64,000 nucleotides of DNA from the IMG/VR virus record IMGVR_UViG_2821013286_000001, positions 1 to 64,000 of that record. One strand, given 5' to 3'. The stretch comes from a virus (taxonomy: Duplodnaviria > Heunggongvirae > Uroviricota > Caudoviricetes). The position numbers and the translations under genes are program-made. This document shows positions 1 to 64,000 of the stretch, piece after piece. Position 1 is the first letter of the stretch. Every line of letters begins with the position of its first letter. A model generated the notes under the pieces. It was given only the letters and a program-made list of their open reading frames with translations. It was not told where the DNA came from and searched no databases.

Positions 1-2
1 AG

Positions 3-311
3 GTGTCGCGACCGTTCGGCTCGGCTCAGTGGCGCTTCATGTATAATGCGGACGGCACCGGTCGTTTCGATTTTGAGCGCTCCACTGTCGATTATCTGGT
101 GCGTGAAGGTTGGCTCGAAAAGGCTTCTCGTCCTGGCTATGTCGTTTGGGACGGTAAACAGATGACCTTCGAGCAGCTGGCGCGCGACATCGAAAGCCGC
201 AACGCGATGGCTGAGCTGCATGCTCTGCTTCCTGCAAAGCATGATTATGAAGTCGTCGCAGAAGCAGCCCTTCTCACCGATGAGCAAGCCGAAAGCGCTT
301 CGGCAGCGTAA
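3..311 (+). CDS. hypothetical protein (5' end outside window)
   Basis: ORF open to the window edge; codirectional with the downstream operon; no recognisable motifs. Confidence 0.4.
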   Translation: MSRPFGSAQWRFMYNADGTGRFDFERSTVDYLVREGWLEKASRPGYVVWDGKQMTFEQLARDIESRNAMAELHALLPAKHDYEVVAEAALLTDEQAESASAA

Positions 312-380
312 TAAACCTTGCTATAGGTTTCTAGGTTCCCTTATATCTATGATTCTATAAAAATAGATACTGAGGTAATC

Positions 381-884
381 ATGAAGTGCATTTCCATCTG
401 GCAGCCCTTCGCCACACTCGCGGCGAAGGGCTATAAAGTATTCGAGACTCGCTCTTGGATGCCTCCGAAGAGCCTGATCGGTCAGCGCATTGGAATTGCA
501 TCCACTAAAATCATGCGTCCTGAGCAGCGTGCCTACATTGAGCGGGACGATTTCAAATTCTTCTATCAACGCACTGGCCTGCCCTCTTTGCAGGATTTGC
601 CTCATGGGTATCTTCTCGGCACAGCCATTCTGGATCGCGTCGAGTTTATTTCTGAGGAGTTCCTGGAAGAAATATCAGCCGAGGAATATCAATACGGCTG
701 GTATGAGCTTGGACATTATGCGTGGGCCTTGATCGATCCGATCGAGCTTGCGCGTCCAGTTCCGATCAGAGGCAAGCAGGGCATTTACGATTGGAATGGT
801 CCTCTTGAAGCTGAAATTGAACCTAGCGAAACGTTTACACAAGAAAGGCCGCAGGACATTAGGCGCCTACTTCGAGTTGTCTAG
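381..884 (+). CDS. ASCH (PUA-like) domain protein
   Basis: N-terminus ISIWQPFATLAAKGYKVFETRSW matches the ASCH signature (hmSIkqPWAeLI.sGkKtvE.R.w); AGG-type SD upstream. Confidence 0.55.
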   Translation: MKCISIWQPFATLAAKGYKVFETRSWMPPKSLIGQRIGIASTKIMRPEQRAYIERDDFKFFYQRTGLPSLQDLPHGYLLGTAILDRVEFISEEFLEEISAEEYQYGWYELGHYAWALIDPIELARPVPIRGKQGIYDWNGPLEAEIEPSETFTQERPQDIRRLLRVV

Positions 885-891
885 CGGCAAA

Positions 892-1203
892 TTGATCTAT
901 GCGGCGTTCCGCAAACATGGTGATCTGTATCGCGCAGGCGAGCGCACAATTTCAGGCGCGATACAGCAGGAAAAGTCAGGCTGGACGATGGATGAGGACA
1001 CTCTCCTTCGGCTGCGTACCGAAAAAGTCGAGCTAATCGCCATTGTCGTCAAAGAAACGAAGGATATTTTCGTCACGACGGCTGAATCATTTCGGGACAG
1101 AGAAAAAGCCAAATACGGCAACTACAGCGGCAGCGGCGGCACCGTCATTCGCTATCTCCCTCTTCAATATTTCACAAAGAAAAGCGGAACCGTAAAAATC
1201 TGA
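892..1203 (+). CDS. hypothetical protein (start uncertain; long ORF 748..1203 overlaps upstream gene)
   Basis: Open frame after the ASCH gene stop; possible TTG start at 892 or ATG at 988. Confidence 0.3.
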   Translation: MIYAAFRKHGDLYRAGERTISGAIQQEKSGWTMDEDTLLRLRTEKVELIAIVVKETKDIFVTTAESFRDREKAKYGNYSGSGGTVIRYLPLQYFTKKSGTVKI

Positions 1204-1225
1204 CTTGCATTCCAGTGTTAACCCT

Positions 1226-1245
1226 GTAGATAAATGTTTACACAT
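1226..1245. promoter_or_regulatory. palindromic intergenic element (TGTATAAAYRTTTATACA family)
   Basis: gtagaTAAATGTTTAcacat, 50 nt upstream of gene 1296. Confidence 0.5.
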
Positions 1246-1263
1246 AATAAGCGCACAAAGCGC

Positions 1264-1295
1264 AATAACAATTTGACACAAAAACAAGGTTGATC
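1264..1295 (+). promoter_or_regulatory. conserved 5' leader (AATAACA...CACAAAAACAAGGT) abutting the start codon
   Basis: aataacaatttgacacaaaaacaaggttgatc; same leader at 4084, 18001 and 22702. Confidence 0.4.
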
Positions 1296-2243
1296 ATGCC
1301 GAAACAAATTTTCACGTTTAAGCGTCCGGTCAAAAACGTCTCCGATCTGGAGACCGGTGTTGTGACCTTTTCCGCTACAGTTTCTTACGACCAGTTTGAT
1401 CTGATCGCACAGGCAACGACGCCGTTGCGCACCATAGCGTACCGTTCCTTGAAGCACATCGAACCCACTGCTGACGCTCTGGTCGTGAAAATCCTGCAGA
1501 TTCCCGGTCAGTGCTTCGTCCTCGACGGAATGGCGCGAGCGTCGATCTGGAAAAAGAACCAGAAGCTGCGCCCCGGCAAGCTAACTGCCGTTATTTATCA
1601 CGTCGAGGACCCAAACGCGGATGCGCTGGCGATCTATAACGAGATTTACAAGACAATCGACAGCCAGAAAGCCGCGCGAAAGGTGCAGCATTCTGTTGCC
1701 GGCGCTCTTGAGACAGCAATTGGAACGTCCATGAAAAGCTTTATGCGCTTCGGGGCTTTCAGTGGTGCAGTCAAAATGCTTGCGCGCCATTCGACTGCAT
1801 CGTCCGCTGACGCCAAGAATCCTCGCTCTGCTGCGCTTCACTTCGCGCCACAGATCCGCGAGCTGGACGACATCGCGCCGGTGAAAGAGAAGTTCCCTTC
1901 GGCGATGATCGCTGCGGCTCTGGCCGTTTTGCACGTCGATCCGACGAAGATGAAGGCTGCGATTGCTGCCTATAATTCCGGCGCGAACCGTATCACCAAG
2001 AGCGGTAAGTCCAATGCGTTCCAGATGATCGATGAGTATCTGGTCTCTGGCGTGGCGACAGCGAAGAACACGGACATTTACTACCACACGCGCTACCTGG
2101 CGGCATTGCTGCTTTTGGCCGAGGCAAAGCCTAACAGCTTGTTCTCCGTGACCGCGGTCCCTCCTCTTTCTGAAACGGTCTTCAAGTCGATGATCAATCC
2201 GCCGTCCACCAAGTCGGCCGGCAAGATCAAACAGGCTGCGTGA
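1296..2243 (+). CDS. hypothetical protein
   Basis: 317-aa ORF (ATG 1296; track uses TTG 1290) preceded by the conserved leader cacaaaaacaaggt; no confident family assignment. Confidence 0.5.
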   Translation: MPKQIFTFKRPVKNVSDLETGVVTFSATVSYDQFDLIAQATTPLRTIAYRSLKHIEPTADALVVKILQIPGQCFVLDGMARASIWKKNQKLRPGKLTAVIYHVEDPNADALAIYNEIYKTIDSQKAARKVQHSVAGALETAIGTSMKSFMRFGAFSGAVKMLARHSTASSADAKNPRSAALHFAPQIRELDDIAPVKEKFPSAMIAAALAVLHVDPTKMKAAIAAYNSGANRITKSGKSNAFQMIDEYLVSGVATAKNTDIYYHTRYLAALLLLAEAKPNSLFSVTAVPPLSETVFKSMINPPSTKSAGKIKQAA

Positions 2244-2929
2244 GGTCCGCAATGAAAGCGAACTCCATTCAGACGAGGCTCGCCAGGGCGAAGAAGCATA
2301 TGACGCTGTTCTATGCAGGCGAGCCGCTCTTCCCGATGAGCGAAATTGATTTCAGTGAGATTCTGGATGTTCCGGAATCTCACAATAAGGAATTCACGAA
2401 CTTTTTCTTGTCGTCGTTCCGCGAGCGATACGAGAATGCCTGCTATAAAGCTGAAAGTTTGGGTCTCACCTACCCTTACTTCATGCCGAACAAGCGCCGC
2501 GAAGATGGCTCCTACGAGTACTACGCGGCACGTGGCTTCTATATACGCCAGCCGTTCCTTCAGGAGCTGGCCGATATGTACCGGGACGCCAATAAGCGCA
2601 AGGCTGTGCTCCTCGCCTGGAGCCGTATCTCTGCTTTCTCAATCGCCAAGTCTGCAAGCGGTCGCCGTAGGTTCGAGAAGGAAACTGCAGCAATCATGCG
2701 TGAAGTTTTCAACGCTCTAGCCATCGGCGACGAAGCGGATGCGGTCAATAAGATCGTTCGATTGACGCCGGGGCGCGCGAAAGTTCAACCCATCACTGAG
2801 GCGCGTAAGGTTACGCAGAGCACCTTGTTCAAGGTGGATGATCTCGTCAATGAGCAAAGCGAATTGGAAGTCTCCGACGAGGAGATCAACGACGAGTTTT
2901 TTATGAATATTATCAAGAAAAGGGCATAG
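2240..2929 (+). CDS. hypothetical protein
   Basis: ATGA stop-start overlap with upstream gene; 229 aa. Confidence 0.5.
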   Translation: MRSAMKANSIQTRLARAKKHMTLFYAGEPLFPMSEIDFSEILDVPESHNKEFTNFFLSSFRERYENACYKAESLGLTYPYFMPNKRREDGSYEYYAARGFYIRQPFLQELADMYRDANKRKAVLLAWSRISAFSIAKSASGRRRFEKETAAIMREVFNALAIGDEADAVNKIVRLTPGRAKVQPITEARKVTQSTLFKVDDLVNEQSELEVSDEEINDEFFMNIIKKRA

Positions 2930-2931
2930 CC

Positions 2932-4050
2932 ATGAAGATCGGTATCGTGTCGGACCTCCATTGTCATATCTGGTCCACATTTGCCACGACGAACAGTGAA
3001 GGCATCAATTCTCGCCTCGCAACTATTCTGTCCGAGGTTGAGCGCGCAGCAGCCACTGTAAAGGCTGCCGGTGGCAATCTCTTGTTGCTCGGTGGTGATC
3101 TGTTCCACAAGCGCGGCACGATTGACCCTGAAGTGCTCAATCCGGTTCGTGAGACGTTCGGCAATATCCTTCGCATGGGCGTCTCGATTGCTGGAATTCC
3201 CGGCAATCACGATCTGAAGTCGCGTGACACGTCAGCCTTGTCGAGTGCAGTGCAGAACCTGGACGGTCTGAGCGATATCGATGGCGACATGGCTACACAG
3301 ACGGTCACGCTCTTCAACCAGCCAACCGTCAGCGATCTTGGCGGCGTATTTATCGCTTATGTTCCGTGGCGCGAAGATACCGGCTGGCTGCTGAAGGATA
3401 TCGAAGACCTGCTGGCTACATCCAAGGTAGATCCGGCACAGACCTATCTTCTCATTCACGCAGGCATCGACGGTGTTCTGGCTGGCATGCCTGACCATGG
3501 CCTGACGGCTGCCAAGCTCGGTGCATTCGGTTTCCGTGGCGTCTTCTCCGGTCACTACCACAATCACAAGGCGCTTGATCACAACGTGTATTCGATCGGT
3601 TCGCTCACGCACCAAACCTGGGGCGATATCGGAACGAAGGCAGGCTTTCTGCTACTCGACACTGACACGAACGAAGTCCAGTACAATGCAACCCACGCGC
3701 CGTTGTTTCTCGACGTGTCGGATCTCGATGAAGACGATCTCGCAATGGACTGCCCAGGTAATTACGTTCGGTTTCGTGGGCCGCATATGACGCAGGATCA
3801 GATCAACGAGCTGCGCGAGGAACTTATCGACTACGGCGCGGTAGGTGCGCTCATTCAGGTGGCGCGCTCAACTCCGTCCATGCGTCCCGCTGCTTCAGCA
3901 TCTGGCAAGGTCATGTCGCTGGATGATTCAGTGTCAGCGTTCGTTGATGGCCGCAAGGATATTCCGGTTGGCCTCGACGCAGAGGAAATCAAGCGCAGAT
4001 CGCAGATCATTCTCGACGAAGCCCGACTCGTCGATGCAGACGCCTCCTGA
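2932..4050 (+). CDS. sbcD: SbcD/Mre11-family nuclease (calcineurin-like phosphoesterase), T4 gp47-like
   Basis: Metallophosphatase motifs: IVSDLH (motif I), GGDLFH (II), GNHD (III), and later HAG and GH.H motifs. Confidence 0.8.
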   Translation: MKIGIVSDLHCHIWSTFATTNSEGINSRLATILSEVERAAATVKAAGGNLLLLGGDLFHKRGTIDPEVLNPVRETFGNILRMGVSIAGIPGNHDLKSRDTSALSSAVQNLDGLSDIDGDMATQTVTLFNQPTVSDLGGVFIAYVPWREDTGWLLKDIEDLLATSKVDPAQTYLLIHAGIDGVLAGMPDHGLTAAKLGAFGFRGVFSGHYHNHKALDHNVYSIGSLTHQTWGDIGTKAGFLLLDTDTNEVQYNATHAPLFLDVSDLDEDDLAMDCPGNYVRFRGPHMTQDQINELREELIDYGAVGALIQVARSTPSMRPAASASGKVMSLDDSVSAFVDGRKDIPVGLDAEEIKRRSQIILDEARLVDADAS

Positions 4051-4083
4051 CGTTACCCGTCACAAATCACGATAAAAATAAGA

Positions 4084-4111
4084 AATAACAAAGCACAAAA
4101 ACGAGGTAACG
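4084..4111 (+). promoter_or_regulatory. conserved 5' leader
   Basis: aataacaaagcacaaaaacgaggtaacg then ATG 4112. Confidence 0.4.
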
Positions 4112-4462
4112 ATGGAACTGTTTACGGTTCACTTCACCGAGAAGAAGATTATCGATGTCTATGGATCTTCCGGACGCGACAAGGGTAAGAAAATTCGCGA
4201 GTACGTGGAGGATATTCCACGTACTATTCACGCACTCCCACTCTCCACCGCTCTTCAATACAAGGATTGTGACAACTATCGCCGCGTGAAGTACGTGATT
4301 GGCGATGAAAAAGTCAGCTACAAGGCGCATAACGGTGCACGCAAGGCTACCAATAGCGGCTCTGTATCGTTTGCTGCCAAGTCGAAGGCGAAAGCTTCAA
4401 GTGCAATCAAGAATGCAGCAATGACTGGCGACATGTCGGCTGCGATCAACGCGGAGGTTTGA
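4112..4462 (+). CDS. hypothetical protein
   Basis: 116-aa ORF with the conserved leader cacaaaaacgaggtaacg immediately upstream of the ATG. Confidence 0.45.
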   Translation: MELFTVHFTEKKIIDVYGSSGRDKGKKIREYVEDIPRTIHALPLSTALQYKDCDNYRRVKYVIGDEKVSYKAHNGARKATNSGSVSFAAKSKAKASSAIKNAAMTGDMSAAINAEV

Positions 4463-4824
4463 CGATGGATAAGCCGCCAGTTGGAACAATTTGGCGTCAT
4501 AAGAGACGCCAGTCAGCATACAGGATTGCAGGCTACTATTACGGCTCTCTCGAAGAGAACGGTCATAAGGATGGTGAAAAGACATTTTACTGGCGTTGGA
4601 CCGACAATGGTCAATCATACGTCGATATCTCACCATTCCCGCCTTATCCTGATTATCCGTCGAGCGATTTCTGGATCGACCTGCAAATCGAAGTGACTGT
4701 CCAGACGAGCGATCCTGGTAGGGTCGGTGTCCTCGTTATCTATCAGAGCTGCGATGACGGCAAAATGTGGATACGTCCAATCGAGGAATTCATGGATGGC
4801 CGCTTCGAACAGGTGCACCCATGA
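4459..4824 (+). CDS. hypothetical protein
   Basis: ATGA overlap with upstream ORF; 121 aa. Confidence 0.45.
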   Translation: MTMDKPPVGTIWRHKRRQSAYRIAGYYYGSLEENGHKDGEKTFYWRWTDNGQSYVDISPFPPYPDYPSSDFWIDLQIEVTVQTSDPGRVGVLVIYQSCDDGKMWIRPIEEFMDGRFEQVHP

Positions 4825-5012
4825 AGCAGTTCGCTACAAAAGCTGTCACGAAGCTCGCAGAGGCTTACCGGGACTATGACCGCGCAAATCCTGATATCGG
4901 CATGGGTCCGAGCGCTGGATACTTCGTGGACATGGCAGCCAAGGCTCTCGATCTGCAAAAGCATGAATACGATGCCGTTGAGGCAGAAAAGACATTGAGG
5001 AACACACGATGA
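4821..5012 (+). CDS. hypothetical small protein
   Basis: ATGA overlap at both ends (4821 and 5009); 63 aa. Confidence 0.35.
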   Translation: MKQFATKAVTKLAEAYRDYDRANPDIGMGPSAGYFVDMAAKALDLQKHEYDAVEAEKTLRNTR

Positions 5013-6949
5013 AATTTCCATCGCTTAAAATTCATAATTTCCTTGCTCTCACCGAGGCAGACATTGGACTTGCCGACAAGGGGCTTGTTCTGATTTCCGG
5101 CAAGAACCACGCAGACACGTCGGCCAACTCCAACGGCGCCGGCAAATCCTCCATCGCTGATGCGCTTTGCTGGTGTTGGTTCGGAACGACCGCGCGCGGC
5201 GCGTCTGGCGATGACATAATCAACAAGATCGCCGGCAAGGACTGCTTCGTGGAATCGACTGTCATTGACGATGACGGCACGACATATACGGCGACGCGAT
5301 ATCGCAAGCACAAGACCTACAAGAACTCGTTCCGTATCTCGTCGTCTGACGGCTTCACAACGACCGATCTAACCAAGGGCACCGACAAGCTCACGCAGGA
5401 AGTGGCCGAAAAGATCCTCGGCTGTTCCTATGACGTATTCAAGGGCGCGATCTACGCCGGTCAGGAACAAATGCCGGACCTTCCTGCGATGACTGACAAG
5501 GCAATCAAGCTGCTGCTCGAAGAAGCCGCTGGCGTGACGATGCTTGAAGAAGCGCACAGACTGGCGCGCGAGAAGTCGGCGCTCTCTGGCGCTACCGTTA
5601 CGCTGCTGGAAAACGATATCAATAGTCTGACGTTGAAGCTTGATGGCTTCAGTACGACGCTGGCAGACGCAAAGACCGCAGAAACGGATTGGGTCGCGCA
5701 GCAAAAGGCGAAGATCGACGCAGCGGCGCTCAACGTCAAGAACCAGGACGAGACTTACCAGAAGTGCTCGGCTGACTTGCTGGCTTTCGATGCCGCGTCC
5801 GTCATCAACTCCATCAACGACTGCAACACGAAACTTTCCAGCATTCCAGCCAACCAGGCGAAGATCGCGGAGTACAATACCAAGATCAACAAGCTTCGGA
5901 CGATGGAAGCGTCGCTCTCGTCCGCGCGTCAGCTGAAAAAGAACATCCTTGGCAATATTGTCGAGGAAATAGCCGACGCGGATCATCAGGTCGGCTGCCC
6001 ATGTAAGGCTTGTGGACGTGAAATCACTGTCAACGAAATTGCCGATACCAAGAAGGCTCTCGAAGCTCGTCGTGAAGTGGCGGAAAAGGAACTGACAGAC
6101 CTTGAAGCAAATGTGGCGAAGGCATCAACGGCAATCTCAACGCTGACGGCTGAGAAAGAGTCCTTCGAAGCATCCCTGCCGGACCTATCCGAGCTGGTCG
6201 CAACTCGTGACGAATTGCAGAAACAGCATCAGTCCTATCAGACGGAAGAAAAGGCCGTTAGTGCATTAAAGGACGGACTCGCGCGGCTGATTGCAGAACG
6301 TGAGCGGCTTGAGGCTGAAACCAATCCTCACGCACCTATGGTCGAGAAGCTGACGACAAATATTGGCGATTTGCAAAAGCAGATCGATGCCAAGAAGGCG
6401 CTGCTTGTCGAGGCGCAGACTTCGCACAATTACGACCTGGAAGTGGTGAAGGTCTATTCGCCGTCTGGCGTTCGCGCTCACGTGATGGACGACATCACGC
6501 CGTTCCTGAACACACAGACCGCGAAATACCTTGGCGTCATGTCTGACGGCAATATCAACGCGACATGGACGACGCTCACAAAGACGGCGAAGGGCGAGCT
6601 GCGCGAGAAATTCTCCATCGATGTCGAGAACGCAACCGGTGGCGGCAATTTCAAGCTTCTGTCCGGTGGCGAGAAGCGCAAGGTTCGTATCTCCACCGCC
6701 CTCGCCTTGCAGGATCTGGTAGCGACGCGCGCCGTCAAGCCGATCGACCTGTTCATTGGCGATGAAATTGACGACGCGCTCGATGATGCCGGACTTGAGC
6801 GTCTGACCGTCATTCTCGAAGAAAAGGCCAAGGAGCGCGGTTCCGTCTTCGTTATCTCGCACAATGAGATTTCGGATTACGTGAAAAACGTTCTTCTGGT
6901 CGAGAAAAACACGGACGGCACAAGCACCATAACAGAAATGGCGGCGTGA
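5009..6949 (+). CDS. sbcC: SbcC/Rad50-family ATPase, T4 gp46-like
   Basis: N-terminal Walker A GKNHADTSANSNGAGKSS; long coiled coil with central CPCKACG zinc hook; ABC signature LSGGEKRKV; D-loop/Walker B LFIGDEIDDALD. Confidence 0.8.
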   Translation: MKFPSLKIHNFLALTEADIGLADKGLVLISGKNHADTSANSNGAGKSSIADALCWCWFGTTARGASGDDIINKIAGKDCFVESTVIDDDGTTYTATRYRKHKTYKNSFRISSSDGFTTTDLTKGTDKLTQEVAEKILGCSYDVFKGAIYAGQEQMPDLPAMTDKAIKLLLEEAAGVTMLEEAHRLAREKSALSGATVTLLENDINSLTLKLDGFSTTLADAKTAETDWVAQQKAKIDAAALNVKNQDETYQKCSADLLAFDAASVINSINDCNTKLSSIPANQAKIAEYNTKINKLRTMEASLSSARQLKKNILGNIVEEIADADHQVGCPCKACGREITVNEIADTKKALEARREVAEKELTDLEANVAKASTAISTLTAEKESFEASLPDLSELVATRDELQKQHQSYQTEEKAVSALKDGLARLIAERERLEAETNPHAPMVEKLTTNIGDLQKQIDAKKALLVEAQTSHNYDLEVVKVYSPSGVRAHVMDDITPFLNTQTAKYLGVMSDGNINATWTTLTKTAKGELREKFSIDVENATGGGNFKLLSGGEKRKVRISTALALQDLVATRAVKPIDLFIGDEIDDALDDAGLERLTVILEEKAKERGSVFVISHNEISDYVKNVLLVEKNTDGTSTITEMAA

Positions 6950-7005
6950 CAATTTCAGCGGGGTTCCAGAAACTCCGCTGTCATTCCGCTTTCTTTGCTG
7001 ATATT

Positions 7006-7028
7006 TATGGATAAACATTTACATACAG
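7006..7028. promoter_or_regulatory. palindromic intergenic element
   Basis: tatggATAAACATTTAcatacag, 5 nt before ATG 7033. Confidence 0.5.
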
Positions 7029-7032
7029 AAAG

Positions 7033-7581
7033 ATGGCCATGAGTGAAGAACCAAAAGTTGATGCACCCGCAATGATGTCGAACTCCGAACCTAAGCTCGA
7101 AACACTGAGTAAGGCGCTTTATGCCGCCTATCACAAAGTCCCGATGGATGATGTTGAGCGCCTGAACGACAAGATTATGGCTCCGCTGACCGACGCGGAA
7201 ACGACCGTCAACACGGACATGACGCGCAAGGTTACTGTGAAGATGACGGATGGCTCCGGCTACCGCGCCAAGGTGGTTGAAGCTGATGCGGAATACTTCC
7301 CAACCGACCTAATTTTTATGCGCTCCGGCATACTCGTGATGCGGTTTGAGCCGGTGGACACGCGTGAGTGGGATTACATCGAACTTGGCGCCACACAGGC
7401 CGATCAGCTCTTCCCTGAATTGGCGGCACAGATGCTGAAGGCACATGGCGTCAACAAAGAGCCGGCGTCCACGACGATCATTGAGGCGATACAGCTGATC
7501 CTAGAAGAGTTTGAGAACCAGAAGGACGCGGATCGTGTTCGCGAGGAGTATCAGGATAATCCGCTCTTCGGCATATTTTGA
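7033..7581 (+). CDS. hypothetical protein (C-terminal tail ...EYQDNPLFGIF)
   Basis: 182-aa ORF 5 nt after a palindromic element. Confidence 0.5.
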   Translation: MAMSEEPKVDAPAMMSNSEPKLETLSKALYAAYHKVPMDDVERLNDKIMAPLTDAETTVNTDMTRKVTVKMTDGSGYRAKVVEADAEYFPTDLIFMRSGILVMRFEPVDTREWDYIELGATQADQLFPELAAQMLKAHGVNKEPASTTIIEAIQLILEEFENQKDADRVREEYQDNPLFGIF

Positions 7582-7593
7582 TTGGAGAATAAA

Positions 7594-8349
7594 ATGGCTA
7601 CTGGAATTAGGCCAAGGTGGGGGTCCGCCACTGCGAAAATTTCATCGCTCGACCCTCTTTATCCGATAATCGAGCTTTATGATCGTCAGGACAAGCTTCG
7701 AACATCATGGGCGAAGCAGGTTGCAGCTCATATGCGAGCGAACATGCAAGCTATGCAAGCCAATGACGTTCTGGCGTCCAACGCTTGTCAGGAATATTTC
7801 GTCACAACGCATATGTCCCTGTGCATTCTGGACGATATTACCTTTTACGCCTTGGAGGGTGAAGTTCTCGATTATGAAGTCGTGCAGGCGGCGGTTCATA
7901 TTCAGAACGGCGACGGCTACTCCATGTTTAAACCGCACCTTTGCGCCTCAACATCTGACCTTGGCAATCCGGTGATCTCAATCAACGGCAAGCGCCTGAT
8001 CGTTCTTTCTAAGACCTTCATCAGCGAATGGAGAGAGTTCAAGAAGAAAGAGACCGGTATTCTTACGCGCGCTGGCATGACCGCAGAACAGCTTCAGATG
8101 ACTGAAGGTGAGAATGGCGACGCCTATGATGCGCTTCGTGACGAGCTTTACGAGCTGATCTTGAAATCGATCCACAACGCGGCAGCTGTAGATGAGGCAG
8201 CGCTTTACAAGTCTGGAGACGACATCAAGATGATTCTCAATAAAGCTGGATTCGGCAGATCTTTTCACCTGTCAGCAGAAGAAGAGAAGGAAGAGGAACA
8301 GGACTACCAAGAACTATATAAAGACAACGAACTTTACGGAATGTTCTGA
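7594..8349 (+). CDS. hypothetical protein (C-terminal tail ...LYKDNELYGMF)
   Basis: ATG 7594 with GGAG SD (track calls TTG 7582); shares a C-terminal motif with the upstream gene product. Confidence 0.5.
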   Translation: MATGIRPRWGSATAKISSLDPLYPIIELYDRQDKLRTSWAKQVAAHMRANMQAMQANDVLASNACQEYFVTTHMSLCILDDITFYALEGEVLDYEVVQAAVHIQNGDGYSMFKPHLCASTSDLGNPVISINGKRLIVLSKTFISEWREFKKKETGILTRAGMTAEQLQMTEGENGDAYDALRDELYELILKSIHNAAAVDEAALYKSGDDIKMILNKAGFGRSFHLSAEEEKEEEQDYQELYKDNELYGMF

Positions 8350-8370
8350 CCGTAAACCCACGAAAATAAT

Positions 8371-8395
8371 CATATATTTATATTTACTGAATATT
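8371..8395. promoter_or_regulatory. degenerate copy of the palindromic element
   Basis: catatatttatatttactgaatatt upstream of the RuvC-like gene. Confidence 0.25.
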
Positions 8396-8409
8396 ATCAG
8401 GAGTAACAA

Positions 8410-8997
8410 ATGTCTCGAAAAGTGCTTGTCGCTGGATTAGACGGATCACTTAGAAACTTCGGCGCAGTCAAGGTGTGGCTCGATATCGACACGCTCGAAC
8501 TGGATGTCGTCGCCATGGATCTGTTCAAGACCGAGAAGTCCCAAGTCAAGAAGGTGCGCGCATCGTCTGATAATCTGGAACGCGCTCAGTCGATTGCAAC
8601 GGAATTGCGCACCGCGCTCACTGACTGCAAGGTGGCGTTTCTAGAAGTTCCGTCAGGTGGCCAATCTTACAGCGCGGTTCTCGGCTTCGGCATCGTGATC
8701 GGCCTCTATGCATCGCTGACTGTTCCGGTATGTGAGGTTTCCCCATCCGAAACCAAGCTCGCAACGGTGGGAACGAAGACCGCTTCGAAGCAGGAAATGA
8801 TCGAATGGGGAATAACCAACTATCCTAATGCTCCGTGGCGTACGCGCAAGAGTAAAGGACAGATCGTGCCGACCAATGACAATGAACATCTGGCCGACGC
8901 TCTCGCGATCATTCATGCAGGTATCAAAACGCCAGCATTCCAAACCACCCTCTCCTTGTTGCGCACGATTTACGGTCCTGTCGCGGTCGCAGCCTAA
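8410..8997 (+). CDS. RuvC-like Holliday junction resolvase
   Basis: N-terminal VLVAGLDGSLRNFGAV (first catalytic Asp in a beta-strand) and C-terminal EHLADALAIIHAG (RuvC H..DA.A.A motif); AGGAG SD. Confidence 0.5.
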   Translation: MSRKVLVAGLDGSLRNFGAVKVWLDIDTLELDVVAMDLFKTEKSQVKKVRASSDNLERAQSIATELRTALTDCKVAFLEVPSGGQSYSAVLGFGIVIGLYASLTVPVCEVSPSETKLATVGTKTASKQEMIEWGITNYPNAPWRTRKSKGQIVPTNDNEHLADALAIIHAGIKTPAFQTTLSLLRTIYGPVAVAA

Positions 8998-9016
8998 CCT
9001 TTTTATTTGTCAAGAC

Positions 9017-9045
9017 TGTTATATAAACGTTTATTTATATACAGT
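9017..9045. promoter_or_regulatory. palindromic intergenic element
   Basis: ttaTATAAACGTTTATTTATATAcag upstream of nrdB. Confidence 0.5.
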
Positions 9046-9075
9046 CAGAGTCCTTTCAGAAAATTTTGGTGTAAT

Positions 9076-10065
9076 ATGTTATTCGAACGACAAACCACGC
9101 GTTATCCTGATCTCTATCCGTGGGCGCAGGATTATGTGAAGGCGATGCGTGACGGCTTCTGGACCGTCGATAAGTTCTCCTTTGAAGCTGACATTCAGGA
9201 CTTCTCGACCAAGCTGGCACCGGCTGAAAAGCAGCTTCTCATTCGTACGCTCGCGGCGATCGCCCAGATCGAGGTCAATGTTAAGACCTATTGGGCAAAC
9301 CTGCACCGTCACCTGCCGCATCCTGGCATGATGAGCCTTGGTATCACCATGGCGCATATCGAGGACATTCACGACAAGGCTTACGCACGCCTGATCGAAG
9401 TTCTCGGCCAGATGGAAATCTTCAAGAGCATCATTGACGTGCCTGTCATCCAGAAGCGCATGAAGTACCTCGCGAAGTACACGGATCGCGTCTACGACAA
9501 TGATCAGAAGCAATTCATCTACAGCCTGATCCTGTTCACGCTTTTCACCGAAAACGTCTCCCTGTTCACGCAGTTCTACATCGTCATGTTTCTGAACCGC
9601 GAAGACGGCGTGATGAAGGATGCGGCGCAACAGGTGAAGTACACGCGCAATGAGGAATTACTTCACGCTCAGGCTGGCATGCGCATCATTCAGGAGCTGA
9701 AGAAGGAATATCCGCACCTGTTCGACCAGGAGCTGGAAGACCGCATTCGCGAAGAATGTTTGGTTGCCTACGATGCAGAGCGCGAGCTTATCAAGTGGAT
9801 TCTTGATGGTTACGGTCGTGACGGCCTGAACTTCGACGCTTTGGATAATTTCATCAAGGATCGACTGAACAGCTCGCTTCAGGGCATTGGCTACAAGCCG
9901 CAGTTTGAGATCAACACAAATCTTTTGATGGACACAGATTGGATGGAACGCGGCGCTTACGCTCCGGTGAAGTTCGACTTCTTCCATGGCGAGAATACCG
10001 AATATCTCATGGAAGATATGCCACGCGACGACAATTTTGATGCGCGTCTGGCTCTCAATTTTTAA
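9076..10065 (+). CDS. nrdB: ribonucleotide reductase class I beta (small) subunit
   Basis: Ferritin-like di-iron motifs (EVNVKTYW..., IEDIHDKAYA), tyrosyl-radical region TQFYIVMF, second iron site NEELLHAQ; start chosen at ATG 9076 (track start 9007 lies inside a promoter element). Confidence 0.8.
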   Translation: MLFERQTTRYPDLYPWAQDYVKAMRDGFWTVDKFSFEADIQDFSTKLAPAEKQLLIRTLAAIAQIEVNVKTYWANLHRHLPHPGMMSLGITMAHIEDIHDKAYARLIEVLGQMEIFKSIIDVPVIQKRMKYLAKYTDRVYDNDQKQFIYSLILFTLFTENVSLFTQFYIVMFLNREDGVMKDAAQQVKYTRNEELLHAQAGMRIIQELKKEYPHLFDQELEDRIREECLVAYDAERELIKWILDGYGRDGLNFDALDNFIKDRLNSSLQGIGYKPQFEINTNLLMDTDWMERGAYAPVKFDFFHGENTEYLMEDMPRDDNFDARLALNF

Positions 10066-10091
10066 TCACGAATAAATAAGGAGGCTGCACC

Positions 10092-11828
10092 GTGCAGCGA
10101 GAAGACTTTTATTGGCTCAACGACGTTTCCCTGAAGACACTTTCGCGCGGTTATCTGCGCGAAGGTATCGAGCCGGAAAACCTGCGAGCGGAGGCGATCA
10201 AGCGCCTGGAGCAGATGGCGCAGCATTCGCACGATATGCTGATCAAGATGGGTCGTGAGCGCAAGGATCACGCCAAGAAGCTGATGGAAGGCTGGAAGCG
10301 CGGTTGGGCTTCGCTCTCGACGCCTGTGATGGGCAATTTCGGTACGCAGCGCGGTCTGCCGATCTCGTGCAACGGCTCGTTTGTGGCCGACACCACTGAA
10401 TCCATCCTCTACAATCTCTCTGAGATTGGCATGATGACGAAATTCGGTGCTGGCACGTCCTCTTATATGGGCGTTCGTCACAAAGGTGCAGCTATCACTG
10501 GTGGCGGTAAATCGAGCGGCGTAGTGCCGCTGATGGGGCTTTCTGCTGCAATGACCAGCACGATCAGCCAGGCAGGTTTGCGGCGTGGCAATTGGGCCGG
10601 TTACATCGATATTCGGTCGTCTGACATTCACGACTTCCTTCGCATCCGCGATCCGCTGCATCCCGTCCAGCACGTCAGTTTTGGCGTCTGTATCGATGAC
10701 GCGTGGATGGAAGAAATGCTCGCTGAGCCGAAGAACGGCGAAAAGCGCATGCTTTTGGTCGATATCATCCTGAAGCGCCGTCAGAGCGGCTTTCCTTATA
10801 TCTTCTTCACGGATGCTGCCAATCGTGACCGTCATCCGCGCTTGGTTGAGCTGGCTCGCAAGATCTGGGCTTCGAACCTGTGCACCGAAATCATGCTTCC
10901 GGCCAATGAGGAAGAAAGCTTCGTCTGCAATCTGTCCTCTGCCAATGCCGTTCACTATGACGAGTGGAAGGATACGGACTGGATCGAGACCATGATCTTT
11001 TTCCTCGATACGGTCATGGAAGAATACATCGAGAAGACCTACAGCATTCCATTTATGGATCGTGCAAATCGCTTTGCAACGCGGTGGCGCGCACTTGGTC
11101 TCGGTATTCTCGGCTACCACACTGCATTGCAGAACCGTTTGCTTCCGTTCGAAAGTGAAGGCGCTCGCGCATTCAACATTGAGATCCACAAGACGCTCAA
11201 GGAGCAGTCCTATGCTGCTTCGCGCAAGATGGCCGAAGAGTATGGCGAAGCGCCTGGCATGACCGGCACTGGACAGCGCCATTTGACGCTCAATGCAATT
11301 GCGCCAACCACCTCGTCCTCGATCATTCTCGGCCAGGTTTCGCAGTCGATTGAGCCATGGGAAGGCAATATCTTCGAGAACGACAACGCGAAGGGCGTCT
11401 TCACTCAGGTCAATCCGAACTTCATCGCGCTTCTGGACGAATACGAACAGAACACGCCGGAAGTCTGGAAAGACATTGCACGTCATGGCGGCTCGGTGCA
11501 GCACCTGGACTTCCTGTCTGATCTGGAGAAGAAGGTCTACAAGACTTTTGCGGAGATCGATCAGAAGGAAATTGTTCGTCAGGCCGCTGATCGTCAGAAA
11601 TACATCGATCAGGGGCAGTCATTGAACCTTATGGTTCCGAAAGCTGCAACGATGCAGGACAACGTGTCTCTGATCGTTGGAGCGTGGAAGCTCGGCCTGA
11701 AATCGCTCTACTACCACAAGAACAGCTCCGGCGCGACGCGTGAGCTTTTGCGCGCCACCGCTGCCAATTCCAATGCCTATGCGGTTGAAGCCGCTGATGA
11801 AGGAGATTGCCTCGCATGTCAGGCGTAA
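10092..11828 (+). CDS. nrdA: ribonucleotide reductase class I alpha (large) subunit, short form without ATP cone
   Basis: GTG start after AAGGAGG SD; active-site NLCTEI; C-terminal redox CLAC pair; only 578 aa. Confidence 0.8.
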   Translation: MQREDFYWLNDVSLKTLSRGYLREGIEPENLRAEAIKRLEQMAQHSHDMLIKMGRERKDHAKKLMEGWKRGWASLSTPVMGNFGTQRGLPISCNGSFVADTTESILYNLSEIGMMTKFGAGTSSYMGVRHKGAAITGGGKSSGVVPLMGLSAAMTSTISQAGLRRGNWAGYIDIRSSDIHDFLRIRDPLHPVQHVSFGVCIDDAWMEEMLAEPKNGEKRMLLVDIILKRRQSGFPYIFFTDAANRDRHPRLVELARKIWASNLCTEIMLPANEEESFVCNLSSANAVHYDEWKDTDWIETMIFFLDTVMEEYIEKTYSIPFMDRANRFATRWRALGLGILGYHTALQNRLLPFESEGARAFNIEIHKTLKEQSYAASRKMAEEYGEAPGMTGTGQRHLTLNAIAPTTSSSIILGQVSQSIEPWEGNIFENDNAKGVFTQVNPNFIALLDEYEQNTPEVWKDIARHGGSVQHLDFLSDLEKKVYKTFAEIDQKEIVRQAADRQKYIDQGQSLNLMVPKAATMQDNVSLIVGAWKLGLKSLYYHKNSSGATRELLRATAANSNAYAVEAADEGDCLACQA

Positions 11829-12040
11829 AGTTTCACATTCTTACCCGCGAGAATTGCGTCTATTGTTCTAGAGCAAAACGTTTATTGAAAGCTCGTGGTA
11901 TCGAATTCGAGGAGGAAAATCATGTAACCGAAGAGGAGATAGAGCGCTTCAAGGCTGCCGGACATCGCACGTTTCCAAGGATTTTCAAGGATGGCGAGCT
12001 GATTGGCGGTTACACCGAACTGGAAGCGCTGCTGTCTTAA
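11816..12040 (+). CDS. glutaredoxin (NrdH/Grx-like)
   Basis: CVYC active site, thioredoxin-fold length (74 aa), directly after nrdA; AGGAG SD 10 nt upstream. Confidence 0.75.
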   Translation: MSGVKFHILTRENCVYCSRAKRLLKARGIEFEEENHVTEEEIERFKAAGHRTFPRIFKDGELIGGYTELEALLS

Positions 12041-12049
12041 TTTACCCTG

Positions 12050-12077
12050 CAATGTAAATAAATATTTACATCCATAG
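12050..12077. promoter_or_regulatory. palindromic intergenic element
   Basis: caatgTAAATAAATATTTAcatcc upstream of thyX. Confidence 0.5.
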
Positions 12078-12092
12078 CGACTCACATTAATC

Positions 12093-12114
12093 GGGAGGCA
12101 AGAAATTGCCTCCC
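12093..12114 (+). promoter_or_regulatory. stem-loop GGGAGGC-aagaaatt-GCCTCCC upstream of thyX
   Basis: Perfect 7-bp stem containing an SD-like GGGAGG, 25 nt before ATG 12139. Confidence 0.35.
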
Positions 12115-12138
12115 AGAGCATCAACCAAGAGATTTTCC

Positions 12139-13125
12139 ATGAACATCACTATTGAAAATGGCGTCTACTCGCACAACGGCATGACCGTAGAGGTTATCCT
12201 TGCAAGCAAGCCCACCAACGGCGCGGCACCGATCATCACGATCCACGCACGCTATCCACGCATCATTCATTCCGAATTGATGACGCACCGCGTATTCAGC
12301 CGCAATGCTCGCTCATCGCGCGCCGTGCCGGTCAAGACGATGCTGGAAGAAGTATGGCGCACCCCTTTCGTGCCTTGGCATTGGGGTAAGAACCAGAGCG
12401 GTATGCAGGCTGGTGAAGAGTGCAACACGCGACCGGAAGTCAATTGGTTTCACGAAATTGATCCAAATGACGACGCCAAGGGCTATGAACTCGGCAAGAT
12501 TGAGCAGTCTCGCGAGGATACGTGGATTCATGCGCGCGATGCCGCACATGAAGTAGCAGAGGCTTACATGAAGGCCGGCTATCACAAACAGATCGCCAAT
12601 CGCCTGCTCGAACCCTTTATGTTCATCGACACGCTGATCACCTCGACCAGTTGGGCAAACTTCCTCCACCTGCGCGATCACAAGGATGCTGAGCCGCACA
12701 TTCGCGATCTGGCCGTTCTGATCAAGGAGGCGATTGCTGGCGCTAATTACGAGTCCCTGGAGCCAGGCCAGTGGCATCTACCCTACGTCCCCCATTGGGA
12801 GCGTGCTGATATTGTTAAGGCAGTCACCGGCAAGACGTGGGATCAAAAATGGGATGAAGCTGATCGCCTTGCATTGGCGAAAATATCAGTCGCTCGCTGC
12901 GCTCGTATCTCCTACAAGCCCTTCGACGGCGACGGCTCCATCGAGCGTGAACTGGAGCGTTACGAGCGACTCGTCGGCTCGACACCGCTTCACGCCTCGC
13001 CTGCTGAGCATCAGGCAACGCCTATGCGTCACCGCGTTCCTGGCAGCTTCAACGGCAATCTTGGTGAAGGCTGGATTCAGTTTCGAAAGAAGCTAGACGG
13101 CGAATACGTGGCGGACGCAGCATGA
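12139..13125 (+). CDS. thyX: flavin-dependent thymidylate synthase ThyX
   Basis: ThyX-type motif ELMTHRVFSRNARSSRAV (RHR...S.R) and overall size; start taken at ATG 12139. Confidence 0.6.
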   Translation: MNITIENGVYSHNGMTVEVILASKPTNGAAPIITIHARYPRIIHSELMTHRVFSRNARSSRAVPVKTMLEEVWRTPFVPWHWGKNQSGMQAGEECNTRPEVNWFHEIDPNDDAKGYELGKIEQSREDTWIHARDAAHEVAEAYMKAGYHKQIANRLLEPFMFIDTLITSTSWANFLHLRDHKDAEPHIRDLAVLIKEAIAGANYESLEPGQWHLPYVPHWERADIVKAVTGKTWDQKWDEADRLALAKISVARCARISYKPFDGDGSIERELERYERLVGSTPLHASPAEHQATPMRHRVPGSFNGNLGEGWIQFRKKLDGEYVADAA

Positions 13126-13376
13126 AGAAGCTCGCACTTATCCTCGCCTCGACCGCCCTTCTCGCGGGCTGCGGCGTCAATCCCAATGAAGCGACCGCCG
13201 CTCTTGAAGCTCAAGGGCTGACCAATGTGAAACTCGGCGGCTATTCGCTGTTCGGTTGCAGCAAGCAGGACACCTTTCGCTCGAAGTTTGAGGCTGTAGG
13301 CGCCAACGGCAAGCCTGTCAGTGGCGTTGTCTGCTCCGGGCTTCTGAAAGGCGTGACAGTCCGCTTCACGTTCTAA
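13122..13376 (+). CDS. small lipoprotein
   Basis: Signal peptide with lipobox LLAGC; 84 aa; ATGA overlap with thyX. Confidence 0.55.
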   Translation: MKKLALILASTALLAGCGVNPNEATAALEAQGLTNVKLGGYSLFGCSKQDTFRSKFEAVGANGKPVSGVVCSGLLKGVTVRFTF

Positions 13377-13388
13377 CCAACCCGTCGC

Positions 13389-13425
13389 GTGCTGCACTAA
13401 TCAAGCACGCGACACCGATTTAAAA
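13389..13425 (+). terminator. hairpin GTCGCGTGCT...AGCACGCGAC (weak U-tract)
   Basis: 10-bp stem after the lipoprotein gene. Confidence 0.35.
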
Positions 13426-13447
13426 TTCATACCTGGAGTACATTTTC

Positions 13448-14062
13448 ATGAGTTCCGATTTCGCCAATTTTGTTGACCTGACGAAGAACGTGGACAAGAC
13501 GATTTCCGACATCGTTGATCACCACACCGTTGGCGGCGCGCGCTTGATGCGCGACGAGGATCTAACCGCCGCTCACAGCAAGATGATCATCTTTTATGGC
13601 AAGCTGTTTGAAAGCCTGTTGAAGACACCAACCATCTTCATCGAACGTGAAGAAGGCGCACAGCTGCCGGAGTACGCCACGGATGGCGCCGCTGGCGCTG
13701 ACGTTCGCGCTCTTATCTCCGCGCCGGTCACGCTGCTGCCTGGCGAGCGCCTTCTTATTCCGACTGGTCTGAAGGCTGATATTCCTGCAGGCTACGAAAT
13801 TCAGGTTCGTCCTCGTTCCGGCCTGGCTCTCAAGAATGGCATCACCATTCTCAATTCGCCTGGCACCATCGACAGCGACTACAAAGGGCCGATTGGCGTG
13901 ATCCTCGCCAACTTCTCGGACGATCCTTTTGAAGTGAAGCCAGGCGATCGCATTGGGCAGCTCGTCGTCGCCAAGGTCGAGTCCGCTACCTTCCTTCGTA
14001 CTGAGAAGGTCGGAACGTCTGAGCGCGGTGAAGGTGGTTTCGGCAGCACAGGCGTACAATAA
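13448..14062 (+). CDS. dut: dUTP pyrophosphatase
   Basis: dUTPase motifs GAAGADVRA, RPRSGLALKNGI, GTIDSDYKGPI, GDRIGQLVV; about 50-aa N-terminal extension. Confidence 0.85.
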   Translation: MSSDFANFVDLTKNVDKTISDIVDHHTVGGARLMRDEDLTAAHSKMIIFYGKLFESLLKTPTIFIEREEGAQLPEYATDGAAGADVRALISAPVTLLPGERLLIPTGLKADIPAGYEIQVRPRSGLALKNGITILNSPGTIDSDYKGPIGVILANFSDDPFEVKPGDRIGQLVVAKVESATFLRTEKVGTSERGEGGFGSTGVQ

Positions 14063-14701
14063 ATGCTGATAGGCATTTCAGGCGCACACGGTTGCGGCAA
14101 GACCACACTTGCCAAGCAGTACGCAACGCAGTCGGGGCTGGAGTATATTCCAGCCTCAACGAACGAGATTGCCAAGCGTGCAGGCTATGCACATGGCAGC
14201 GTCGATCTGGACATCAATGAGCGGATAAAGTTGCAGTGGAGTATTCTTGAAGGCTTCAAGGGCTTCATCAGGGATTGTCCCGCAAATACGGTCACTGATC
14301 GCACGCCGCTCGATGTTGCAGCCTATACGATGGCTGAAATTGGTATGCATTCGACCAAGCTGGTAGATCCGGCAGTCCTGAAGACGGTTCCGGCTCTCGT
14401 CCGCGAGGCACAGGAATTGACCAAAAAGCGCTTTCAGCATGTTACATTGCTGCGACCGCTTCCGACATATGACGCCATCGACGGGAAACGACCGCCAGCG
14501 AACGAAGCATTCCAGATGCACTATCAGTTCCTGCTGGAAGGTCTCGCCTTTGCAACGCATATGAGCAAGACGTTCACGATTTCCCTTTGCATGACGAACT
14601 CGCTGGAAGCGCGACTTGAAATGCTTTCGGAAGATGTTGCAGACGTGATCGAGCGAAACGGAACACACCAAACACCGGCTGAGCACGTTTTCGTTCACTG
14701 A
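14063..14701 (+). CDS. P-loop nucleoside/nucleotide kinase-like protein
   Basis: Walker A ISGAHGCGKTTLAK at N-terminus; DRTPLDVAAY resembles dNK/dNMP-kinase lid region; between dut and HD nucleotidase. Confidence 0.5.
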   Translation: MLIGISGAHGCGKTTLAKQYATQSGLEYIPASTNEIAKRAGYAHGSVDLDINERIKLQWSILEGFKGFIRDCPANTVTDRTPLDVAAYTMAEIGMHSTKLVDPAVLKTVPALVREAQELTKKRFQHVTLLRPLPTYDAIDGKRPPANEAFQMHYQFLLEGLAFATHMSKTFTISLCMTNSLEARLEMLSEDVADVIERNGTHQTPAEHVFVH

Positions 14702-14744
14702 GCCGGTTCTTACCCACCACGAAAAGTCATATCTAGAATTATCA

Positions 14745-14766
14745 ATAGATATTTATACACACAGGA
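14745..14766. promoter_or_regulatory. palindromic intergenic element (half-site strong)
   Basis: aatagATATTTATACAcacagg before gene 14773. Confidence 0.4.
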
Positions 14767-14772
14767 GAATTT

Positions 14773-15318
14773 ATGTTTGATAAAGTGACAATCGGCCAGG
14801 TTCTGAGCGGCGAAGTTACACCGACCACCGTCGATACCTATCTGGACAATCTGAAGAAGGCGCAGGAACTGGCTGTCGATGTCAAGGAAGTCACTGAGCT
14901 TCGGTCACAGCTCCTGGATTATGTCGGCAAGATCAACACGGTTCTGAACGTTGTTCGCACAGTCTCCTCTGCCGCCCTCAACGTCTCTGACATCGAGGGC
15001 GCCAAGAGCCTTATCGATCGTGTGCGCGATGAGTTCCCGGAACAGATCGTAACGAGCTTCATTGGCGTCGAGGTCGTTGATGCCGACAAGCCGTATGATC
15101 ATCAGGACATGGTCGATGAAGTCGAAGCTGTGAAGGAAGTCGCAAAGGAATACCCGAAAGGCATTCCTGTGATCACGCTCAATCTCAGCGAAACAGATGG
15201 CAAGTCGTCGGAAAAGGTTCGTGAAGCCATTACCTCGCTGCTGAAGCAAGGCAACGTTCCACTGTTCGGTCACGCTGGCGGCATCGTTCGCGGTCCTGGC
15301 GCACGTCGGGTTATGTGA
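14773..15318 (+). CDS. hypothetical protein
   Basis: 181-aa ORF after a palindromic element; AGGAG SD. Confidence 0.5.
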   Translation: MFDKVTIGQVLSGEVTPTTVDTYLDNLKKAQELAVDVKEVTELRSQLLDYVGKINTVLNVVRTVSSAALNVSDIEGAKSLIDRVRDEFPEQIVTSFIGVEVVDADKPYDHQDMVDEVEAVKEVAKEYPKGIPVITLNLSETDGKSSEKVREAITSLLKQGNVPLFGHAGGIVRGPGARRVM

Positions 15319-15340
15319 TGCGCCGCATCGTCACTGAGGA

Positions 15341-15385
15341 AGGGCTATTCGCTATAGCCCTCCTCGTTTTCGTCCTGATTATAAT
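15341..15385 (+). terminator. intrinsic terminator-like hairpin AGGAAGGGCTAT..ATAGCCCTCCT + CGTTTTCG
   Basis: After gene 14773..15318. Confidence 0.45.
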
Positions 15386-15408
15386 AAAAGTCCTTTTTGG
15401 GGTCTGAA

Positions 15409-16008
15409 ATGACACGTATTGGTAATGCGATGCACACCGCTGCCGGTGGCATCTACTATCCGTTTGATCCACGCGTTGAAGAAGTGGATATCTACACAAT
15501 TGCCCATCACCTTGCGACGCGCGGTCGCTTTAACGGCGCAACGCAGCACAAGAAGCATCCAAGCCGCATCTTCTATTCTGTCGCGGAGCATTCCGTTTAC
15601 GTGGCTTGGTATGTCGAGCACATTCTGAAGCGACCGGACCTGGCACTGACTGCACTACTGCATGATGCGGCTGAAGCCTATAACGGCGATCTGATCCGGC
15701 CGCTGAAGTACAGCCCAGAATTCTCTGCGCCGTTCAAGGCTGTCGAAGAAATCAATGAGGCGGTGATTGCGAAGGCGTTCAATACGCCCTTCCCTATGCC
15801 GCATGAAGTGAAGCTTGCGGATGAGGCTGTCGGTCGTGCAGAGCTTCAGCAGATTGTGCCGAATCCGATTGATCGCGGACCAAACCACTTCGAAGGCGAT
15901 GCGGTCGCCAATATCGAAATCGAAATGTATGAGCCAATCTATGCGCGAAATATGTTTCTGATGGAGTTCAATCGGCTCGTCCCTGCCGAGCAACAGGTGG
16001 AGTGGTAG
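15409..16008 (+). CDS. HD-domain phosphohydrolase (YfbR-like 5'-deoxynucleotidase)
   Basis: HS...H ... LLHDAAEAYNGDL (H..HD motif) with downstream conserved D; ATG 15409 (track TTG 15397). Confidence 0.65.
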   Translation: MTRIGNAMHTAAGGIYYPFDPRVEEVDIYTIAHHLATRGRFNGATQHKKHPSRIFYSVAEHSVYVAWYVEHILKRPDLALTALLHDAAEAYNGDLIRPLKYSPEFSAPFKAVEEINEAVIAKAFNTPFPMPHEVKLADEAVGRAELQQIVPNPIDRGPNHFEGDAVANIEIEMYEPIYARNMFLMEFNRLVPAEQQVEW

Positions 16009-16040
16009 ACGCCACTTTGCACCCATTTATTTGTCTGCGA

Positions 16041-16066
16041 TTGTAGATGAATGTTTATACACTATT
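16041..16066. promoter_or_regulatory. palindromic intergenic element
   Basis: tgtagatgaATGTTTATACActatt before gene 16080. Confidence 0.45.
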
Positions 16067-16079
16067 TTCGGGGTAGGTA

Positions 16080-16322
16080 ATGTCTAATTGGCAAGACTTC
16101 ACCGGTGAGCTTGGTCGGAAGATGCTCGACCAGGCTCAGTTAGCGATCCAGCGGTTCGAGACAAAGGAAATCGGACTGCTGGAGCTGAAGCGAACGATTG
16201 GAGCCGTCTACGACACGGCTTCAGGGTTAGCGCCGCAAGAAGACCTTCAGGTTGTCGCGGCGATTTACGACAAAGTGGAGAAAGCGTGTGAGCGTCAACT
16301 TTCCAAAAGATGCGTGGATTAA
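16080..16322 (+). CDS. hypothetical protein
   Basis: 80-aa ORF following a palindromic element. Confidence 0.4.
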   Translation: MSNWQDFTGELGRKMLDQAQLAIQRFETKEIGLLELKRTIGAVYDTASGLAPQEDLQVVAAIYDKVEKACERQLSKRCVD

Positions 16323-16848
16323 GGATGCGATAGCCAAGCGCTATCTGATCGTTCACAAGAACGGCACCATTGAGCGCGCCAATAAGGCCACCAAGGAAGG
16401 TGTGGTTGACGTTAGCGCTGGCTATCACCTTGTGAAGTATCAGACCCACAAGAAGTCAGGACGCGTCTTTTTCAACATGACGTGGCGCGGTTTCAAGAAG
16501 TCCGTGCTCGTCAATCGTGTTGTCGCACTGCGCTACCTTCCAAATCCGCTCAATCTGCCGCAGGTGAACCATATCGACGGCGACAAGCAGAACAACGCGC
16601 TGGAGAACCCAGACGGAACACCACAGCTCGAATGGTCGTCCGGCTCGGACAACGAGAAACATGCGCATCAGAACGGCCTGAAGTCAGGTCGCGGTAGTCA
16701 AAACTCAAACGCCAAGCTCACCGCAGCCGATGTCGAAGCGATCCGCTCTTGCATTGGTTGTTCCGTCCGCGAGCTGGCCGACAAATACGGCGTCGGTCGC
16801 TCGACAATCACCAACATCATTTCAGGAAAGTCCTGGAACCACATTTAG
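16252..16848 (+). CDS. HNH homing endonuclease with C-terminal HTH (NUMOD-like)
   Basis: VNHIDGDKQNNALENL HNH core; C-terminal SVRELADKYGVGRSTITNI helix-turn-helix; 5' end overlaps upstream ORF (start may be GTG 16288). Confidence 0.7.
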   Translation: MSRRFTTKWRKRVSVNFPKDAWIKDAIAKRYLIVHKNGTIERANKATKEGVVDVSAGYHLVKYQTHKKSGRVFFNMTWRGFKKSVLVNRVVALRYLPNPLNLPQVNHIDGDKQNNALENPDGTPQLEWSSGSDNEKHAHQNGLKSGRGSQNSNAKLTAADVEAIRSCIGCSVRELADKYGVGRSTITNIISGKSWNHI

Positions 16849-16857
16849 GAGGCTTCC

Positions 16858-17028
16858 ATGAGCGTGCTTGGAGTTCTTCTGGCGATTATCGGCTGGTGTC
16901 TGATCTTCGTTATTCTGGTCGTGGTCATCCTGCTCGCGCTGATGGTTCTCTATCTCGTCTATCTACTGTTGGGGATCACCTACAATGCCATCTGGATCTA
17001 TCTCTATGAGCGAAATGCGCGTCGTTGA
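16858..17028 (+). CDS. small hydrophobic membrane protein (56 aa)
   Basis: Strong SD AGGAGG 7 nt upstream; almost entirely hydrophobic (LLAIIGWCLIFVILVVVILLALMVLYLVYLLLGI); below the 60-aa track cut-off. Confidence 0.4.
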   Translation: MSVLGVLLAIIGWCLIFVILVVVILLALMVLYLVYLLLGITYNAIWIYLYERNARR

Positions 17029-17176
17029 ATTCCTGCATGTTTGCGAGAACCGCCAGGTCACTCCCGTCGAGTTTGACCGTCTTTTAGGTCGTATCACTAG
17101 CAAGGTGCCGCTTTCCAAGCAGGACGCAGCCAGTGCTTACGACAAAGCAATTGAGAAATTTGGAATTACGAAATGA
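17006..17176 (+). CDS. hypothetical small protein
   Basis: In-frame ATG inside track ORF 16985..17176; overlaps end of upstream small ORF. Confidence 0.3.
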   Translation: MSEMRVVEFLHVCENRQVTPVEFDRLLGRITSKVPLSKQDAASAYDKAIEKFGITK

Positions 17177-17397
17177 TACCGGATGAATTCTTCAATGACG
17201 TAACAATTTCCGTTTGGCCGGAGCGACGCTCTCACGGCGGTCAGTATGTCGGCACTACCTGCTGCGGCGTGAAGATCGTTCACAACCCAACCGGCACAGA
17301 AGCTATCAGCGTCATGGCTCGTAGCCAGCATGTCAACAAGATGATCGCAATGGAAATGATCCATGCCGCGCTCACGCACCCAAAGGCTTCACTATGA
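17173..17397 (+). CDS. hypothetical protein
   Basis: ATGA overlaps at both ends; 74 aa. Confidence 0.4.
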   Translation: MIPDEFFNDVTISVWPERRSHGGQYVGTTCCGVKIVHNPTGTEAISVMARSQHVNKMIAMEMIHAALTHPKASL

Positions 17398-17960
17398 CCA
17401 TTTATGCAGGCTTCGATATTGAAACGACCGGACTATTAGAGCCGGATCACCGAATAATCGAAATTCATTTCGAGTTCCGTCATAACTACAAGAAGCTACT
17501 AACTTGGACGCAGCGCCTCGATCCGAAGCGCACGATCACGGCTGAGGCATTTCGTGTCCATGGGATTGATCTCGCGATGCTCGCTGGCAAACCCACTTTC
17601 GAAGACGTTGCAAAAACGATTGAAGGATTGATCCAGCGTGCCGACGTTCTCGTTGCGCACAATGGTGAGGACTTCGATGAACCTTTTCTGGAGAAGGAGT
17701 TCAAGCGCGTCGGTCTGCGACTACCGAAAAAGCCGATCTTCGACACCATGAAGAAAGGTCGTTGGGCTACTGCGGACGGCAAGAACCCAAATCTGGGTGA
17801 ACTGTGCTGGTCCACTGGCGTCGATTACGACAGTACAAAGGCTCACGCCGCTGACTATGACGTAAGCGTCATGCTGGACGCATTTGAGAGCGGCTACCGA
17901 ATGGGCTTTTTCAGTATGGACGGATTGTCGATCAACGAGCAGCAGAGCATTGCGGCTTGA
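17394..17960 (+). CDS. DnaQ-like DEDD 3'-5' exonuclease
   Basis: Exo I FDIETTG, Exo II VAHNGEDFDEPFL, Exo III HAADYDVSVM. Confidence 0.75.
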   Translation: MTIYAGFDIETTGLLEPDHRIIEIHFEFRHNYKKLLTWTQRLDPKRTITAEAFRVHGIDLAMLAGKPTFEDVAKTIEGLIQRADVLVAHNGEDFDEPFLEKEFKRVGLRLPKKPIFDTMKKGRWATADGKNPNLGELCWSTGVDYDSTKAHAADYDVSVMLDAFESGYRMGFFSMDGLSINEQQSIAA

Positions 17961-18000
17961 AGCGGCGCTCCAATGTCTCTCCGTAAGCGAACGCGTTAAA

Positions 18001-18042
18001 AATAAACATCAATAAAAACGCAAAAACACAAGGTAACGAACA
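18001..18042 (+). promoter_or_regulatory. conserved 5' leader
   Basis: aataaacatcaataaaaacgcaaaaacacaaggtaacgaaca then ATG 18043. Confidence 0.4.
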
Positions 18043-18891
18043 ATGGAAAATACGCAGATGACCCGCAAACCGGTTTTCAACGATGCTGTTCTGGACGACC
18101 TCGATCTGCTGATCGCAGACCGCGAGGGAGACGAGATCCTCGAAACTATCGAGGAGCAGCACTCCGACGAAATCATTGAGGAGCAGTTTGACGAACCGCC
18201 AGTCGAAACCGTCGAAGCGGCTGATGTCTCGGAAAAAGTGGAAGTCATTGAAGAGCTGGAACCACACAGCATCCTCAACGACCTCGACATGGAATCGCTC
18301 AACATGGATCTTGCCAAGCAGGAAGCCTATGAAGAGCAGTCGGCCGAAACCAATGTCACAATCTCCGATCCTGCAGATATCGCAGCCGCAAGCGCTGCAA
18401 AGCCCAAGCGAGCACGCAAAGCGGCTACTGCGCCTGCCAAGAAGCGCACTGTGCGGGATTTGAACTCCATTGAGGCTAAATACTTCGCAACCAATACCGA
18501 TCCTGAGACGGTCGATGAGGCGGCTTTGGCCACCTACAAGGACTCTTTCATCAAGGGAATGCCAGCTCAGGTGAAAGTTCGCGACAAGATCGAATTGGTG
18601 ATGTGCGGTATCGCTTCCGGCAATGCGCCCAATCGCTATGTTGAAATCCCTTTCCGGCTTCTCATTGAGAAGGGCACGATCACGCACAGCGATATTATGG
18701 CAGCGTATAAAGTCGCGACGACCAAGGACGGCGCCAAGAACCTGAATGCTGGAACGGCTGCCGCGCAGACGGGGCAAATTATGGTGCTGTTCCCATATCT
18801 TGGGATTGCTTCCTTGTCTGGGAAAAAGGAGCTGACGCTGTGCTCCGACAGTCGAGTAGCTGCGGAGCTGAAAACATTGTTCGCTATTTAA
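18043..18891 (+). CDS. highly acidic N-terminal protein with central Lys/Ala-rich linker
   Basis: First about 110 residues roughly 35% Asp/Glu; central KPKRARKAATAPAKKR; conserved leader upstream. Confidence 0.5.
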   Translation: MENTQMTRKPVFNDAVLDDLDLLIADREGDEILETIEEQHSDEIIEEQFDEPPVETVEAADVSEKVEVIEELEPHSILNDLDMESLNMDLAKQEAYEEQSAETNVTISDPADIAAASAAKPKRARKAATAPAKKRTVRDLNSIEAKYFATNTDPETVDEAALATYKDSFIKGMPAQVKVRDKIELVMCGIASGNAPNRYVEIPFRLLIEKGTITHSDIMAAYKVATTKDGAKNLNAGTAAAQTGQIMVLFPYLGIASLSGKKELTLCSDSRVAAELKTLFAI

Positions 18892-18895
18892 GCGG

Positions 18896-18936
18896 AAAAA
18901 CAGGAGCCAGAGGTTAACGGACCAGTTGGCTCCTGT
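18896..18936 (-). terminator. intrinsic terminator for the minus-strand small gene (possibly bidirectional)
   Basis: CAGGAGCCA...TGGCTCCTG 9-bp stem; T5 tract on the minus strand, A5 on the plus. Confidence 0.45.
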
Positions 18937-18947
18937 CCGGAGGCGAA

Positions 18948-19121
18948 TTAACCGATCCAGTTGTGATTGATCTGGAATAGCAGGATTTCATCAATACAGT
19001 CCTTCACTCGCTCCCGGAGTTTATCTTTATCAACGAGGATCAAATCTCTGGATTCAAGGAATGTGTGAATGTTGGACTCTACCTGGGTCACTAACTCGTC
19101 CCTGTTACTAGCGAATTTCAT
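18948..19121 (-). CDS. small hypothetical protein (57 aa), antisense island in a + region
   Basis: Reverse-complement reading gives MKFASNRDELVTQVESNIHTFLESRDLILVDKDKLRERVKDCIDEILLFQINHNWIG; followed by a hairpin plus U-tract on its own strand; not in track (<60 aa). Confidence 0.35.
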   Translation of the reverse strand: MKFASNRDELVTQVESNIHTFLESRDLILVDKDKLRERVKDCIDEILLFQINHNWIG

Positions 19122-19279
19122 TTTTGTTCCTTTTCCGTTCTTCCTTGCAGCGAGGAGCTATCATAGGATTTTTTTCCTGTCCAATAGATTTTTAACCTAA
19201 TGAACAGCGTTCTGAGTCCCTGTTGAACAAATGTTTCAGAATGTTTCCAAACGCGAGTCCGGGTACATCACTGAACGCC

Positions 19280-19303
19280 TTGTGTAAATAGATATTTATA
19301 AGG
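19280..19303. promoter_or_regulatory. palindromic intergenic element (divergent region)
   Basis: ttgtgTAAATAGATATTTATAagg between minus gene 18948..19121 and plus gene 19314. Confidence 0.45.
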
Positions 19304-19313
19304 TGCGGCACAT

Positions 19314-19565
19314 ATGCAACCAAAGTCCACCGCGATTAGCAGTTCACGCCTGCATTTCGCTACGTCACGCTTCATTATGGAAATGCGCCGACAGCAGTTA
19401 GCGCAAAATCCAAACGCGTTACCGTCCGTAAAGGACCTAGAATCCTATAATGATTCCCACAAATCGGCGCTTCTGAAGGCAATTCGGATAGCAATTCTTG
19501 CTGCATCACCCGAAGCCGACGCGAGTTACGAAAGGTGGATGAACGAGAAAAATCAGGAAAATTAA
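19314..19565 (+). CDS. hypothetical protein
   Basis: 83-aa ORF after a palindromic element. Confidence 0.4.
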   Translation: MQPKSTAISSSRLHFATSRFIMEMRRQQLAQNPNALPSVKDLESYNDSHKSALLKAIRIAILAASPEADASYERWMNEKNQEN

Positions 19566-19697
19566 TAGCTAACAATATAGTTAATCAATTATTAGAGGGC
19601 TATATTTCTCCTCTTCTAACCCTTTCTGTGCACATGAATATATATAAATATTCACTCAACGTAAGTTTAAAGATATATCAACAAGTTAGGTCAAGCC

Positions 19698-20015
19698 ATG
19701 GAAAATAGAGCTTCATACCCACCGGTACTCGACCGGCTCATACAGAATGCGTTCATCGAAGGCACTCTGACGATCCGTGAAACTCCAGGCGCATTTGAAT
19801 TAGCTGTTTATAGAAACGGCATCGTAAATGTGATCGCTCGAACGCCGCAGATAAGTTCAGGCGACTACCTGAGCCAGTATGAAAATGCGCTTGTGGAATC
19901 GTTCGGTGAGGCACGCGCTGCAAAGCAAGCCGCGACCGTAGAGGCGACTCCTAAACCGTCAGAGCGTGTCACTGATGCGCAGGCTCGTCGCGCAGCATTC
20001 AAGGTGGTGTCATGA
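19698..20015 (+). CDS. hypothetical protein
   Basis: 105 aa; long AT-rich leader. Confidence 0.45.
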   Translation: MENRASYPPVLDRLIQNAFIEGTLTIRETPGAFELAVYRNGIVNVIARTPQISSGDYLSQYENALVESFGEARAAKQAATVEATPKPSERVTDAQARRAAFKVVS

Positions 20016-20317
20016 ACGGGGAACGTCTCAGTAAGCTCCTATGCAGCGAGTTCGATATGCTGGCTCGCCTTGAGGGCGACCCTTCGTTTCCGCCTGTGAT
20101 CGCAACACTTCTTTTGCAGGGATCAGACGAACCACTCAGAATCAAATCAGCACGTCTGGAAGCAGGAATCCTGCGTTGTATCAGCCCAGACTCCTACGAA
20201 CTGAATTTCGATCCTTGTCGCCTCGCCTTCTATGCATTCCTCCTGACGGAACAGGATATGCAGAAGGCGCGCGAAGCGGCTGGAAAACTGAAAGCAATCG
20301 ATAATGACGATGAATAG
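20012..20317 (+). CDS. hypothetical protein
   Basis: ATGA overlap; 101 aa. Confidence 0.45.
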   Translation: MNGERLSKLLCSEFDMLARLEGDPSFPPVIATLLLQGSDEPLRIKSARLEAGILRCISPDSYELNFDPCRLAFYAFLLTEQDMQKAREAAGKLKAIDNDDE

Positions 20318-20933
20318 CGCAATTCCAACGGTGAGCTTCACCGTCAAGGGCTTAAACTATAATCCGGACTATGTTGCTCAATATGGTGCCGGTCCGCATG
20401 TGGCGACTGACGCTGTTTGCATTGCAATGGATGGCAGCGTTCTTATGGTGCGCCGCAACGACAACGGTAAATGGGCGCTACCGGGCGGCTTTTTGGATGC
20501 AGGTGAGTGTGACGAACAGGCTGCGTGCCGCGAAGTGCAAGAAGAAACAGGCTTTAACGCCATCGCCAATCAAATCGGTAAGGTCGGCGAATTCAACATG
20601 ACGCATCCTTGCCGGGACACGCGTGCGCACATTATTTCCATCGTGCATGTGTTTATTGTGAACAAGGACACCGATCTGACGCCACAACTGGCCGAAGTGA
20701 GTGATGCTCGCTGGATGATGCCTGCAGAAATCAAGGAAGCTAGACTGCACGCCGACCACAAGTTCATTATTGGCAGAGCCTTCGGCATGGCGACGAACTT
20801 CATATCGCAAGCGACGACGCCGCAGCCGACGCGTCCCGACAGGAAGGTTGCCTTCATTAAACTCGCCTTGATGAGTATCGGTGCGGCGTATGTTTTTCAG
20901 TTTTTGTGTGAGCGCCTACTCGGAGCCGCTTGA
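20304..20933 (+). CDS. NUDIX hydrolase
   Basis: Complete Nudix box GGFLDAGECDEQAACREVQEETGF (G.5E.7REU.EE.GU). Confidence 0.8.
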   Translation: MTMNSAIPTVSFTVKGLNYNPDYVAQYGAGPHVATDAVCIAMDGSVLMVRRNDNGKWALPGGFLDAGECDEQAACREVQEETGFNAIANQIGKVGEFNMTHPCRDTRAHIISIVHVFIVNKDTDLTPQLAEVSDARWMMPAEIKEARLHADHKFIIGRAFGMATNFISQATTPQPTRPDRKVAFIKLALMSIGAAYVFQFLCERLLGAA

Positions 20934-20943
20934 CTCTGGCTTT

Positions 20944-20972
20944 CATTATAAATAAACGTTTACACAACACGG
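20944..20972. promoter_or_regulatory. palindromic intergenic element
   Basis: cattaTAAATAAACGTTTACAcaacacgg after the NUDIX gene, before gene 21053. Confidence 0.5.
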
Positions 20973-21052
20973 AGCGACAAAGCTCCAGATTTCACCCTCT
21001 AACGAACTGATTTATATATATTTTATCAGTTTGAATGACACGAGGCATAAAA

Positions 21053-21547
21053 ATGAACGATAAAATCACGGAAACGGTCGCAGACATTAAGAGCACTGCC
21101 TTGAATGCTGCCGACGCGAAGACCACGGTTATTCGGAACGCCAATGATCAGCTTCGCAAGTTTCTTGGTGCCACCGCAAAGGCTGACGAAGACAACATCG
21201 CGGCAGTTACGGTCGAAGCGGACCTTATGCCATCCGGCTTTCGTGTAATCCTCGCCGGATCGCTCGGTGAATGTCTTCGCGGAAAGGAAGATGCCACAGC
21301 GGCAATCAACATCATTCGTGAAATCTACAAGCTACTCGCTGCCTATGACAACTTCGTGCCGGACAATGACCCACACGGTGAGCACGACTATGGCTGCTTC
21401 GACTTCGCCTTTGAAGGTGAGGATAAGCAGATCATGTGGAAGTTCGAATACTTCGCTAATGGCGACCTCGCGCATGGCGCAGAAGACCCCTCCGATCTCC
21501 AGAACTCCTACTACGTTCTGTCGATTTTCTTTTCCGAAGACTACTAA
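21053..21547 (+). CDS. hypothetical protein
   Basis: ATG 21053 inside track ORF 21035..21547; conserved-looking DPHGEHDYGCFDF segment. Confidence 0.45.
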   Translation: MNDKITETVADIKSTALNAADAKTTVIRNANDQLRKFLGATAKADEDNIAAVTVEADLMPSGFRVILAGSLGECLRGKEDATAAINIIREIYKLLAAYDNFVPDNDPHGEHDYGCFDFAFEGEDKQIMWKFEYFANGDLAHGAEDPSDLQNSYYVLSIFFSEDY

Positions 21548-21559
21548 GGAAGAACAAGA

Positions 21560-21676
21560 ATGATTGCACTCATGCTGCAATTCATCGGCGCAGTATTTGT
21601 CGCCGTAATGATTACCGTCGGCATTTATTCGTCGTTGGTTGAAACTCGCAATAATTCCAAAAGAAGGAAGAAATAA
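21560..21676 (+). CDS. small membrane protein (38 aa)
   Basis: MIALMLQFIGAVFVAVMITVGIYSSLVETRNNSKRRKK; single transmembrane helix; stop overlaps SPFH start; possible NfeD-like partner. Confidence 0.3.
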   Translation: MIALMLQFIGAVFVAVMITVGIYSSLVETRNNSKRRKK

Positions 21677-22563
21677 TGTATCGTGATACTGAAAGTCATT
21701 CCAACCCAATGCGATTTATCAAGATCGGCTTGTGTGCGCTTGCTGGCCTGATTTTTCTACTACTGCTCGGATCGAGCTTTTATTCCGTCGATGAAGGCGA
21801 GCGCGCCGTCGTCGTCAGTCAGGGTCGTGTCTCACACGTTGCCAGTCCAGGCTTTCACTTCAAGAAGCCCTTCGTTGACTCGGCTCACTACATCAGCACG
21901 CGAACCCAGGTTCTCGAATTTCCCGAAGAGCCTGTCTACACCGGAGACCAGCAGTCAGCGAATATCTCTTTCTCCGTCAATTATGCGGCAATCTCCGCTG
22001 ATGAAGAGATCACCAAGCTCTACCGGGACTACCAGACCTTGCGGGGACTGGAAACTCGAACTTTGGAACGGCAGGTGCGTGACGCCATCAAGAACGTTGT
22101 TGGCCGGTTCACAGCTGAAACCGTTATCCGTGAACGATCGCGGCTGAATACTGAAGTCCTTGCTGCAATCTCTGATATTGGCGACGACCTGATCCGCATC
22201 GAAGGCGTGAATATGGAGAATATCAATTTCTCCGATGCCGTCGAAAAGGCCGCCGAGGAACGCGCACGCACTGAAATGGGCGTTCGAACCAAGCGCCAGG
22301 AGCTGGAAAAGACCAAGGTCGAAAATCAGATCACAGTCGCCAATGCACAAGCGCAGGCTGACAGCGAGTTGGCGTCAGCACGAGCAAAGGCTGAGGCCGT
22401 TCGTCTCCAAGGTGAAGCTGAAGCCGCAGCTATCAAGGCAAAGTCCGATGCTCTCGCACAGTCGCCAAATCTGGTCGAGCTGACCAAGGCTGAACGATGG
22501 GACGGCAAGCTACCGCAGCAGTTCGTTCCTGGTTCAACGGTTCCGTTTCTAAGCATCAAGTAA
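21676..22563 (+). CDS. SPFH/band-7 (prohibitin/HflC-like) membrane protein
   Basis: N-terminal TM helix, SPFH core YSVDEGERAVVV..GRV, C-terminal Ala/Glu-rich coiled coil. Confidence 0.75.
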   Translation: MYRDTESHSNPMRFIKIGLCALAGLIFLLLLGSSFYSVDEGERAVVVSQGRVSHVASPGFHFKKPFVDSAHYISTRTQVLEFPEEPVYTGDQQSANISFSVNYAAISADEEITKLYRDYQTLRGLETRTLERQVRDAIKNVVGRFTAETVIRERSRLNTEVLAAISDIGDDLIRIEGVNMENINFSDAVEKAAEERARTEMGVRTKRQELEKTKVENQITVANAQAQADSELASARAKAEAVRLQGEAEAAAIKAKSDALAQSPNLVELTKAERWDGKLPQQFVPGSTVPFLSIK

Positions 22564-22701
22564 TCGAGGACTGATTATCCTCGTTCCGCGAGGTCGTGAA
22601 ACGCTTCGCTCAAAGAGGGCTTATCGCCCTCAAAGCGGAAGGTCGGTGATTGAACACCATCGACCGACCGCCCACTGACTACCCAAAAACTGCTGCGGTA
22701 C

Positions 22702-22750
22702 AAATAAACATCAAAAACAAGCAGTTAGACACAAAACAAGGTAACGATCC
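22702..22750 (+). promoter_or_regulatory. conserved 5' leader
   Basis: aaataaacatcaaaaacaagcagttagacacaaaacaaggtaacgatcc then ATG 22751 (rIIA). Confidence 0.4.
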
Positions 22751-25234
22751 ATGCAAGTTTCTCAGATTGCGTCCCTGGACACGCACGTGGTCCTGGGTGG
22801 CGAAAGTGCGCGCGCTTTTAGCATCTCTGATGCGCCTGAATTCTTCACTGTCCTTTCCGACACGCTCTATCAGCACAAAAAGCTCGCTGTTGTCCGCGAA
22901 GTCATCTGCAACGCCTACGATGCTCACATCGTGACGGGTAAGACGGATGTGCCAGTACAGGTCACGTTGACAGATAAGAACCTTGAGATCCGTGATTTCG
23001 GTCTCGGCATTCCCGACGACAAGATTGCGCCGATCTATTGCGTCTATGGGGCCTCTACAAAGGCTGCCGATGGAAAACAGACCGGTGGTTTTGGTCTCGG
23101 TTCGAAGGCGCCTTTCGCTTATTCCGACCACTTCACGGTCACGAGCTGCCATAACGGCGAGAAAACTGTCTATGCGATCTCTCGCGGTGGCGCTGAGACG
23201 GGCGGTCGTCCAGAGGTTCGCGCCGTCGTTCGCATGAAGACCGACGAAACAGGTCTGTCCGTTTCAATTCCGTTGCAGGAAAACGATCGCAATCAGTTTG
23301 AGATCCTGATCAGACGGGTCACGCAGCTCGGCGGAATGAATGTGTCGCTCAATGGCGTAGATATTCCAAAGATCGAATATGATCGCCCTGGCAATGCAGG
23401 CTTCGTCCTAATCCCCTCTTATTCGGACATAATGAGAAATCTGGACAATTACCGGACGACGGTTTTTGTGCGCTACGGAACTGTGGTCTATCCGGTCGAT
23501 GCTGGTCGAGGCGATAGTGAGCTGGACGAAGTGCTTCGTTCGATTGGCTTTGTGCTTGGTTCCAATAGAGCAATTATCGTTCAAGCGCCGGAACACTCCA
23601 TCGGTGTAACACCTTCACGTGAGTCCCTTTCTTACACCAAAAAGACGATGCAAACGCTCGTCCAGATATGTACGTCTGCATTCCATCACATAAAGCGCCA
23701 GATGTCTGTCAGCTTTGCCAACGACTTCGATCATGCGCTCGCTAAGAATAAGGAAAAAGGCGCAGATAAACGCGAAGTGATCTCGCTTATGCTCGGCTCG
23801 TTCGATGGGTCAAGGTTGGACTACAACAAGTCGAACCCTTCGTTGGTAGCGGCGGCCAATGACGGTTACATCAGCAGCCTTGACACAATTGGCTCTGAGC
23901 TTGCCGACAATTACCTGAGTTCGTTCGCTGCGTCCGCGCGTAAGACAGCCTCTCGTCTGGTAGGAAAGCATCATCCAGAGTTGGCGCGCTTGCTTCGCAG
24001 ATGGTCGCCATCTGGCAGTAAATATGACCTGAAACGCGACTACAACAAATTCATGTTGAAGCGCCTAAGCAAGATCAAGGCTTTGATCCAGCCGGTCAAG
24101 TCCGGCTATTTCGATGTGCGCACGAATAGCATCAAGAATGACAGGTTTGAGACCATTTTTGATAGCAGTCAGTTAGTGGCGGATCGAATTGTTGTAAGCC
24201 GAATTCTGCGCGATGCTTACGATGACACCGCCAAGCAGAAATTTGAGTATCATTGCGAATACCACACCGGCTATTACCGAAATTTTCCGGTTTTCACGAT
24301 CAAAAGTGACCTGCCGGAAGCGCGGATTAAGAAGATCACCAAACTCGCAAACAAGCTCGGCTTTCAAATCTCGTTCGCCGAGTACGTGAAGCCAGTTCGG
24401 AAGGCTCCTGCGCCGAAACCTAACTCTGGTTTTCTACGCGCATCGAGCTTCCATCGCTTCGATTATGATGGAAAGATTCAGCCGCGCAACACACTTGAGC
24501 AGGCCGAACTTGAGCGCGTTCCGACGGCGAAGTCCTTCATTCGTGTCACGAGGGCAAGAAACGCAAGACATCTATTCTGGCTTCAGGAAGAGCTGCGGCG
24601 CGATTTTAGCGCGTTCGCCACCCTTTATCCTGACACGGTTCTTGCTACCGATGCTGAAGAGGAAAAGAAGCTGATCAAGCTCGGTGCGCGTCCTGTCCTT
24701 GAGGTTGTTCATGAGGAGCTGAAGGAGGCAACAAAGTTGCAGTCCGCTGCACTTGCATTGGCTTTGCGTCTGCAATGGCACGCCGGGTTCGACGGAGATC
24801 GATACGGCTACGGCTCCAGGGTGAACGATATCGTGAAGCTTTGCTCTGTTTCAGCCGAGTTTGCCAAGTTGGTTCTCGGTGTGAGTGTCAAATACGACGA
24901 AAAGACGGAGCGAATTGCGAAGTTGGGCGATGCTGTTCGTACGGCGATTGGTGTCGCTGGCTTCTCAGAGCAGCGCCGCAACCCATTCACCCACCTGACC
25001 GAACTCTACAATAAACTGAAGGAGAAATATCCAAAGATAATCGGCAATACTGACGCTGTGAAAGAGGCGACAGATTTTATGAAAATAATTGATTCCAACT
25101 ACATCCGCGCAGCAAGCCACAATGATCCCGCTTGCGCTCGTGATGTAATAAATACTGCGAAATATCTTAAACAGAAATTTTCGAAAACTCTCAAGGCTGA
25201 ACAAGCCCAAGCTGTTGTTAAGGAGGCAGCGTAG
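22751..25234 (+). CDS. rIIA: rIIA-like protein (GHKL ATPase N-terminal domain)
   Basis: N-box AVVREVICNAYDAH, G1 IRDFGLGIP, G2 GGFGLGSKAPFAYSDHFTVTSCHNGEK; these track recalled T4 rIIA segments AVVRELITNMIDAH and GGFGLGSKSPFSYTD; 827 aa. Confidence 0.75.
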   Translation: MQVSQIASLDTHVVLGGESARAFSISDAPEFFTVLSDTLYQHKKLAVVREVICNAYDAHIVTGKTDVPVQVTLTDKNLEIRDFGLGIPDDKIAPIYCVYGASTKAADGKQTGGFGLGSKAPFAYSDHFTVTSCHNGEKTVYAISRGGAETGGRPEVRAVVRMKTDETGLSVSIPLQENDRNQFEILIRRVTQLGGMNVSLNGVDIPKIEYDRPGNAGFVLIPSYSDIMRNLDNYRTTVFVRYGTVVYPVDAGRGDSELDEVLRSIGFVLGSNRAIIVQAPEHSIGVTPSRESLSYTKKTMQTLVQICTSAFHHIKRQMSVSFANDFDHALAKNKEKGADKREVISLMLGSFDGSRLDYNKSNPSLVAAANDGYISSLDTIGSELADNYLSSFAASARKTASRLVGKHHPELARLLRRWSPSGSKYDLKRDYNKFMLKRLSKIKALIQPVKSGYFDVRTNSIKNDRFETIFDSSQLVADRIVVSRILRDAYDDTAKQKFEYHCEYHTGYYRNFPVFTIKSDLPEARIKKITKLANKLGFQISFAEYVKPVRKAPAPKPNSGFLRASSFHRFDYDGKIQPRNTLEQAELERVPTAKSFIRVTRARNARHLFWLQEELRRDFSAFATLYPDTVLATDAEEEKKLIKLGARPVLEVVHEELKEATKLQSAALALALRLQWHAGFDGDRYGYGSRVNDIVKLCSVSAEFAKLVLGVSVKYDEKTERIAKLGDAVRTAIGVAGFSEQRRNPFTHLTELYNKLKEKYPKIIGNTDAVKEATDFMKIIDSNYIRAASHNDPACARDVINTAKYLKQKFSKTLKAEQAQAVVKEAA

Positions 25235-25235
25235 A

Positions 25236-26654
25236 ATGAGAAAGGTAACAGTAGCCGCAGCGATCATCACCAAAACGGGCGTTATGCTCTATACGGCTGA
25301 TGGCAAGGAAGTACCGCTCGCGTCAGATGGCTGGCGCACTCAGGAAATTCTTAACCTCGTAACGCCGGTCATCGCGCGCCGCAAAACTATCGAAATCGAC
25401 TTGGACAGCTTCTCGCTGGAGCATGAGGTCGAGCGCAAGACCAACGGCTTTGTTCGCTTCTTCCGCAAGGTCGGTGCGAGCATCACCAGTCTCTTTGGCA
25501 CGAAGGACGGTCAGACAGAACTCGTCACTGACACGCTTACGGAGGCCACAACCGTCGCTGTTGTCAACGGCAAGGAAATTCCAGGAATGGAAAACCTTGA
25601 AAACCACATGATCCACGCCGTTGAAAACGATCAGACGGAAGGTCTCAAAAACTTCCTGGACCGTCTATCTCGCGTGATTGATGAGCGCGGACACTCGGTG
25701 CAGGAACTCCTCAACTTCATGAAGAAGGCTGACCTTCCGATTGCCAATGACGGCTCGATCATCGCCTACAAGACGCTCAACAAGAGCGAGGATCGGTTCG
25801 TTGACTGCCACACCGGCAATGTCAAGCAGCGCGTCGGCTCGCGTGTATCGATGCCGATTGGTTTGGTTGATAAGAACCGCCGCACACTCTGCTCGACTGG
25901 TCTGCACATTGCGCGTCTCCGCTATCTGCGTGGTTACAACGGTAATGTTCTGACACTGGTTAAGATCGCACCGGAAGACGTCGTGAGCGTTCCCTACAGC
26001 GAACCTGACAAGATGCGTGTGGCAGCTTACCACATCGTCAAGCTGCTTCCAGATGACGCTGCGCGTGCCGTTTTCAGCGGTGCATCGATCGCAGGGAACA
26101 AGGAAGCTGAAAAGATGCTTGCTGACGTGATTGCTGGAAAGCACATTCATGTCATCGAGGAAGTTCACATCAAAGGCTCGTACGGCACTGATATCGAAAC
26201 CACTGTCCTTGATGACAAATATAAGCCGGTCGAATCGATTGCCGATTTGTCAACGAAGCCTGTGAAGGTCGAGCTGGTCAAGGAAGGTGGTGGCGGTAAG
26301 CCCGTCGATATCGAGAAGATCCGCGAAACCGCAGACAAGGCGATCGCTGAAAAGGCGAGCGAGACAGAAGTCAAGAAACCTGAAGTCTCCAACGTTGTCG
26401 AGTTCGATGCGGCCAAGACGGTGAACAGTTCAAAGTCGAAGTCGAAGCCGAAGAAGAAAGCCGCCGCTGCGGTGAAGGCTGAGGTTGCGAAGGCTCGTCC
26501 ATCGGTCCCTGCCGCGCCTGACGGCATGAGCGAGCGTGACTTCCAGGTTCTGGCATTGCTCGACAAGGGTGTGTCCAAATCCCAGATCGAACGTGACATG
26601 AAGATTTGCCACAAGACGATCAATAAGATCCTGAAGAAGCATCGCGCTGCCTAA
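25236..26654 (+). CDS. rIIB: rIIB-like protein with C-terminal HTH
   Basis: Central CSTGLHIARLRYLRGY...PEDVVSVPYSEPDKMRVAAYHIV resembles recalled T4 rIIB core (CSRGLHVCS...DVVSIP...KMR); C-terminal LuxR/sigma-region-4-like helix-turn-helix (ERDFQVLALLDKGVSKSQIERDMKICHKTINKIL); AGGAGG SD. Confidence 0.55.
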   Translation: MRKVTVAAAIITKTGVMLYTADGKEVPLASDGWRTQEILNLVTPVIARRKTIEIDLDSFSLEHEVERKTNGFVRFFRKVGASITSLFGTKDGQTELVTDTLTEATTVAVVNGKEIPGMENLENHMIHAVENDQTEGLKNFLDRLSRVIDERGHSVQELLNFMKKADLPIANDGSIIAYKTLNKSEDRFVDCHTGNVKQRVGSRVSMPIGLVDKNRRTLCSTGLHIARLRYLRGYNGNVLTLVKIAPEDVVSVPYSEPDKMRVAAYHIVKLLPDDAARAVFSGASIAGNKEAEKMLADVIAGKHIHVIEEVHIKGSYGTDIETTVLDDKYKPVESIADLSTKPVKVELVKEGGGGKPVDIEKIRETADKAIAEKASETEVKKPEVSNVVEFDAAKTVNSSKSKSKPKKKAAAAVKAEVAKARPSVPAAPDGMSERDFQVLALLDKGVSKSQIERDMKICHKTINKILKKHRAA

Positions 26655-26683
26655 CATTATAGGTAAACGTTTATACAACATTT
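26655..26683. promoter_or_regulatory. palindromic intergenic element
   Basis: ataggTAAACGTTTATACAacattt between rIIB and the RNA ligase gene. Confidence 0.5.
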
Positions 26684-26738
26684 AGAGGCGCATTTCGGTG
26701 CGCTTCTATTCAAGCAATTGTTTTCATGGAGATTTTTT

Positions 26739-27326
26739 ATGCCTGTTACGATCCCTTCCATCCCGTTTCAATCATTCCAGAAGATTGCACGCGCAAACAA
26801 ATTCTCGCTTGGCTGCGTTATCACCGAAAAGATCGACGGTTCCAACGGCCAGATCATGATTGTTGACGGTCAGATCGTGGGTGTTGGCTCGCGCAATCGT
26901 TGGATCGCGCCAGGTAAGGCGAATGACAACTTCGGCTTCGCTGGCTGGATCGAGCGCAACGAGGAAGAAATCCTCAAGCTCGGTGACGGCACGCATTTTG
27001 GCGAGTGGTATGGTGCCGGTATCCAACGTGGCTATGGTCTGACCGGCAGCGACAAGCGTTTCGCTCTGTTTAATGCTGCACGCTGGAGCAACGGCGAGTC
27101 CCGTCCGGCTTGCTGCGGTGTTGTGCCTGTATTGTATGCTGGCGATTTCGATGCCGACATTCTCGATGAAGTCATGACGAACTTGGCGAAGAACGGTTCT
27201 CAGGCCGTCCCTGGCTACATGAAGCCGGAAGGTGTGATCGTCTACATCCCGTCCATCAAGACACTGTTGAAGGCGACATACGACAATCCAGACGGAAAGT
27301 GGCGTGAGCTGCAACTCGCCGCCTAA
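26739..27326 (+). CDS. ATP-dependent RNA ligase-like nucleotidyltransferase (Rnl2-like)
   Basis: Motif I EKIDGSN (KxDGxN), motif IV PEGVIVY, motif V K-rich; only about 196 aa (nucleotidyltransferase domain only). Confidence 0.5.
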   Translation: MPVTIPSIPFQSFQKIARANKFSLGCVITEKIDGSNGQIMIVDGQIVGVGSRNRWIAPGKANDNFGFAGWIERNEEEILKLGDGTHFGEWYGAGIQRGYGLTGSDKRFALFNAARWSNGESRPACCGVVPVLYAGDFDADILDEVMTNLAKNGSQAVPGYMKPEGVIVYIPSIKTLLKATYDNPDGKWRELQLAA

Positions 27327-27414
27327 CGAAAGGAGCGCTTTCGAGCGCTCCAATTTTTACCCTGCGCTCAACGCGCAATAATCAATTCATCAATAATTGC
27401 AGATGGTTAGTGAC

Positions 27415-27654
27415 ATGACGATGAAGTATGTGCGCGACCGCTATGGTGTGCCTGTGAGACGCGGCGGTCGCGTCATTTACACAGGTGAGAAGCATCCCCT
27501 TTTCGGCACCATTCGCAGCGCAACAGGTGGCCGAGTGAATATCGAACTGGACCACGTGCGAGGTGTAATGCCGTTTCATCCGACATGGGAGCTTCACTAT
27601 CTCGCACGCGGCACTGACGAATGTAAGTTGAGGGAAGCCAATGGCATACGGTGA
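27415..27654 (+). CDS. hypothetical protein
   Basis: ATG 27415 within track ORF 27397..27654. Confidence 0.35.
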   Translation: MTMKYVRDRYGVPVRRGGRVIYTGEKHPLFGTIRSATGGRVNIELDHVRGVMPFHPTWELHYLARGTDECKLREANGIR

Positions 27655-27901
27655 TTACAACGGACCAAACAAGCCCGACAAGGGTCAAGAGGACGGAAGC
27701 TGCAACCGCACACGCTGCCAAGCTTCTCCGGCCATCTGGTGGAACCACGGCTCACACAGTTGGTATTGCGCCGACTGCCGACAGGACATCGAGTTCGATA
27801 GCCTCAACTACCGCGACTGGCAGCAGAATTACCGCCCTCGCCTCAATCATCCCATGTTCGAAACGCGCCAGATGATGGACGAGCGAAAGGCTCAGTCATG
27901 A
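27641..27901 (+). CDS. Cys-rich small protein (putative zinc-binding)
   Basis: C..C...C / H.WYCADC pattern (CNRTRC, HSWYCADC). Confidence 0.4.
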   Translation: MAYGDYNGPNKPDKGQEDGSCNRTRCQASPAIWWNHGSHSWYCADCRQDIEFDSLNYRDWQQNYRPRLNHPMFETRQMMDERKAQS

Positions 27902-28668
27902 CCAATACAATCTCCGAAGACATGCTCATTGCCGGCTGCGAGGCATACGATCGCGTAGCGGCGACCAAACACGAGCTATCCTACTCAACCAGAATTGCCA
28001 TGCGTGCTGCATTGGGCGCGGCACTTACCGCCGCTTTCCGTAATCTGCCTGATGCCGAGAAGCTCATAACCGTTGGCGTGCAGCATCAACGCTCCGTGGA
28101 CGGTAAATGGCACTACGGTGAGGCAGCGTACGCCAATCAGCAAGAGCGCGAGCTGGTCACGCGTGAGAACGCACTCCATTGGGCTTGTAAGACGATCACC
28201 GAGCAAGTCCTTATGCAAGTTGAGCGTATTGATACGTTGGAGAAGTTTAAAGCCAATGCTGTTGATAGCCTTCGGCTGGATAACGAATATTTCGATAAGT
28301 CTCAGCAGCAGATCAAGGATCTGGAGGCCGAGGTTGCGACACTAAAGGCTGAAATCAAACGCATTTCGGAAACTGATATCGACTTTAACATCAATAACCA
28401 CGTCCGTGTGCGTCTTACAGATGACGGCAAGGCGATCCTGGCTGCGCAATATGAATCTCTGCGCACCAGTTTTCCGAAACTTCCGCCTCACGCTCCTAAG
28501 CAAGAGGACGAGGACGGTTATGCGTCCTTCCAGATGTGGGATCTGATGCAATCATTTGGCTCGCACATTCATCTTGGTAGCACTCGCCTGCCGTTCCAGA
28601 CTTCGATACGGTTCGAGAATCCTCTGCGCTCGACAGTTTCCAAGGGGGCTGACGATGCAGTTTCTTGA
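27898..28668 (+). CDS. hypothetical coiled-coil protein
   Basis: ATGA overlap; heptad-rich segment QQQIKDLEAEVATLKAEIKRI. Confidence 0.45.
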   Translation: MTNTISEDMLIAGCEAYDRVAATKHELSYSTRIAMRAALGAALTAAFRNLPDAEKLITVGVQHQRSVDGKWHYGEAAYANQQERELVTRENALHWACKTITEQVLMQVERIDTLEKFKANAVDSLRLDNEYFDKSQQQIKDLEAEVATLKAEIKRISETDIDFNINNHVRVRLTDDGKAILAAQYESLRTSFPKLPPHAPKQEDEDGYASFQMWDLMQSFGSHIHLGSTRLPFQTSIRFENPLRSTVSKGADDAVS

Positions 28669-28987
28669 GCTTTTCGGACTTCTCGTTTTCGGTCACATGC
28701 TGGCGGACTACCCATTGCAGGGTGACTTTCTCGCCAAGGCCAAGAACCGCTACATGCCGATTGCCGGAGTGCCTTGGTATCAGGCTCTCGGCGCACATTG
28801 CGTCATTCATGCCGGCTTCGTCGGCGTCATCACCGGCAGCATCGGTCTCGCAGCGTGCGAGTTCTTCGTTCACTGGATCATCGATGACGAGAAATGCGCC
28901 GGAAAGATTTCCTACAATCTGGATCAGGTTCTTCACGTGGCTTGGAAAGCAATTTGGGCCGTGATCATCTTGGGAGTGCTGTCATGA
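28655..28987 (+). CDS. hypothetical membrane protein
   Basis: ATG 28655 in track ORF 28556..28987; several hydrophobic helices. Confidence 0.4.
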   Translation: MQFLELFGLLVFGHMLADYPLQGDFLAKAKNRYMPIAGVPWYQALGAHCVIHAGFVGVITGSIGLAACEFFVHWIIDDEKCAGKISYNLDQVLHVAWKAIWAVIILGVLS

Positions 28988-29865
28988 CCGAACTCAAAAA
29001 CGCTGCATGGGTCCGACCTTCTGAATTACAAAACTTAGAAAGTTCTGGCTTTGGAACGATCTGGCCTACAGACATCGAAGGCTCGCATGGCACAACTGGT
29101 CATTACCTTCCGCTCGTCACACGCGAGAGTGCAGAAAAATACGCAGCCGACCAAGTGAGAGCCGCGCTTTCCCACCCCGCGCCTGCCGTCACAGATACAG
29201 GACTTGAACTTGATATCGATGCGACGGCTGAAAATATCGCCTGTCACTTGTCCAATTATAAGAATTCCGGACGAATTCATGTGCCGACCTATCAGGGGGC
29301 AAAAGCGGGTGCGCTTATGGCGCTTCAATGCGTAGCTCCGGTTACTCGCGAGTGCGGGGAGTTGGTGACGGTTCTAATACAAAAACGCTGCACAAAACTG
29401 GTGAACGGGCATTGGGGGAGTGCGTACCTGCCTGTTGACCAGCCTTTCGACTTAATCTCGACTGACGCGGAGACTGGTAAACAATACGAATATCGTGCCC
29501 TCGTCACCCGCCAGCAGGCTGTAGAGCTATTCGCGGCGGAACGAGCGGAGAAGGAAGAATGGCGCAAACGTTATCACGCCACTCATGAGCGCTTGCTTGA
29601 GACAGACGAAAAGCTTCACACCCTAGAAGCGCAACTCGCAACTGCAAACGCAGACGCTCAAGGCTACAAGTCCACAATCCAGCATCTGACGAAGCGCGCG
29701 GAAACTGCCGAGGCCACCATTGTCACACTTAGCGGACGCCTAACCGACATTTCCGGCAAGATCGGTGCATTTCATGATGCGGATAACGAAGACGCTGAAA
29801 TGCACATCCTGGATGACATTCAGACGATCATTCTGACAGCTACGGAGGAGAAAAACCGTGGCTAA
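28984..29865 (+). CDS. hypothetical protein with C-terminal coiled coil
   Basis: ATGA overlap; 293 aa. Confidence 0.45.
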   Translation: MTELKNAAWVRPSELQNLESSGFGTIWPTDIEGSHGTTGHYLPLVTRESAEKYAADQVRAALSHPAPAVTDTGLELDIDATAENIACHLSNYKNSGRIHVPTYQGAKAGALMALQCVAPVTRECGELVTVLIQKRCTKLVNGHWGSAYLPVDQPFDLISTDAETGKQYEYRALVTRQQAVELFAAERAEKEEWRKRYHATHERLLETDEKLHTLEAQLATANADAQGYKSTIQHLTKRAETAEATIVTLSGRLTDISGKIGAFHDADNEDAEMHILDDIQTIILTATEEKNRG

Positions 29866-30154
29866 ACTGGACCACACGTACATCATCACCGGCAAGGTCG
29901 CCGCAGGTAAGCACGCTGGCGAAACCGTTGCCATTTATCATTCACCAGAAGGCGGCGGTTGGTGGCAGTGGGGTCCGATTGGTTGGGCAACGCCTTTCGT
30001 CATCGATGGAAAATCCACGAACGAAGAATTTAAGGACGCGATCAACTGCGCGCTCGGAAATACGTGGTGTGGCGGCTGCGGTCCTTACTACTACGCCGTC
30101 GATCTCCTCTCAGTTCAGCTCTCCAAGGAAAGAATAACGCGAATATGCACGTGA
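29858..30154 (+). CDS. hypothetical protein
   Basis: GTG start overlapping upstream stop; Cys-Gly-rich (CGGCGPYYY). Confidence 0.4.
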   Translation: MAKLDHTYIITGKVAAGKHAGETVAIYHSPEGGGWWQWGPIGWATPFVIDGKSTNEEFKDAINCALGNTWCGGCGPYYYAVDLLSVQLSKERITRICT

Positions 30155-30333
30155 ACCTAAAGATTGCTCAAATTGCCGTCGAACTACCTGACGGCTCCTT
30201 TGGTGTGGTGGCGCTCGATCCCGACCGGACTGCCCTGCTTCTGCCAATGATTGAAGCGCTGTCGGAAGGACCGATCAAGATTCTCCCAATTCCAGGCATG
30301 AGATATGTGCCCGTAAAGGAGGCGCTCGAATGA
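30145..30333 (+). CDS. hypothetical small protein
   Basis: In-frame ATG of track ORF 30064..30333. Confidence 0.35.
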   Translation: MHVNLKIAQIAVELPDGSFGVVALDPDRTALLLPMIEALSEGPIKILPIPGMRYVPVKEALE

Positions 30334-30611
30334 ATTTCACCGCTGAAATTTGCGAGACGCTGGAGCAAAAGGCTCGCAACTGTCGAGACAATGCTCGTGC
30401 TGAACGCGCCGTTTACGACGCCTTTATTGACGAGTATCACCGAGGAATTACCGGACATCCAGACGCTTCGCCTGAAACTCACAAGCGCTCAATGGAGCTT
30501 TATGACTTCACCATGAAAGGACAGCACCGTGAGCGCGATTTCACGCGGGATGCGGAGCTATTCGAAACACTCGCCGCCATTGGACGCGAAGCACTGGAGA
30601 AACATTCATGA
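30330..30611 (+). CDS. hypothetical protein
   Basis: ATGA overlap; 93 aa. Confidence 0.4.
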   Translation: MNFTAEICETLEQKARNCRDNARAERAVYDAFIDEYHRGITGHPDASPETHKRSMELYDFTMKGQHRERDFTRDAELFETLAAIGREALEKHS

Positions 30612-30684
30612 GCGATGCCGAAGTCAACCTTCTCCTGCTCGTATTCGGCTTCATTGTAGGAACAATTCTCTGGAGACTACCAAG

Positions 30685-30888
30685 ATGAACTTCCTAGAAA
30701 TATCAGGCGCAATCGCTATCTGGTTGGTTGGAACTTACGTGATATGCAGCGCTATCGTGTTCGCGTCGAACATCATCTTCCGAAAATACGAGATTGGCGC
30801 GTTATTCATTGGCGTCAAATTGGCTCTTATCTTTGCCGTGATGTCAGTTGTGGTGGGTCTCATCATGTTAGGTCGCGTTATGGCGTAG
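30685..30888 (+). CDS. small membrane protein
   Basis: Two predicted TM helices; preceded by a 26-aa hydrophobic mini-ORF (30608..30688). Confidence 0.4.
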   Translation: MNFLEISGAIAIWLVGTYVICSAIVFASNIIFRKYEIGALFIGVKLALIFAVMSVVVGLIMLGRVMA

Positions 30889-30906
30889 GCATCTTATTTT
30901 TGTTGT

Positions 30907-30937
30907 CTGTTATGTAAATAAACGTTGATACATAATG
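30907..30937. promoter_or_regulatory. palindromic intergenic element (tandem copy 1)
   Basis: tatgTAAATAAACGTTGATACAtaatg. Confidence 0.5.
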
Positions 30938-30986
30938 AGAATCGGTGCATAAGCCGGTTCTCACCCAACGAGGTGCAGTTTAAAAA

Positions 30987-31015
30987 CAATTATAAATAAA
31001 CATTCACACAAAATC
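30987..31015. promoter_or_regulatory. palindromic intergenic element (tandem copy 2)
   Basis: aattaTAAATAAACATTCACAcaaaatc, 13 nt before ATG 31028. Confidence 0.45.
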
Positions 31016-31027
31016 TTAGGTAACATC

Positions 31028-31246
31028 ATGATCCGAGTTATCCTGCCAGATTACAAGATCGAGGATTTTACATCCGCAAACGATGCGGTGAAGACCATAT
31101 CAGCCAGATATGGTCATTTCTTTTGCGCCCATTCACCGAAGTTTGACATCACAGTCAGTCACGTAATCGAAAGCCTTGAGAAAATCGGCTCTGCTTATGT
31201 CGGTTACGGCTTCAGCTCGATCAGCTTCACCAAGCAGGAGGGCTAA
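31028..31246 (+). CDS. hypothetical protein
   Basis: First gene after two tandem palindromic elements. Confidence 0.4.
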   Translation: MIRVILPDYKIEDFTSANDAVKTISARYGHFFCAHSPKFDITVSHVIESLEKIGSAYVGYGFSSISFTKQEG

Positions 31247-31250
31247 GCAA

Positions 31251-31652
31251 ATGGCTGCATTTCTAGTTGTTAAGAGTGTGGATGCTTACGTCAAATACTC
31301 CACAGTAATCGAGGCTGAAACCGCTCAGGACGCTATCGACGAGGCGCAGCGCTTCGACGTTGAGCATGATTGGCTCCGCGAACGTGAAGTCGAGTTCGAT
31401 GATGCCGACTATCTTCTTGAGGAAGTCGAGGAGCTGACGCCTGAAGAGGTTGAGGAAGAGAAAAGCCGCGAGCCGACCGATCAGTACGATCTGACGGACG
31501 CCGAGCGCGACATGATTATCGCGGCTCTTCGTTTTTGGCAGGCCGGAGACTTCTCTCCCGCAGAGCTTGTCGAAATCGCCAAGAACGGTCGCAGTGATTT
31601 CATGGACGACAATTCCATTGATGATCTGATCGAGGGAAAACTCAATGTTTAA
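31251..31652 (+). CDS. hypothetical acidic protein
   Basis: ATG 31251 within track ORF 31176..31652. Confidence 0.4.
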   Translation: MAAFLVVKSVDAYVKYSTVIEAETAQDAIDEAQRFDVEHDWLREREVEFDDADYLLEEVEELTPEEVEEEKSREPTDQYDLTDAERDMIIAALRFWQAGDFSPAELVEIAKNGRSDFMDDNSIDDLIEGKLNV

Positions 31653-31947
31653 TCGTCTCACCAAAGCCACCTACGGCTTTTTCGCACGCCTGCGCCTGGC
31701 TCTTGCTGCATTCGAGTATGGACACTCTGGCGCAGTGTTCTTCGCCGTCGTCTATGACAGCTACGAAGGACTTGATCGCTCCAAGGACGATCCGCGCGAG
31801 GAATACTACGAGCTTTTCGAGACGCCTGAAGAGGCTGCTTTCATGTTTCGCGATGCATATCCCATTGAGCGAAACATGGCAGACAATCCGCGCCTGGTGA
31901 TGGTCTTTGGCGGCATTGATCGGTACAGGAGCGCCCCAAATGGCTAA
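31645..31947 (+). CDS. hypothetical protein
   Basis: Overlapping start; 100 aa. Confidence 0.4.
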   Translation: MFNRLTKATYGFFARLRLALAAFEYGHSGAVFFAVVYDSYEGLDRSKDDPREEYYELFETPEEAAFMFRDAYPIERNMADNPRLVMVFGGIDRYRSAPNG

Positions 31948-32176
31948 CGTAGTCACCAATACGCAGCGCGCCGGTTGGGCAGCAAAAGCATTGACGGCCT
32001 ATCTCTGCTCGCATGAATGCGACGACGACCCAGAAACAGTCATTCAGGATCTGATCTGCGATCTGCTCCACCTGGCACGCCAACAGTGCGGTACGAGCGA
32101 CAATGGGCTAGTCGCCTTAGCGATGCGAGCTGCTCACGGCAACCAAATCGAAATGTCTGAAGATCCGGAGGTATAA
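31940..32176 (+). CDS. hypothetical protein
   Basis: In-frame ATG in track ORF 31907..32176. Confidence 0.35.
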   Translation: MANVVTNTQRAGWAAKALTAYLCSHECDDDPETVIQDLICDLLHLARQQCGTSDNGLVALAMRAAHGNQIEMSEDPEV

Positions 32177-32177
32177 A

Positions 32178-32405
32178 ATGGACCTCGCGAAAACGCAGTT
32201 CCTAGTCGAAGACCACATCACCCACACGAACATCGTTTCGTACAGACGGCGCAGAAAAGGCATGCTCTTCAAGGGTGGCGAGCCGATGCGTCTGATGGAA
32301 TGGGAGGAATGGTGTCCTTTCAAAGAGAAGTGGCCCGAAGAAATCGCCAAGGACAATGTTACCTGGGAAACGGTCTGGGTGTTGGAGCAGGCGGCATCGA
32401 AATGA
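32178..32405 (+). CDS. hypothetical protein
   Basis: 75 aa; tight spacing. Confidence 0.35.
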   Translation: MDLAKTQFLVEDHITHTNIVSYRRRRKGMLFKGGEPMRLMEWEEWCPFKEKWPEEIAKDNVTWETVWVLEQAASK

Positions 32406-32608
32406 ATGAGACGCCTGAGAAGGATCTTTCCATCACGGAAATGCTCTTAATGATGATGTCCATCGTGCCTTCACTCGCCTGTGTTGGCATCGCCGGTCTG
32501 CTTGTGCTCCGCAACTTAGACGGATGGGGATGGTTTCTGTTTGTCGCCATCTGCTTATTTCCGAGAATTCGCACAGGCAAAGCTGCATTGGAGAAGAATG
32601 ATGACTGA
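32402..32608 (+). CDS. small membrane protein
   Basis: ATGA overlap; two hydrophobic helices. Confidence 0.35.
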   Translation: MNETPEKDLSITEMLLMMMSIVPSLACVGIAGLLVLRNLDGWGWFLFVAICLFPRIRTGKAALEKNDD

Positions 32609-32954
32609 TATATTCGTATTCGGAAGCAATCTCGCCGGTCGTCACGGCGCCGGTGCCGCCAAACACGCACTCATGCATCACGGCGCTATTCTGCTCCAGG
32701 GCGTCGGCTTGCAGGGACGTAGTTACGCAATCCCAACGAAAGACGCTCGCATTCTGACGTTGCCGTTAGAGCGCATCCGTCCATACGTCGAGGAATTCAA
32801 GGAATTCGCTCGCGAGCATCCAGAGCTGACATTCTATGTCACGCCGATCGGCTGCGGCCTCGCAGGCTATAAGCGCTCACAGATCGAGCCGATGTTTGAA
32901 GGCATGCCGGATAACTGCCGGTTTGCTGAAACATGGGAGGATCACGTGGGATGA
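32598..32954 (+). CDS. conserved Gly-loop protein (FGSNLAGRHGAGAA; possible nucleotide/ADP-ribose-binding Rossmann-like fold)
   Basis: FVFGSNLAGRHGAGAAKHA and PIGCGLAGY loosely resemble macro-domain NAAN..GGGV and ISTGIYGYP loops, but the protein is only about 118 aa. Confidence 0.4.
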   Translation: MMTDIFVFGSNLAGRHGAGAAKHALMHHGAILLQGVGLQGRSYAIPTKDARILTLPLERIRPYVEEFKEFAREHPELTFYVTPIGCGLAGYKRSQIEPMFEGMPDNCRFAETWEDHVG

Positions 32955-33127
32955 GTGATAAAATAGCCAAGCTCGACGCTATCGCGAACGCTATGATGGA
33001 TAGCCGTCCCGACCTCGCACCTATGAGCCTTGATGAATGGCTTTTGGAGCATTCCAGCAAACTATCCATTCGCGAACGCAAGGCTTGCGTTGCAATACTC
33101 GAACTTTATCCAGAGTACGGCGGCTGA
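32951..33127 (+). CDS. hypothetical small protein
   Basis: ATGA overlap; 58 aa. Confidence 0.3.
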   Translation: MSDKIAKLDAIANAMMDSRPDLAPMSLDEWLLEHSSKLSIRERKACVAILELYPEYGG

Positions 33128-33309
33128 TGCTCCGCAAACTGCTCTGCAAAATTGGTTTTCATTCGTGGTCCGTCATTGAGTTTGAGACGAGCAGAGTTGG
33201 CGGTCCCTATGTTTGGATGTGCACGTACGAGCCGGAGAGGGTCTGCCGGCACTGCAACAGGCTCAAATATCAAGCCAATTCAGACCCAATGAATTTTCAG
33301 CGAAAGTAG
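33127..33309 (+). CDS. zinc-ribbon-like small protein
   Basis: H..S....C...C..C pattern (HSW...WMCTYEPERVCRHC); TGATG overlap. Confidence 0.35.
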   Translation: MLRKLLCKIGFHSWSVIEFETSRVGGPYVWMCTYEPERVCRHCNRLKYQANSDPMNFQRK

Positions 33310-33322
33310 AAGCATAGAGCGA

Positions 33323-33580
33323 ATGAGCGCTCTGTGTAATGGAAATAATTTGTTTGGTGACGCTATGAGCGACATGGAATGCTGGATCACTCTGCGCTTT
33401 AAAGGCTCAATCGACACCGAGGCTGATCCCGATCAGGTGGCGCAAAATCTTCTGATCTATCTCGAAAATCAAGTTCGTATGGGCAACCAGGATCACGGAT
33501 TCATGGTTGAGCAAAACGGTGATGTGATGGAAGTCGAGACCGAGGATCAGATTTATGAAACTGAAGGACAATTGGAATGA
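33323..33580 (+). CDS. hypothetical acidic protein
   Basis: 85 aa. Confidence 0.4.
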   Translation: MSALCNGNNLFGDAMSDMECWITLRFKGSIDTEADPDQVAQNLLIYLENQVRMGNQDHGFMVEQNGDVMEVETEDQIYETEGQLE

Positions 33581-33711
33581 CGAAGGTCTTCCCCTCAATC
33601 ATGATCCTCATGTCGATCGGAGCGGCAGCCGCATATCTCTACGATGGTGACTGGCGTCGAACGACATATTGGATTGCCGCTTCAATTCTTACCGCCACGG
33701 TGACATTTTAA
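33578..33711 (+). CDS. small membrane protein (44 aa)
   Basis: MTKVFPSIMILMSIGAAAAYLYDGDWRRTTYWIAASILTATVTF; not in track. Confidence 0.3.
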
Positions 33712-33720
33712 GGACCAAAG

Positions 33721-35121
33721 ATGAATATTACAGGGCATACTCTTATCGAATGGGGCTTTAAGCCTGGTCCGATGTTTAAGCAGATGATTGCGGCTGCAAA
33801 CGAAATGCGCGCCAACTGCGTTCTGGACACGGACATTATCGCTCAACTGCACGATCTGGAGCCGGTTGTCGCGCCAACCATTCCGCTGCGCACAAATTCG
33901 ATCCCTTTCGGCCAGTTCATCGAGCCGGAAACTGCTGATGAAATTGAGAACACGGAAGCTGTTATTCGTCACATGGACGCGCTCATGCGCGTCCCAACGA
34001 TCAAGGCTGGCGCAATCATGCCTGACGCCTGTCCTTCCGGCTCCGCGCTTGGAACAATCCCGGTCGGTGGTGTCGTTGCATGCGAGAACGCCATTCATCC
34101 AGGCTTCCATTCTGCCGACATCTGTTGCTCGATGGCTATTTCGATCCTCAATCGCCGTGACGATGTTGGAAAGGTTCTGGACGCGGCGATGAAGTCCACG
34201 CATTTCGGCCCAGGTAAGCGCGCAGCGAGCGAAGTGCGTCAGAATAAGGAAGTTGTTCATCTGATCGAGAAATTCGCTCAGAACCCGTTCCTTGACGGTT
34301 TGGAGAGCTATGGCACGCACCACTTCATGACGCAGGGCGACGGTAATCATTTCCTCTACGTTGGTGAGCTGGAATCGAGCGGCCAGATGGTCATCGTAAC
34401 CCATCACGGTTCTCGCGGCCTGGGAGCGCAGCTCTACAAGCGTGGCAAGCGTGTGGCCGAGAAACACACCAAGATCGTGGCTCCGCGCGTCCCGTTACAC
34501 AACGCCTGGATTGAGGCCAGCTCCATTGATGGTGAAAACTACTGGCAGGCGCTTCAGACGGTTCGCCAGTGGACGAAGATGAACCATTTCGCCATCCACG
34601 ACCTGATTGCTCGGCGTTTGGGCGTTCGCGTGAACGACCGTTTCTGGAACGAGCATAATTTCGTGTTCCAGAAGTCTGACGGCCTTTTCTATCACGCCAA
34701 AGGCGCAACACCTGCTTATGACGGCTTCAGTGCTGATGACAGCGGCTACACGCTCATTCCCCTGAATATGTCTCAGCCGATCCTGATTGCCGGCCACACC
34801 AACTATGATCACGCGCTTGGCTTCGCGCCGCATGGTGCCGGTCGGAATATGTCGCGTACGCAGCATATCAAGCGCCTCGCAGCCGAGTTCGGCGATGACC
34901 GTGGTCTTGGTCCAAAAGCGATTGAGGCAATCATGGCGCGTGAGACGAAAGGTCTGGACGTTCGGTTCTACACGGGCGCGCCGGACGTGTCTGAGCTGCC
35001 TACTGCCTATAAGAACGCCGCACAGGTGCAGGAACAGATTCGAAAGCACAGACTGGCGACGATCGCGGATCGCGTGATGCCGCTTGGTTCAATCATGGCA
35101 GGTGAAGTGCACTGGAAATAA
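33721..35121 (+). CDS. rtcB: RtcB RNA 3'-phosphate ligase
   Basis: RtcB motifs MPDACPSGSALG, GDGNHFLYVGE...VTHHGSRGLGAQ, YHAKGATP, APHGAGRNMSR. Confidence 0.8.
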   Translation: MNITGHTLIEWGFKPGPMFKQMIAAANEMRANCVLDTDIIAQLHDLEPVVAPTIPLRTNSIPFGQFIEPETADEIENTEAVIRHMDALMRVPTIKAGAIMPDACPSGSALGTIPVGGVVACENAIHPGFHSADICCSMAISILNRRDDVGKVLDAAMKSTHFGPGKRAASEVRQNKEVVHLIEKFAQNPFLDGLESYGTHHFMTQGDGNHFLYVGELESSGQMVIVTHHGSRGLGAQLYKRGKRVAEKHTKIVAPRVPLHNAWIEASSIDGENYWQALQTVRQWTKMNHFAIHDLIARRLGVRVNDRFWNEHNFVFQKSDGLFYHAKGATPAYDGFSADDSGYTLIPLNMSQPILIAGHTNYDHALGFAPHGAGRNMSRTQHIKRLAAEFGDDRGLGPKAIEAIMARETKGLDVRFYTGAPDVSELPTAYKNAAQVQEQIRKHRLATIADRVMPLGSIMAGEVHWK

Positions 35122-35149
35122 CAGCGCGCCACTGCTTCTCCACCGTCAA

Positions 35150-35180
35150 ACATTCTACAATTCTAGAAAAGTAACTTTCT
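35150..35180 (+). promoter_or_regulatory. TTCTAGAAAAG-taa-CTTTCTAGGA inverted repeat overlapping the RBS of gene 35195
   Basis: Two TTCTAG half-sites in an imperfect palindrome; the same half-site occurs in the hub palindrome. Confidence 0.35.
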
Positions 35181-35194
35181 AGGAGGGATACATT

Positions 35195-35890
35195 ATGGGA
35201 ATTCGCATTCATCGCGCCATGGGTTGGGGCATGTCCATCGACAAGTTGGCGCTGCATTACAAAGGACCGCTCGACGCGCATTCCAAAGGGCTTCATGCAG
35301 TAACGAACGGACTTTTTAGCCTGTTTGACGATGCAGACGTGAATAGCGAAGCGTTCAATGTTCCGAAAGAGGTATGTCAGCATTCCTTCCTAAACAAAGC
35401 GAATGAAGATGGTATGGCTTCGTGCTGGATCTCCGAGCCGCACATTCTCGCGAAGCAGAGCACTGATTTCGGCAGGCTTCCTTTTGAGCCAGATCCGGCA
35501 TCTTACCTCTTCGATCTCATTGGCTATGACGACTACACGGATATCGTTTTCTATCCCGACCTGCACACTCGCTCTTCATGGCATCGCTACAATGATGACA
35601 TGGATTACTATTTCGAGCAGTGGCGTGGCGACGACGTGAGCCGCGATGCGGATCCAGAGACACGCGATTTCGTCAAATACATCCCGTACAACCCCTGCCC
35701 TTATGGCAACAACCTGATGAATGAGGCTGGTGGTCATGAGGATTGGCAAATGTTTACGGAGCTGCGCAAGCGACCGGACCTTGTGCCTGCCGTGCACTCG
35801 TCGATCCGTTGGTATCTGACGAAACTCGGCGTCATGGACAACGAAGGTGTCAATCAGCTTCGTCCTGTCATTGCACAGTGGTGGTCGTGA
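35195..35890 (+). CDS. hypothetical protein
   Basis: 231 aa immediately after rtcB; AGGAGGG SD embedded in a TTCTAG inverted repeat. Confidence 0.5.
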   Translation: MGIRIHRAMGWGMSIDKLALHYKGPLDAHSKGLHAVTNGLFSLFDDADVNSEAFNVPKEVCQHSFLNKANEDGMASCWISEPHILAKQSTDFGRLPFEPDPASYLFDLIGYDDYTDIVFYPDLHTRSSWHRYNDDMDYYFEQWRGDDVSRDADPETRDFVKYIPYNPCPYGNNLMNEAGGHEDWQMFTELRKRPDLVPAVHSSIRWYLTKLGVMDNEGVNQLRPVIAQWWS

Positions 35891-36183
35891 TGCGGACGAC
35901 AAAACAGCGAATTGAAGACGCAAAGCAGGCAGCTTCCGAGACGCAAAAGTCCTGGAAACACCGGTGTCATGCCATTCTTAGCGCGCTCGGTCTCGATTTC
36001 GGCGATCCTGACTTCGAAATTCCGTCTGTTCACGAGCGCAAACTGAATGCCCTCACCAGGATCGTTGACGCTTACGACGCCGCGAATCCCTTTCGAACCG
36101 CAGATATGCACTCGTCGGACTGTGAGTGTTTGCGTTGTGCCGTGGATGAGGCCCGCGCGATTGTCGAGGAATCAAGTTATTGA
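35890..36183 (+). CDS. hypothetical protein
   Basis: TGATG overlap; 97 aa. Confidence 0.4.
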   Translation: MRTTKQRIEDAKQAASETQKSWKHRCHAILSALGLDFGDPDFEIPSVHERKLNALTRIVDAYDAANPFRTADMHSSDCECLRCAVDEARAIVEESSY

Positions 36184-36369
36184 TTTCTATTCCATTTTCG
36201 CAGTGTCCCAAACCTATCTAGCCGTTAGGTTAAGTCACTGTGACGCTTTTTCAGAATAATGCTGACATCTGATAACTAAAGATTATCGATGGTTATCGGA
36301 AATGCCGCATTGCCTCGAATTTGCAGCCGCTTTAAAGCGGCTTTTCCATTATCTGACCGGAACTCGACA

Positions 36370-36783
36370 ATGAAAAAGCTACTCGTATTGGCCTCACTCC
36401 TGGCGGCCACATCCACAGCTTATAGCGAAGAGCCATCTATTGGCGTCCAAATTGCCTGTTCTTCCTTCGAAGGAATGGCCGACAAAATTATACGCATGCG
36501 CATGGATGGAGCAAAACGCGAGGACGTTGAAGCCGTATATACACGGAGCAGCCCATCTAACCCGACGGATCTTTTCTTCCGCGATGCCTCGCTCGAAATT
36601 ATCCGAAGCGCTTTTAAAGGTGACGTGCCGGACAGGGACGCACTCTACACAATCAGGAAAGAAACCAGCCTCGCTTTCTCGAAAGGCTGGCGTGCCGTCT
36701 GTGAGTACCGTTTTGAAAACATGACTTATGATAAGTCCATCTTCAAGATCAAGGACGGCAACGGTAATACTATTGAGCCGTAA
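36370..36783 (+). CDS. secreted protein (signal peptide)
   Basis: MKKLLVLASLLAATSTAYS signal peptide; ATG 36370 in track ORF 36289..36783. Confidence 0.45.
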   Translation: MKKLLVLASLLAATSTAYSEEPSIGVQIACSSFEGMADKIIRMRMDGAKREDVEAVYTRSSPSNPTDLFFRDASLEIIRSAFKGDVPDRDALYTIRKETSLAFSKGWRAVCEYRFENMTYDKSIFKIKDGNGNTIEP

Positions 36784-36855
36784 TTACTTCCAATTCTTAC
36801 CCTCAAACGCGTTTGCTAACTTCTAAACATCAAGAGAATTTAAAGAGGTACACAA

Positions 36856-37278
36856 ATGCGCAGCGTCATCGAGCAAAACATCAAGACAGCCGGACAGCAC
36901 ATTATCGGCGTCTTCGATCCTGAGCAGAAGCGAGACAGCTTCGCATACACTGTCGGCAATGCACCGCAAGGTTTCCCAGAACTCCTTCTGATCGGCAGCT
37001 TTCCACCAAATGTCATGATGATGATGCTGAATGCCGTTGGCACTCATATGCGCAACGCGGAATCGCCGCTCGAAGAAGGTATGCTCGATATCGACTGGAC
37101 CTTCCCTTTCAAGATCCGCAAGACTGGTGAGCGCGCCAAGGCCGACTTCACCGTCCAGGCAGGGCAGTATCTCGGCCGCGAGGACTACGAAGTCCTTCAG
37201 GTCATGATTTGCGACAAGCACGGCAAATATCCCGGTGATGCGGGGGTCGCCGAAGGTTTCGATGTAGAACAGCCATAA
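36856..37278 (+). CDS. hypothetical protein
   Basis: 140 aa; AAGAGG SD. Confidence 0.45.
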   Translation: MRSVIEQNIKTAGQHIIGVFDPEQKRDSFAYTVGNAPQGFPELLLIGSFPPNVMMMMLNAVGTHMRNAESPLEEGMLDIDWTFPFKIRKTGERAKADFTVQAGQYLGREDYEVLQVMICDKHGKYPGDAGVAEGFDVEQP

Positions 37279-37681
37279 TTGACGAGCTGGAGCAGCACAA
37301 ATGACCTGGAAGATAGTGTGAGGGTGGCTCCCTCCGTGAAATGAAGCCCCGGCTGAAAGAAATGTACCGGTTATCACATATTCAGACCCTCTTCGCCGAC
37401 GAGCGCTAGAGTGACATGCCGAGGCAATTTGAAGGCCGCTGTCAGAGAGGGAATGAACTGTCACCGCACCCGTCAGGGCAGTCTTGGTGAGAATAATCAA
37501 TCCGTAGAACTCGCCATGCTGGACGACCGCCAGCGCAAAGCGTTTGAACGGGGTAATCGCTTGATTGCTCACGATCCGCACTTCACCCTCCTCGAAGACG
37601 CATTCCTACATGGTGCTGACGTACGAGGGGCTGTGCTGATCAATGAACAATCGAGACAGAGCCTGTTGCTTTTCGTGACAT

Positions 37682-37711
37682 GCTATGTAAATGAATGTTT
37701 ATACACATAGG
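37682..37711. promoter_or_regulatory. palindromic intergenic element
   Basis: ctatgTAAATGAATGTTTATACAcatagg before the small-peptide gene and the alarmone hydrolase gene. Confidence 0.5.
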
Positions 37712-37718
37712 AATCACA

Positions 37719-37811
37719 TGACACGTCTCTTTCTTATTTCCGTAGGTGTTTATGCGCTGTTCGTGGCCGCCAGCTATGTCAGTCCGTCCGCCAACCTGAT
37801 CCAGTGGTGAA
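37719..37811 (+). CDS. small membrane peptide (30 aa)
   Basis: MTRLFLISVGVYALFVAASYVSPSANLIQW; AGGAAT SD; directly after a palindromic element and before the hydrolase gene. Confidence 0.25.
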
Positions 37812-37814
37812 ACA

Positions 37815-38396
37815 ATGAAGCTCGATCCAATAACGCAGCCCCTCGCCTTCCGTGCACGCATCTACGCCGCTGGCGCACACGCAGCCATTGATCAGCGCCG
37901 CAAATACTCGACAGAGCCATACATCGTTCATCCGATTTCTGTTGCCTGCATTCTGAGTAACTACGGCTATGAGGATGACATTGTCCTGGCTGCGGCGCTG
38001 CTACACGACGTCATCGAGGACACGAAAATTACGGCCGAGGAGCTGCGCAGCGAGTTCAAGCATATTCCTGGCGCCAAGAAGATGATCAAGGCTGTCGTTG
38101 AGCTTACGAACGTCGATCGCTCATTTGGAAATCGAGCGACACGTAAGGCTGAGGACCGTCGTCGCCTGTCTCTCGCAAGCAAAACGGCTCATCTGGTGAA
38201 ATGCGCGGACATTCTGGACAACATCACCGGCATTTCGCAGCGCGATCCAAAATTCGGAGAAGTGTATGCGTCCGAAGCGCTCCAGACGCTCAATGTGCTG
38301 ACGCTGGCAGATGACGAAATGCTCACGCTCGCCAAACATCGAGCAGACAAAGAACTGCATCAATGCAGCCTTATTAATTCAAAAACAAAGCAATAA
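37815..38396 (+). CDS. small alarmone hydrolase (RelA/SpoT-family HD-domain (p)ppGpp hydrolase)
   Basis: PYIVHPISVACIL...IVLAAALLHDVIEDT matches the SpoT hydrolase core (PYI.HPL.VA.IL....AALLHDVIEDT); 193 aa, no synthetase domain. Confidence 0.75.
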   Translation: MKLDPITQPLAFRARIYAAGAHAAIDQRRKYSTEPYIVHPISVACILSNYGYEDDIVLAAALLHDVIEDTKITAEELRSEFKHIPGAKKMIKAVVELTNVDRSFGNRATRKAEDRRRLSLASKTAHLVKCADILDNITGISQRDPKFGEVYASEALQTLNVLTLADDEMLTLAKHRADKELHQCSLINSKTKQ

Positions 38397-38413
38397 TCGT
38401 CCGCTGTCTACCC

Positions 38414-38438
38414 ATTTGTATAAATGTTTATATTAATC
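38414..38438. promoter_or_regulatory. palindromic intergenic element
   Basis: tttgTATAAATGTTTATATtaatc after the alarmone hydrolase gene. Confidence 0.5.
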
Positions 38439-38568
38439 ATGAGCAACGAATAAGAAACAAGAGATTTTTAGAGAAGCATTTTGGTTTCCTCATGTTGCAA
38501 TACATGAGGTTTCCCGAACGCTTACCACAACAATACTCGGAACGTTCGATTTTGAAGATCACAAAAGC

Positions 38569-38862
38569 ATGAAAGGAAATATTATGCGCAATTTCAAGTA
38601 CGTTCTTCTTGCAGCAGGCGCCATCGTTGTCGGTGGTTTCGCATACGCAAACTATGCCGAGGCGGCTCCACTCACGAGCGAACAGCACCAGGGCGCCAGC
38701 CGCTCCGAACGCTCCGATCGCGGCGACAGCGAAAGCGGCAAGGGTGAAAATGGCGGCAAGGGCAACGCAGGCAATTCTGGCTCCGAAGGCTCCGCATCGT
38801 CTGGCGGTGATACCTCCGGTGGCGAAGGCGGTGAAGGTTCCGGCAATAGCGCATCGAAGTAA
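38569..38862 (+). CDS. secreted/membrane-anchored Gly/Ser-rich low-complexity protein
   Basis: N-terminal hydrophobic segment then GDSESGKGENGGKGNAGNSGSEGSASSGGDTSGGEGGEGSGNS. Confidence 0.4.
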   Translation: MKGNIMRNFKYVLLAAGAIVVGGFAYANYAEAAPLTSEQHQGASRSERSDRGDSESGKGENGGKGNAGNSGSEGSASSGGDTSGGEGGEGSGNSASK

Positions 38863-38882
38863 CGCGTAAAAGGTGCGCTTAA

Positions 38883-38915
38883 AGTCCCGTCAGTTGCTCC
38901 CGACTGACGGGATTA
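38883..38915 (+). terminator. hairpin TCCCGTCAGT-tgctcccg-ACTGACGGGA
   Basis: 10-bp stem after the Gly/Ser-rich gene; weak T run. Confidence 0.35.
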
Positions 38916-38936
38916 TTAAACGCAAGGAAACAAAAC

Positions 38937-39137
38937 ATGGATTCTCTCAAGCTCATTTGGGAAACACCAGCTGACAAGCCTGAAGGCTGGCATCGTCTCG
39001 TAATCTGCGAGTGGAATGGTCGCTGCTATGAGATCCTCGACATTATCGAGAGCAACGATCCGGCATTTCTCGAACGCAAACTGATTGAGCGAACAACTCC
39101 ATGGAAGGGACGAGCTGCGCTCGCCAAAGCAGCATAA
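38937..39137 (+). CDS. hypothetical protein
   Basis: 66 aa after a hairpin. Confidence 0.35.
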   Translation: MDSLKLIWETPADKPEGWHRLVICEWNGRCYEILDIIESNDPAFLERKLIERTTPWKGRAALAKAA

Positions 39138-39175
39138 TAACTTTATAACTGCGGGATCAATCAGGAGCCTGCAGA

Positions 39176-39408
39176 TGACGACAAAGAATGATGTTTACAA
39201 TCATATCGGCGAAGCCCTTCAAGATCATTTACCAGAAGATGGCTCCGCTGAGATCGGTATGGATCACAACAAGCTCTTTTTGAGAATGGGTGGTCAGGTA
39301 TTCGCCATTTCAGTCGAAGAGAAACAGCAATTTCGGAGCGTTGATAAGCCAATCGAGGCGGCTAGAAATTTTATGGCTACCCTGCCCTACTGGCCTTGGC
39401 GACGTTAA
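39176..39408 (+). CDS. hypothetical protein
   Basis: In-frame ATG in track ORF 39085..39408. Confidence 0.35.
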
Positions 39409-39507
39409 GTGCATAATCAGCGGCTATTTTCAGTGCCGTGTAGAATAATTATTGAACGCCATTTAATTCATTCCTATTGACTGAATTTCATCACGAAAGG
39501 GGCTTTT

Positions 39508-39915
39508 ATGATCCGCTATATTCTTCCACTCGCCTTGCTGGCACTCACCGGCTGTCAAACTGCCGGAAACGTCAACGACAATATGCTTGCCGGCCAGAAG
39601 CCAGCGACTGCAGCCGACCGCCGCAGTATCGCAGAGCATGCGCGTGTTCACATGAAAGACCCCTACTCCATCCGTGATGCGGAAATTTCATACACGATGC
39701 CGAACGGCAAGCGGAACGGTCAGGACGTTCGCTTCGTATGCTTCCGTGCAAATGCCAAGAATTCCTATGGAGCCTACACCGGGATTCAGTCCCACTCGGC
39801 TGGTCTTTATCCAGATGGTTCGCTTACGGATGTCAGCTCAAATGTCCATTGGTGCAATAAGCCTGGCATGAAGTGGCAGCGCTTCTCGGAGTTAGAAAAC
39901 ATTAGAAGTCTCTAA
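39508..39915 (+). CDS. lipoprotein
   Basis: Signal peptide with lipobox LALTGC; followed by an intrinsic terminator. Confidence 0.5.
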   Translation: MIRYILPLALLALTGCQTAGNVNDNMLAGQKPATAADRRSIAEHARVHMKDPYSIRDAEISYTMPNGKRNGQDVRFVCFRANAKNSYGAYTGIQSHSAGLYPDGSLTDVSSNVHWCNKPGMKWQRFSELENIRSL

Positions 39916-39931
39916 TGTGTGCCAATCAAAA

Positions 39932-39958
39932 GGGGAGCTTCGCAGCTCCTCTTTTTTA
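39932..39958 (+). terminator. rho-independent terminator
   Basis: GGGGAGCT-tcgc-AGCTCCTC followed by TTTTTT; after the lipoprotein gene. Confidence 0.65.
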
Positions 39959-40364
39959 TATCTACTGTCCTATCGATACCCTGAAATCAATTTGTTAAAA
40001 AGAATAATCAGAACAAACATTTACAAGGTAGTTGCTGTTAGAATCCCAGAACTCAAGTTTTGAATTTTTCTAGACATATAGAATTATAGGTTTATAGTTA
40101 TAGAGAATTAGTCATTGCGGTTTTTCTGTCTTTTTCCCGCAATGACATGACGCGCAGCCGAAGGTCGTGTCAGTCATGAAACAACATCGGCAGCCAGAGC
40201 ATGGGTTCCTCCATTCTTTCATGTGATCTGGCCGTGTATCGCACGAACAGCGAGAGCCGTGTATTTGCCAATGCGCGCACCAAAAACAGGAGAGAAGCCA
40301 TGTCACCGGTTTCTCTCCTGTTTCGTTTTATGCTAAGCGGAATCAAATCAATGAAGAGCCTCTT

Positions 40365-40640
40365 ATGCAGATCAATCTCGGAAAAACTCAGCTAGAAGAA
40401 TTCGCCGAGCGTGAGGCGGAGCTGGAAAGACAGATCGCCGCCAAGCGAGCATATGATGCAAGTGTCGCCGGACAGCTTAGCGTAGGCATTCTCGCCAGTG
40501 GCGTGCTCAGTCTTGTTATTGGCATAATGGTGAATAACAATGAAAACGTGGATAGCACGTTCGTTCTGTCCCTGATTTGCGTAGCGGTCGCATTCGTCTT
40601 ATATTTGGGTGGTAAACGCCTAGCCGCAGGAGCGGATTAA
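40365..40640 (+). CDS. small membrane protein
   Basis: Coiled N-terminus then two hydrophobic helices. Confidence 0.35.
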   Translation: MQINLGKTQLEEFAEREAELERQIAAKRAYDASVAGQLSVGILASGVLSLVIGIMVNNNENVDSTFVLSLICVAVAFVLYLGGKRLAAGAD

Positions 40641-40641
40641 A

Positions 40642-41085
40642 ATGACACCGATGTTATATGTCCTGAGTTTTATGAGCATCGTAATAGCAGCCATCGCTGT
40701 TGGCGGCTTTATGTCATGGCGAGACCGTGCACGCATGCAGTCGGAGCTGAAATTTGTTCGGACCGAGCGTCAGCGTCTTCAAGAGGAAGAAGCCACGAAA
40801 GCCGCCGAGACTGTCTCCCAAGATGAGACGAGCGTCGAGTTGTCCGACAAACTCAGCTGGATTGTGAAGTCGCCACAGAATGTCGCAAAGTATGACTACG
40901 AAGCCGACCTGATCGAGCGGCTCACGCGGCGAAAAGAAGTTCAGGGAAAGATCCGCAACATCGTAGCCAGACACGCTGCTGAGAATAAAAAACCCAGTTT
41001 CGTGTTCGTGAGAAATGCGATCTTTGAAACCGAACAGCCTCTGCGCAGCGTGCGGCACCACCTGAAGGGCACCACTGCTCGCTAA
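40642..41085 (+). CDS. membrane-anchored protein
   Basis: N-terminal TM helix then charged coiled region. Confidence 0.45.
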   Translation: MTPMLYVLSFMSIVIAAIAVGGFMSWRDRARMQSELKFVRTERQRLQEEEATKAAETVSQDETSVELSDKLSWIVKSPQNVAKYDYEADLIERLTRRKEVQGKIRNIVARHAAENKKPSFVFVRNAIFETEQPLRSVRHHLKGTTAR

Positions 41086-41303
41086 TCACTCCCTACTCTC
41101 TTCTGAGGCGCCGGACTGTGTTCTCGTAACACTCTGGCGCCTTGTCGTAAGGTGATGTTCCTGTGAGGCCGCAGCTCAACCACTTTGTCGTAGGCAGACA
41201 CAGCGACATCGAAATTAGCCAAAGCTCCGAGTACCTCGGTAATCCCCCTCCAGTCATGATGCCACTCGTCAATACGAAACCGTAGCTCCGGATGTATGTT
41301 CAT
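41082..41303 (-). CDS. hypothetical protein (convergent with upstream + gene)
   Basis: 73-aa ORF with GGAGTG SD on the minus strand. Confidence 0.35.
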   Translation of the reverse strand: MNIHPELRFRIDEWHHDWRGITEVLGALANFDVAVSAYDKVVELRPHRNITLRQGARVLREHSPAPQKRVGSD

Positions 41304-41659
41304 GTCTCGTCACTCCAATAAGAACAGAACGAGAACATACACCCAAAGCGAAAACTGAATCCACCGCTTTCTAGACGCACATTCTGACAAGTCAGCTTTA
41401 CGTATAGAGACCGAGAGTTGACCGTCCTCACCTACCGAGATTGAAAATACCAAGAGAACGCAACCCCTCGAATTTTGGTTCTCCTTTACGTCAGCTTAGC
41501 GCGAGCTTGGCACGCAGTTGACAGAAACTGCCCAAAACGACCTTTTTGGACGTCAACCTCGGAAACCTCATAGAAGCTCACTGACGAGCGTTTTTAAATT
41601 TCAGGTCACATCATAAGCGAAAACATGAGAACGCTTCTCAGCGCTCAAATCTGACAGCT

Positions 41660-41675
41660 TTCTAGATATCTAGAA
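41660..41675. repeat. perfect 16-bp palindrome TTCTAGATATCTAGAA
   Basis: Read directly from the non-coding hub; TTCTAG half-sites recur elsewhere in intergenic DNA. Confidence 0.55.
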
Positions 41676-41889
41676 CAGTAGAGAACTAGCTATCTTCAAT
41701 TACCGGAACATAGAAGTGAACAACGCTCGAAATCCATAAAGCTAGGCTTCTAGAAACCTACTCACCTATTTCCGATCCGGTAGACCAAAACAGAGAACTC
41801 ACCACGACCGGAACCGGCACCAAATTTCCATATACAGAACGCACCCACTGGAAACGCTGAATTCCCAATGGAAACGGTAGAGAAAAGAA

Positions 41890-42240
41890 CCTCGGAGAAT
41901 TCTCACCTCATAGAAAGACAGAAACCTAGAAAGATAGGCATATAGAGAGAAAGCCTCATAGAAACCTACAGAGACAGATCCATAGAAAGAGAACTACCTG
42001 CGGATATAGAATTCTAGAATTACAGAAAGAAAGGCTCATAGAGAGAAACAGCTAAGAGCATATGCGTAGGAGTGAGAACTGTAGAGAGGTGGCTACGTGA
42101 ATGAGAGAAGTGGCGAGAGAGTAGACGTATGAGTGGAGAGTAGGCTGTGAGAAATAGCGAGAGGTAGAGGGTAGGTGTAGATGAGTGGATAGCGTGAGAA
42201 GGGAGAGGTGGAGAGAAACGTAACGAAGGATGGTGGAGCG
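41890..42240 (+). repeat. purine-rich (GA-rich) low-complexity block on the + strand
   Basis: 42060-42240 is roughly 78% A+G with about 7% C; contains repeated CATAGAAA / TAGAGAG / GAGTGGAGAG words; no credible ORF. Confidence 0.6.
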
Positions 42241-42244
42241 GCGC

Positions 42245-42400
42245 CAGCCAGGCCCTCTTCCTGCCAACCGCCCCGCTCCCCTCCTTCCAGATCCGCAGCC
42301 TAATCCACTCTGGACCAGCCACCGGAACCGCCGCACCCATTCCCGCGAGCCTCTCATGTCCGCAGTTTCCTAGATTCCTGCATTCCTTTAATTCTAGGAA
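42245..42400 (+). repeat. pyrimidine-rich (C-rich) block immediately abutting the purine block
   Basis: ccagccaggccctcttcctgccaaccgccccgctcccctccttcc...; abrupt strand-composition switch at about 42240. Confidence 0.55.
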
Positions 42401-42443
42401 CCGCAACATTTGGAAGCCAAGTTCCGTACATTTATATAAATCT

Positions 42444-42510
42444 ACATTCCTAGATATATATTATATATACATCGCACGGCTTCCAAACACGTCGGGAATG
42501 TGTCCAACTC
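42444..42510 (+). repeat. 55-bp element copy A (alternating TA run + ACATCGCACGGC + AAACACG..AATGTGTC)
   Basis: atatatattatatatacatcgcacggcttccaaacacgtcgggaatgtgtccaactc; about 160 nt upstream of gene 42670. Confidence 0.55.
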
Positions 42511-42669
42511 CTTGAATCTCGCGGCTATCGATGGGTTTCGGTTCCGCATTGTTTGTCTTGCGGTCCGCATCGCCGCGCTTCTAGGAACAAGCTCACCTTT
42601 GCTAAAACGGTAGTCAGAAACAACGAAAGACCGCCACGAAGCGGTCACTCACAAAGCAAGGGTAATGAC

Positions 42670-43491
42670 ATGGCAAACATTTTCAATCTTACCGCCGCTG
42701 ACGCCCACGACCTCGACGCTCTGATTGCGGACGCGCTCATTCAGGAAGAAGCAGAGAAGGCGAAGCTCGATGCTTATGCCGACCAGGCCAAGGAGATCAT
42801 TCAGGCCGAGGCTGTTCGACAGGAGCAGCTGAACGTTCCGGTCATCGAGCGGATCTATATCGACGGCAATCTCAAAGTTACGGCTGACGCCATCGAGATA
42901 GAGCAGGTGGAAGCGTTCTGCGAGCGCATTCGAGCCGAGTTTGTGACACGTGCGGTTTACGAGAAGGAGAAGAATGAGGCGAACGACCGCATTCAGAAGA
43001 CCCTTCACGGCTGTGCAAGCATTCTTGCCTCGATCCGAGGTGCACGCGGTATGCTCGCCTGTGACGTTGATCCGAGCTTCATCAATCGCCATCACCGCGA
43101 TAATCAGCGCTTCAACGTCTACGCCATCGAGAAGGTGGGTAAATTCGTGCAGCAGATGGATTTTGGTGCGATCGGAAACGCCATCAACAATGCCGTGTTC
43201 AAGACCATGTGGAATTTCATGAACGCTGGCGACGAATTCACCATGGACGCAGCCAAGTGTGCAGCGAGTGCTGATATCCGTCTGAAGGACGAGCAGAAGC
43301 GCTGGCACAAGCACCTTGTGCGCCACACAGTCAAATCGACGGTGGCGAGCACGCAGTCATCCTCTACTCTCAACGCCATGGCAGTTCTGGGAATTGCCAA
43401 GCAGACCGGTATGAAGAACGGCGTTGAAGTTTGGCAGATGATCGACGGACCGCAGACACGTCGGATTGCGGATGTTTTGAAGCTGGTCTGA
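42670..43491 (+). CDS. hypothetical protein (first gene downstream of the non-coding hub)
   Basis: MANIFNLTAADAHDLD... (274 aa) starts at an in-frame ATG of track ORF 42553..43491. Confidence 0.5.
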   Translation: MANIFNLTAADAHDLDALIADALIQEEAEKAKLDAYADQAKEIIQAEAVRQEQLNVPVIERIYIDGNLKVTADAIEIEQVEAFCERIRAEFVTRAVYEKEKNEANDRIQKTLHGCASILASIRGARGMLACDVDPSFINRHHRDNQRFNVYAIEKVGKFVQQMDFGAIGNAINNAVFKTMWNFMNAGDEFTMDAAKCAASADIRLKDEQKRWHKHLVRHTVKSTVASTQSSSTLNAMAVLGIAKQTGMKNGVEVWQMIDGPQTRRIADVLKLV

Positions 43492-43707
43492 CGCCGCTAA
43501 GCGCCTACTCTACGGAATAGCCAGGTTCGCGCCTGGCTTTCTCCGTTTCCGGGAACGGCGGTTATTTCTCATAAGGCAAACAGGACCAGGAAGCGGCGCT
43601 GGCGGTCGTGAGAAATCCATAGGAAGAGCCATAGGCGCGTCCGGTGGCTCATTGAGCACAATTCCACCAGTTGGCAACACGGAACGCGTCAGCGCCTCAA
43701 TTTCAGC

Positions 43708-43750
43708 GTTTTAGGCGTATCTATCTTTCTATAAATCTATGTTCATAGAA
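43708..43750 (+). repeat. promoter-like cassette copy 1 (TTTTAGGCGTATCT..TTTCTATAAATCTA..TTCATAGAA)
   Basis: gttttaggcgtatctatctttctataaatctatgttcatagaa; 35 nt upstream of ATG 43785. Confidence 0.6.
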
Positions 43751-43784
43751 ATGCAGAACGCTAAATCGTTAGAAAGATAGAGAA

Positions 43785-44009
43785 ATGGCAGAACATACCT
43801 ACCTGCGAGCGCTTGAGACCAAGTTAGCGCGGTCTGTCGCCACTGACCTGGCCGATAAGCTCTGCGATCAGACGCATGAGGAGTTCCAGGAGCTGGTCGC
43901 CGCTAAGCGCCGCAGTCTGCCAAAGGTGGTTTGGGAAGACGTGATCGACTTCTTCGCCGATCTGACGACCAAGAGCCACATCCAAGCCGCTTATATGCTG
44001 GAGGCATGA
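43785..44009 (+). CDS. hypothetical small protein (cassette gene 1)
   Basis: Preceded 35 nt upstream by a repeated promoter-like cassette. Confidence 0.45.
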   Translation: MAEHTYLRALETKLARSVATDLADKLCDQTHEEFQELVAAKRRSLPKVVWEDVIDFFADLTTKSHIQAAYMLEA

Positions 44010-44293
44010 CCATGCTGACAAACGGAACAACTGATGGCGTGACGCTCGAAGAGGAAGAGCAGATCAGACGGCTGCTTCCGGAACGTCTCAAGCGCTTTGT
44101 GCTGGAATTCATCAATGAGCCTATTCCGTGGCGTTGGCTATGGAACGCTTACCTGACGCGCGGAGAAGATGACCTCATGAAGCTTTTGGAAGTCGCCAAC
44201 GTCAAAATGCATGCAAATGCGATGGGTGAGGACTTCTACCGGTACGTCAGCCCTTATCGAGACCTCGAAAGACCCGCAACATCGCGCTTTTAG
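44006..44293 (+). CDS. hypothetical protein
   Basis: ATGA overlap; 95 aa. Confidence 0.4.
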   Translation: MTMLTNGTTDGVTLEEEEQIRRLLPERLKRFVLEFINEPIPWRWLWNAYLTRGEDDLMKLLEVANVKMHANAMGEDFYRYVSPYRDLERPATSRF

Positions 44294-44329
44294 GCGTAAC
44301 TGCATTTCTATAAATCTAGCTTCATAGAA
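44287..44329 (+). repeat. promoter-like cassette copy 2
   Basis: cttttaggcgtaactgcatttctataaatctagcttcatagaa; 20 nt upstream of ATG 44349; about 85% identical to copy 1. Confidence 0.6.
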
Positions 44330-44348
44330 CGCTAGAAAGGTAAATACT

Positions 44349-44633
44349 ATGTCCATGAGCTATTCCGCTACCCTGAACAGCTACGATCCAGCGTCCAATT
44401 CGATGACGGTAGATGTTCGTCGCTTAGAAGAGCCGAACGAGACGTTTCTGGTCGAAGCCTATATCGACTCGCGTATCTTCGGAATTCGCGATACCACCGA
44501 CCACACAGGTGATGCGGAAGACGATTATGCAGCCGAGGTTCTCTATCATTTCCTCAAGGCGCATAAACATGCTGTAGCCGCCCACCGACCTACCGTCATA
44601 GATGGCGTATTTCTGTTTTCCATAAACGTCTGA
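44349..44633 (+). CDS. hypothetical small protein (cassette gene 2)
   Basis: Preceded by cassette copy 2; followed by an intrinsic terminator. Confidence 0.45.
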   Translation: MSMSYSATLNSYDPASNSMTVDVRRLEEPNETFLVEAYIDSRIFGIRDTTDHTGDAEDDYAAEVLYHFLKAHKHAVAAHRPTVIDGVFLFSINV

Positions 44634-44637
44634 TCTA

Positions 44638-44662
44638 AAGCGCCCATGTGGCGCTTTTTCTT
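44638..44662 (+). terminator. rho-independent terminator
   Basis: AGCGCC-catgtg-GCGCT followed by TTTTTCTTT; after cassette gene 2. Confidence 0.6.
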
Positions 44663-44788
44663 TACCAGGCTATGCGGACCAGGCCGAGGCTGTGGCGGCT
44701 GATCCCGTTCCCTGTCCCAACGCCGAGCAGCTCACCAGGTTTCACCCATCTGAACCCGCTACAAATGTTTCTAGATCCGCAACGTTCT

Positions 44789-44835
44789 GTTTTTAGGCTT
44801 ATCTAGCTTTCTATAAAACTAGATTCATAGAGAGC
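44789..44835 (+). repeat. promoter-like cassette copy 3
   Basis: gtttttaggcttatctagctttctataaaactagattcatagaga; 41 nt upstream of ATG 44876. Confidence 0.6.
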
Positions 44836-44875
44836 AACAAATGAATAGCTCTAGAAAAACAGAAGGATAGGTAAC

Positions 44876-45250
44876 ATGAACAACGCCACTCAGATCGCAG
44901 ACAAGATTGCCAATGAACTCGTTCACGTCTCCGAAATGATGAATGCCGTTGCGACTGCCGATATCACCAATCTCACACGTCAACCTGTCTCCAAGCGCGA
45001 GACCTCGCCGGTCCGCAAGCTTCAGATCCTCAAAGAAATGCAGCAGGAAGTGTATGCGCGTAACAAAGCAGCCGTCGAGAAGGTTCTGACAAGCCGCACC
45101 TCGTTCGGTGATGACTTCCCTGACATGGTGCAAGACCGCTTCAAGGACATCGATCGCTCGCGTCGTGCAGAGCGTATGTTCCACGCAAAGCGCAAGCGTG
45201 AGCGTGCCGAGCTGATCGCCGCTGCAAAGCTCGCACGTGAGGAGCGATAA
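44876..45250 (+). CDS. hypothetical protein with basic C-terminus (cassette gene 3)
   Basis: Preceded by cassette copy 3; C-terminal FHAKRKRERAELIAAAKLAREER. Confidence 0.45.
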   Translation: MNNATQIADKIANELVHVSEMMNAVATADITNLTRQPVSKRETSPVRKLQILKEMQQEVYARNKAAVEKVLTSRTSFGDDFPDMVQDRFKDIDRSRRAERMFHAKRKRERAELIAAAKLAREER

Positions 45251-45419
45251 GAGAGTAGGCGCTTAGGCGCCTTTCCACCGCGGTAACATTGGACCTGGAA
45301 CTGGACGTGGCCGACGTACACAGAGCCGAACCTGGTGAGCTGTGCGTGAAACCCGCTAGAACCCTTCAATTCTTCATATCTAGGATTCTACAGCTCTAGG
45401 AATGGGATTGGCTAGAAAT

Positions 45420-45620
45420 ATAGGTCGCGGCTTAGGAAACCGGCATCCGTACGGGATCGACGGGCTGGCGCTTCGGCTGCGGGGCTGGCTGTCGTCTCAC
45501 AGGCGCGCGGGATCGACGGATAGGAACCAGGCCAGTGGCTTTTCCGTACAGGCCGTCCACCGGATGATCCTATGGATTTGCCCAGACAGCGAGAAGGACC
45601 GCTCATCACGAGCAGCCCTC
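45420..45620. other. GC-rich anomalous island with internal direct repeats (GGGATCGACGG x2, GGGCTGGC x2)
   Basis: Local GC clearly above the rest of the window; repeats at 45453/45509 and 45462/45482; no convincing ORF. Confidence 0.4.
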
Positions 45621-45625
45621 ACCCT

Positions 45626-45814
45626 TTAAACCAGACCCAACCGGTTCAGCTCCCGCAGACTTTCGAATTTCACACCTGTCTGATTACGGTATGGTCGGCC
45701 AAACATTTGGTCGATCCGCTGAAAGCTGCGTTTGTCAGATTCAATCAGCTTGTCCGTGAGTGACTTTTTCTTTTTGGACTGCTTGTACCAGAGCTTCGGA
45801 GAGACATCGCTCAT
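45626..45814 (-). CDS. hypothetical small basic protein
   Basis: 62-aa minus-strand ORF with GGAGAG SD; abuts a GC-rich island. Confidence 0.3.
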   Translation of the reverse strand: MSDVSPKLWYKQSKKKKSLTDKLIESDKRSFQRIDQMFGRPYRNQTGVKFESLRELNRLGLV

Positions 45815-45815
45815 A

Positions 45816-46013
45816 TCAGCTCTCCGACGTGCATGCGAAAGTGGTCGAGACGCGAATGCCGTTCTGATCGACCGGTACAGCGCTTTGACGCGCTGCGGAC
45901 TGTGCAGAGACGCAATCCTCGTAGGTCAGACCATAATCAACCACATAGTCATGCGTTGATACGTCTTGCGGCGTTTGCGTCATGACGATTGCGAGCAGAA
46001 TGAAGGTTTTCAT
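45816..46013 (-). CDS. small secreted protein
   Basis: N-terminal signal-like MKTFILLAIVMTQTPQ; minus strand, immediately upstream of 45626..45814. Confidence 0.3.
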   Translation of the reverse strand: MKTFILLAIVMTQTPQDVSTHDYVVDYGLTYEDCVSAQSAARQSAVPVDQNGIRVSTTFACTSES

Positions 46014-46378
46014 ATGTGTTACCTATTTATCTGTTTTTGTATGATTATAGATACCTAGATTTCTATATTCCTTCAAAGCGAACGTTGCGGCATTGCTAGA
46101 TGTCGAGAAGGGGAGAATTGCAGAAAACTAGGAAGGTAGAAGCCTAGGAAGCAAGAATTCCATGTCCGCAGCCTTGCAGGAATCTAGAAGGACAGGATTG
46201 CAGGCGACCAGGAGCCGAGCCACCGGATAATCCAGTAGGGGAGGCGGCACGAAATAGGATCGGCGGAAAATGGCGTTCGGCTCACAGGGGAATGGAGAGC
46301 ATTGCCCATAAGGAAAGGGGAGCGGGACGCGGCGCTGGACCGCTGATTATCGGACTGCTGATAGTGCGCTTGCAACAT

Positions 46379-46428
46379 ATGTTTCACAACAATGTTTCAC
46401 GCAAAGGTCAAAAAGCGTCAAATTTGAC
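46379..46428. repeat. direct repeat ATGTTTCAC x2 and 12-bp palindrome GTCAAATTTGAC
   Basis: atgtttcacaacaatgtttcac ... gcgtcaaatttgacc, 3' of the low-GC minus-strand gene. Confidence 0.45.
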
Positions 46429-46508
46429 CGCTGACACGCGTTTTGATTTTTGCGCAAAATGATACGCGCGCTATTGCTAACGCGCGTCTGTGACTCGATT
46501 TGAGCGAA

Positions 46509-46534
46509 CCGCGCTAGATATTTCACTAGCGCGG
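46509..46534. repeat. inverted repeat CCGCGCTAG-atatttca-CTAGCGCGG
   Basis: 9-bp arms 11 nt past the stop of gene 46545..47177(-); no U-tract. Confidence 0.4.
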
Positions 46535-46544
46535 TAGGTTACGA

Positions 46545-47177
46545 TTAGAGCTTTGCAAGTACCGCTTTCAGCATAGCGTTTTCGGTATTGATCTTATGCG
46601 TTTTGAAACGACCGCTAAACGTTGCACGCTCTTCAGCGCTCAAAAGGTTCAAAATGTTGAGACCTTCAAGAACAACGCTATTGCTCGACGATTGCGTGTC
46701 GCACGTTGCAGCGTCGCAATTCGTCTTACCACGCTTGATTGCATACATACCGCTTTCGCTCTTGTCAGTAATGTAGTCATGCGAGAACGACTTGCGACTA
46801 TCAAGTGAGGTGAAAATTTCACGCTCATTCACGATGAAAAGCTTGATAGTCTTCATTGCAGGTTCAAGAAATGCGTCAAGCGTTGCTTTACCGCTTTCAT
46901 CGATAAGAAACTTCAACATGCTTTGCAGCTTCTTGAGCGCATACATATTTTGCGTGAAAACACCGACATTGCATTGAACGCTATCAAGCAATTCTTCAAC
47001 CTGCTTTACACCGAGCAAAAGAGAAATGTTGTGAAGCATTTTCAGGTTCGGTGCGCTGATAGTACCTTTCTTCACTTCTGCGTCGATACGCGTTGCGAGC
47101 GCAAGCACATACTTGTTTTGAGCTGGTGCATTGTTCGTTGCGTTCTGCTTCTTTGCTACATTCTTAGTCATTGTCAT
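46545..47177 (-). CDS. hypothetical protein in a lower-GC segment
   Basis: 210-aa minus-strand ORF; GC visibly lower (about 44%) than surrounding genes; palindromic element at its 5' side (47186-47212). Confidence 0.5.
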   Translation of the reverse strand: MTMTKNVAKKQNATNNAPAQNKYVLALATRIDAEVKKGTISAPNLKMLHNISLLLGVKQVEELLDSVQCNVGVFTQNMYALKKLQSMLKFLIDESGKATLDAFLEPAMKTIKLFIVNEREIFTSLDSRKSFSHDYITDKSESGMYAIKRGKTNCDAATCDTQSSSNSVVLEGLNILNLLSAEERATFSGRFKTHKINTENAMLKAVLAKL

Positions 47178-47185
47178 TACCTCAT

Positions 47186-47212
47186 GTTGTGTGAACGTTT
47201 ATACATATTTGT
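47186..47212. promoter_or_regulatory. palindromic intergenic element (upstream of minus-strand gene)
   Basis: gtgtgAACGTTTATACAtatttg, 9 nt from the start of gene 46545..47177(-). Confidence 0.45.
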
Positions 47213-47467
47213 TTTTGTGCATCGTTGCGAGACTTGCTTGCTCGCTTTCGATGATTTGAATTTATCAGCTTTCACGTTTTATGCAACGCGGGATGCACCG
47301 AAGTCTTAGAGATATCAACAGGTTAGCTAGGGGATGCCTTCATTGTGCGCCACGATTTTTGAACCGTTCCTCCGGTCCGCTGCACCTTCTAAAATCCCCA
47401 CAATCCCTTATTCGCTATCCTCCGGTTCCTATACCCAACCGCCAACAGACAGGCGTTCGTTCCTCCG

Positions 47468-47497
47468 GTTTGTAAATAAACGTTGATTTATATTTCT
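47468..47497. promoter_or_regulatory. palindromic intergenic element
   Basis: tttgTAAATAAACGTTGATTTATAtttc before gene 47552. Confidence 0.5.
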
Positions 47498-47551
47498 GCG
47501 GTGCATATGTTCGGATCATTGATTTGCTAATCCTTTTCCGAAAGACCCTTT

Positions 47552-47782
47552 ATGTCTCAATCCGTTTCAAGCACGTCTGACGAACGCACCGTCAACAACA
47601 CCATGCGCCATGCCTACCGTGTTCTCTCCGATGAGGAGAAGGCGAACATGGGCAAGGTTAAGGATATGGGCCTCGAATTCCATAGTCTTGTCGATGGCCT
47701 TGGCGCCAGCCGCGAACTCTCCATCGCAAAAACCAAAATCGAAGAAGCCGTCATGTGGGCAGTCAAGCATCTGACTGCCTAA
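47552..47782 (+). CDS. hypothetical protein
   Basis: First gene of a + operon after the palindromic element at 47468. Confidence 0.45.
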   Translation: MSQSVSSTSDERTVNNTMRHAYRVLSDEEKANMGKVKDMGLEFHSLVDGLGASRELSIAKTKIEEAVMWAVKHLTA

Positions 47783-47806
47783 TTTCGTTTCAAGGACACT
47801 TTTCCA

Positions 47807-48082
47807 ATGAGCAAGATGAAACTTACCCCAACTCTGCTTTCAGGCATTCACCCCATTTATGGCGACGTGACCTGCGCCAGCTTTGACGGCACCGAAGAAA
47901 GCGCCATGTGCTGCGCATCGCTCGATCCGAACATCATCGCGTATGAGAGCGCCGAGCTTGGCCGCTGGAGCATTGAGGTGCCGACCATTGCAGGCGAATT
48001 CGCCTCTCTTGAGCCAGGTGATTACGTTGGCCTGACAGACAACGATCGCGTTGTGCCAATTCTGGCTGCCGAGGTCGAGTAA
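47807..48082 (+). CDS. hypothetical protein
   Basis: 91 aa. Confidence 0.4.
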   Translation: MSKMKLTPTLLSGIHPIYGDVTCASFDGTEESAMCCASLDPNIIAYESAELGRWSIEVPTIAGEFASLEPGDYVGLTDNDRVVPILAAEVE

Positions 48083-48372
48083 TGGCCAATCTCTACCGTA
48101 CCAAGGGTGAGAGGGTTAAGGCGCAGATCGTAGATTTCAACGCGATCAGCGCCATAATCGCTTTTCTGCAGGAGCGGAAAGTCGCCTTCGAACTTAAAGT
48201 CGTCAGCGAGAATGGTGAGCGTCCTCGCGTTTATGTGTCGTTCGTTTCTCCGCTACCAGAAGGCAGCGTTACGCTGCACGCCAATCCTGCCGACATGATA
48301 GTTCTCAAGGACGATCGGCTATCTGTCTGGAAGCAGGACGTGTTCTACAGGGAATACGAGGTAATCCGATGA
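48082..48372 (+). CDS. hypothetical protein
   Basis: TAATG overlap; 96 aa. Confidence 0.4.
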   Translation: MANLYRTKGERVKAQIVDFNAISAIIAFLQERKVAFELKVVSENGERPRVYVSFVSPLPEGSVTLHANPADMIVLKDDRLSVWKQDVFYREYEVIR

Positions 48373-48872
48373 GTGTGATTGCCTATCGTGACGGCGTGAT
48401 GTGCGCCGATACTCGTGCCTGGAGCGGCTCTCATCGACCAATCGGCGCTAAGCGCAAGATTCATGCATTGGAAGATGGAACGCTCGTTGGCGTCGTTTCC
48501 ACGATCGTCGGCTTTGGTGAGCGCCTGGCTGAGTGGGGGAGGGGAGGCTTCAAGGAAGAAGAGTTTCCAGATCCTGAATGCGAGATCGATTTCGCAATGC
48601 TCGTCGTGAAGCCGGATGGATCTGTTCTCTACTACGACAATTGCCGCTTTCCAACCGGACCACTCGAAGCCCCTTACTTCGCGTTTGGCAGTGGCGGTTC
48701 ATACGCCTTGGGAGCCATGCATGCCGGAGCGTCTGCCGAAGATGCCATTCATGCGGCCATCAAATTCGATACAGTCTGCGATTACCCCCTTCAGAAGATC
48801 GAGCGCGCTGTCGATGGACCGGTTCACTCTTCCGTCTATCACCACGTAAGGGGGTCCTATTATGTGCGGTGA
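48369..48872 (+). CDS. HslV/proteasome-beta-like Ntn-hydrolase peptidase
   Basis: Aligns along its length to HslV by eye: N-terminal S1 nucleophile position (MSVIAYRDG ~ TTIVSVRRNG), conserved Lys (GAKRKIHAL ~ GNVKKVRRL), VGFGERLAEW ~ AGFAGGTADAF, FGSGGSYALGAMHA ~ IGSGGPYAQAAARA. Confidence 0.5.
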   Translation: MSVIAYRDGVMCADTRAWSGSHRPIGAKRKIHALEDGTLVGVVSTIVGFGERLAEWGRGGFKEEEFPDPECEIDFAMLVVKPDGSVLYYDNCRFPTGPLEAPYFAFGSGGSYALGAMHAGASAEDAIHAAIKFDTVCDYPLQKIERAVDGPVHSSVYHHVRGSYYVR

Positions 48873-49056
48873 TATCGTGCACGTGTCGCTGAAGCGCCGG
48901 ATCGTCAAATACGCTGACGGCTCAACCGTTCGCATCGAGAGCCTTCTGGATATTTACGGCTTTGACGCTCGCACCAGTCGCGAAGTAGTGTCCTTCGTGA
49001 CTGAAGAGGGTGAAAGCTTCCACCTTTCTGAAGTGGAGGACTGCCTTGTTGGATGA
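48862..49056 (+). CDS. hypothetical small protein
   Basis: Overlaps end of HslV-like gene; 64 aa. Confidence 0.35.
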   Translation: MCGDIVHVSLKRRIVKYADGSTVRIESLLDIYGFDARTSREVVSFVTEEGESFHLSEVEDCLVG

Positions 49057-49069
49057 AGCGACGAAATTC

Positions 49070-49201
49070 ATGATCCGAATGATCATCCTGTTTCTCTTCG
49101 CAGCCTTCACGCTCTGGGTAATTCAGTATCAGCCGCCAACACGCGAAAAAGATCCCGTCGTCACCCAAAAAGAGCTTGAATATAAAGGTGAATCTGTATA
49201 A
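49070..49201 (+). CDS. small membrane protein
   Basis: MIRMIILFLFAAFTLWVIQY... single TM helix. Confidence 0.3.
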   Translation: MIRMIILFLFAAFTLWVIQYQPPTREKDPVVTQKELEYKGESV

Positions 49202-49219
49202 ACATTTATTTACATTTTC
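49192..49219. promoter_or_regulatory. palindromic intergenic element
   Basis: ctgTATAAACATTTATTTACAtttt at the end of the + operon. Confidence 0.45.
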
Positions 49220-49243
49220 AGCACGAAAGAATTTTCAGTCAAA

Positions 49244-49277
49244 AGGGCGGTTGTCATGTATGTGACCCGCCCTTTTT
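49244..49277. terminator. bidirectional terminator between convergent + operon and ParG-like gene
   Basis: AAAAGGGCGG...CCGCCCTTTTT (A-tract / hairpin / T-tract). Confidence 0.55.
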
Positions 49278-49282
49278 CGTTG

Positions 49283-49546
49283 TCAGCCCTTGGAATTTTC
49301 CTTGTACCAAAGGTCCACTGCCTCATAGATCACCTGGGTCAATGTCTTATCGACCGCGACAGCTGCGCCCTTCAGCTTACGATGCCACTCACGATCCACG
49401 ATCACATTGAGCTGTGAGGTGGTTTTGGCGCGCATGTTATCCGCTGGCTTGATGTTGGTATCAAGCGACGTGGCAAAATACGAGCGCTGTGCGGTGCGCG
49501 GTGCCTTCTTTGGCGTGTAGTCTTCTTCATCGTCTGCCATCTTCAC
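49283..49546 (-). CDS. ParG-like ribbon-helix-helix partition protein
   Basis: 87 aa, basic N-terminus, C-terminal RHH-like segment LNVIVDREWHRKLKGAAVAVDKTLTQVIYEAV; 4-nt overlap with the upstream ParA gene. Confidence 0.45.
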   Translation of the reverse strand: MKMADDEEDYTPKKAPRTAQRSYFATSLDTNIKPADNMRAKTTSQLNVIVDREWHRKLKGAAVAVDKTLTQVIYEAVDLWYKENSKG

Positions 49547-50184
49547 ACTCCTGTCCGCTCATCAACCAGTTTATAAATTTCTGTCAGAAGACGCTTGGCG
49601 TCACGCTTGAGCGTGGCAACCTTGACTTCCTGCACCGCTAGTCCTGTCGAGTTCGCAAACGCGTAGGTCGGTCGGAACTTGATCTCGGTCTTGGCGATCT
49701 TGAAACCGCCGCCGCTAATCAATTCGCGCGTCTCCTTGACGGCAATCGCGCTATCGACGGATTTGCTGATGACGAACAGGATATCATCTTTTTTGGCACC
49801 TTTATCGACCAGCTCCAGCGCGAACGCGAGCTGCGGCTCCACATCGTCTGCGATCGGCGCGGTCGGAATAAGGATCAGACGAGAGGCGAGGGCGATATCG
49901 AGCGAGGTATCGTGACTGTCTGGCTTGCCATCGGCCACAACCAGATCGACGCGCTCTTTGCTAAGCATGGACGGCTTGGCATAAGGCTTTGCATCAATCG
50001 CAGGCTCGTATTGGGCCGCCTTGCGTTTCTCATTCCATTTGAAGGAGGTTAGCTGTGTGGTGTTGAAGTCGGCAATCTTCACAGACCAATCATTGCTCGC
50101 ATAGCCAACCGCAATCATGCGCGACAATGTGGATTTTCCGACGCCGCCCTTCTGGCTGAGACAGGAAATAATGACCGGTTCCAT
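49543..50184 (-). CDS. parA: ParA/ParF-type partition ATPase (small type Ib)
   Basis: Deviant Walker A SQKGGVGKST; 213 aa; followed by a small RHH gene. Confidence 0.75.
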   Translation of the reverse strand: MEPVIISCLSQKGGVGKSTLSRMIAVGYASNDWSVKIADFNTTQLTSFKWNEKRKAAQYEPAIDAKPYAKPSMLSKERVDLVVADGKPDSHDTSLDIALASRLILIPTAPIADDVEPQLAFALELVDKGAKKDDILFVISKSVDSAIAVKETRELISGGGFKIAKTEIKFRPTYAFANSTGLAVQEVKVATLKRDAKRLLTEIYKLVDERTGV

Positions 50185-50223
50185 AGGAATCCTCGTGGCA
50201 AATCAATGTTTGATTTACCTTAT

Positions 50224-50259
50224 AATCTAGGTTCCTAACAACCTATTAAACCTAGAATT
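50224..50259. promoter_or_regulatory. imperfect inverted repeat AATCTAGGTT-N15-AACCTAGAATT in the parA upstream region
   Basis: Candidate operator or centromere-like site for the ParG-like protein; flanked by direct repeats TGATTTACCT at 50211 and 50341. Confidence 0.4.
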
Positions 50260-50274
50260 ATATAAATCTATGAA

Positions 50275-50300
50275 AATATAAATAAATGTTTACACAACCT
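50275..50300. promoter_or_regulatory. palindromic intergenic element (ParA upstream region)
   Basis: aatataaaTAAATGTTTACAcaacc, about 90 nt upstream of parA on the minus strand. Confidence 0.5.
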
Positions 50301-50322
50301 TAACTTTTAGGTATAGACAAAC

Positions 50323-50343
50323 TCATGACGTTCCACGTCATGA
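50323..50343. promoter_or_regulatory. inverted repeat TCATGACG-ttcca-CGTCATGA in the parA upstream region
   Basis: Arms of 8 bp, 5-nt spacer. Confidence 0.4.
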
Positions 50344-50379
50344 TTTACCTTGTGTCATTTTCTTGTTTTGTTCAGGAAA

Positions 50380-50414
50380 CCCCTGCTCTTTCATAGAGCA
50401 GGGGTCTTTTTTTT
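50380..50414. terminator. GC hairpin + T8 tract at the 3' end of the helicase gene region
   Basis: ACCCCTGCTCT-ttcat-AGAGCAGGGGT TTTTTTTT; the T-tract is on the + strand although the neighbouring gene is on the minus strand. Confidence 0.45.
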
Positions 50415-51990
50415 AGGCTGCTTTCTTGAACTCCTGAAAGATTTCCCAAGGCAGCTGTTCGACAATACCTTCTGCAAAGCCAGGCGTGCTGCGCACGATA
50501 TTCTCACGCTGGCGCGCATGATCGCGGAGCACGTCCGGAGCGTTGGACGAGTAGTCGATGAAAAATGCAAAGTTCGGCATGCCTTTCTTGGCGCGCAATC
50601 CACGACCGATCTGTTGCCGAAGTTGTACTTCCGCCTTCATACCGCCCAGGCGCTGCACAAGACCAATAGCTGGAACATCTACACCTACGTCCAGAATAGT
50701 CGTGCCGATAACGCCATCCAGTTCACCATCTTTCAACTTACGCAGCGTCTCGCGACGTTCACCCATCTTGTCTTCGCCCTGCAAAAACGCAAACTTCAGA
50801 CCGGCAGCCTTGTATTTCTCCAGAATGACCTGTCCGTGGCGCTTGCGAGCAATCAGTGCCAATACCGGCAGGGAGTAGCTTCTGGCTAACAGGGCATCTT
50901 CCAGTGCCTGTTCATGCATATTGGTGTTGTCGATATAGCCAAGCGTGTAGGCGCGCTCATATGGCGTCGATTTATAGAGCTTCACTGCTGCTGGAACGTC
51001 TCGGAACAGGAAGTATGGCTTTGCCAGAATGCCGCGATTAATTAACTCCTCTTCGGAAATGTCGATGAGAATGCGTCCGAACGCCGCCATGAGGCGCATA
51101 TTGTCTTCGGCAGACGAGCGCATGAACGGTGTGGCGGTCAGTGCGACGCGGATCTGAGCATTTTTGCAATACTGCAGGATCTTGAAGTAGCTTTCGCCGC
51201 CTGCTTCGTGCGCTTCCTCACCAATTACGACCTCGACCAGAGACAGAAACTTCTCAATGGCCATCTTCCGGCGCTTTTTGCGGTCATAATTATCCTGCGC
51301 GAGCTTATCGATCTCTTCATTGGGCATATTCGGATTCTTGCCCTTGCTGAGATTGATTGATTGAATGATGGCTCGACGTTCTGCGCGAAAATCCGGCTCT
51401 TCCAGTGATTGAACAAGAGTTTGAACCATGCCGAGGTTCACACCCTTGACGAAACTCATTTCTCCGTCGCCGATCTGACCGGTGCTCATGCCTATATCTT
51501 CGAGCTGGCTCTTCATCTGGTAGAGTAGGATGCCGCGCGTCGTGATAAAAAGCGTGATCCGCTTGAAGCGAGCGGCAATCAGTTTGGCGATCTTTGACTT
51601 ACCGCCGCCAGTCGCCACACGAATGATGCCGTTCTGATGCTTCTCGACCTGACGAAGCGCCTTCAACTGGTAATCGTATTTTGGATCATCATTGCCGAAC
51701 TCGTCTACAATCGGAGATTCCGGACCAAGCGGTAGCATTGGCGGTTTCTTGATGTGATGCACATTGAAGCCAGCACGCGTCAGTTCCTCACGCACGACCT
51801 CTGCGAAGCCTGCCGGAAAGGTATGATTGGAGACATTGTAGAAGCTCGACTTGCCATCCCAGGAAAGAGATCCGAAGCCAGTATTCGAGTGCTCATAGGA
51901 CAGAAGGTTATTTACGAGGTTCACAACCTGCTTGGTTGGGTCGATCAGCTTCGCGATGACGGCGTTCGACGCCAGTTTGACAGTAATCAT
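50413..51990 (-). CDS. SF2 DEAH-box helicase
   Basis: Motif I GGGKSKIA, motif II VIGEEAHEAGG (DEAH-type), motif III TATPFM, motif VI QQIGRGLR. Confidence 0.7.
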   Translation of the reverse strand: MITVKLASNAVIAKLIDPTKQVVNLVNNLLSYEHSNTGFGSLSWDGKSSFYNVSNHTFPAGFAEVVREELTRAGFNVHHIKKPPMLPLGPESPIVDEFGNDDPKYDYQLKALRQVEKHQNGIIRVATGGGKSKIAKLIAARFKRITLFITTRGILLYQMKSQLEDIGMSTGQIGDGEMSFVKGVNLGMVQTLVQSLEEPDFRAERRAIIQSINLSKGKNPNMPNEEIDKLAQDNYDRKKRRKMAIEKFLSLVEVVIGEEAHEAGGESYFKILQYCKNAQIRVALTATPFMRSSAEDNMRLMAAFGRILIDISEEELINRGILAKPYFLFRDVPAAVKLYKSTPYERAYTLGYIDNTNMHEQALEDALLARSYSLPVLALIARKRHGQVILEKYKAAGLKFAFLQGEDKMGERRETLRKLKDGELDGVIGTTILDVGVDVPAIGLVQRLGGMKAEVQLRQQIGRGLRAKKGMPNFAFFIDYSSNAPDVLRDHARQRENIVRSTPGFAEGIVEQLPWEIFQEFKKAA

Positions 51991-52026
51991 GGTTTCCTAC
52001 GGCTTGCAAAAGCGGTTGTTTGGCCT

Positions 52027-52054
52027 ATTATGTGGATAAATATTTATACAAATC
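52027..52054. promoter_or_regulatory. palindromic intergenic element (divergent helicase / ParB-like region)
   Basis: atgtggaTAAATATTTATACAaatc. Confidence 0.5.
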
Positions 52055-52072
52055 TATTTTGAGTACGTCCAC

Positions 52073-52831
52073 ATGATAAACCCCGAATATCTAACGGTTT
52101 CGGCATCGACACTTCGCAAGAACCCCTGGAACACGAACATCGTGTCTGCGGACAATGAAGCGAAGATACGAGAGTCGATCACGCGAAACGGTCTTTTCAA
52201 ACCGATCATAGTCAGAGAGGTAGCGGGTATTGCCGGCTACGAGATCATCGGCGGTGAGCACCGTTGGGAACAGGCGATTGAGCTTGGACATACAGACGTT
52301 CCGATCGTCAATCTCGGCCAGATCGATGACCGTCATGCCAAAGAGATCGGCATCATCGACAATGCGCGGTACGGCGCTGACGATACGGTTGGCCTCGGCG
52401 ATATTCTGAAGGAACTTGGCAATCTCGATGAGATCCAGTCATTCCTTCCCTACGGCGACACTGATCTGAAGCTGCTTTTTACGGCAGGCGAGATCGATCT
52501 CGATGCACTCGGCGATGAGGCTACCGATGCTGAGACAGCCGAAGCTGAAGGCGTTGAGGAAGAAGTTGCCGCGAAGCCGGTCAAAACCCACACGGTTGTG
52601 CGCTTCAAAATCTCCCTTTCAGATGCAGAACGCGTAACCGCACTTGTTGCCAAGACACAGAAAACGCACGGCTACACGACGGAAGATGAGCTGACCAATG
52701 CCGGTGACGCTCTAATCCACATTCTCTCGCAGTTTTTCCCGCAAGCCGCATCCAAGAGCGAAAGCGACGACGATTTCGGCTCGGAAATGAACATTCTCGA
52801 TGAACTTGATTACGCCCTGGAGGCAAAATGA
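52073..52831 (+). CDS. ParB-like nuclease-domain protein 1
   Basis: ParB N-terminal domain pattern KPIIVREVAG...YEIIGGEHRWEQAIELG...VPIVNL; acidic C-terminus. Confidence 0.6.
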   Translation: MINPEYLTVSASTLRKNPWNTNIVSADNEAKIRESITRNGLFKPIIVREVAGIAGYEIIGGEHRWEQAIELGHTDVPIVNLGQIDDRHAKEIGIIDNARYGADDTVGLGDILKELGNLDEIQSFLPYGDTDLKLLFTAGEIDLDALGDEATDAETAEAEGVEEEVAAKPVKTHTVVRFKISLSDAERVTALVAKTQKTHGYTTEDELTNAGDALIHILSQFFPQAASKSESDDDFGSEMNILDELDYALEAK

Positions 52832-53496
52832 TTCATACCGTAGAACTTTGGGACGTTGAAAAGCTCGTTCCTTACGAACTCAACGCCAAAAAGCATCCTG
52901 ATTTCCAGATCGAGAAGCTTGCACGCTCGATCAAGAAGTTCGGCTTTTCCAGCCCGATTGTCGTCTGGGGCAATGGCGAGATCATCGCCGGCCACGGTCG
53001 CCGCCTGGCTTCAATCAAACTTGGACTGACGAAGGTTCCGGTTGTCGTGCGCGCGGATCTCTCGAAGGCCGAAGCTGACGCGATGCGGCTTGCTGACAAC
53101 CGCGTGGCCTCGACTGAATATGATCAGGAAATGGTGCAGGAAGAGCTGCGCCGTCTCAATGAGCTGATCATGACCGAAGACATCGATCTGGACCTGTCAC
53201 TGACTGGCTATGACGAAAAGGAACTCAATTTCACGCTGGCCGATATGGGCGAAATGAGCTTCGACCACTTCGTTGATGACGTTGGCGCTGCTCTCGAAGA
53301 GCAGAAACAGGAAACGGCCAAGGTTATTGCCGACACCGACGACACGGCAGCGCCTGTGGTGGATGCCCTCGGCTTCAAACGCCTTCCCATTGCACAGTCG
53401 CGCCAGCTGCGCGAGTTCATGCGGCAGATTGAAACCCAGACCGGCCTGAAAGGTGCTGACGCTCTCATGCAGTTCCTCACGGCTTCTTTGGCCTAA
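52828..53496 (+). CDS. ParB-like nuclease-domain protein 2
   Basis: SPIVVWGNGEIIAGHGRRLASIKLGL.KVPVVV; ATGA overlap with paralogue 1. Confidence 0.6.
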   Translation: MIHTVELWDVEKLVPYELNAKKHPDFQIEKLARSIKKFGFSSPIVVWGNGEIIAGHGRRLASIKLGLTKVPVVVRADLSKAEADAMRLADNRVASTEYDQEMVQEELRRLNELIMTEDIDLDLSLTGYDEKELNFTLADMGEMSFDHFVDDVGAALEEQKQETAKVIADTDDTAAPVVDALGFKRLPIAQSRQLREFMRQIETQTGLKGADALMQFLTASLA

Positions 53497-53530
53497 TTTT
53501 CTAGATTTATATAAAAATAGGATTGTTGCC

Positions 53531-53953
53531 ATGAATAGCGACGAGAACACGGAGAGCAACGTAATCGACATGCGTAAATTTCGGGAAACCGGAAAGCGCG
53601 TGTCGCTCGACGCTATTCAGGAAACCAAGACCGAGAAAAAGGAAGTCGCGCTTGATGAAGTGAAAGGCCGGATAGCCGAGTATCTCGCCAACCTGACTAA
53701 GCTGGCAGAGCAGGGGAGGCTGGAAAGTATCGTCATTGTTGCCAGCTCCACTGACGGTCCCTTTCACATGAACACGATCATCGATCCACGATGCTCGAAC
53801 ATGACGCAGGCTTACACCATGGCTGGCGCGCTCGATTCAGCACGTCTGCAAATGCTCGATATGAGCGCATGGGCACCTGAGCTTCTCGAAGATGGCAGCA
53901 CATTTGAGCAGGACGATTTTAGCACCGAATTTATTGAGGAAGATGATGAGTGA
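53531..53953 (+). CDS. hypothetical protein
   Basis: ATG 53531 within track ORF 53453..53953. Confidence 0.4.
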   Translation: MNSDENTESNVIDMRKFRETGKRVSLDAIQETKTEKKEVALDEVKGRIAEYLANLTKLAEQGRLESIVIVASSTDGPFHMNTIIDPRCSNMTQAYTMAGALDSARLQMLDMSAWAPELLEDGSTFEQDDFSTEFIEEDDE

Positions 53954-54611
53954 GTACGTAATTGATCGTGCTTTCACGACATCCGTGGACCGCACACCGC
54001 GCGTTCTGGAAGTCGCTGAAGCATTTGGCCTGGGTCTGTCGGACAAGAAATTCGTGATTTACGACAATCTGGCGCTAGAAGTTTCGCCAGGCGATGTCGT
54101 TTATATCACTGGACAGTCAGGCTCCGGCAAATCACTCCTGCTGCGCGACCTGTCACAGAAAATGCGCGAAAGCGGTCTGAAGGTAGCGGATCTCAACGAG
54201 GTCGAGCTTCCGGATGTTCCGGTCATCGAATCTCTGGGAGAAAGCACTCTCGAAGCGACGGAATTGCTGGCGAAGGCCGGCATTTCGGACGCCTACATTT
54301 ATATTCGCAAACCAGGCGAGCTGTCGGACGGCCAAAGATACCGCCTGAAGCTGGCAAAAGTCATGGAACAGGACGCGGATGTGTGGATTGCCGACGAATT
54401 CGGCGCCATCCTGGACCGCGTGACCGCCAAGGCTGTTGCATTCAACATGGCAAAAGTTGCGCGCCGCCTCGGCAAGATCTTCATGGTCGCCACGACGCAC
54501 ACGGATCTTGTGTCCGAGCTGGCGCCGAACCTTTTCATCGACAAGCGTTTCCGTGAGAAAGTGAATATCGAGCGCACGGACATTGTGGAGGCTCTCAATG
54601 TCGCTGCTTGA
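53950..54611 (+). CDS. P-loop ATPase
   Basis: Walker A GQSGSGKS, Walker B VWIADEFGAILD; ATGA overlap. Confidence 0.55.
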
Positions 54612-54855
54612 CAAAATGGCTCTGTTTTTTGCCGAAGCAAACTATTTTCTGATGATTGCAACAAAGGGCTACCAGCTTGAAGGCATTTTTATCGTCGCTG
54701 CGATCCTGATTGTCGCGCTGGCCTTGATTGTCGGCCTTGTCTGGCTTGTTTTTGACGTGTTCTGGTCGCTGTTCAAGCATATCAGCGCGAAGCTGTTCAA
54801 AAACAGGTCAGAAACCGACACAGAAGCTCAGGGGAGCGATCCGAATGCATCCTGA
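54598..54855 (+). CDS. small membrane protein
   Basis: Two TM helices (IFIVAAILIVALALIVGLVWLVF). Confidence 0.35.
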   Translation: MSLLDKMALFFAEANYFLMIATKGYQLEGIFIVAAILIVALALIVGLVWLVFDVFWSLFKHISAKLFKNRSETDTEAQGSDPNAS

Positions 54856-55717
54856 GTACGAGACGATCTTAAAATACGAACGCTCGCCAGTGCAGCGTTT
54901 TGAGCTTTTGGATGAAATGATGGTGGAGCCTGGCTCCGTCGAAGATTGGGATCTTCTGCACGACCTTCACTACAAGGCCGAGAAGCTGCCTATTGGTCCG
55001 CATTTCTTCAAGCTCACGCTGCGCGGCGATACAATTGGCGTCCTCGTAACTGGCGTTGCAAAGGGCATGGTGCGTGAGCGCAACATGGTCTTTCCGAACC
55101 TGAAGCCAGGCGCAGGCGAGACCAAGCTGACCAACACGAACCGTTACCACTACATCAACCGGAATTTCCGCGTTGTGTCGCGCTTTGTCGTGGACACGAT
55201 GTACCGCGGTATCGGCTGCGGCTACCGGATGATGAATCTGGTCTCGCGTATGGAAGGCATGCAGTTCATCGAAATCCAGTCGTCTATGTCGAAGTTCAAT
55301 TACTTCGGCCAGAAGGCAGGCTTCCATTTCGTCAAGCCAATGAACGCCAACAATCACGAGAAGGTCATGCGCTTCTTCCGCAAGAACTTCAAATCCAACC
55401 CGCAGGATTTCGAGGCTCTTGTGCAGGAGGCTGAAGCTATGTCCGCCGAGCACCAGGAAGAGCTTCTTGTCGTTCTGAAGGAATTCTACGGCGGCAGCTC
55501 TGCATTGGAGAACACGACGCGCGGCGGCGTGCAGGCCGAAGGTCGTATTGCGCGCATGACGATCCGCGATTGCATCAAGGGCATTCAGCAGATTGGTCTG
55601 GCTTCACCGATGTACGGCATCTGGCGCAATCCGGATTTCAAGCGCGACATTCCGAAGATCCTGCCGCTGTCGGCATTCGACAATCAAAAGCCCACCGAAA
55701 AACTGGTGCTGCCATGA
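54845..55717 (+). CDS. GNAT-like acetyltransferase-fold protein
   Basis: RFVVDTMYRGIGCGYRMMN resembles GNAT motif A (V...YRG.GIG..L). Confidence 0.4.
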   Translation: MHPEYETILKYERSPVQRFELLDEMMVEPGSVEDWDLLHDLHYKAEKLPIGPHFFKLTLRGDTIGVLVTGVAKGMVRERNMVFPNLKPGAGETKLTNTNRYHYINRNFRVVSRFVVDTMYRGIGCGYRMMNLVSRMEGMQFIEIQSSMSKFNYFGQKAGFHFVKPMNANNHEKVMRFFRKNFKSNPQDFEALVQEAEAMSAEHQEELLVVLKEFYGGSSALENTTRGGVQAEGRIARMTIRDCIKGIQQIGLASPMYGIWRNPDFKRDIPKILPLSAFDNQKPTEKLVLP

Positions 55718-55968
55718 GAATTCCGGTCCAGCGATCCAAGAAGCAGAAAGAGATCATGAGCTACATCCTGAAAGGGATGGATGCCGGCACACCGGAGACA
55801 TACGAGTCTCTGGCCGCCAAGCTGTCATATGGTCCAAGCTACGATGCGCTCCGCGTCTCAATCGCTTTCCTGAAGAAGCACAGCATGGTTGAGGTCCGCA
55901 GGGTAGGTCACGTTGCGGAACTGCTTCCGACCTCCGAGAGCTACTACTATTTCCGCAAGCTGACGTGA
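55717..55968 (+). CDS. small putative DNA-binding protein
   Basis: 83 aa, basic N-terminus, helix-rich; immediately upstream of the terminase small-subunit candidate. Confidence 0.35.
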   Translation, partial: RIPVQRSKKQKEIMSYILKGMDAGTPETYESLAAKLSYGPSYDALRVSIAFLKKHSMVEVRRVGHVAELLPTSESYYYFRKLT

Positions 55969-56060
55969 AAGCGTCCCGCAGAGTTTCAGATTTTAGGATC
56001 AGGACGCAGCGTTTCAAAAATCCGCGCGATGTAAATTAAGATAAATATATAAGAGTTAGT

Positions 56061-56118
56061 ATTATATTATATATATACATCGCACGGCATTGAAACACGG
56101 CTAAAATGTGTCGAGACG
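56061..56118 (+). repeat. 55-bp element copy B
   Basis: attatattatatatatacatcgcacggcattgaaacacggctaaaatgtgtcgagacg; about 80 nt upstream of the terminase small-subunit gene; about 80% identical to copy A. Confidence 0.55.
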
Positions 56119-56163
56119 TAACCATAGGTTGCGGAATTGACATCTGTTCCTGAAATCATCATA

Positions 56164-56187
56164 CTGTATAAATATTTATACAATTTT
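56164..56187. promoter_or_regulatory. palindromic intergenic element (contains TATAAATA)
   Basis: ctgTATAAATATTTATACAatttt, 13 nt before the terminase small-subunit ATG. Confidence 0.5.
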
Positions 56188-56199
56188 TGAGCCGTTTTT

Positions 56200-56850
56200 A
56201 TGAGTGATTTTGAGGAAGCTGCGGATAGCGCAGATGATGCTTCCAAGCCGATTAGAAAGCTGACGGACGCGGATTTCGCAGAGGCCGTCAATCTGTATGA
56301 GTTGGGCAAGGCTGGCATCACCGAGCTTGCGGCCAGGTACGGCTGTTCGCGTCAGAATCTCTCCGATCGCTTCAAACGTGCCGGCGTCAAGAAATCCTCC
56401 CGCGTTCATGAGCTGACTGATGCCGCTGCGGCAGCAAGCCGAAAGGAAGCTGAAGCAGCGGCAGCCGCAGCGCAGCGTTTCGCCAACCGCCGCGCCGACA
56501 TGATCGAAGAAGTTCGAATGTCTGGGCTGAATGCGCTCAAGCAAGCGCGAATGCTCGCCCAGAAATCAGTTGTCGATGCGGTGAAGTCAGGAAGACCGGT
56601 TGCAGTCGCGGAAGACGACCTGAAGTCTCTACAGCGCTTTAACAAGCTATTGGTCGATAACATCGAAAGCTCTTTGCGCATTCTCAAAGCCGACGACCAC
56701 GTGGACGACACTGATCTGCCAAATCTCGTGATCGCAAATCTAACGGATGAAGAAATTCTGGCTCATCACAAATCCACCGGCGCTTTGCCGGAGGACGCAA
56801 CGCTTGATGACCTCAATCTTCAGGATTCGATCGGGCTTGAGGACGAATAA
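56200..56850 (+). CDS. terminase small subunit (putative)
   Basis: N-terminal HTH (ELAARYGCSRQNLSDRFKRAG), central Ala-rich coiled region, acidic C-terminus; directly upstream of the large terminase. Confidence 0.5.
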   Translation: MSDFEEAADSADDASKPIRKLTDADFAEAVNLYELGKAGITELAARYGCSRQNLSDRFKRAGVKKSSRVHELTDAAAAASRKEAEAAAAAAQRFANRRADMIEEVRMSGLNALKQARMLAQKSVVDAVKSGRPVAVAEDDLKSLQRFNKLLVDNIESSLRILKADDHVDDTDLPNLVIANLTDEEILAHHKSTGALPEDATLDDLNLQDSIGLEDE

Positions 56851-56853
56851 TCC

Positions 56854-58125
56854 GTGGCCGATCTTAATCAGTACGTCAAACTTCATCGCGGTCAGGCTCT
56901 CGTTATGCGGGACCGTCGGCGTTTTCGCGTTGTTGTAGCTGGCCGCCGTTGGGGAAAGACACGCCTTTCCCAGACCTGTTTGATTACGGCAGCTGGTAAT
57001 CCAAAAAGTCTCGTCTGGTACGTTGCGCCGACCTATCAGATGGCGCGAGACATTATGTGGGATGAGCTGAAAGCAGCCGTTCCGCAAGCTTGGATGGCTC
57101 GGCCGCCAAACGAAACACGCATGATCATCTATCTGCTGAACGGCGCACGCATTCAGCTGAAGGGTGCGGATAAACCGGACACGCTGCGCGGCGTCGGCCT
57201 GACATTTGTTGTGATCGATGAGGCGCAGGATATTCGTGAGACGACCTGGCAGGAAGTTCTACTGCCGACGCTCGCCTCTACCAATGGCCGTGCACTGATC
57301 ATCGGCACGCCAAAAGCCTATAACTGGCTCTATGACAAATACGTTCTCGGTCAGCGCGGCGACACCTACAAGGACGAAAAAGGAAACATCGTCGCCAATG
57401 AATGGCGCTCGTGGCAGTTTCCGACCATCACGTCGCCATTTATTCCGCGTGCAGAAATCGAAGCGCGTCGCGCCGATATGGACCCTCGCTCGTTCCGCCA
57501 GGAGTTCGAGGCATCGTTCGAAACCATGTCTGGCCGCGTTTACTACGCCTTCGACCGCAACTTGCATGTTGATGACCTGGCAATCGACAAGACATTGCCG
57601 CTCTATATCGGCATGGACTTCAATATCGATCCGATGTCGGCTGTTGTCTTGCAGGAGCAGAAGAACGGCGAGATATGGGCGATTGATGAGATCGTACTTT
57701 ACGGCTCGAATGCCGAAGAGACAGGCGACGAAATCATGTCGCGCTATTTCAAATACGCCAACAGCATGTCGCTCTATCCAGATCCGGCCGGCAACAACCG
57801 CAACCACGATCGCGGCGAGTCCTCTATCGACATTCTGCGCGAGCAGGGCTTCAAGCATATCTATTTCAAGCGCAAGCACCCTGCCGTTCAGGACCGCGTG
57901 GCCTCTGTGAATCGCCTGCTGATGTCGGCTGACGGTCAGGTTCGGCTGCGCGTGGACCGGAAGTGCAAAAAGCTGATCGATAGTCTTGAACAGACCATCT
58001 ACAAGCCAGGCACCAAGGAAGTTGACAAGTCGCTAGGCGTCGAGCACGTGACCGATGCTTTGGGCTACTTTACCGATTATCGTCATCCTGTTCGCAAGGC
58101 TCGTATTCTGGGTGTCGAACTTTGA
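56854..58125 (+). CDS. terminase large subunit
   Basis: Walker A VVAGRRWGKT, Walker B FVVIDEAQD, C-terminal RNase-H-like nuclease region (IGMDFNIDPMSAVVLQE); GTG start. Confidence 0.8.
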   Translation: MADLNQYVKLHRGQALVMRDRRRFRVVVAGRRWGKTRLSQTCLITAAGNPKSLVWYVAPTYQMARDIMWDELKAAVPQAWMARPPNETRMIIYLLNGARIQLKGADKPDTLRGVGLTFVVIDEAQDIRETTWQEVLLPTLASTNGRALIIGTPKAYNWLYDKYVLGQRGDTYKDEKGNIVANEWRSWQFPTITSPFIPRAEIEARRADMDPRSFRQEFEASFETMSGRVYYAFDRNLHVDDLAIDKTLPLYIGMDFNIDPMSAVVLQEQKNGEIWAIDEIVLYGSNAEETGDEIMSRYFKYANSMSLYPDPAGNNRNHDRGESSIDILREQGFKHIYFKRKHPAVQDRVASVNRLLMSADGQVRLRVDRKCKKLIDSLEQTIYKPGTKEVDKSLGVEHVTDALGYFTDYRHPVRKARILGVEL

Positions 58126-58128
58126 CCT

Positions 58129-58160
58129 TGTATATGGATAAACGTTTATATACACTATAG
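58129..58160. promoter_or_regulatory. palindromic intergenic element
   Basis: tatggaTAAACGTTTATATACActatagg between terminase large subunit and portal. Confidence 0.5.
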
Positions 58161-58192
58161 GCATATTTTATTCGTTCATTTGAGAGATTGCC

Positions 58193-59806
58193 TTGTCTGA
58201 ATCATTGGAAATGCTGTCTGAGTTTTACTTCAGACGGCACCCAGAATACGACCAGAAGCTGGATCACTGGCGCTTTTGCCGTGCTACCTACAAAGGTGGC
58301 CGCGAGTGGTTTGCTGGCAACATCTTCAAATACTACAAGGAAGGCACTCGCGAATACCGCAAGCGCATCGAGCGCGCCTACCGCTTCAATCACACCAAGG
58401 AAGTCGTTGAGCTTGTCCAGAAATATCTGTTCAAGGCTCCGGTTCAGCGTTCGCCTGACGCTCATGACCTCATCAAGAAGTTCTGGGCAAAGGCCACTCT
58501 TGCAGGCGGCGATATCGACACGCTCGTGCGCGCCGGTTCAACGTCCAACTCGCTGACCGGCATTTGCGCGGTCGTGGTGGACAACAATGCACCGCTCGAT
58601 GACAAGGCCGCGATCTCGATCAAGGATGCGGAGGATATCAGTATCTATGCCTATATCGTGGACGCAGAAGACGTTCTCGATTGGGCCTACGATGAAGATG
58701 GCGACGGTCAGCTTCTTTGGGTAAAGATCCGCGAATTCGTTCGCGATGACGCCGACTATCTGAATTCTACTGGCGATCTGGTTGAGCGTGTCCGCGTATG
58801 GACACGCAAAGAGTGGATCTTGTACGAGCCGCGCTCCACGAAGGCGCTACCTGGCGTCGGACGCACGGCCAATCAGAAGCGTACTGGCATTTCTGTCATC
58901 GAGACGAAGCGCGGCACGCATGACCTTGGTTTCGTTCCTGTCGAGCTGTTCCGTCACACTCCGACTGAGGAGCCTTACGCGTGTTCGTCGCTGATTGACG
59001 AGATTTCCTATCTCGACCGCACGGTCGCCAACTACCTTTCGAACCTCGACGCCATTATTCAGGACCAGACGTTCTCGCAGCTTGCCATTCCGGCTCAGTC
59101 GGTATCGAGCGCTGACGACGACAACAAGAAAGTCCTGGAAATGTCGACGAAGCGCGTCTTCACCTATGACGGTGGCGCCGGTTCGCATTCAAAACCTGAA
59201 TTCATTTCGCCTGATCCCAAACAGGCAGGCGTTATTCTCGATGTGATCAATAAGATCATCAGCGAAATTTACCACACGATCGGCCTTGCTGGTGAGCGCA
59301 CCAAAGAGGACAACTCGGTCGGTATCGATAACAGCTCCGGTGTCGCTAAGGCATATGACTTCGAGCGCGTGAACGCACTGCTGCGTTCCAAAGCTCTCAT
59401 GTGCGAGAAGCTGGAGAACTGGCTTGTCAAATGCGTTCTCGCTTATGCTGGAGAAGAGACCGCAGTTGACGAAAAGCTTGTCACTTATCCGTCCACGTTC
59501 GACGTAATGCGGCTGGCGGATGAGCTGACAACTGCGGAGGCACTTCAGAAGATCTCGGCACCTGATGAAGTCCGTCAACTCCAAATGAAAAACCTGACCA
59601 AGAAGCTGTTTCCGCAGATCGACAAGAAAGCGGAACAGAAGATTGGCAAGTCTATTGACGATTGGAAGCCTTCCGAAGTGGCGAAAACAGCAGCGCCATT
59701 TGGGAACGATCCAGCCGCCAAGGGCAAACAACCGTCTGATAAGGACAAGTCCGTAGCGCAGCCGAAGCGTCAGGGACAGGTCACGAAGGACACCCCATCT
59801 AAGTAA
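58193..59806 (+). CDS. portal protein (putative)
   Basis: 537 aa, immediately downstream of the large terminase in canonical order; start ambiguous (TTG 58193 or ATG 58211). Confidence 0.5.
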   Translation: MSESLEMLSEFYFRRHPEYDQKLDHWRFCRATYKGGREWFAGNIFKYYKEGTREYRKRIERAYRFNHTKEVVELVQKYLFKAPVQRSPDAHDLIKKFWAKATLAGGDIDTLVRAGSTSNSLTGICAVVVDNNAPLDDKAAISIKDAEDISIYAYIVDAEDVLDWAYDEDGDGQLLWVKIREFVRDDADYLNSTGDLVERVRVWTRKEWILYEPRSTKALPGVGRTANQKRTGISVIETKRGTHDLGFVPVELFRHTPTEEPYACSSLIDEISYLDRTVANYLSNLDAIIQDQTFSQLAIPAQSVSSADDDNKKVLEMSTKRVFTYDGGAGSHSKPEFISPDPKQAGVILDVINKIISEIYHTIGLAGERTKEDNSVGIDNSSGVAKAYDFERVNALLRSKALMCEKLENWLVKCVLAYAGEETAVDEKLVTYPSTFDVMRLADELTTAEALQKISAPDEVRQLQMKNLTKKLFPQIDKKAEQKIGKSIDDWKPSEVAKTAAPFGNDPAAKGKQPSDKDKSVAQPKRQGQVTKDTPSK

Positions 59807-59905
59807 TTGGCGAGAGACTGTCCAATTGCTGCATCAATTTTCAACAGAAGGCCAAGAGACCGGCCACTCTAGCGATCCGAGAGACTGGATCAGGAGATTT
59901 TTAAA

Positions 59906-60802
59906 ATGCATATTTTGATGAATAAATACCTCGCACGCATGCCGCTTTGGGAGCCGGAAGGTAAAAGCGGCGGTGGCGGTGATGGCAAGGACGGCCAGGA
60001 TGGCAATGAACCTGCCAAGACCACAGACGAAGACAAGGGCGGTGATCGCAAGTCCGGCGACGATGACGAGGGAAAGGGTGACGGCGAAGGCGGCGACGAT
60101 GAGGTTGTTGAACTTCGCAAGAAGCTGAAGGAGCGCGACGACGAGAATGCGCGCCTGCTCCGCGAAAGCATGAAGCGCAAGGACGAACTGAAGAAGTTCG
60201 CTGGCATCGATCCTGCGCGCTACAATGAGCTTGTCAGTCAGGAAGACCAGGCGCGTCAGGCCAAGGAAGACGCTGACCGCACCGCTGCCGAAAAGGCTGG
60301 CGATTTTGAGCGCGTCAAGCAGATGATGGCTGACAGCCACAAGAAGGAAACCGACAAGCTTCAGGAGCAGATCGACGCGCTGACGGCACAGATCGGCGAT
60401 AAGGACAAGACGATTGAAGAGCTGTCGCTCGGCAATTCATTCTCATCCAGCTCGTTCATTGGTGAAAACCTGATCCTGTCGCCTGCCAAGGCTCGCAAGC
60501 TCTACGGCTCGCATTTCGAAATCGAAGACGGCAAGGTCATCGGTTACGACAAGCCTGCTGGCGCAAAGGACCGCACAAAGCTCGTCAATGGCGCAGGAGT
60601 TGCGCTCGGCTTCGAAGCTGCAATCGCTGCAATCGTGGACGCTGACAGCGATAAGAACACGATCATGAAGTCGAAGATGAAGCCTGGCTCTGGATCTCGC
60701 ACCAATTCAGGCGGCGACAAAGAGCCTGCCAAGAAGGGTGACGGTCTCACCGGAATTGCTCGAATGCGTGCTTCTGCCAGTAATTTCGTAGGCGGCAAGT
60801 AA
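59906..60802 (+). CDS. scaffolding protein (putative)
   Basis: Gly/Asp/Lys-rich low-complexity N-terminus, long charged coiled coil, positioned between portal and major capsid; terminator downstream. Confidence 0.45.
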   Translation: MHILMNKYLARMPLWEPEGKSGGGGDGKDGQDGNEPAKTTDEDKGGDRKSGDDDEGKGDGEGGDDEVVELRKKLKERDDENARLLRESMKRKDELKKFAGIDPARYNELVSQEDQARQAKEDADRTAAEKAGDFERVKQMMADSHKKETDKLQEQIDALTAQIGDKDKTIEELSLGNSFSSSSFIGENLILSPAKARKLYGSHFEIEDGKVIGYDKPAGAKDRTKLVNGAGVALGFEAAIAAIVDADSDKNTIMKSKMKPGSGSRTNSGGDKEPAKKGDGLTGIARMRASASNFVGGK

Positions 60803-60825
60803 CAATCCAGATCACTGAAAAGATA

Positions 60826-60858
60826 AGGCGCGGTATAGCTCACCGCGCCTTTCGTTTT
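60826..60858 (+). terminator. rho-independent terminator after the scaffold gene
   Basis: AAGGCGCGGT-atagctc-ACCGCGCCTT TCGTTTTG. Confidence 0.6.
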
Positions 60859-60873
60859 GCAGCGCTTAGGCTG

Positions 60874-60902
60874 CAATATAAATAAATGTTTACATATATA
60901 GG
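60874..60902. promoter_or_regulatory. palindromic intergenic element (contains TATAAATA)
   Basis: caataTAAATAAATGTTTACAtatatagg upstream of the major capsid gene. Confidence 0.5.
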
Positions 60903-61000
60903 ATGATCGCTTACAATGCCATCCCAGGTTAAGGCGTTTATACCGACGTCTATACAACCGAGACATTTTTTATGAATTTTTAATTTGGAGTTTTTCGAAA

Positions 61001-61900
61001 ATGCCACTGCTGTTGTCTGAAGCATCCAAGCTGAGTCGTGATGACTTTCAGCGGGGTGTGGTAGAAGAAATCGTAACCGAGGACGCTCTTTATTCGCTGC
61101 TTCCTTTTGTCGGTACTGAAAACCGCGTTTACTCGTACACCCGCGAAGGCGTGAATGCTGAAGGTGCATGGGTTGAAGCCTACGAAGAGCTTGAAGAAAG
61201 CGCCTCGACCTTCGTGGAAGTCGACACTCGCATCAAGGCGCTCATTGGTCAGGTGGATATGGATAACCTCACGGTTATTTCCGAATCCAACATCAATGAT
61301 CAGGTCGCTTTGCAGGTCGCCGCGAAGGCAAAGGGCATGTCCCGCCAGTTCCGCTCGGCACTCATCAATGGTAGCGCGACTACCAATAACAAGCAGTTCG
61401 ATGGCATCAAGAACCTCATCGTTCCGACGCAGACGCTCGATGCAGAAGGTTCTGCCGTTACGCTAGCTATGCTGGACGAGCTGAAGGACAAGGTTCCGCT
61501 CGGCGCCGACTTCTTCATGATGCGTCGCGGCACCTGGCGCGCTATCAAGGGTCTTCTGCGTGCAATGGGCGGCAACACCGCTGAACACGTCATGCTGGAA
61601 AATTTCGGCCAGCCGGTTCCTGTCTACGACGGCATCCCGGTTCTGTTCTCGGAATTCATCGGCACCGACAAGGGCGCTGCTGAAGGCGATCCGGAAACCA
61701 CTTCGATCTACGCGATCCGCGCAAACGAAGTTGACGGCGTCCATGGCATCTTCGTTGGCGGCAATGCCGGTCTCGAAGTCAAGGCTATGGGCGACCTCGA
61801 AGATTTTGACGCTCAGCGTTATCGTCTTCGTTGGTATGCCGGTCTCGCTCTGAAGGCCACTCATTCCTGCGCTCGCATTAAGGGTCTCACCAACCTTTAA
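61001..61900 (+). CDS. major capsid protein (HK97-fold size class)
   Basis: 299 aa; bracketed by intrinsic terminators and a strong promoter-like element; position after scaffold. Confidence 0.6.
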   Translation: MPLLLSEASKLSRDDFQRGVVEEIVTEDALYSLLPFVGTENRVYSYTREGVNAEGAWVEAYEELEESASTFVEVDTRIKALIGQVDMDNLTVISESNINDQVALQVAAKAKGMSRQFRSALINGSATTNNKQFDGIKNLIVPTQTLDAEGSAVTLAMLDELKDKVPLGADFFMMRRGTWRAIKGLLRAMGGNTAEHVMLENFGQPVPVYDGIPVLFSEFIGTDKGAAEGDPETTSIYAIRANEVDGVHGIFVGGNAGLEVKAMGDLEDFDAQRYRLRWYAGLALKATHSCARIKGLTNL

Positions 61901-61904
61901 TCTT

Positions 61905-61934
61905 GAGTATGGATAAACATTTATCTACAATTGG
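61905..61934. promoter_or_regulatory. palindromic intergenic element
   Basis: gagtatggaTAAACATTTATCTACAattgg after the major capsid gene. Confidence 0.5.
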
Positions 61935-61961
61935 GGCAGGATTACCTGCCCCTTTTGTTTT
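61933..61961 (+). terminator. rho-independent terminator after the major capsid gene
   Basis: GGGGCAGG-atta-CCTGCCCC TTTTGTTTT. Confidence 0.65.
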
Positions 61962-61974
61962 GAGGATATTTTAA

Positions 61975-62760
61975 ATGGACGATTTTAAGCGCATTCGCAT
62001 CATCGAGCCTGCTTATGCCAAGTATAGCGGCGAACTCGGCATCGTGATTTTCAAGGACGGTCTCTCGGTAGAGAAGTGGCCGCCGCATGTTCGTAACCGC
62101 CTTGCAGCTGCCATGCGCGTTGCCGAGGTCGATGAGGACGGTACGATCACCGCTGCCGGCGCAGCTGAGGAAATGCTCCGCAACCGATTGTCCCAGGCAG
62201 TTGTTGCCAAGCCGTTGCGTGTGCAGACGCATGCAGAGAAACTTGCCGAGCTGATCGAGACGGCTACCGGTGAGAAGCAGCCGGCTCCTTTCTATACAGA
62301 AGATGAGCTGGAAGAAGTTGCTCGCGAGAAGAAGCGGCAGGGATTGATCGAGATCGCTGCGAAATGGCGCATTCGCGCGACCAACATTCCGGCCCTCATC
62401 AATGGCATCCTTGACGCGCAGGAGAAGTACAAGGAACGCACCGAAGGCAAGGCCAGCTCCGTTCGTGCTCGTTACGAGGCAGAAAATGGCGCGGCTCTCA
62501 AAAAGGAAACCGAAGCGACCGCCGACACCAAGGCCGCAGAAGTCATTGAGTCTGCAAAGACTGAAGAGCCGAAGAAGCGTGGCCGCCCTGCAAAACAGGC
62601 AGGTACGAAGCAAAAAGCAACCGTCAAGGCCGCGAAGGTGCCGGACCCTGAGTTTGTCGGTTACACGCCTGTCAAGCCCGTCGTGGTTGTTGACAAGGAT
62701 GCAGTGAAGGCCGCAGCCATCACTGGCGATCTCTCTGCAGCTTTGAACAACGGAGAGTAA
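61975..62760 (+). CDS. head-associated protein with Lys/Ala-rich C-terminus
   Basis: 261 aa; C-terminal KKRGRPAKQAGTKQKATVKAAK. Confidence 0.4.
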   Translation: MDDFKRIRIIEPAYAKYSGELGIVIFKDGLSVEKWPPHVRNRLAAAMRVAEVDEDGTITAAGAAEEMLRNRLSQAVVAKPLRVQTHAEKLAELIETATGEKQPAPFYTEDELEEVAREKKRQGLIEIAAKWRIRATNIPALINGILDAQEKYKERTEGKASSVRARYEAENGAALKKETEATADTKAAEVIESAKTEEPKKRGRPAKQAGTKQKATVKAAKVPDPEFVGYTPVKPVVVVDKDAVKAAAITGDLSAALNNGE

Positions 62761-62762
62761 TC

Positions 62763-63572
62763 ATGGATATCCACCCGCAGAACACTGACATCAAACTGGC
62801 TGTTCCGGCTGTCGAGGATAACGGCTCCCAGATCCTTAATCTGCTGGACGTGAAAGTTACCGTGCGTGACGAAAAACAGGAGCTGATTGGAACATTCAGT
62901 GCTCCGCTGCCAGAAGGCGCTGCGGTGGATTATTCAGTGACGATACCAAAGGCCATGAACGTGCTCTCAGAAGGCGTTCGCGGTCTGCGGTACGTCACGG
63001 TCGAATTTCTTATTGGGCCGCACACAAACGCTATTGAAAGGACCGTCGTACACTCAATCCGCTACATGATTGGTGAGCCAGTTAGTCTTGTCGTTATGGA
63101 CAATTCCTTTGCGCTCTTTGGTCGCTTTCTACTGGACGCGCCATCGCTACTGAATGCTGCCGGTTGGTCTAATGCAACCGAACAGCGTCAAATCGCGGCT
63201 CTCATTCAGGCATACCGCAACATTACGCGCATGTCGTTGGAATATACGCCGCTCGACAAGGACGGTCAGTATGAGATCGGCCAAGAAGAAATTCTGGAGC
63301 ACCTGGACTGGCACCAGATGCGCGCTGCCGAATTTGAGGAGCTGCCTTCTGACTTCCGTGAGGCGCTTATCCGCGCTCAGCTGCTGGAGGCCAATGAGCT
63401 TCTGCAGGGCAACGTCTATGATGATCGCGTCCGCTCTGGTGTGCGCTCCGAGACGATTGGCGAGAGTTCAGTCACATTCAACACATCTGTCCGTCAGTTT
63501 TCAGTCAGTCGCTCGGCTCTTCAGGTTCTCGGACCGTACATCGTGCGCAGCGTCCGCTTGGCGAGGGCATAA
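62763..63572 (+). CDS. hypothetical structural protein
   Basis: 269 aa, tight spacing in the head module. Confidence 0.4.
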   Translation: MDIHPQNTDIKLAVPAVEDNGSQILNLLDVKVTVRDEKQELIGTFSAPLPEGAAVDYSVTIPKAMNVLSEGVRGLRYVTVEFLIGPHTNAIERTVVHSIRYMIGEPVSLVVMDNSFALFGRFLLDAPSLLNAAGWSNATEQRQIAALIQAYRNITRMSLEYTPLDKDGQYEIGQEEILEHLDWHQMRAAEFEELPSDFREALIRAQLLEANELLQGNVYDDRVRSGVRSETIGESSVTFNTSVRQFSVSRSALQVLGPYIVRSVRLARA

Positions 63573-63919
63573 TGTTTACCCCAAACCTTAAAGGCTGGAT
63601 GCAGTCGAGCACTGGCTATGATGTGAACGCCGAGAAGATCTACGGCGCTCAACGTGAATGTCCTTACGCGACGGTCTCGATGAAGATTGACCTTCAAAAG
63701 ACCTCCGTACGTGCCGACAGTTCCGCTTCGCGTGGTGCTGCTGACGAGATCGCAACTACGCGCACCAAGATCCTTGTGCCGACATATGTGACTGCCAGCT
63801 TTGGTGATCGCTTCGTCAGTGTTGAGGGCTACCGGTTCTTGGTTCAGTCGGTTCATCCGCGATACTCGGTCGGCGGTCGCCTTGACCATTATGAGATCGA
63901 CCTGGAGATCGTACAGTGA
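63572..63919 (+). CDS. hypothetical structural protein (head-tail connector region)
   Basis: ATG overlapping upstream stop; 115 aa. Confidence 0.4.
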   Translation: MFTPNLKGWMQSSTGYDVNAEKIYGAQRECPYATVSMKIDLQKTSVRADSSASRGAADEIATTRTKILVPTYVTASFGDRFVSVEGYRFLVQSVHPRYSVGGRLDHYEIDLEIVQ

Positions 63920-64000
63920 AGATCTCCTTTTCGTTCAATAAGGGCAAGGTTCTGACCTCGCTGCGCGCCTTGAATGAACGTCTGACGCAGGAGGCGCACG
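63916..64000 (+). CDS. hypothetical protein (3' end outside window)
   Basis: GTG overlapping upstream stop; open to the window edge. Confidence 0.3.
   Translation, partial: MKISFSFNKGKVLTSLRALNERLTQEAH

Follow-up and report, generated by a model that had tools for sequence, protein, structure and literature searches.

In the phage DNA analysed here, a gene for an HslV-like protein lies in a small operon that has no HslU partner, which raises the question of what kind of enzyme it encodes and what a phage might use it for. The window, by which we mean the whole stretch of 64,000 nucleotides, is part of an element of ~108 kb and derives from a tailed phage, with genes for terminase, portal, scaffold and MCP. 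Six tightly packed ORFs on the plus strand (g1 to g6, 47552-49201) are enclosed by minus-strand genes (Table 1), as the initial annotation had described with a six-gene operon isolated among genes of the opposite strand. The HslV-like protein is encoded by g4.

Table 1. Genes of the operon, flanking genes, non-coding elements and head module of the window.
Feature	Position	Strand	Description
Head module			TerL, portal phrog_145, scaffold phrog_206, 299-aa MCP phrog_212
Flanking gene	46545-47177	-	210 aa, no assigned family; upstream, divergent from the operon
Near-palindrome, 18 bp	47188..47205		TGTGTGAACGTTTATACA; 11 nt upstream of the start of the divergent 210-aa gene; identical in L001
Direct repeats, 3 copies	47368..47469	+	TCCTCCGGT at 47368, 47418 and 47461; upstream of the operon
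Palindrome, 18 bp	47473..47490		TAAATAAACGTTGATTTA; 62 nt upstream of the g1 start
g1	47552-47782	+	76 aa; Acb2/Tad1-family, predicted cyclic-oligonucleotide sponge (anti-CBASS type)
Hairpin at g1 3' end	47756..47781	+	-16.1 kcal/mol, z -3.7; weak U-tract after it
g2	47807-48082	+	91 aa; no family found, lineage-specific
g3	48082-48372	+	96 aa; ORFan; 4-nt overlap (ATGA) of its stop with the start of g4
g4	48369-48872	+	167 aa; predicted PPH-family proteasome-beta-like Ntn hydrolase
g5	48862-49056	+	64 aa; no family found; 11-nt overlap with the end of g4
g6	49070-49201	+	~43 aa from ATG 49070; ORF open from GTG 49010
Copy of 18-bp motif	49195..49212		Overlaps the g6 stop codon; 1 mismatch to the consensus
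Bidirectional intrinsic terminator	49241-49276		Between the convergent g6 and ParG-like genes
ParG-like gene	49283-49546	-	Downstream flank, convergent with g6
ParA-like gene	49543-50184	-	Downstream flank

The g4 protein begins with M-S-V, and it cannot be extended upstream because no other start codon lies between its own and the preceding stop. In the predicted protein, this bears out the proposal of a Ser nucleophile directly after Met1. Residues 1-145 match phrog_1040, the 'peptidase HslV family', at an E-value of 2.6e-30. The catalytic positions are occupied by Ser2, Asp14, Lys30, Gly107-Ser108-Gly109 and Asp134, and the residues from Asp14 onwards align with proteasome Asp17, Lys33, Gly128-Ser129-Gly130 and Asp166; the conserved Lys and the GSG loop that had been noted initially are thus both present. 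At position 2, 146 of 170 family members have Thr and 23 have Ser; Asp14 is found in 169, Lys30 and Gly107 are invariant and Ser108 occurs in 134. Of 169 relatives, 161 start with MT or MS. An Asp134-x-x-Ser/Thr/Cys137 motif is also conserved, where g4 has Cys at 137 and Ser or Thr is commoner. It is likely that g4 is a catalytically active hydrolase. Ser in place of the usual Thr and Cys at 137 count against our explanation; in the proteasome beta5 subunit, a change of Thr1 to Ser lowers activity.

The AF2 model of g4 (pLDDT 88.8) gave 486 Foldseek matches in the PDB at E<=1e-3, foremost proteasome beta5 and HslV (~1e-7, TM 0.6-0.7); Trypanosoma brucei HslV is among the matches. According to DSSP, the model has a single helix (49-58) between the N-terminal strands and the strand at 75-80, where beta subunits have H1 plus H2. 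Consistently, the alignment of the family profile with beta5 contains a gap of ~22 residues at H2 and places the Asp of the ADSR motif on Asp17, the Lys on Lys33 and GSG on Gly128-Gly130. When compared with PDB sequences, the family profile retrieves beta5 (1e-6), BPH (3e-6) and HslV (1g3i, 1.6e-4), whereas the single g4 sequence retrieves only BPH (E 0.21), around the GSG loop. Profile searches and structure prediction therefore bear out the proposed proteasome-beta/HslV-like Ntn fold, and the model almost certainly represents the PPH-family version of it. The claim that g4 is HslV-like along its full length holds for the core (1-145) and fails for residues 146-167, a lineage-specific tail of ~22 residues outside the HslV-like core; direct resemblance to HslV is weak. 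Tails of at least 20 residues past the core occur in 34 of the 170 members, the longest with 124 residues.

From its sequence, g4 is almost certainly an ordinary member of the already described PPH family, an assignment that is based on the described diagnostic features and on phrog_1040. An identical protein from Ochrobactrum sp. P20RRXII is labelled 'hypothetical protein' in GenBank (NIH77404.1 / WP_166943532.1). In the 2021 description (Bioinformatics 37:4694; PMC8665760; representative WP_042125023.1), PPH proteins are ~140 aa long, occur in phages and prophages, radiate from the BPH cluster and lack H2, a propeptide and the C-terminal S12/H5 elements; the tailed phages and prophages that carry them have mainly Proteobacteria as hosts. 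The fold, the compact core, the missing H2 and propeptide, the catalytic residues and the origin from a tailed phage all place g4 here. It shares with the family a core of ~145 aa (family median length 149 aa), the proteasome-beta fold, Thr or Ser after Met1 and the catalytic Asp and Lys, and it differs from a typical PPH in its minority Ser nucleophile and its 22-residue C-terminal tail. We found 7,595 cluster representatives of the family at E<=1e-10 (50%-identity clusters) and homologues in 204 phage records. Our literature search for functional studies of phage HslV-like, PPH or Ntn proteins returned only the 2021 bioinformatic description, and the searched literature contained no demonstrated activity or substrate for any PPH member.

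The comparison with better-known relatives clarifies why the missing HslU partner need not be surprising. Like HslV (ClpQ), g4 has an Ntn fold, a nucleophile that would be exposed by Met removal, equivalents of Lys33 and the GSG loop, and a similar size class; unlike HslV, it is ~30 residues shorter, has Ser in place of Thr1, has a shorter first hairpin (Asp at 14, not 17), lacks H2 and thus the full H1-H4 helix set, and has no adjacent hslU. In structures of HslUV, H1 and H2 contribute to the surface that faces HslU. The NCBIfam HslV model does not match g4 at E<=1, and the Pfam Proteasome model (PF00227) reaches 12 bits, below its cut-off of 22.4. Given these failed matches, the missing H2 and the PPH traits, we rejected the idea that g4 is an HslV orthologue whose partner is missing. 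The 20S proteasome beta5 subunit provides the best profile and structure matches, with aligned AADSR, Lys33 and GSG motifs, but has a propeptide, H1-H4 and C-terminal elements and acts in a four-ring alpha/beta particle. BPH (PDB 5ovs, 5ovt, 5ovu) is the best PDB match of the single g4 sequence and, according to its description (PMC8665760), a stand-alone proteasome homologue for which no ATPase partner is known; it differs from g4 in its length of ~200 aa and its retained H2, and it forms heptameric double rings.

Among the ORFs of at least 120 aa in the 64-kb window, we found no Clp/HslU-type AAA+ gene. No ATPase lies beside PPH in the contexts of RHEph10, phiCbK, anhysbys, RS51pmB and phiM5, and no unfoldase is found among the 25 commonest PHROG/Pfam families of 126 dereplicated immediate PPH neighbours. 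The absence of an unfoldase gene noted initially thus stands for the window, but it is no anomaly, because the PPH family never has an adjacent ATPase. It is very likely that g4 works independently of HslU and ClpX.

The second protein of the operon for which we found a family is g1. It matches the two-helix hairpin domain PF24729 with 66.5 bits (cut-off 27, E 2.4e-18), far above the threshold, and shows weak sequence similarity (E ~0.1) to the PDB entries Acb2 p26, 'Acb2 homolog 43' and T4 Vs.4. Tyr22 and Lys37 are invariant in seven homologues from the lineage, and in the alignment to 8h2j they lie opposite Tyr11 and Lys26 of p26, which we take to be the residues that bind cyclic dinucleotides. 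A profile search recovered 2,791 relatives, many of which are named Acb2/Tad1 domain-containing or cyclic nucleotide-binding protein. On this sequence evidence, g1 is a predicted cyclic-oligonucleotide sponge of the Acb2/Tad1 family (anti-CBASS type), comparable to the Acb2 (PaMx33 p26, T4 Vs.4) and Tad1 sponges, with the pocket Tyr and Lys of p26; it differs from the solved Acb2 proteins in that its direct similarity to them is weak. The operon had been described as one of small unknown proteins. This does not apply to g1 and still applies to g2, g3 and g5, for which no match was found in Pfam, PHROGs, NCBIfam or PDB sequences.

The window belongs to a lineage of RHEph10-like elements of Rhizobiales. 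These elements are ~110 kb long and carry ParA, ParG and ParB; identical or related elements occur as contigs of ~108-119 kb in Ochrobactrum, Rhizobium, Ensifer, Sinorhizobium and Pararhizobium assemblies. In all eight genomes examined from the lineage, which comprise five of 85 viral, metagenomic and reference loci and three further Rhizobium phages, PPH is preceded within 0.6 kb by an Acb2-like gene of the same orientation. In RHEph10, RHph_X66, N1_10 and Y2_11, it directly precedes PPH with a 4-nt overlap and is positive for PF24729 (41-63 bits), and Acb2-like ORFs also lie upstream of PPH in two other members, L006 and L019. The homologue in RHEph10 was found only with Pfam and a lineage profile, as BLASTP and jackhmmer from g1 alone missed it. 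At loci outside the lineage, a profile of 127 Acb2 sequences detected no Acb2 within 6 kb of PPH. The linkage is thus confined to one lineage and may reflect shared ancestry rather than shared function. The searched passages of the PPH description (PMC8665760) contain no mention of it.

Within the lineage, the position of PPH is fixed, with 42-47% identity in RHEph10, L006 and L019. PPH is therefore a backbone gene of these elements, and the other small genes of the operon are lineage-specific: g2, g3, g5 and g6 were seen only in the window and in L001, an 81%-identical relative. For g3, only two clusters were found among 5.8 billion proteins. BLASTP comparisons with RHEph10 showed no similarity of g3 to the gene that precedes PPH there, nor of g5 to the one that follows it. 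All six ORFs are kept in L001, where third-position changes are in excess. The substitutions in g2 (71% identity) are of coding type, g5 is 86% identical, and the equivalent of g6 is called at 40 aa and keeps the hydrophobic segment. With this N-terminal segment, MIRMIILFLFAAFTLWVIQY, g6 is probably a single-pass membrane peptide.

Several non-coding elements accompany the operon. The repeat TCCTCCGGT is present in three copies where 0.31 would be expected and has no further copies in the window. All copies are kept in L001, which shows 94% identity over the entire intergenic region, and the repeats are probably binding sites of a regulator. The palindrome closest to g1 is a candidate promoter or operator element; a scan for sigma-70 promoters upstream of g1 gave nothing convincing. 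The hairpin at the 3' end of g1 might terminate transcription in part or stabilise the mRNA, either of which would favour g1 over the genes after it. At the other end, the previously proposed bidirectional terminator is confirmed by folding energies of -20.6 and -19.7 kcal/mol (z -5.2 and -6.4) and U-runs on both strands. The palindromes, however, do not bound the operon as had been proposed: the same 18-bp motif recurs at ~14 sites spread over the window. We thus also rejected a mobile cassette bounded by palindromes, which are copies of a genome-wide motif. Rfam at gathering thresholds and a tRNA scan had no matches in the whole window, and megablast found no match of the operon to phages or of positions 45000-64000 of the window to plasmids.

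Taken together, our best explanation, to which we assign a probability of roughly 60%, is that g4 is a minimal proteasome-beta/HslV-like Ntn hydrolase in an accessory unit beside an Acb2-type sponge. Host methionine aminopeptidase would strip Met1 and leave Ser2 free as the N-terminal nucleophile. As g4 lacks a propeptide, helix H2 and an ATPase partner, it would not work as an HslUV-type machine; it would be an ATP-independent peptidase whose targets are peptides, unfolded proteins or one specific substrate. Read most simply, the operon would be an accessory unit for host takeover or counter-defence with PPH as its enzymatic member, and for PPH itself we consider such a role a tentative possibility. 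It is unlikely that PPH is a counter-defence protease that works jointly with the Acb2 sponge of the same operon. In such a scheme, Acb2 would soak up the cyclic-oligonucleotide alarm, and PPH would degrade or process a protein from the same immune pathways, for instance a CD-NTase, an effector or a Cap2-type ubiquitin-like conjugate. The support for this scheme is the gene linkage within the one lineage. Across the family, the genes most often found next to PPH serve the head, the connector or packaging, and are not known anti-defence genes. All-against-all clustering of neighbours revealed no universal partner; the largest neighbour family is found at 13 of 85 loci and reflects synteny inside one phage group.

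These neighbours point to a different role, in which PPH is a virion-morphogenesis protease in or on the procapsid. The capsid shell would replace the proteasome chamber, PPH would break down the scaffolding protein or trim proteins of the head, and the gene would have been displaced by 8 kb in the window. Indeed, 39 of 86 loci have a recognisable TerL, portal, scaffold or MCP gene no more than 2.5 kb from PPH, in nearly all cases in the same orientation, and PPH is frequently start/stop-coupled to the TerL or scaffold gene. There are at least three such arrangements, namely scaffold-MCP-...-PPH-adaptor, portal-scaffold-PPH-MCP and TerL-PPH-portal (phage phiM5); the T7-like order portal-scaffold-PPH-MCP was found in none of the GenBank phage isolates. 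In at least 20 related loci, PPH lies between the portal and capsid genes, or nearly so, which is not the case in the window. The prohead proteases HK97 gp4, T4 gp21 and the ClpP-like enzymes occupy a place between terminase/portal and capsid that is comparable to that of many PPH relatives, but their fold and catalytic type are unrelated to PPH. Furthermore, the head module of the window contains no canonical prohead protease, and none is annotated in RHEph10 (1-50000, 96556-115042) or phiM5.

Against a role in morphogenesis, 315 phage records carry the phiM5-type capsid gene (105 of them from Pseudomonas and 94 from Escherichia), compared to 204 records for PPH, of which 11 are of Pseudomonas and of which those of Escherichia among the matches listed are ~150-kb Phapecoctavirus. 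By these numbers, most phages with the phiM5 head type lack PPH. PPH is thus accessory, and we rejected an obligatory prohead protease. At two loci, PPH adjoins the canonical head maturation protease phrog_595, and the scaffold-MCP-PPH slot is shared with an HNH endonuclease, as is typical of an accessory insertion site. In the phiM5 record, the flag for detection in the particle proteome is set for the scaffold protein and not for PPH. PPH and the head genes are far apart in large phages (phiCbK, Phapecoctavirus and the RHEph10-like lineage). We therefore consider a morphogenesis protease doubtful. The initial annotation had judged g4 to be no obvious prohead protease as it lies outside the head module. 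The position is correct (8 kb upstream of TerL), and the role is disfavoured, but on other grounds; since many homologues do lie inside head or packaging modules, the idea needed testing rather than dismissal.

PPH might also be an Ntn enzyme that does not degrade proteins, that is, a ligase or transpeptidase like connectase or an amidase that acts on a single protein or a non-protein amide. In the PPH description, connectase is a monomeric and highly specific protein ligase within the proteasome-like family (PMC8665760), so that a proteasome-like fold need not mean bulk proteolysis. The loss of H2 and of C-terminal elements that serve ring contacts would fit such an enzyme, and so would the wide variation of the tails, which suggests lineage-specific partners. 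The full proteolytic set (equivalents of Thr/Ser1, Asp17, Lys33, Ser129 and Asp166) is nevertheless kept, no partner or substrate gene is conserved next to PPH, and the precedent is the sole positive support. We regard this explanation as quite unlikely.

It is very unlikely that PPH serves a plasmid-like or lysogenic lifestyle, for instance by turnover of partition, replication or regulatory proteins or as a prophage-expressed 'moron' that benefits the host, and is unrelated to lytic takeover or defence. In the RHEph10-like lineage, PPH always adjoins the ParG-ParA cassette convergently, and the sizes of the contigs in Rhizobiales assemblies are consistent with episomal carriage. In addition, PPH of the Proteus phage RS51pmB occupies a classic moron slot, with the lysis genes on one side and the terminase on the other. 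Yet PPH also occurs in many strictly lytic phages (phiCbK-like phages, Phapecoctavirus and jumbo phages), and the neighbour analyses revealed no link between PPH and Par proteins outside the RHEph10-like lineage. Most PPH genes of bacteria sit in prophages according to Fuchs et al. (PMC8665760), which would agree with a lysogenic role.

Lastly, it is highly improbable that PPH is an HslV surrogate whose rings dock host HslU (or ClpX) and redirect ATP-dependent proteolysis during infection, in line with the use of a host unfoldase that had been suggested initially: the distant homology to 1g3i, the structural match to T. brucei HslV and the name 'peptidase HslV family' in many databases support it, whereas the missing H2, the scores below the HslV and Proteasome thresholds, a family profile that is at least as near to beta5 and BPH and the lack of a co-occurring ATPase gene in all contexts examined speak against it.

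We thus favour the minimal Ntn hydrolase in an accessory unit beside an Acb2-type sponge. The g4 locus adds context for the PPH family without amounting to a system of a new kind. This family is very large, with a strongly conserved proteasome-type active site and without an assigned function, and the comparison of its loci offers two handles for study: the pairing with an Acb2-type gene in RHEph10-like elements, which is often translationally coupled, and the placement among head and packaging genes elsewhere. If the joint role in counter-defence were true, PPH would be the first viral proteasome homologue with a role in immune evasion. Either handle could reveal the role of this minimal viral proteasome homologue.

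The product of g4, the fourth gene of a plus-strand operon (see table), matches phrog_1040 ('peptidase HslV family') with an E-value of 2.6e-30 across residues 1-145. It scores below the Pfam Proteasome cut-off (12 bits vs 22.4) and has no match in NCBIfam. As a single sequence, its only match among PDB sequences is the GSG-loop region of BPH, the beta-proteobacteria proteasome homologue (E 0.21). An alignment of 21 g4 homologues (A1) was used as input for an AlphaFold2 model and for a profile search against PDB sequences. The model has a mean pLDDT of 88.8, and Foldseek against PDB retrieves proteasome beta5-type subunits and T. brucei HslV (E ~1e-7, TM 0.6-0.7); the profile aligns to beta5 (1e-6), BPH (3e-6) and HslV (1g3i, 1.6e-4). 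In the A1 alignments, the Asp of ADSR corresponds to beta5 Asp17, the invariant Lys to Lys33 and GSG to Gly128-Ser129-Gly130, whereas the place of helix H2 of the beta subunits is a gap of ~22 residues, where the model has one helix only (49-58). Of 170 family sequences, 146 have Thr and 23 have Ser at position 2, and Asp14 (169/170), Lys30 (170/170), Gly107 (170/170) and Ser108 (134/170) are conserved. A further motif, D-x-x-S/T/C-G-G, is the counterpart of the proteasome Asp166-x-x-Ser169; its Asp134 is found in 123/170 sequences and in g4, where Cys137 follows. Homology, model, active-site mapping and family conservation together identify g4 as a proteasome-type N-terminal-nucleophile (Ntn) hydrolase, with an intact active site and without a propeptide. 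The fold, the nucleophilic Ser after Met, the conserved Lys and the GSG loop proposed in the initial annotation are thus confirmed, and the profile comparison with proteasome families pointed to no different fold.

A HMMER scan of 1.84 billion cluster representatives yielded 11,103 proteins with E<=1e-3, of which 7,595 had E<=1e-10; nearly all of the best 150 matches align starting at their first residue. In GenBank, 204 phage records contain homologues (Escherichia 62, Caulobacter 39, Rhizobium 20, Aeromonas 13, Vibrio 11, Pseudomonas 11 and others), usually annotated as 'peptidase HslV family' or 'Ntn hydrolase'. Fuchs et al. (2021, PMC8665760) describe a proteasome-homologue family, PPH, of ~140 residues that lacks helix H2 and a propeptide, is carried by tailed phages and prophage regions of bacteria, and radiates from the BPH cluster. 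All diagnostic features tested against the paper's description are present in g4, and we assign g4 to PPH. HslV proper has a Thr nucleophile and helix H2; g4 has Ser at this position and no H2, does not pass the curated models and is not accompanied by a nearby hslU, and was therefore rejected as HslV proper.

The six genes are closely packed and several overlap. L001, a relative retrieved from a public sequencing run, carries all six genes in identical order, with g4 81% identical. Because the differences between the window and L001 fall mainly at third codon positions, g1-g6 are all real coding genes, with the least certainty for g6, whose product resembles a small membrane peptide. No relatives of g2, g3 and g5 beyond L001 were detected in Pfam, PHROGs, NCBIfam, PDB sequences or homologue searches. 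The initial description as an operon of small unknown proteins holds for these three genes, but it missed the identity of g1.

Features of the window discussed in the text
Feature	Position	Strand	Remarks
T5-type deoxyribonucleoside 5'-monophosphatase	15397-16008		
RIIA/RIIB	22751-26654		
RNA ligase-like	26718-27326		
RtcB-type tRNA-splicing ligase	33721-35121		
Unknown gene	46545-47177	minus	210 aa; operon flank, g1 side
Intergenic region	47178-47551		374 nt
TCCTCCGGT	47368, 47418, 47461		three copies
g1	47552-47782	+	76 aa
Hairpin	47756-47781		at g1 stop
g2	47807-48082	+	91 aa
g3	48082-48372	+	96 aa; stop shares 4 nt (ATGA) with g4 start
g4	48369-48872	+	167 aa
g5	48862-49056	+	64 aa; 11-nt overlap with g4 end
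g6	49010-49201	+	open from GTG 49010; probable start ATG 49070
Bidirectional terminator	49241-49276	both	hairpin between convergent g6 and ParG genes
ParG-like	49283-49546	minus	operon flank, g6 side
ParA-like	49543-50184	minus	operon flank, g6 side
Helicase	50413-51990	minus	525 aa; operon flank, g6 side
ABC-type ATPases	53892-54611, 54728-55717		
Head module	56200-61900		
terS-like	56200		
TerL	56854		
Portal	58193		phrog_145
Scaffold	59906		phrog_206
MCP	61001		299 aa; phrog_212
18-bp near-palindrome	1227, 9020, 16044, 20949, 26660, 30915, 30993, 37688, 38417, 47188, 47473, 49195, 50279, 58135, 60879, 61910		operon-region copies 47188-47205, 47473-47490, 49195-49212

The g1 protein scores 66.5 bits against Pfam PF24729, the Acb2/Tad1 family of cyclic-oligonucleotide sponges (cut-off 27), and has weak matches among PDB sequences to Acb2 p26, 'Acb2 homolog 43' and T4 Vs.4. 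Many of the 2,791 relatives found in a profile search are named Acb2/Tad1 domain-containing or cyclic nucleotide-binding protein. The Tyr and Lys aligned to p26 Tyr11 and Lys26, which we take to be residues of the cyclic-dinucleotide pocket of Acb2, are invariant across the lineage. Judged from its sequence, g1 is an Acb2/Tad1-family protein.

The window phage is distantly related to the Rhizobium phage RHEph10 group, with identities of 44-47% for SbcC-like proteins and 65% for TerL. In RHEph10, the window and two related loci (L006 and L019), PPH is 42-47% identical and has a constant position, convergent with ParG-ParA, after which come the helicase and two ParB-like genes, whereas g2, g3, g5, g6 and the 210-aa gene are restricted to the window and L001. 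Thus, PPH is a backbone gene surrounded by variable small genes. The gene directly upstream of PPH in RHEph10, RHph_X66, RHph_N1_10 and RHph_Y2_11 overlaps the PPH start by 4 nt and is PF24729-positive in all four (41-63 bits); the RHph_N1_10 protein also matches T4 Vs.4 (4.4e-5). Acb2-like ORFs lie 47 nt upstream of PPH in L006 and ~390 nt upstream in L019. In total, an Acb2-like gene is found upstream of PPH in 8/8 lineage genomes, with 0, 1 or 2 genes between them, and none was found within 6 kb of PPH in ~80 loci outside the lineage. The linkage is therefore conserved but lineage-specific. Our main reading, to which we give a probability of about 0.3, is that the operon might serve host takeover or counter-defence.

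In phiCbK (L003, 1-1806), nicotinamide phosphoribosyltransferase and cytidyltransferase-like genes lie ~1.7 kb, a few genes, upstream of PPH. Such NAD+ salvage genes of phages reportedly counteract NAD-depleting defences, and their proximity would further hint at anti-defence surroundings.

The hairpin downstream of g6 folds strongly on both strands (-20.6 kcal/mol, z -5.2 on plus; -19.7 kcal/mol, z -6.4 on minus) and is followed by U-runs on both, so the bidirectional terminator noted initially is real. The palindromic elements said to bound the operon are copies of an 18-bp near-palindrome, TAAATAAA[C/T]GTTTATACA, found at ~14 window sites (18 strand matches at <=3 mismatches vs 0.02 expected), and were thus rejected as cassette boundaries. 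The sites are mostly intergenic and usually 40-130 nt upstream of gene starts, including those of g1, portal and MCP; the element probably serves as a promoter or operator specific to the phage, or as the site bound by a dimeric regulator. The intergenic region that precedes the operon shares 94% identity with L001, contains the window's only copies of TCCTCCGGT and has no Rfam match; candidate explanations are a regulatory region, an array of iteron-like repeats and an unannotated RNA. The hairpin at the g1 stop (-16.1 kcal/mol, z -3.7), followed by a weak U-tract, may attenuate read-through into g2-g6 and favour g1, giving an excess of the sponge.

To describe the family-wide context, 80 viral-contig loci were fetched and analysed together with the reference loci. 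None of the neighbour families is shared by all loci; the largest is present in 13/85. In 39/86 loci, TerL, portal, scaffold or MCP is encoded within 2.5 kb of PPH, almost always on the same strand, and head, connector and packaging families are the commonest named PHROGs among 126 dereplicated immediate neighbours. Three orders recur: scaffold (phrog_206) - MCP (phrog_247) - HNH - unknown - PPH - adaptor Ad1, T7-like portal - scaffold - PPH - MCP, and TerL - PPH - portal, as in Sinorhizobium phage phiM5. In many smaller phages (L007, L037, L043, phiM5 and ~35 other loci), PPH is embedded in the head/packaging module, often with start/stop coupling to the TerL or scaffold gene. No canonical prohead protease was recognised in the window's head module, nor is one annotated in RHEph10 stretches 1-50000 and 96556-115042. 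This placement makes a morphogenetic protease worth considering, but the control comparisons speak against one that is obligatory. Of 315 phage records with the phiM5-type MCP (105 Pseudomonas, 94 Escherichia), the majority lack PPH, and a canonical head maturation protease adjoins PPH in two loci. Furthermore, an HNH endonuclease occupies the same slot in the scaffold-MCP-PPH arrangement, and the phiM5 record carries a particle-proteome flag on the scaffold protein and none on PPH. An obligatory prohead protease was rejected on these grounds. We thus consider a morphogenetic role unlikely and read PPH as an accessory gene, often riding in late or accessory slots.

Methionine aminopeptidase cleaves off Met when a small residue, for example Ser or Thr, follows. 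The predicted nucleophile, Ser2, directly follows Met1, whose removal would expose Ser as residue 1, and the g4 product would act as an ATP-independent peptidase. That PPH is instead a non-degradative Ntn enzyme seems quite unlikely to us.

A role in lysogeny or plasmid maintenance is improbable for PPH itself. The g4 protein is identical to NIH77404.1/WP_166943532.1, a 'hypothetical protein' on a 107,890-bp contig of Ochrobactrum sp. P20RRXII, which also encodes proteins identical to g1 and g3. In assemblies of Rhizobium, Ensifer, Sinorhizobium and Pararhizobium, Acb2 homologues belonging to the lineage sit on 115-119-kb contigs. Such contigs, together with ParA/ParG and two ParB-like genes, suggest that RHEph10-like phages can persist as phage-plasmids.

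A surrogate peptidase dependent on HslU is highly improbable. The initial annotation saw no AAA+ unfoldase nearby, and no Clp/HslU-type AAA+ gene was found in the 64-kb window (PHROG on the 40 largest ORFs; Walker-A scan of ORFs >=120 aa). The same survey found SbcCD, ribonucleotide reductase, thymidylate synthase, dUTPase, a kinase, RIIA/RIIB, RtcB, ParA, ParB, two ABC ATPases, a helicase and terminase. The missing partner is no anomaly but the rule among this radiation of proteasome homologues. The two ABC-type ATPase genes separate the ParB-like genes from terminase, an arrangement kept in RHEph10. The window also encodes a T5-type deoxyribonucleoside 5'-monophosphatase and RIIA/RIIB, in a siphovirus-like genome with a Rhizobiales host. 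A scan of the window for tRNA genes was negative; its RNA ligase-like protein and RtcB-type ligase presumably form a tRNA-repair kit against host anticodon nucleases.

All BFVD structural neighbours of g4 are uncharacterised, and we found no functional study in the literature on phage HslV-like, PPH or Ntn proteins. The g4 protein adds to a known, uncharacterised family, and what is new is a useful contextual clue.

Follow-up and report, generated by a model that had tools for sequence, protein, structure and literature searches.

What is a plasmid-type partition locus doing in the genome of a tailed phage? In the 64-kb stretch of DNA analysed here (the window, which spans positions 28130-92129 of a contig that measures 107,825 bp, or 107,890 bp in its NCBI version, and comes from an isolate genome), a gene for a small ParA-like ATPase is followed by one for a small basic-tailed protein, and the initial annotation took the pair and the repeats upstream of it as possible signs of a phage living as a plasmid. 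Homology, a RepC gene and plasmid relatives support that proposal. Our reading, which we hold to be very probable, is that the locus is a type Ib, ParF/ParG-like cassette: it would serve to stabilise, in its plasmid state, a siphovirus phage-plasmid of Ochrobactrum sp. P20RRXII that measures ~108 kb, replicates through RepC and belongs to the pLM21S1/RHEph10 family. This family has already been described, and the element adds one more member to it. The features discussed below are collected in Table 1.

Table 1. Features of the partition locus and its surroundings, in window coordinates.
Feature	Position	Strand	Basis or remark
Second perfect copy of the TATAAATAAATGTTTACACA motif	49195-49214	-	Downstream of parG, pointing away from parG
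G+C-rich hairpin after parG	49241-49276		Inverted repeat; kept in two other variants
parG-like gene	49283-49540	-	85 aa from ATG at 49540; likelier start, the NCBI-deposited form
parG-like gene, longer ORF	49283-49546	-	87 aa, alternative GTG start
parA	49543-50184	-	ORF, 213 aa; small type Ib ParF-like Walker-type partition ATPase
Candidate operator/centromere	50211-50262		Sequence and shuffle statistics
Direct repeat TGATTTACCTT, proximal copy	50211-50221
ACCT/AGGT boxes in the candidate operator/centromere	50217, 50229, 50241, 50250		Spacings 12, 12 and 9 bp
Imperfect inverted repeat AATCTAGGTT, AACCTAGAATT	50224-50233, 50249-50259
Perfect 8-bp core of that repeat, TCTAGGTT / AACCTAGA	50226-50233 / 50249-50256
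TATAAT -10-like hexamer	50257-50262	-
Perfect copy of the genome-wide motif TATAAATAAATGTTTACACA	50277-50296	+	Points away from parA
Candidate ~120-nt non-coding RNA	50295-50414	+	Terminator scan, fold, variant comparison
Palindrome TCATGACG..CGTCATGA	50323-50343
Direct repeat TGATTTACCTT, distal copy	50341-50351
G+C-rich hairpin upstream of parA	50379-50405		Intrinsic terminator on the + strand, T-run to 50414
SF2 helicase (XPB/RAD25/UvsW-like)	50413-51990	-	Pfam ResIII and Helicase_C; PHROG 16
Two ParB_N-domain paralogues, 252 and 222 aa	52073-53496	+	Pfam ParB_N; PHROG 723, 930

The ATPase carries a deviant Walker A box (S-Q-K-G-G-V-G-K-S-T; P-loop at residue 12), and its solved-structure matches at E < 0.001 are to TP228 ParF/ParA only (4dzz, 5u1g). 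Residues 5-207 align to ParF 3-205 with Walker A, A' and B conserved, at low sequence identity (phmmer E ~1e-7). Among family profiles, PHROG 164 'ParA-like partition protein' (1.7e-21) and NCBIfam ParA_partition (2e-24) are matched, together with Pfam CbiA (E 1.2e-6) and, weakly, Pfam MipZ and ParA; Pfam and NCBIfam scores are modest for this protein and for the small one downstream. The KGGVGKST box and the full-length ParF alignment bear out the earlier description of a small type Ib ParA with a deviant Walker box on the minus strand.

An ATPase of this kind might instead be a MipZ/MinD-like modulator of host division rather than a DNA segregation protein: NCBI names it 'division plane positioning ATPase MipZ', and Pfam MipZ scores 21.6 bits, just over the cut-off, on the N-terminal 80 residues only. 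We regard this as highly improbable, given that the best full-length matches are TP228 ParF/ParA and NCBIfam ParA_partition. In addition, the ParG-like gene is coupled to the ATPase gene in every relative: the pair is conserved in 16 of 16 readable relatives, with 17 loci examined across both Hyphomicrobiales and Rhodobacterales, and the same pair adjoins RepA on a small plasmid, one of 23 kb in Bartonella.

Only 2 nt separate the parA stop codon from the ATG of the downstream gene, which indicates translational coupling; AGGAG lies 7 nt upstream of this ATG. The product, first described as an 87-aa protein with an RHH-like C-terminus on the minus strand, is indeed matched by Pfam ParG (22.8-22.9 bits against a gathering score of 21.4, residues 42-84), although 85 aa is its likelier length. 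Profiles of the small-protein family find ParG 1P94 as best match (4.5e-7, 8.4e-7) and then RHH proteins only, with Omega among the weaker matches, and the identical protein at NCBI is named 'plasmid partition protein ParG'. A basic, probably flexible N-terminal tail, with a conserved P-[KR] basic patch (R15, R19) and an invariant Asn in an A-D-N-M motif, is followed by a C-terminal ribbon-helix-helix; across the family, an invariant [AS]-[DNE]-N-[ML] motif of its own stands ahead of the beta-strand. A single-sequence AlphaFold model gave one long helix and does not support an RHH, but such a model is uninformative here because the fold is an obligate dimer. The G+C-rich hairpin that follows the gene is probably the terminator of the parAG operon.

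The closest known counterpart is TP228 ParF-ParG-parH (4DZZ, 5U1G, 1P94), which likewise has a ~210-aa ParA without an N-terminal DNA-binding domain, a downstream gene for a protein of 76-90 aa whose basic tail is disordered and whose C-terminal part is an RHH, and iterated tetramer-scale boxes upstream of the ATPase gene. Here the candidate boxes are ACCT/AGGT with 9-12-bp spacing, and the host replicon is a phage genome. Those of TP228 are ACTC boxes. The initial annotation had also called type Ib systems characteristic of phage-plasmids of the P1 and N15 kind, which does not hold: as is generally known, P1 ParAB and N15 SopAB are type Ia, not type Ib. In these systems ParA is large and bears an N-terminal HTH, ParB/SopB is likewise a large HTH protein, and the centromere lies downstream; neither such a ParA nor a large HTH ParB in the operon is found at this locus. 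P1 and N15 also use different replication initiators, N15 is linear, and neither system has a sequence relationship to this element. What this element would have in common with them is a partition system that keeps the prophage as a low-copy extrachromosomal replicon.

Next to the cassette lie a helicase gene and two ParB_N genes. The SF2 helicase had been described as divergent from parA, whereas it lies upstream of parA on the same minus strand, co-oriented; the only genes it diverges from are those for the ParB_N proteins, from 52073 onward. Its PDB matches are to XPBII/RAD25/UvrB, and it is a neighbour, not part of the partition machinery; replicative DnaB, primase, DnaE and RepC are all encoded away from the helicase-parA locus. 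The two ParB_N paralogues lead from the helicase into an ABC-ATPase/terminase block. Pfam ParB_N is the sole domain detected in them, with NCBIfam matches far below cut-off, and this ParA probably does not partner with them. Homologues of these paralogues are named 'parB' in the literature, and papers list 'parA, parB, repC' for elements of the family. In every member it is the ParG-like RHH gene that is coupled to parA. The system is therefore type Ib, which amounts to a small correction of the literature: the ParG-like protein is arguably the real ParA partner, and the two ParB_N proteins probably act otherwise.

Is the replicon around the cassette that of a plasmid and of a phage? RepC (360 aa, source contig 13753-14835) is encoded ~13.3 kb upstream of the window, and thus outside it. 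It has RP-C and RP-C_C domains, scores 151.3 bits against NCBIfam RepABC_RepC (cut-off 150) and is of the size class of a short RepC clade with members on 109-120-kb contigs. The same contig encodes phage replication genes and a complete siphovirus structural and packaging module with terminase, SPP1-type portal, capsid, tape measure, tail L/K/I/J, fibres and amidase. Both cassette proteins are identical to those of the soil isolate Ochrobactrum sp. P20RRXII.

A second assembly of the element (109,074 bp) is circularly permuted relative to the first: a tail gene and dnaB lie 15,974 bp apart in one contig and 16,028 bp apart across the ends of the other. Short-read virion DNA with collapsed terminal repeats would look circular too, so the permutation shows that the element is not integrated at a fixed site, not that it is a plasmid; direct terminal repeats of 3.6-3.9 kb are described for relatives in the literature. 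Bacterial-isolate assemblies from two or more sequencing runs contain the element as a full-length contig, and a third run, whose sample need not be an isolate, yields a partial contig of it.

Integration as a prophage, with an integrase and att sites outside the window and par genes left over from a captured plasmid, draws on the fact that the window holds 64 kb of a ~108-kb element and that the domain scans cover ~92% of the contig. It is very unlikely nonetheless. The two contigs (107.8 and 109.1 kb) have the size of complete relatives and carry no host genes, and they end at different places, each running unbroken through the other's break. The absence of a visible integrase from the window, remarked on at the outset, stands after Pfam scans of the large ORFs and a check of precomputed Pfam hits on the source contig: no integrase/recombinase domain was found in contig positions 8,664-107,825 (~92% of the element), while the content of positions 1-8663 (~8.7 kb) is partly inferred from the other assembly. 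Moreover, pLM21S1 has no integrase at all.

With the pLM21S1/RHEph10 group the element shares its gene order (RepC - HTH - CobT/S - sigma - DnaE ... RNR ... helicase - parA - small RHH gene, continuing ParB_N x2 - ABC ATPase - terminase - portal - capsid - tail), a size class of 108-122 kb with no integrase domain detected, and a ParA that is 41-50% identical. It differs in its host genus, new to the group (Ochrobactrum/Brucella), and in its lower G+C (52%), has no megablast-level match except one short 75%-identical RNR stretch and no tRNA genes within the 64-kb window, and its upstream control region is unrelated in sequence. The helicase has the same position in relatives, with 1-4 extra ORFs before parA, whereas here parA follows it directly. 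An Ochrobactrum/Brucella-group host is thereby added to the RepC-type phage-plasmids of Alphaproteobacteria, a widespread family with 109-120-kb stand-alone contigs in Rhizobium, Sinorhizobium, Shinella, Pararhizobium, Methylobacterium, Ancylobacter, Phyllobacterium, Paracoccus and Faunimonas.

The plasmid state of relatives is documented. In finished genomes, six or more homologous elements take the form of closed circular plasmids (115-120 kb), and stand-alone contigs of 109-118 kb occur in further species. pLM21S1 has REP and PAR modules and lacks an integrase; it was recovered as plasmid DNA by physical isolation (PMC4447125), and Pfeifer et al. count it as a known phage-plasmid (PMC7969092); in the published literature pLM21S1, RHEph10 and B1VFA are called phage-plasmids or phage-plasmid-like. 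Other members of the family are known as phages: soil yielded RHEph10, the RHph phages and B1VFA/V1VFA-S, all of them plaque formers.

These plaque formers have the same modules, pLM21S1 could not be induced with mitomycin C (PMC4447125), and each family member is on record for at most one of the two lifestyles, all of which favours an element that is in practice virulent or pseudolysogenic. It would then form no stable plasmid prophage, and parAG and repC would be relics or be used in infection, for example in genome positioning or a carrier state. We judge this unlikely in view of the full-length contigs in isolate assemblies and the closed plasmids in finished genomes. Furthermore, plasmid pRlX6 of R. 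beringeri is 93-94.5% identical to phage B1VFA, and distant hosts all carry intact, conserved copies of parA, parG and repC.

Where would such a cassette bind DNA? Upstream of parA lies a 228-bp AT-rich region in which repeats occur above chance. In 2000-3000 dinucleotide-preserving shuffles of 50185-50378, the 11-bp direct repeat TGATTTACCTT had p ~0.009 and the longest short-loop inverted repeat p ~0.04; the top over-represented tetramer, ACCT/AGGT, occurs 7 times against 1.7 expected (family-wise p ~0.013). WACCTW is found 7 times in 194 bp, compared with 0.26 per 194 bp over the whole window. The repeats listed in the initial annotation are all present, but not all need belong to an operator/centromere: some are probably other things. 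By homology to TP228 ParFGH, the best candidates for ParG sites are the ACCT/AGGT boxes together with TCTAGGTT/AACCTAGA in the parA-proximal segment (Table 1), which includes a TATAAT -10-like hexamer on the minus strand and hardly differs between three variants of the element. Relatives have their own lineage-specific sets of 2-4 short repeats at the same position.

On the model of TP228 ParFGH, we infer DNA binding, centromere identity, ATPase stimulation and plasmid stabilisation as follows. Dimers of the RHH protein would bind short sites repeated within the AT-rich stretch immediately before parA, in a segment where parA transcription probably starts, and this binding would both repress the parAG promoter and form the partition complex. 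The nucleoid would be covered by ATP-bound ParA dimers, ATP hydrolysis by ParA would be stimulated by the ParG-like protein through its basic N-terminal tail, and the resulting ParA gradient would separate sister plasmid copies before division. The practical value is modest: a defined 1.3-kb cassette with candidate sites that is suited to a stabilisation assay.

A candidate small RNA among the remaining repeats, and a motif dispersed over the genome, are the only parts of the locus that could lead to something new. The upstream repeats may be a mixture, several of them not ParG sites but a copy of a phage promoter/operator motif and parts of a ~120-nt small RNA. This RNA would be transcribed away from parA and might use the 11-nt repeat to pair with the 5' leader of parA. 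We put this forward tentatively, as a possibility that complements the partition reading and does not replace it. The candidate RNA contains the palindrome TCATGACG..CGTCATGA, as a hairpin, and the distal copy of TGATTTACCTT. It ends in the G+C-rich hairpin, the 'palindromic element' of the initial annotation, which is present but has the form of an intrinsic terminator with its T-run confined to the + strand. The predicted fold (-42.3 kcal/mol) has a z-score of -6.0.

Comparison of variants bears on the candidate RNA in both directions. Its hairpin stems are kept in three variants while the loop goes from 3 to 4 nt, and a change in loop length usually disrupts binding by a dimeric protein. 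A substitution in the terminator gives a U.G pair in + strand RNA and a C-A mismatch on the minus strand, and a 23-codon ORF in the region is broken by 1-nt indels, which marks the region as non-coding. Against this, the comparison comprises three closely related sequences with one weak compensatory pair, and the third variant has a 1-nt deletion in the distal TGATTTACCTT repeat. No Rfam match was found for the region, and the hairpin could just terminate helicase transcription bidirectionally.

The dispersed motif, TGTAAATAAAYGTTTAYACA, is quasi-palindromic, 14-20 bp long and present in ~29 copies in 99 kb; in the window it has 19 matches against 0.14 expected. Few copies fall inside long + strand ORFs (5 of 29, although these ORFs cover 81% of the sequence), and those on the + strand lie 15-140 nt upstream of genes, a position in which they may act as promoters. 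Two of the three perfect copies bracket parAG facing outward, and as a 37-nt, 81% inverted repeat (copies at 49195 and 50277) they enclose the cassette. The motif may mark the promoters read by the phage's own region-2-only sigma factor, or it may serve as operator for a global repressor, which may be P1 C1-like, or KorB-like and act through the ParB_N proteins. That it wires parAG into genome-wide control, with the copy upstream of parA driving the ~120-nt RNA for pairing with the parA leader, seems to us unlikely; if true, plasmid partition would be coupled to the choice between lysis and lysogeny.

Delta-omega of pSM19035 and IncC-KorB of RK2 are systems in which partition proteins also act as global regulators through dispersed operators. 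Omega is an RHH protein that binds heptad arrays, and KorB, of the ParB family, has 12 dispersed palindromes as its binding sites; these systems are a possible analogy, offered as a lead only, for a dispersed motif beside two ParB_N proteins. Of the two copies that flank the cassette, the one upstream of parA is invariant in the variants, and the one downstream of parG is kept in a divergent variant with a T-to-C change at a degenerate position.

The parAG cassette of this element is best explained as a type Ib partition system resembling that of plasmid TP228. Such a locus, consisting of a small ParA and a ParG-like ribbon-helix-helix (RHH) protein, had been proposed in the initial annotation, and we found the cassette to be real and correctly interpreted. 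The interval 49283-51990 holds three genes, and because all of them lie on the minus strand, the helicase described earlier as divergent from parA is in fact upstream of it and co-oriented. parA and the ParG-like gene form an operon in which only 2 nt separate the parA stop codon from the ParG-like ATG; an alternative 87-aa form of the latter, starting with GTG at 49546, appears in the ORF list. Relatives of the SF2 helicase in the PDB are XPBII, RAD25 and UvrB, and its counterpart in a distant phage is annotated as UvsW-like.

Features of the partition locus and of other regions discussed in the text. Positions refer to the window unless a contig segment (L-number) is named.
Feature	Position	Strand	Remarks
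SF2 helicase, 525 aa	50413-51990	-	ResIII and Helicase_C match
parA, 213 aa	49543-50184	-	ORF
ParG-like gene, 85 aa	49283-49540	-	ATG start preceded by AGGAG
Two ParB_N-domain paralogues	52073-53496	+	divergent from helicase
Block with ParB_N genes	52073-55717	+	two paralogous ParB_N-only proteins, 140-aa ORF, ABC-type ATPase, PHROG 886 protein
TATAAT	50257-50262	-	-10-like
Four ACCT/AGGT boxes	50217, 50229, 50241, 50250		just downstream of minus-strand TATAAT
Perfect 8-bp inverted repeat TCTAGGTT/AACCTAGA			just downstream of minus-strand TATAAT
Candidate non-coding RNA, ~120 nt	50295-50414	+	between helicase and parA, dispersed motif upstream
Dispersed motif, example sites	1227, 9020, 12055, 20949, 37688, 47473, 49199, 50279, 60879, 61914		also in L019 and L022
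repC, 71-aa gene upstream of it, divergent 138-aa gene	L019 5090-7336 (contig positions 13753-15999)
GNAT acetyltransferase, second strain	L013 14440-14862		absent from window
104-aa ORF, second strain	L013 16809-17123		absent from window
105-aa ORF, second strain	L004 13709-14026		absent from window
827-aa HATPase_c_3 protein, then Phage_T4_rIIB-domain protein	22751-26654	+
RNA ligase-family protein	26718-27326	+
RtcB ligase	33721-35121	+
76-aa protein	47552-47782	+	1.5 kb from cassette
HslV-like peptidase	48369-48872	+	PHROG 1040 at 2.6e-30

With KGGVGKST as its deviant Walker A motif, the ATPase matches both PHROG 164 'ParA-like partition protein' (1.7e-21) and NCBIfam ParA_partition (2e-24). 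Across the PDB, only TP228 plasmid ParA/ParF (5U1G, 4DZZ) matched it at E below 0.001, with residues 5-207 aligning to residues 3-205 of the TP228 protein and Walker A, A' and B all conserved. A reading of the ATPase as MipZ was rejected on these full-length best matches to TP228 ParF/ParA and NCBIfam ParA_partition, together with the coupled ParG-like gene. The C-terminal 42 residues of the ParG-like protein scored 22.8-22.9 bits against Pfam ParG (gathering score 21.4). Two family profiles, one of 8 members and one of 15, both matched ParG (1P94) best, at 4.5e-7 and 8.4e-7, and the matches next in rank were all ribbon-helix-helix proteins (E73, 56B, omega, CopG). Throughout the family the N-terminal tail is basic and includes a conserved P-[KR] patch, and an Asn within [AS]-[DNE]-N-[ML], just before the beta-strand, is invariant. 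A protein word-search returned only the protein's own cluster, and in a homologue scan of the genome contigs an alignment-based query recovered 9 loci where a single-protein query recovered none. Modelled with AlphaFold2 from its sequence alone, the 85-aa protein was predicted as a single long helix (pLDDT 83, pTM 0.40); for an RHH fold, in which two chains intertwine as a dimer, such a model is uninformative.

The partner of ParA is probably the ParG-like protein rather than the ParB_N proteins, a small refinement of the published picture: the ParB_N proteins, called 'parB' in published announcements, show no coupling to parA. They belong to a block just upstream of terminase that is conserved in all relatives, and are followed by the ABC-type ATPase, terminase, portal and capsid genes.

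The repeats that the initial annotation listed upstream of parA are all present, and dinucleotide-preserving shuffles of 50185-50378 indicated that they are non-random. The 11-bp direct repeat TGATTTACCTT, at 50211 and 50341, had p about 0.009, and the longest short-loop inverted repeat p about 0.04. The most over-represented tetramer was ACCT/AGGT, with 7 copies against 1.7 expected (family-wise p about 0.013). A consensus scan of the intergenic region found no sigma-70 promoter for parA, only the TATAAT without a good -35. The boxes and the perfect inverted repeat occupy, relative to this TATAAT, the expected place of an autoregulatory operator, making them a candidate operator; across three variants of the element this stretch hardly changes. 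Upstream of parA the relatives have unrelated sequence, yet each carries 2-4 short iterated motifs of its own: ATAGCTA-type in pLM21S1, B1VFA and Chelativorans, three copies of ATCTGCCTAGG in Paracoccus, CGAAAAGAC repeats in Phyllobacterium, and long inverted repeats in Shinella and RHEph10. Such lineage-specific repeats would fit co-evolving pairs of binding protein and operator, as comparative support and not as proof.

TP228 (ParF/ParG) resembles the cassette in the alignment of ParA with ParF, in ParG as the best match of the RHH protein and in the iterated candidate boxes upstream of parA. By this likeness, RHH dimers of the ParG-like protein would bind iterated sites upstream of parA, both repressing the promoter and forming the partition complex. 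ParA-ATP would bind the nucleoid, where hydrolysis of its ATP would be set off by the RHH protein's tail, and the resulting ParA gradient would separate plasmid copies. We thus infer that the ParG-like protein binds DNA, that the upstream repeats may include the centromere and that the cassette would stabilise the element.

Besides its site at 50279 upstream of parA, the 14-mer TAAATAAATGTTTA recurs elsewhere: allowing up to 2 mismatches, the window contains 19 copies against 0.14 expected, and 99 kb contain 29. Only 5/29 copies fall inside long plus-strand ORFs, though such ORFs make up 81% of the sequence, and plus-strand copies lie 15-140 nt upstream of plus-strand genes. Its extended form, TGTAAATAAAYGTTTAYACA, is a quasi-palindrome of 14-20 bp whose 5' part is similar to the T4 late promoter TATAAATA. 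Perfect copies number just three: one precedes the capsid gene and two bracket parAG; the latter two face outward, together form a 37-nt inverted repeat and are both retained in a more divergent variant. No consistent -35 element was found upstream of the motif, spacing being inconsistent. Among the element's own genes is one for a region-2-only sigma factor (L012 1368-2018). From its distribution, the motif is probably a class of phage promoter or operator.

The 50279 copy is directed away from parA. In the ~100 nt that follow it lie a TCATGACG..CGTCATGA hairpin and the distal TGATTTACCTT, then a terminator-like hairpin with a T-run on the plus strand only, as in an intrinsic terminator. The fold of this 123-nt stretch reached -42.3 kcal/mol (z -6.0). 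Its stems are retained in the three variants, with one loop-length change, and a substitution among them gives U.G on the plus strand and C-A on the other. Because of the direct repeat, an RNA from here would share 11 nt of complementarity with the parA leader. These three close sequences offer a lead towards a small RNA, a tentative and rather doubtful one. The same stretch contains a 23-codon hydrophobic ORF (50325-50396, plus strand) that could suggest a type I toxin, a reading we rejected since, in a close variant, the ORF is frameshifted by 1-nt indels. No Rfam family reached gathering scores in the window, with only sub-threshold, chance-level matches in 49100-50500, and Rfam gave no ctRNA near repC.

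The wider replicon is consistent with a plasmid state. ParA, the ParG-like protein and CobS have identical counterparts in Ochrobactrum sp. P20RRXII, an isolate from the rhizosphere that tolerates glyphosate (PMC7840833), and the identical ParG-like protein is named 'plasmid partition protein ParG' at NCBI. Within a 107,825-bp contig (107,890 bp at NCBI), the window occupies positions 28130-92129. Upstream of the window this contig encodes dnaB, primase, DNA ligase, RepC, CobT/S, the region-2-only sigma factor, DnaE, a gp32-like and a RecA-like protein, and downstream it has a complete tail module. RepC (360 aa) matches Pfam RP-C and RP-C_C and scores 151.3 bits for NCBIfam RepABC_RepC (cut-off 150). 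The pLM21S1 counterparts of the 71-aa and 138-aa genes next to repC are annotated as RHH and HTH regulators. This region probably controls replication and lysogeny.

A second assembly, 109,074 bp long, comes from a different strain that shows small indels; it keeps the circular gene order but is broken elsewhere, so that the window's first gene falls at 79.4 kb and parA lies at 20.8 kb. There, tail-K to dnaB spans 15,974 bp, against 16,028 bp when measured through the joined ends of the first contig. The element therefore assembles as a ~108-kb circle without host flank, which fits an episome and also virion DNA with collapsed terminal repeats, as in relatives. The initial annotation saw no integrase in the window, and our Pfam scans agreed; on the source contig, no integrase or resolvase domain was found from position 8,664 to the end, and with host flank also absent, an integrated prophage was rejected. 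The window has no tRNA genes. Three small genes that the second strain's copy carries and this window lacks show accessory-gene turnover between close variants.

Near-identical DNA was absent from the plasmid collection for 40000-64000, and 1-25000 gave a single match, a 309-bp RNR stretch 75% identical; two other RepC-bearing family members, at 66-75% DNA identity, are distinct from this element. By tblastn, ParA is 41-52% identical to proteins of Rhizobium phages (B1VFA, V1VFA-S, RHph_X66, RHEph10 and others) and of closed circular plasmids of 115-120 kb (Sinorhizobium pLM21S1, Shinella, Rhizobium beringeri, Pararhizobium and two Methylobacterium strains), and gene order is conserved with both. 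The short RepC clade and this ParA family also occur on stand-alone 109-120 kb contigs in many assemblies, including Ancylobacter, Phyllobacterium, Paracoccus and Faunimonas, and the same ParA/small-protein pair lies beside RepA on a 23-kb Bartonella plasmid, a purely plasmid context. pLM21S1, obtained as plasmid DNA and described in 2015 as a plasmid-like prophage, has REP (RepC-like) and PAR modules and no integrase, is related to RHEph10 and is not induced by mitomycin C (PMC4447125; PMC5537653); Pfeifer et al. list it as a known phage-plasmid (PMC7969092). The 2025 announcement of B1VFA and V1VFA-S describes them as 'exhibiting phage-plasmid-like features' and names parA, parB and repC (PMC12509600). 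Published work thus already covers the family, including its plasmid state and the par and rep modules, and the ParG name stands in the NCBI annotation; the host genus is new for the pLM21S1/RHEph10 family.

Several further genes were observed in the window. The HATPase_c_3 and Phage_T4_rIIB genes look like an rIIA/rIIB-like pair, and the two ligases suggest RNA-repair capacity that possibly counters host anticodon nucleases. The HslV-like peptidase, whose counterparts in relatives are annotated 'peptidase S14', is kept beside the par cassette, and the nearby 76-aa protein has a precomputed Pfam match to Acb2_Tad1_hairpin, an anti-CBASS/anti-Thoeris sponge family.
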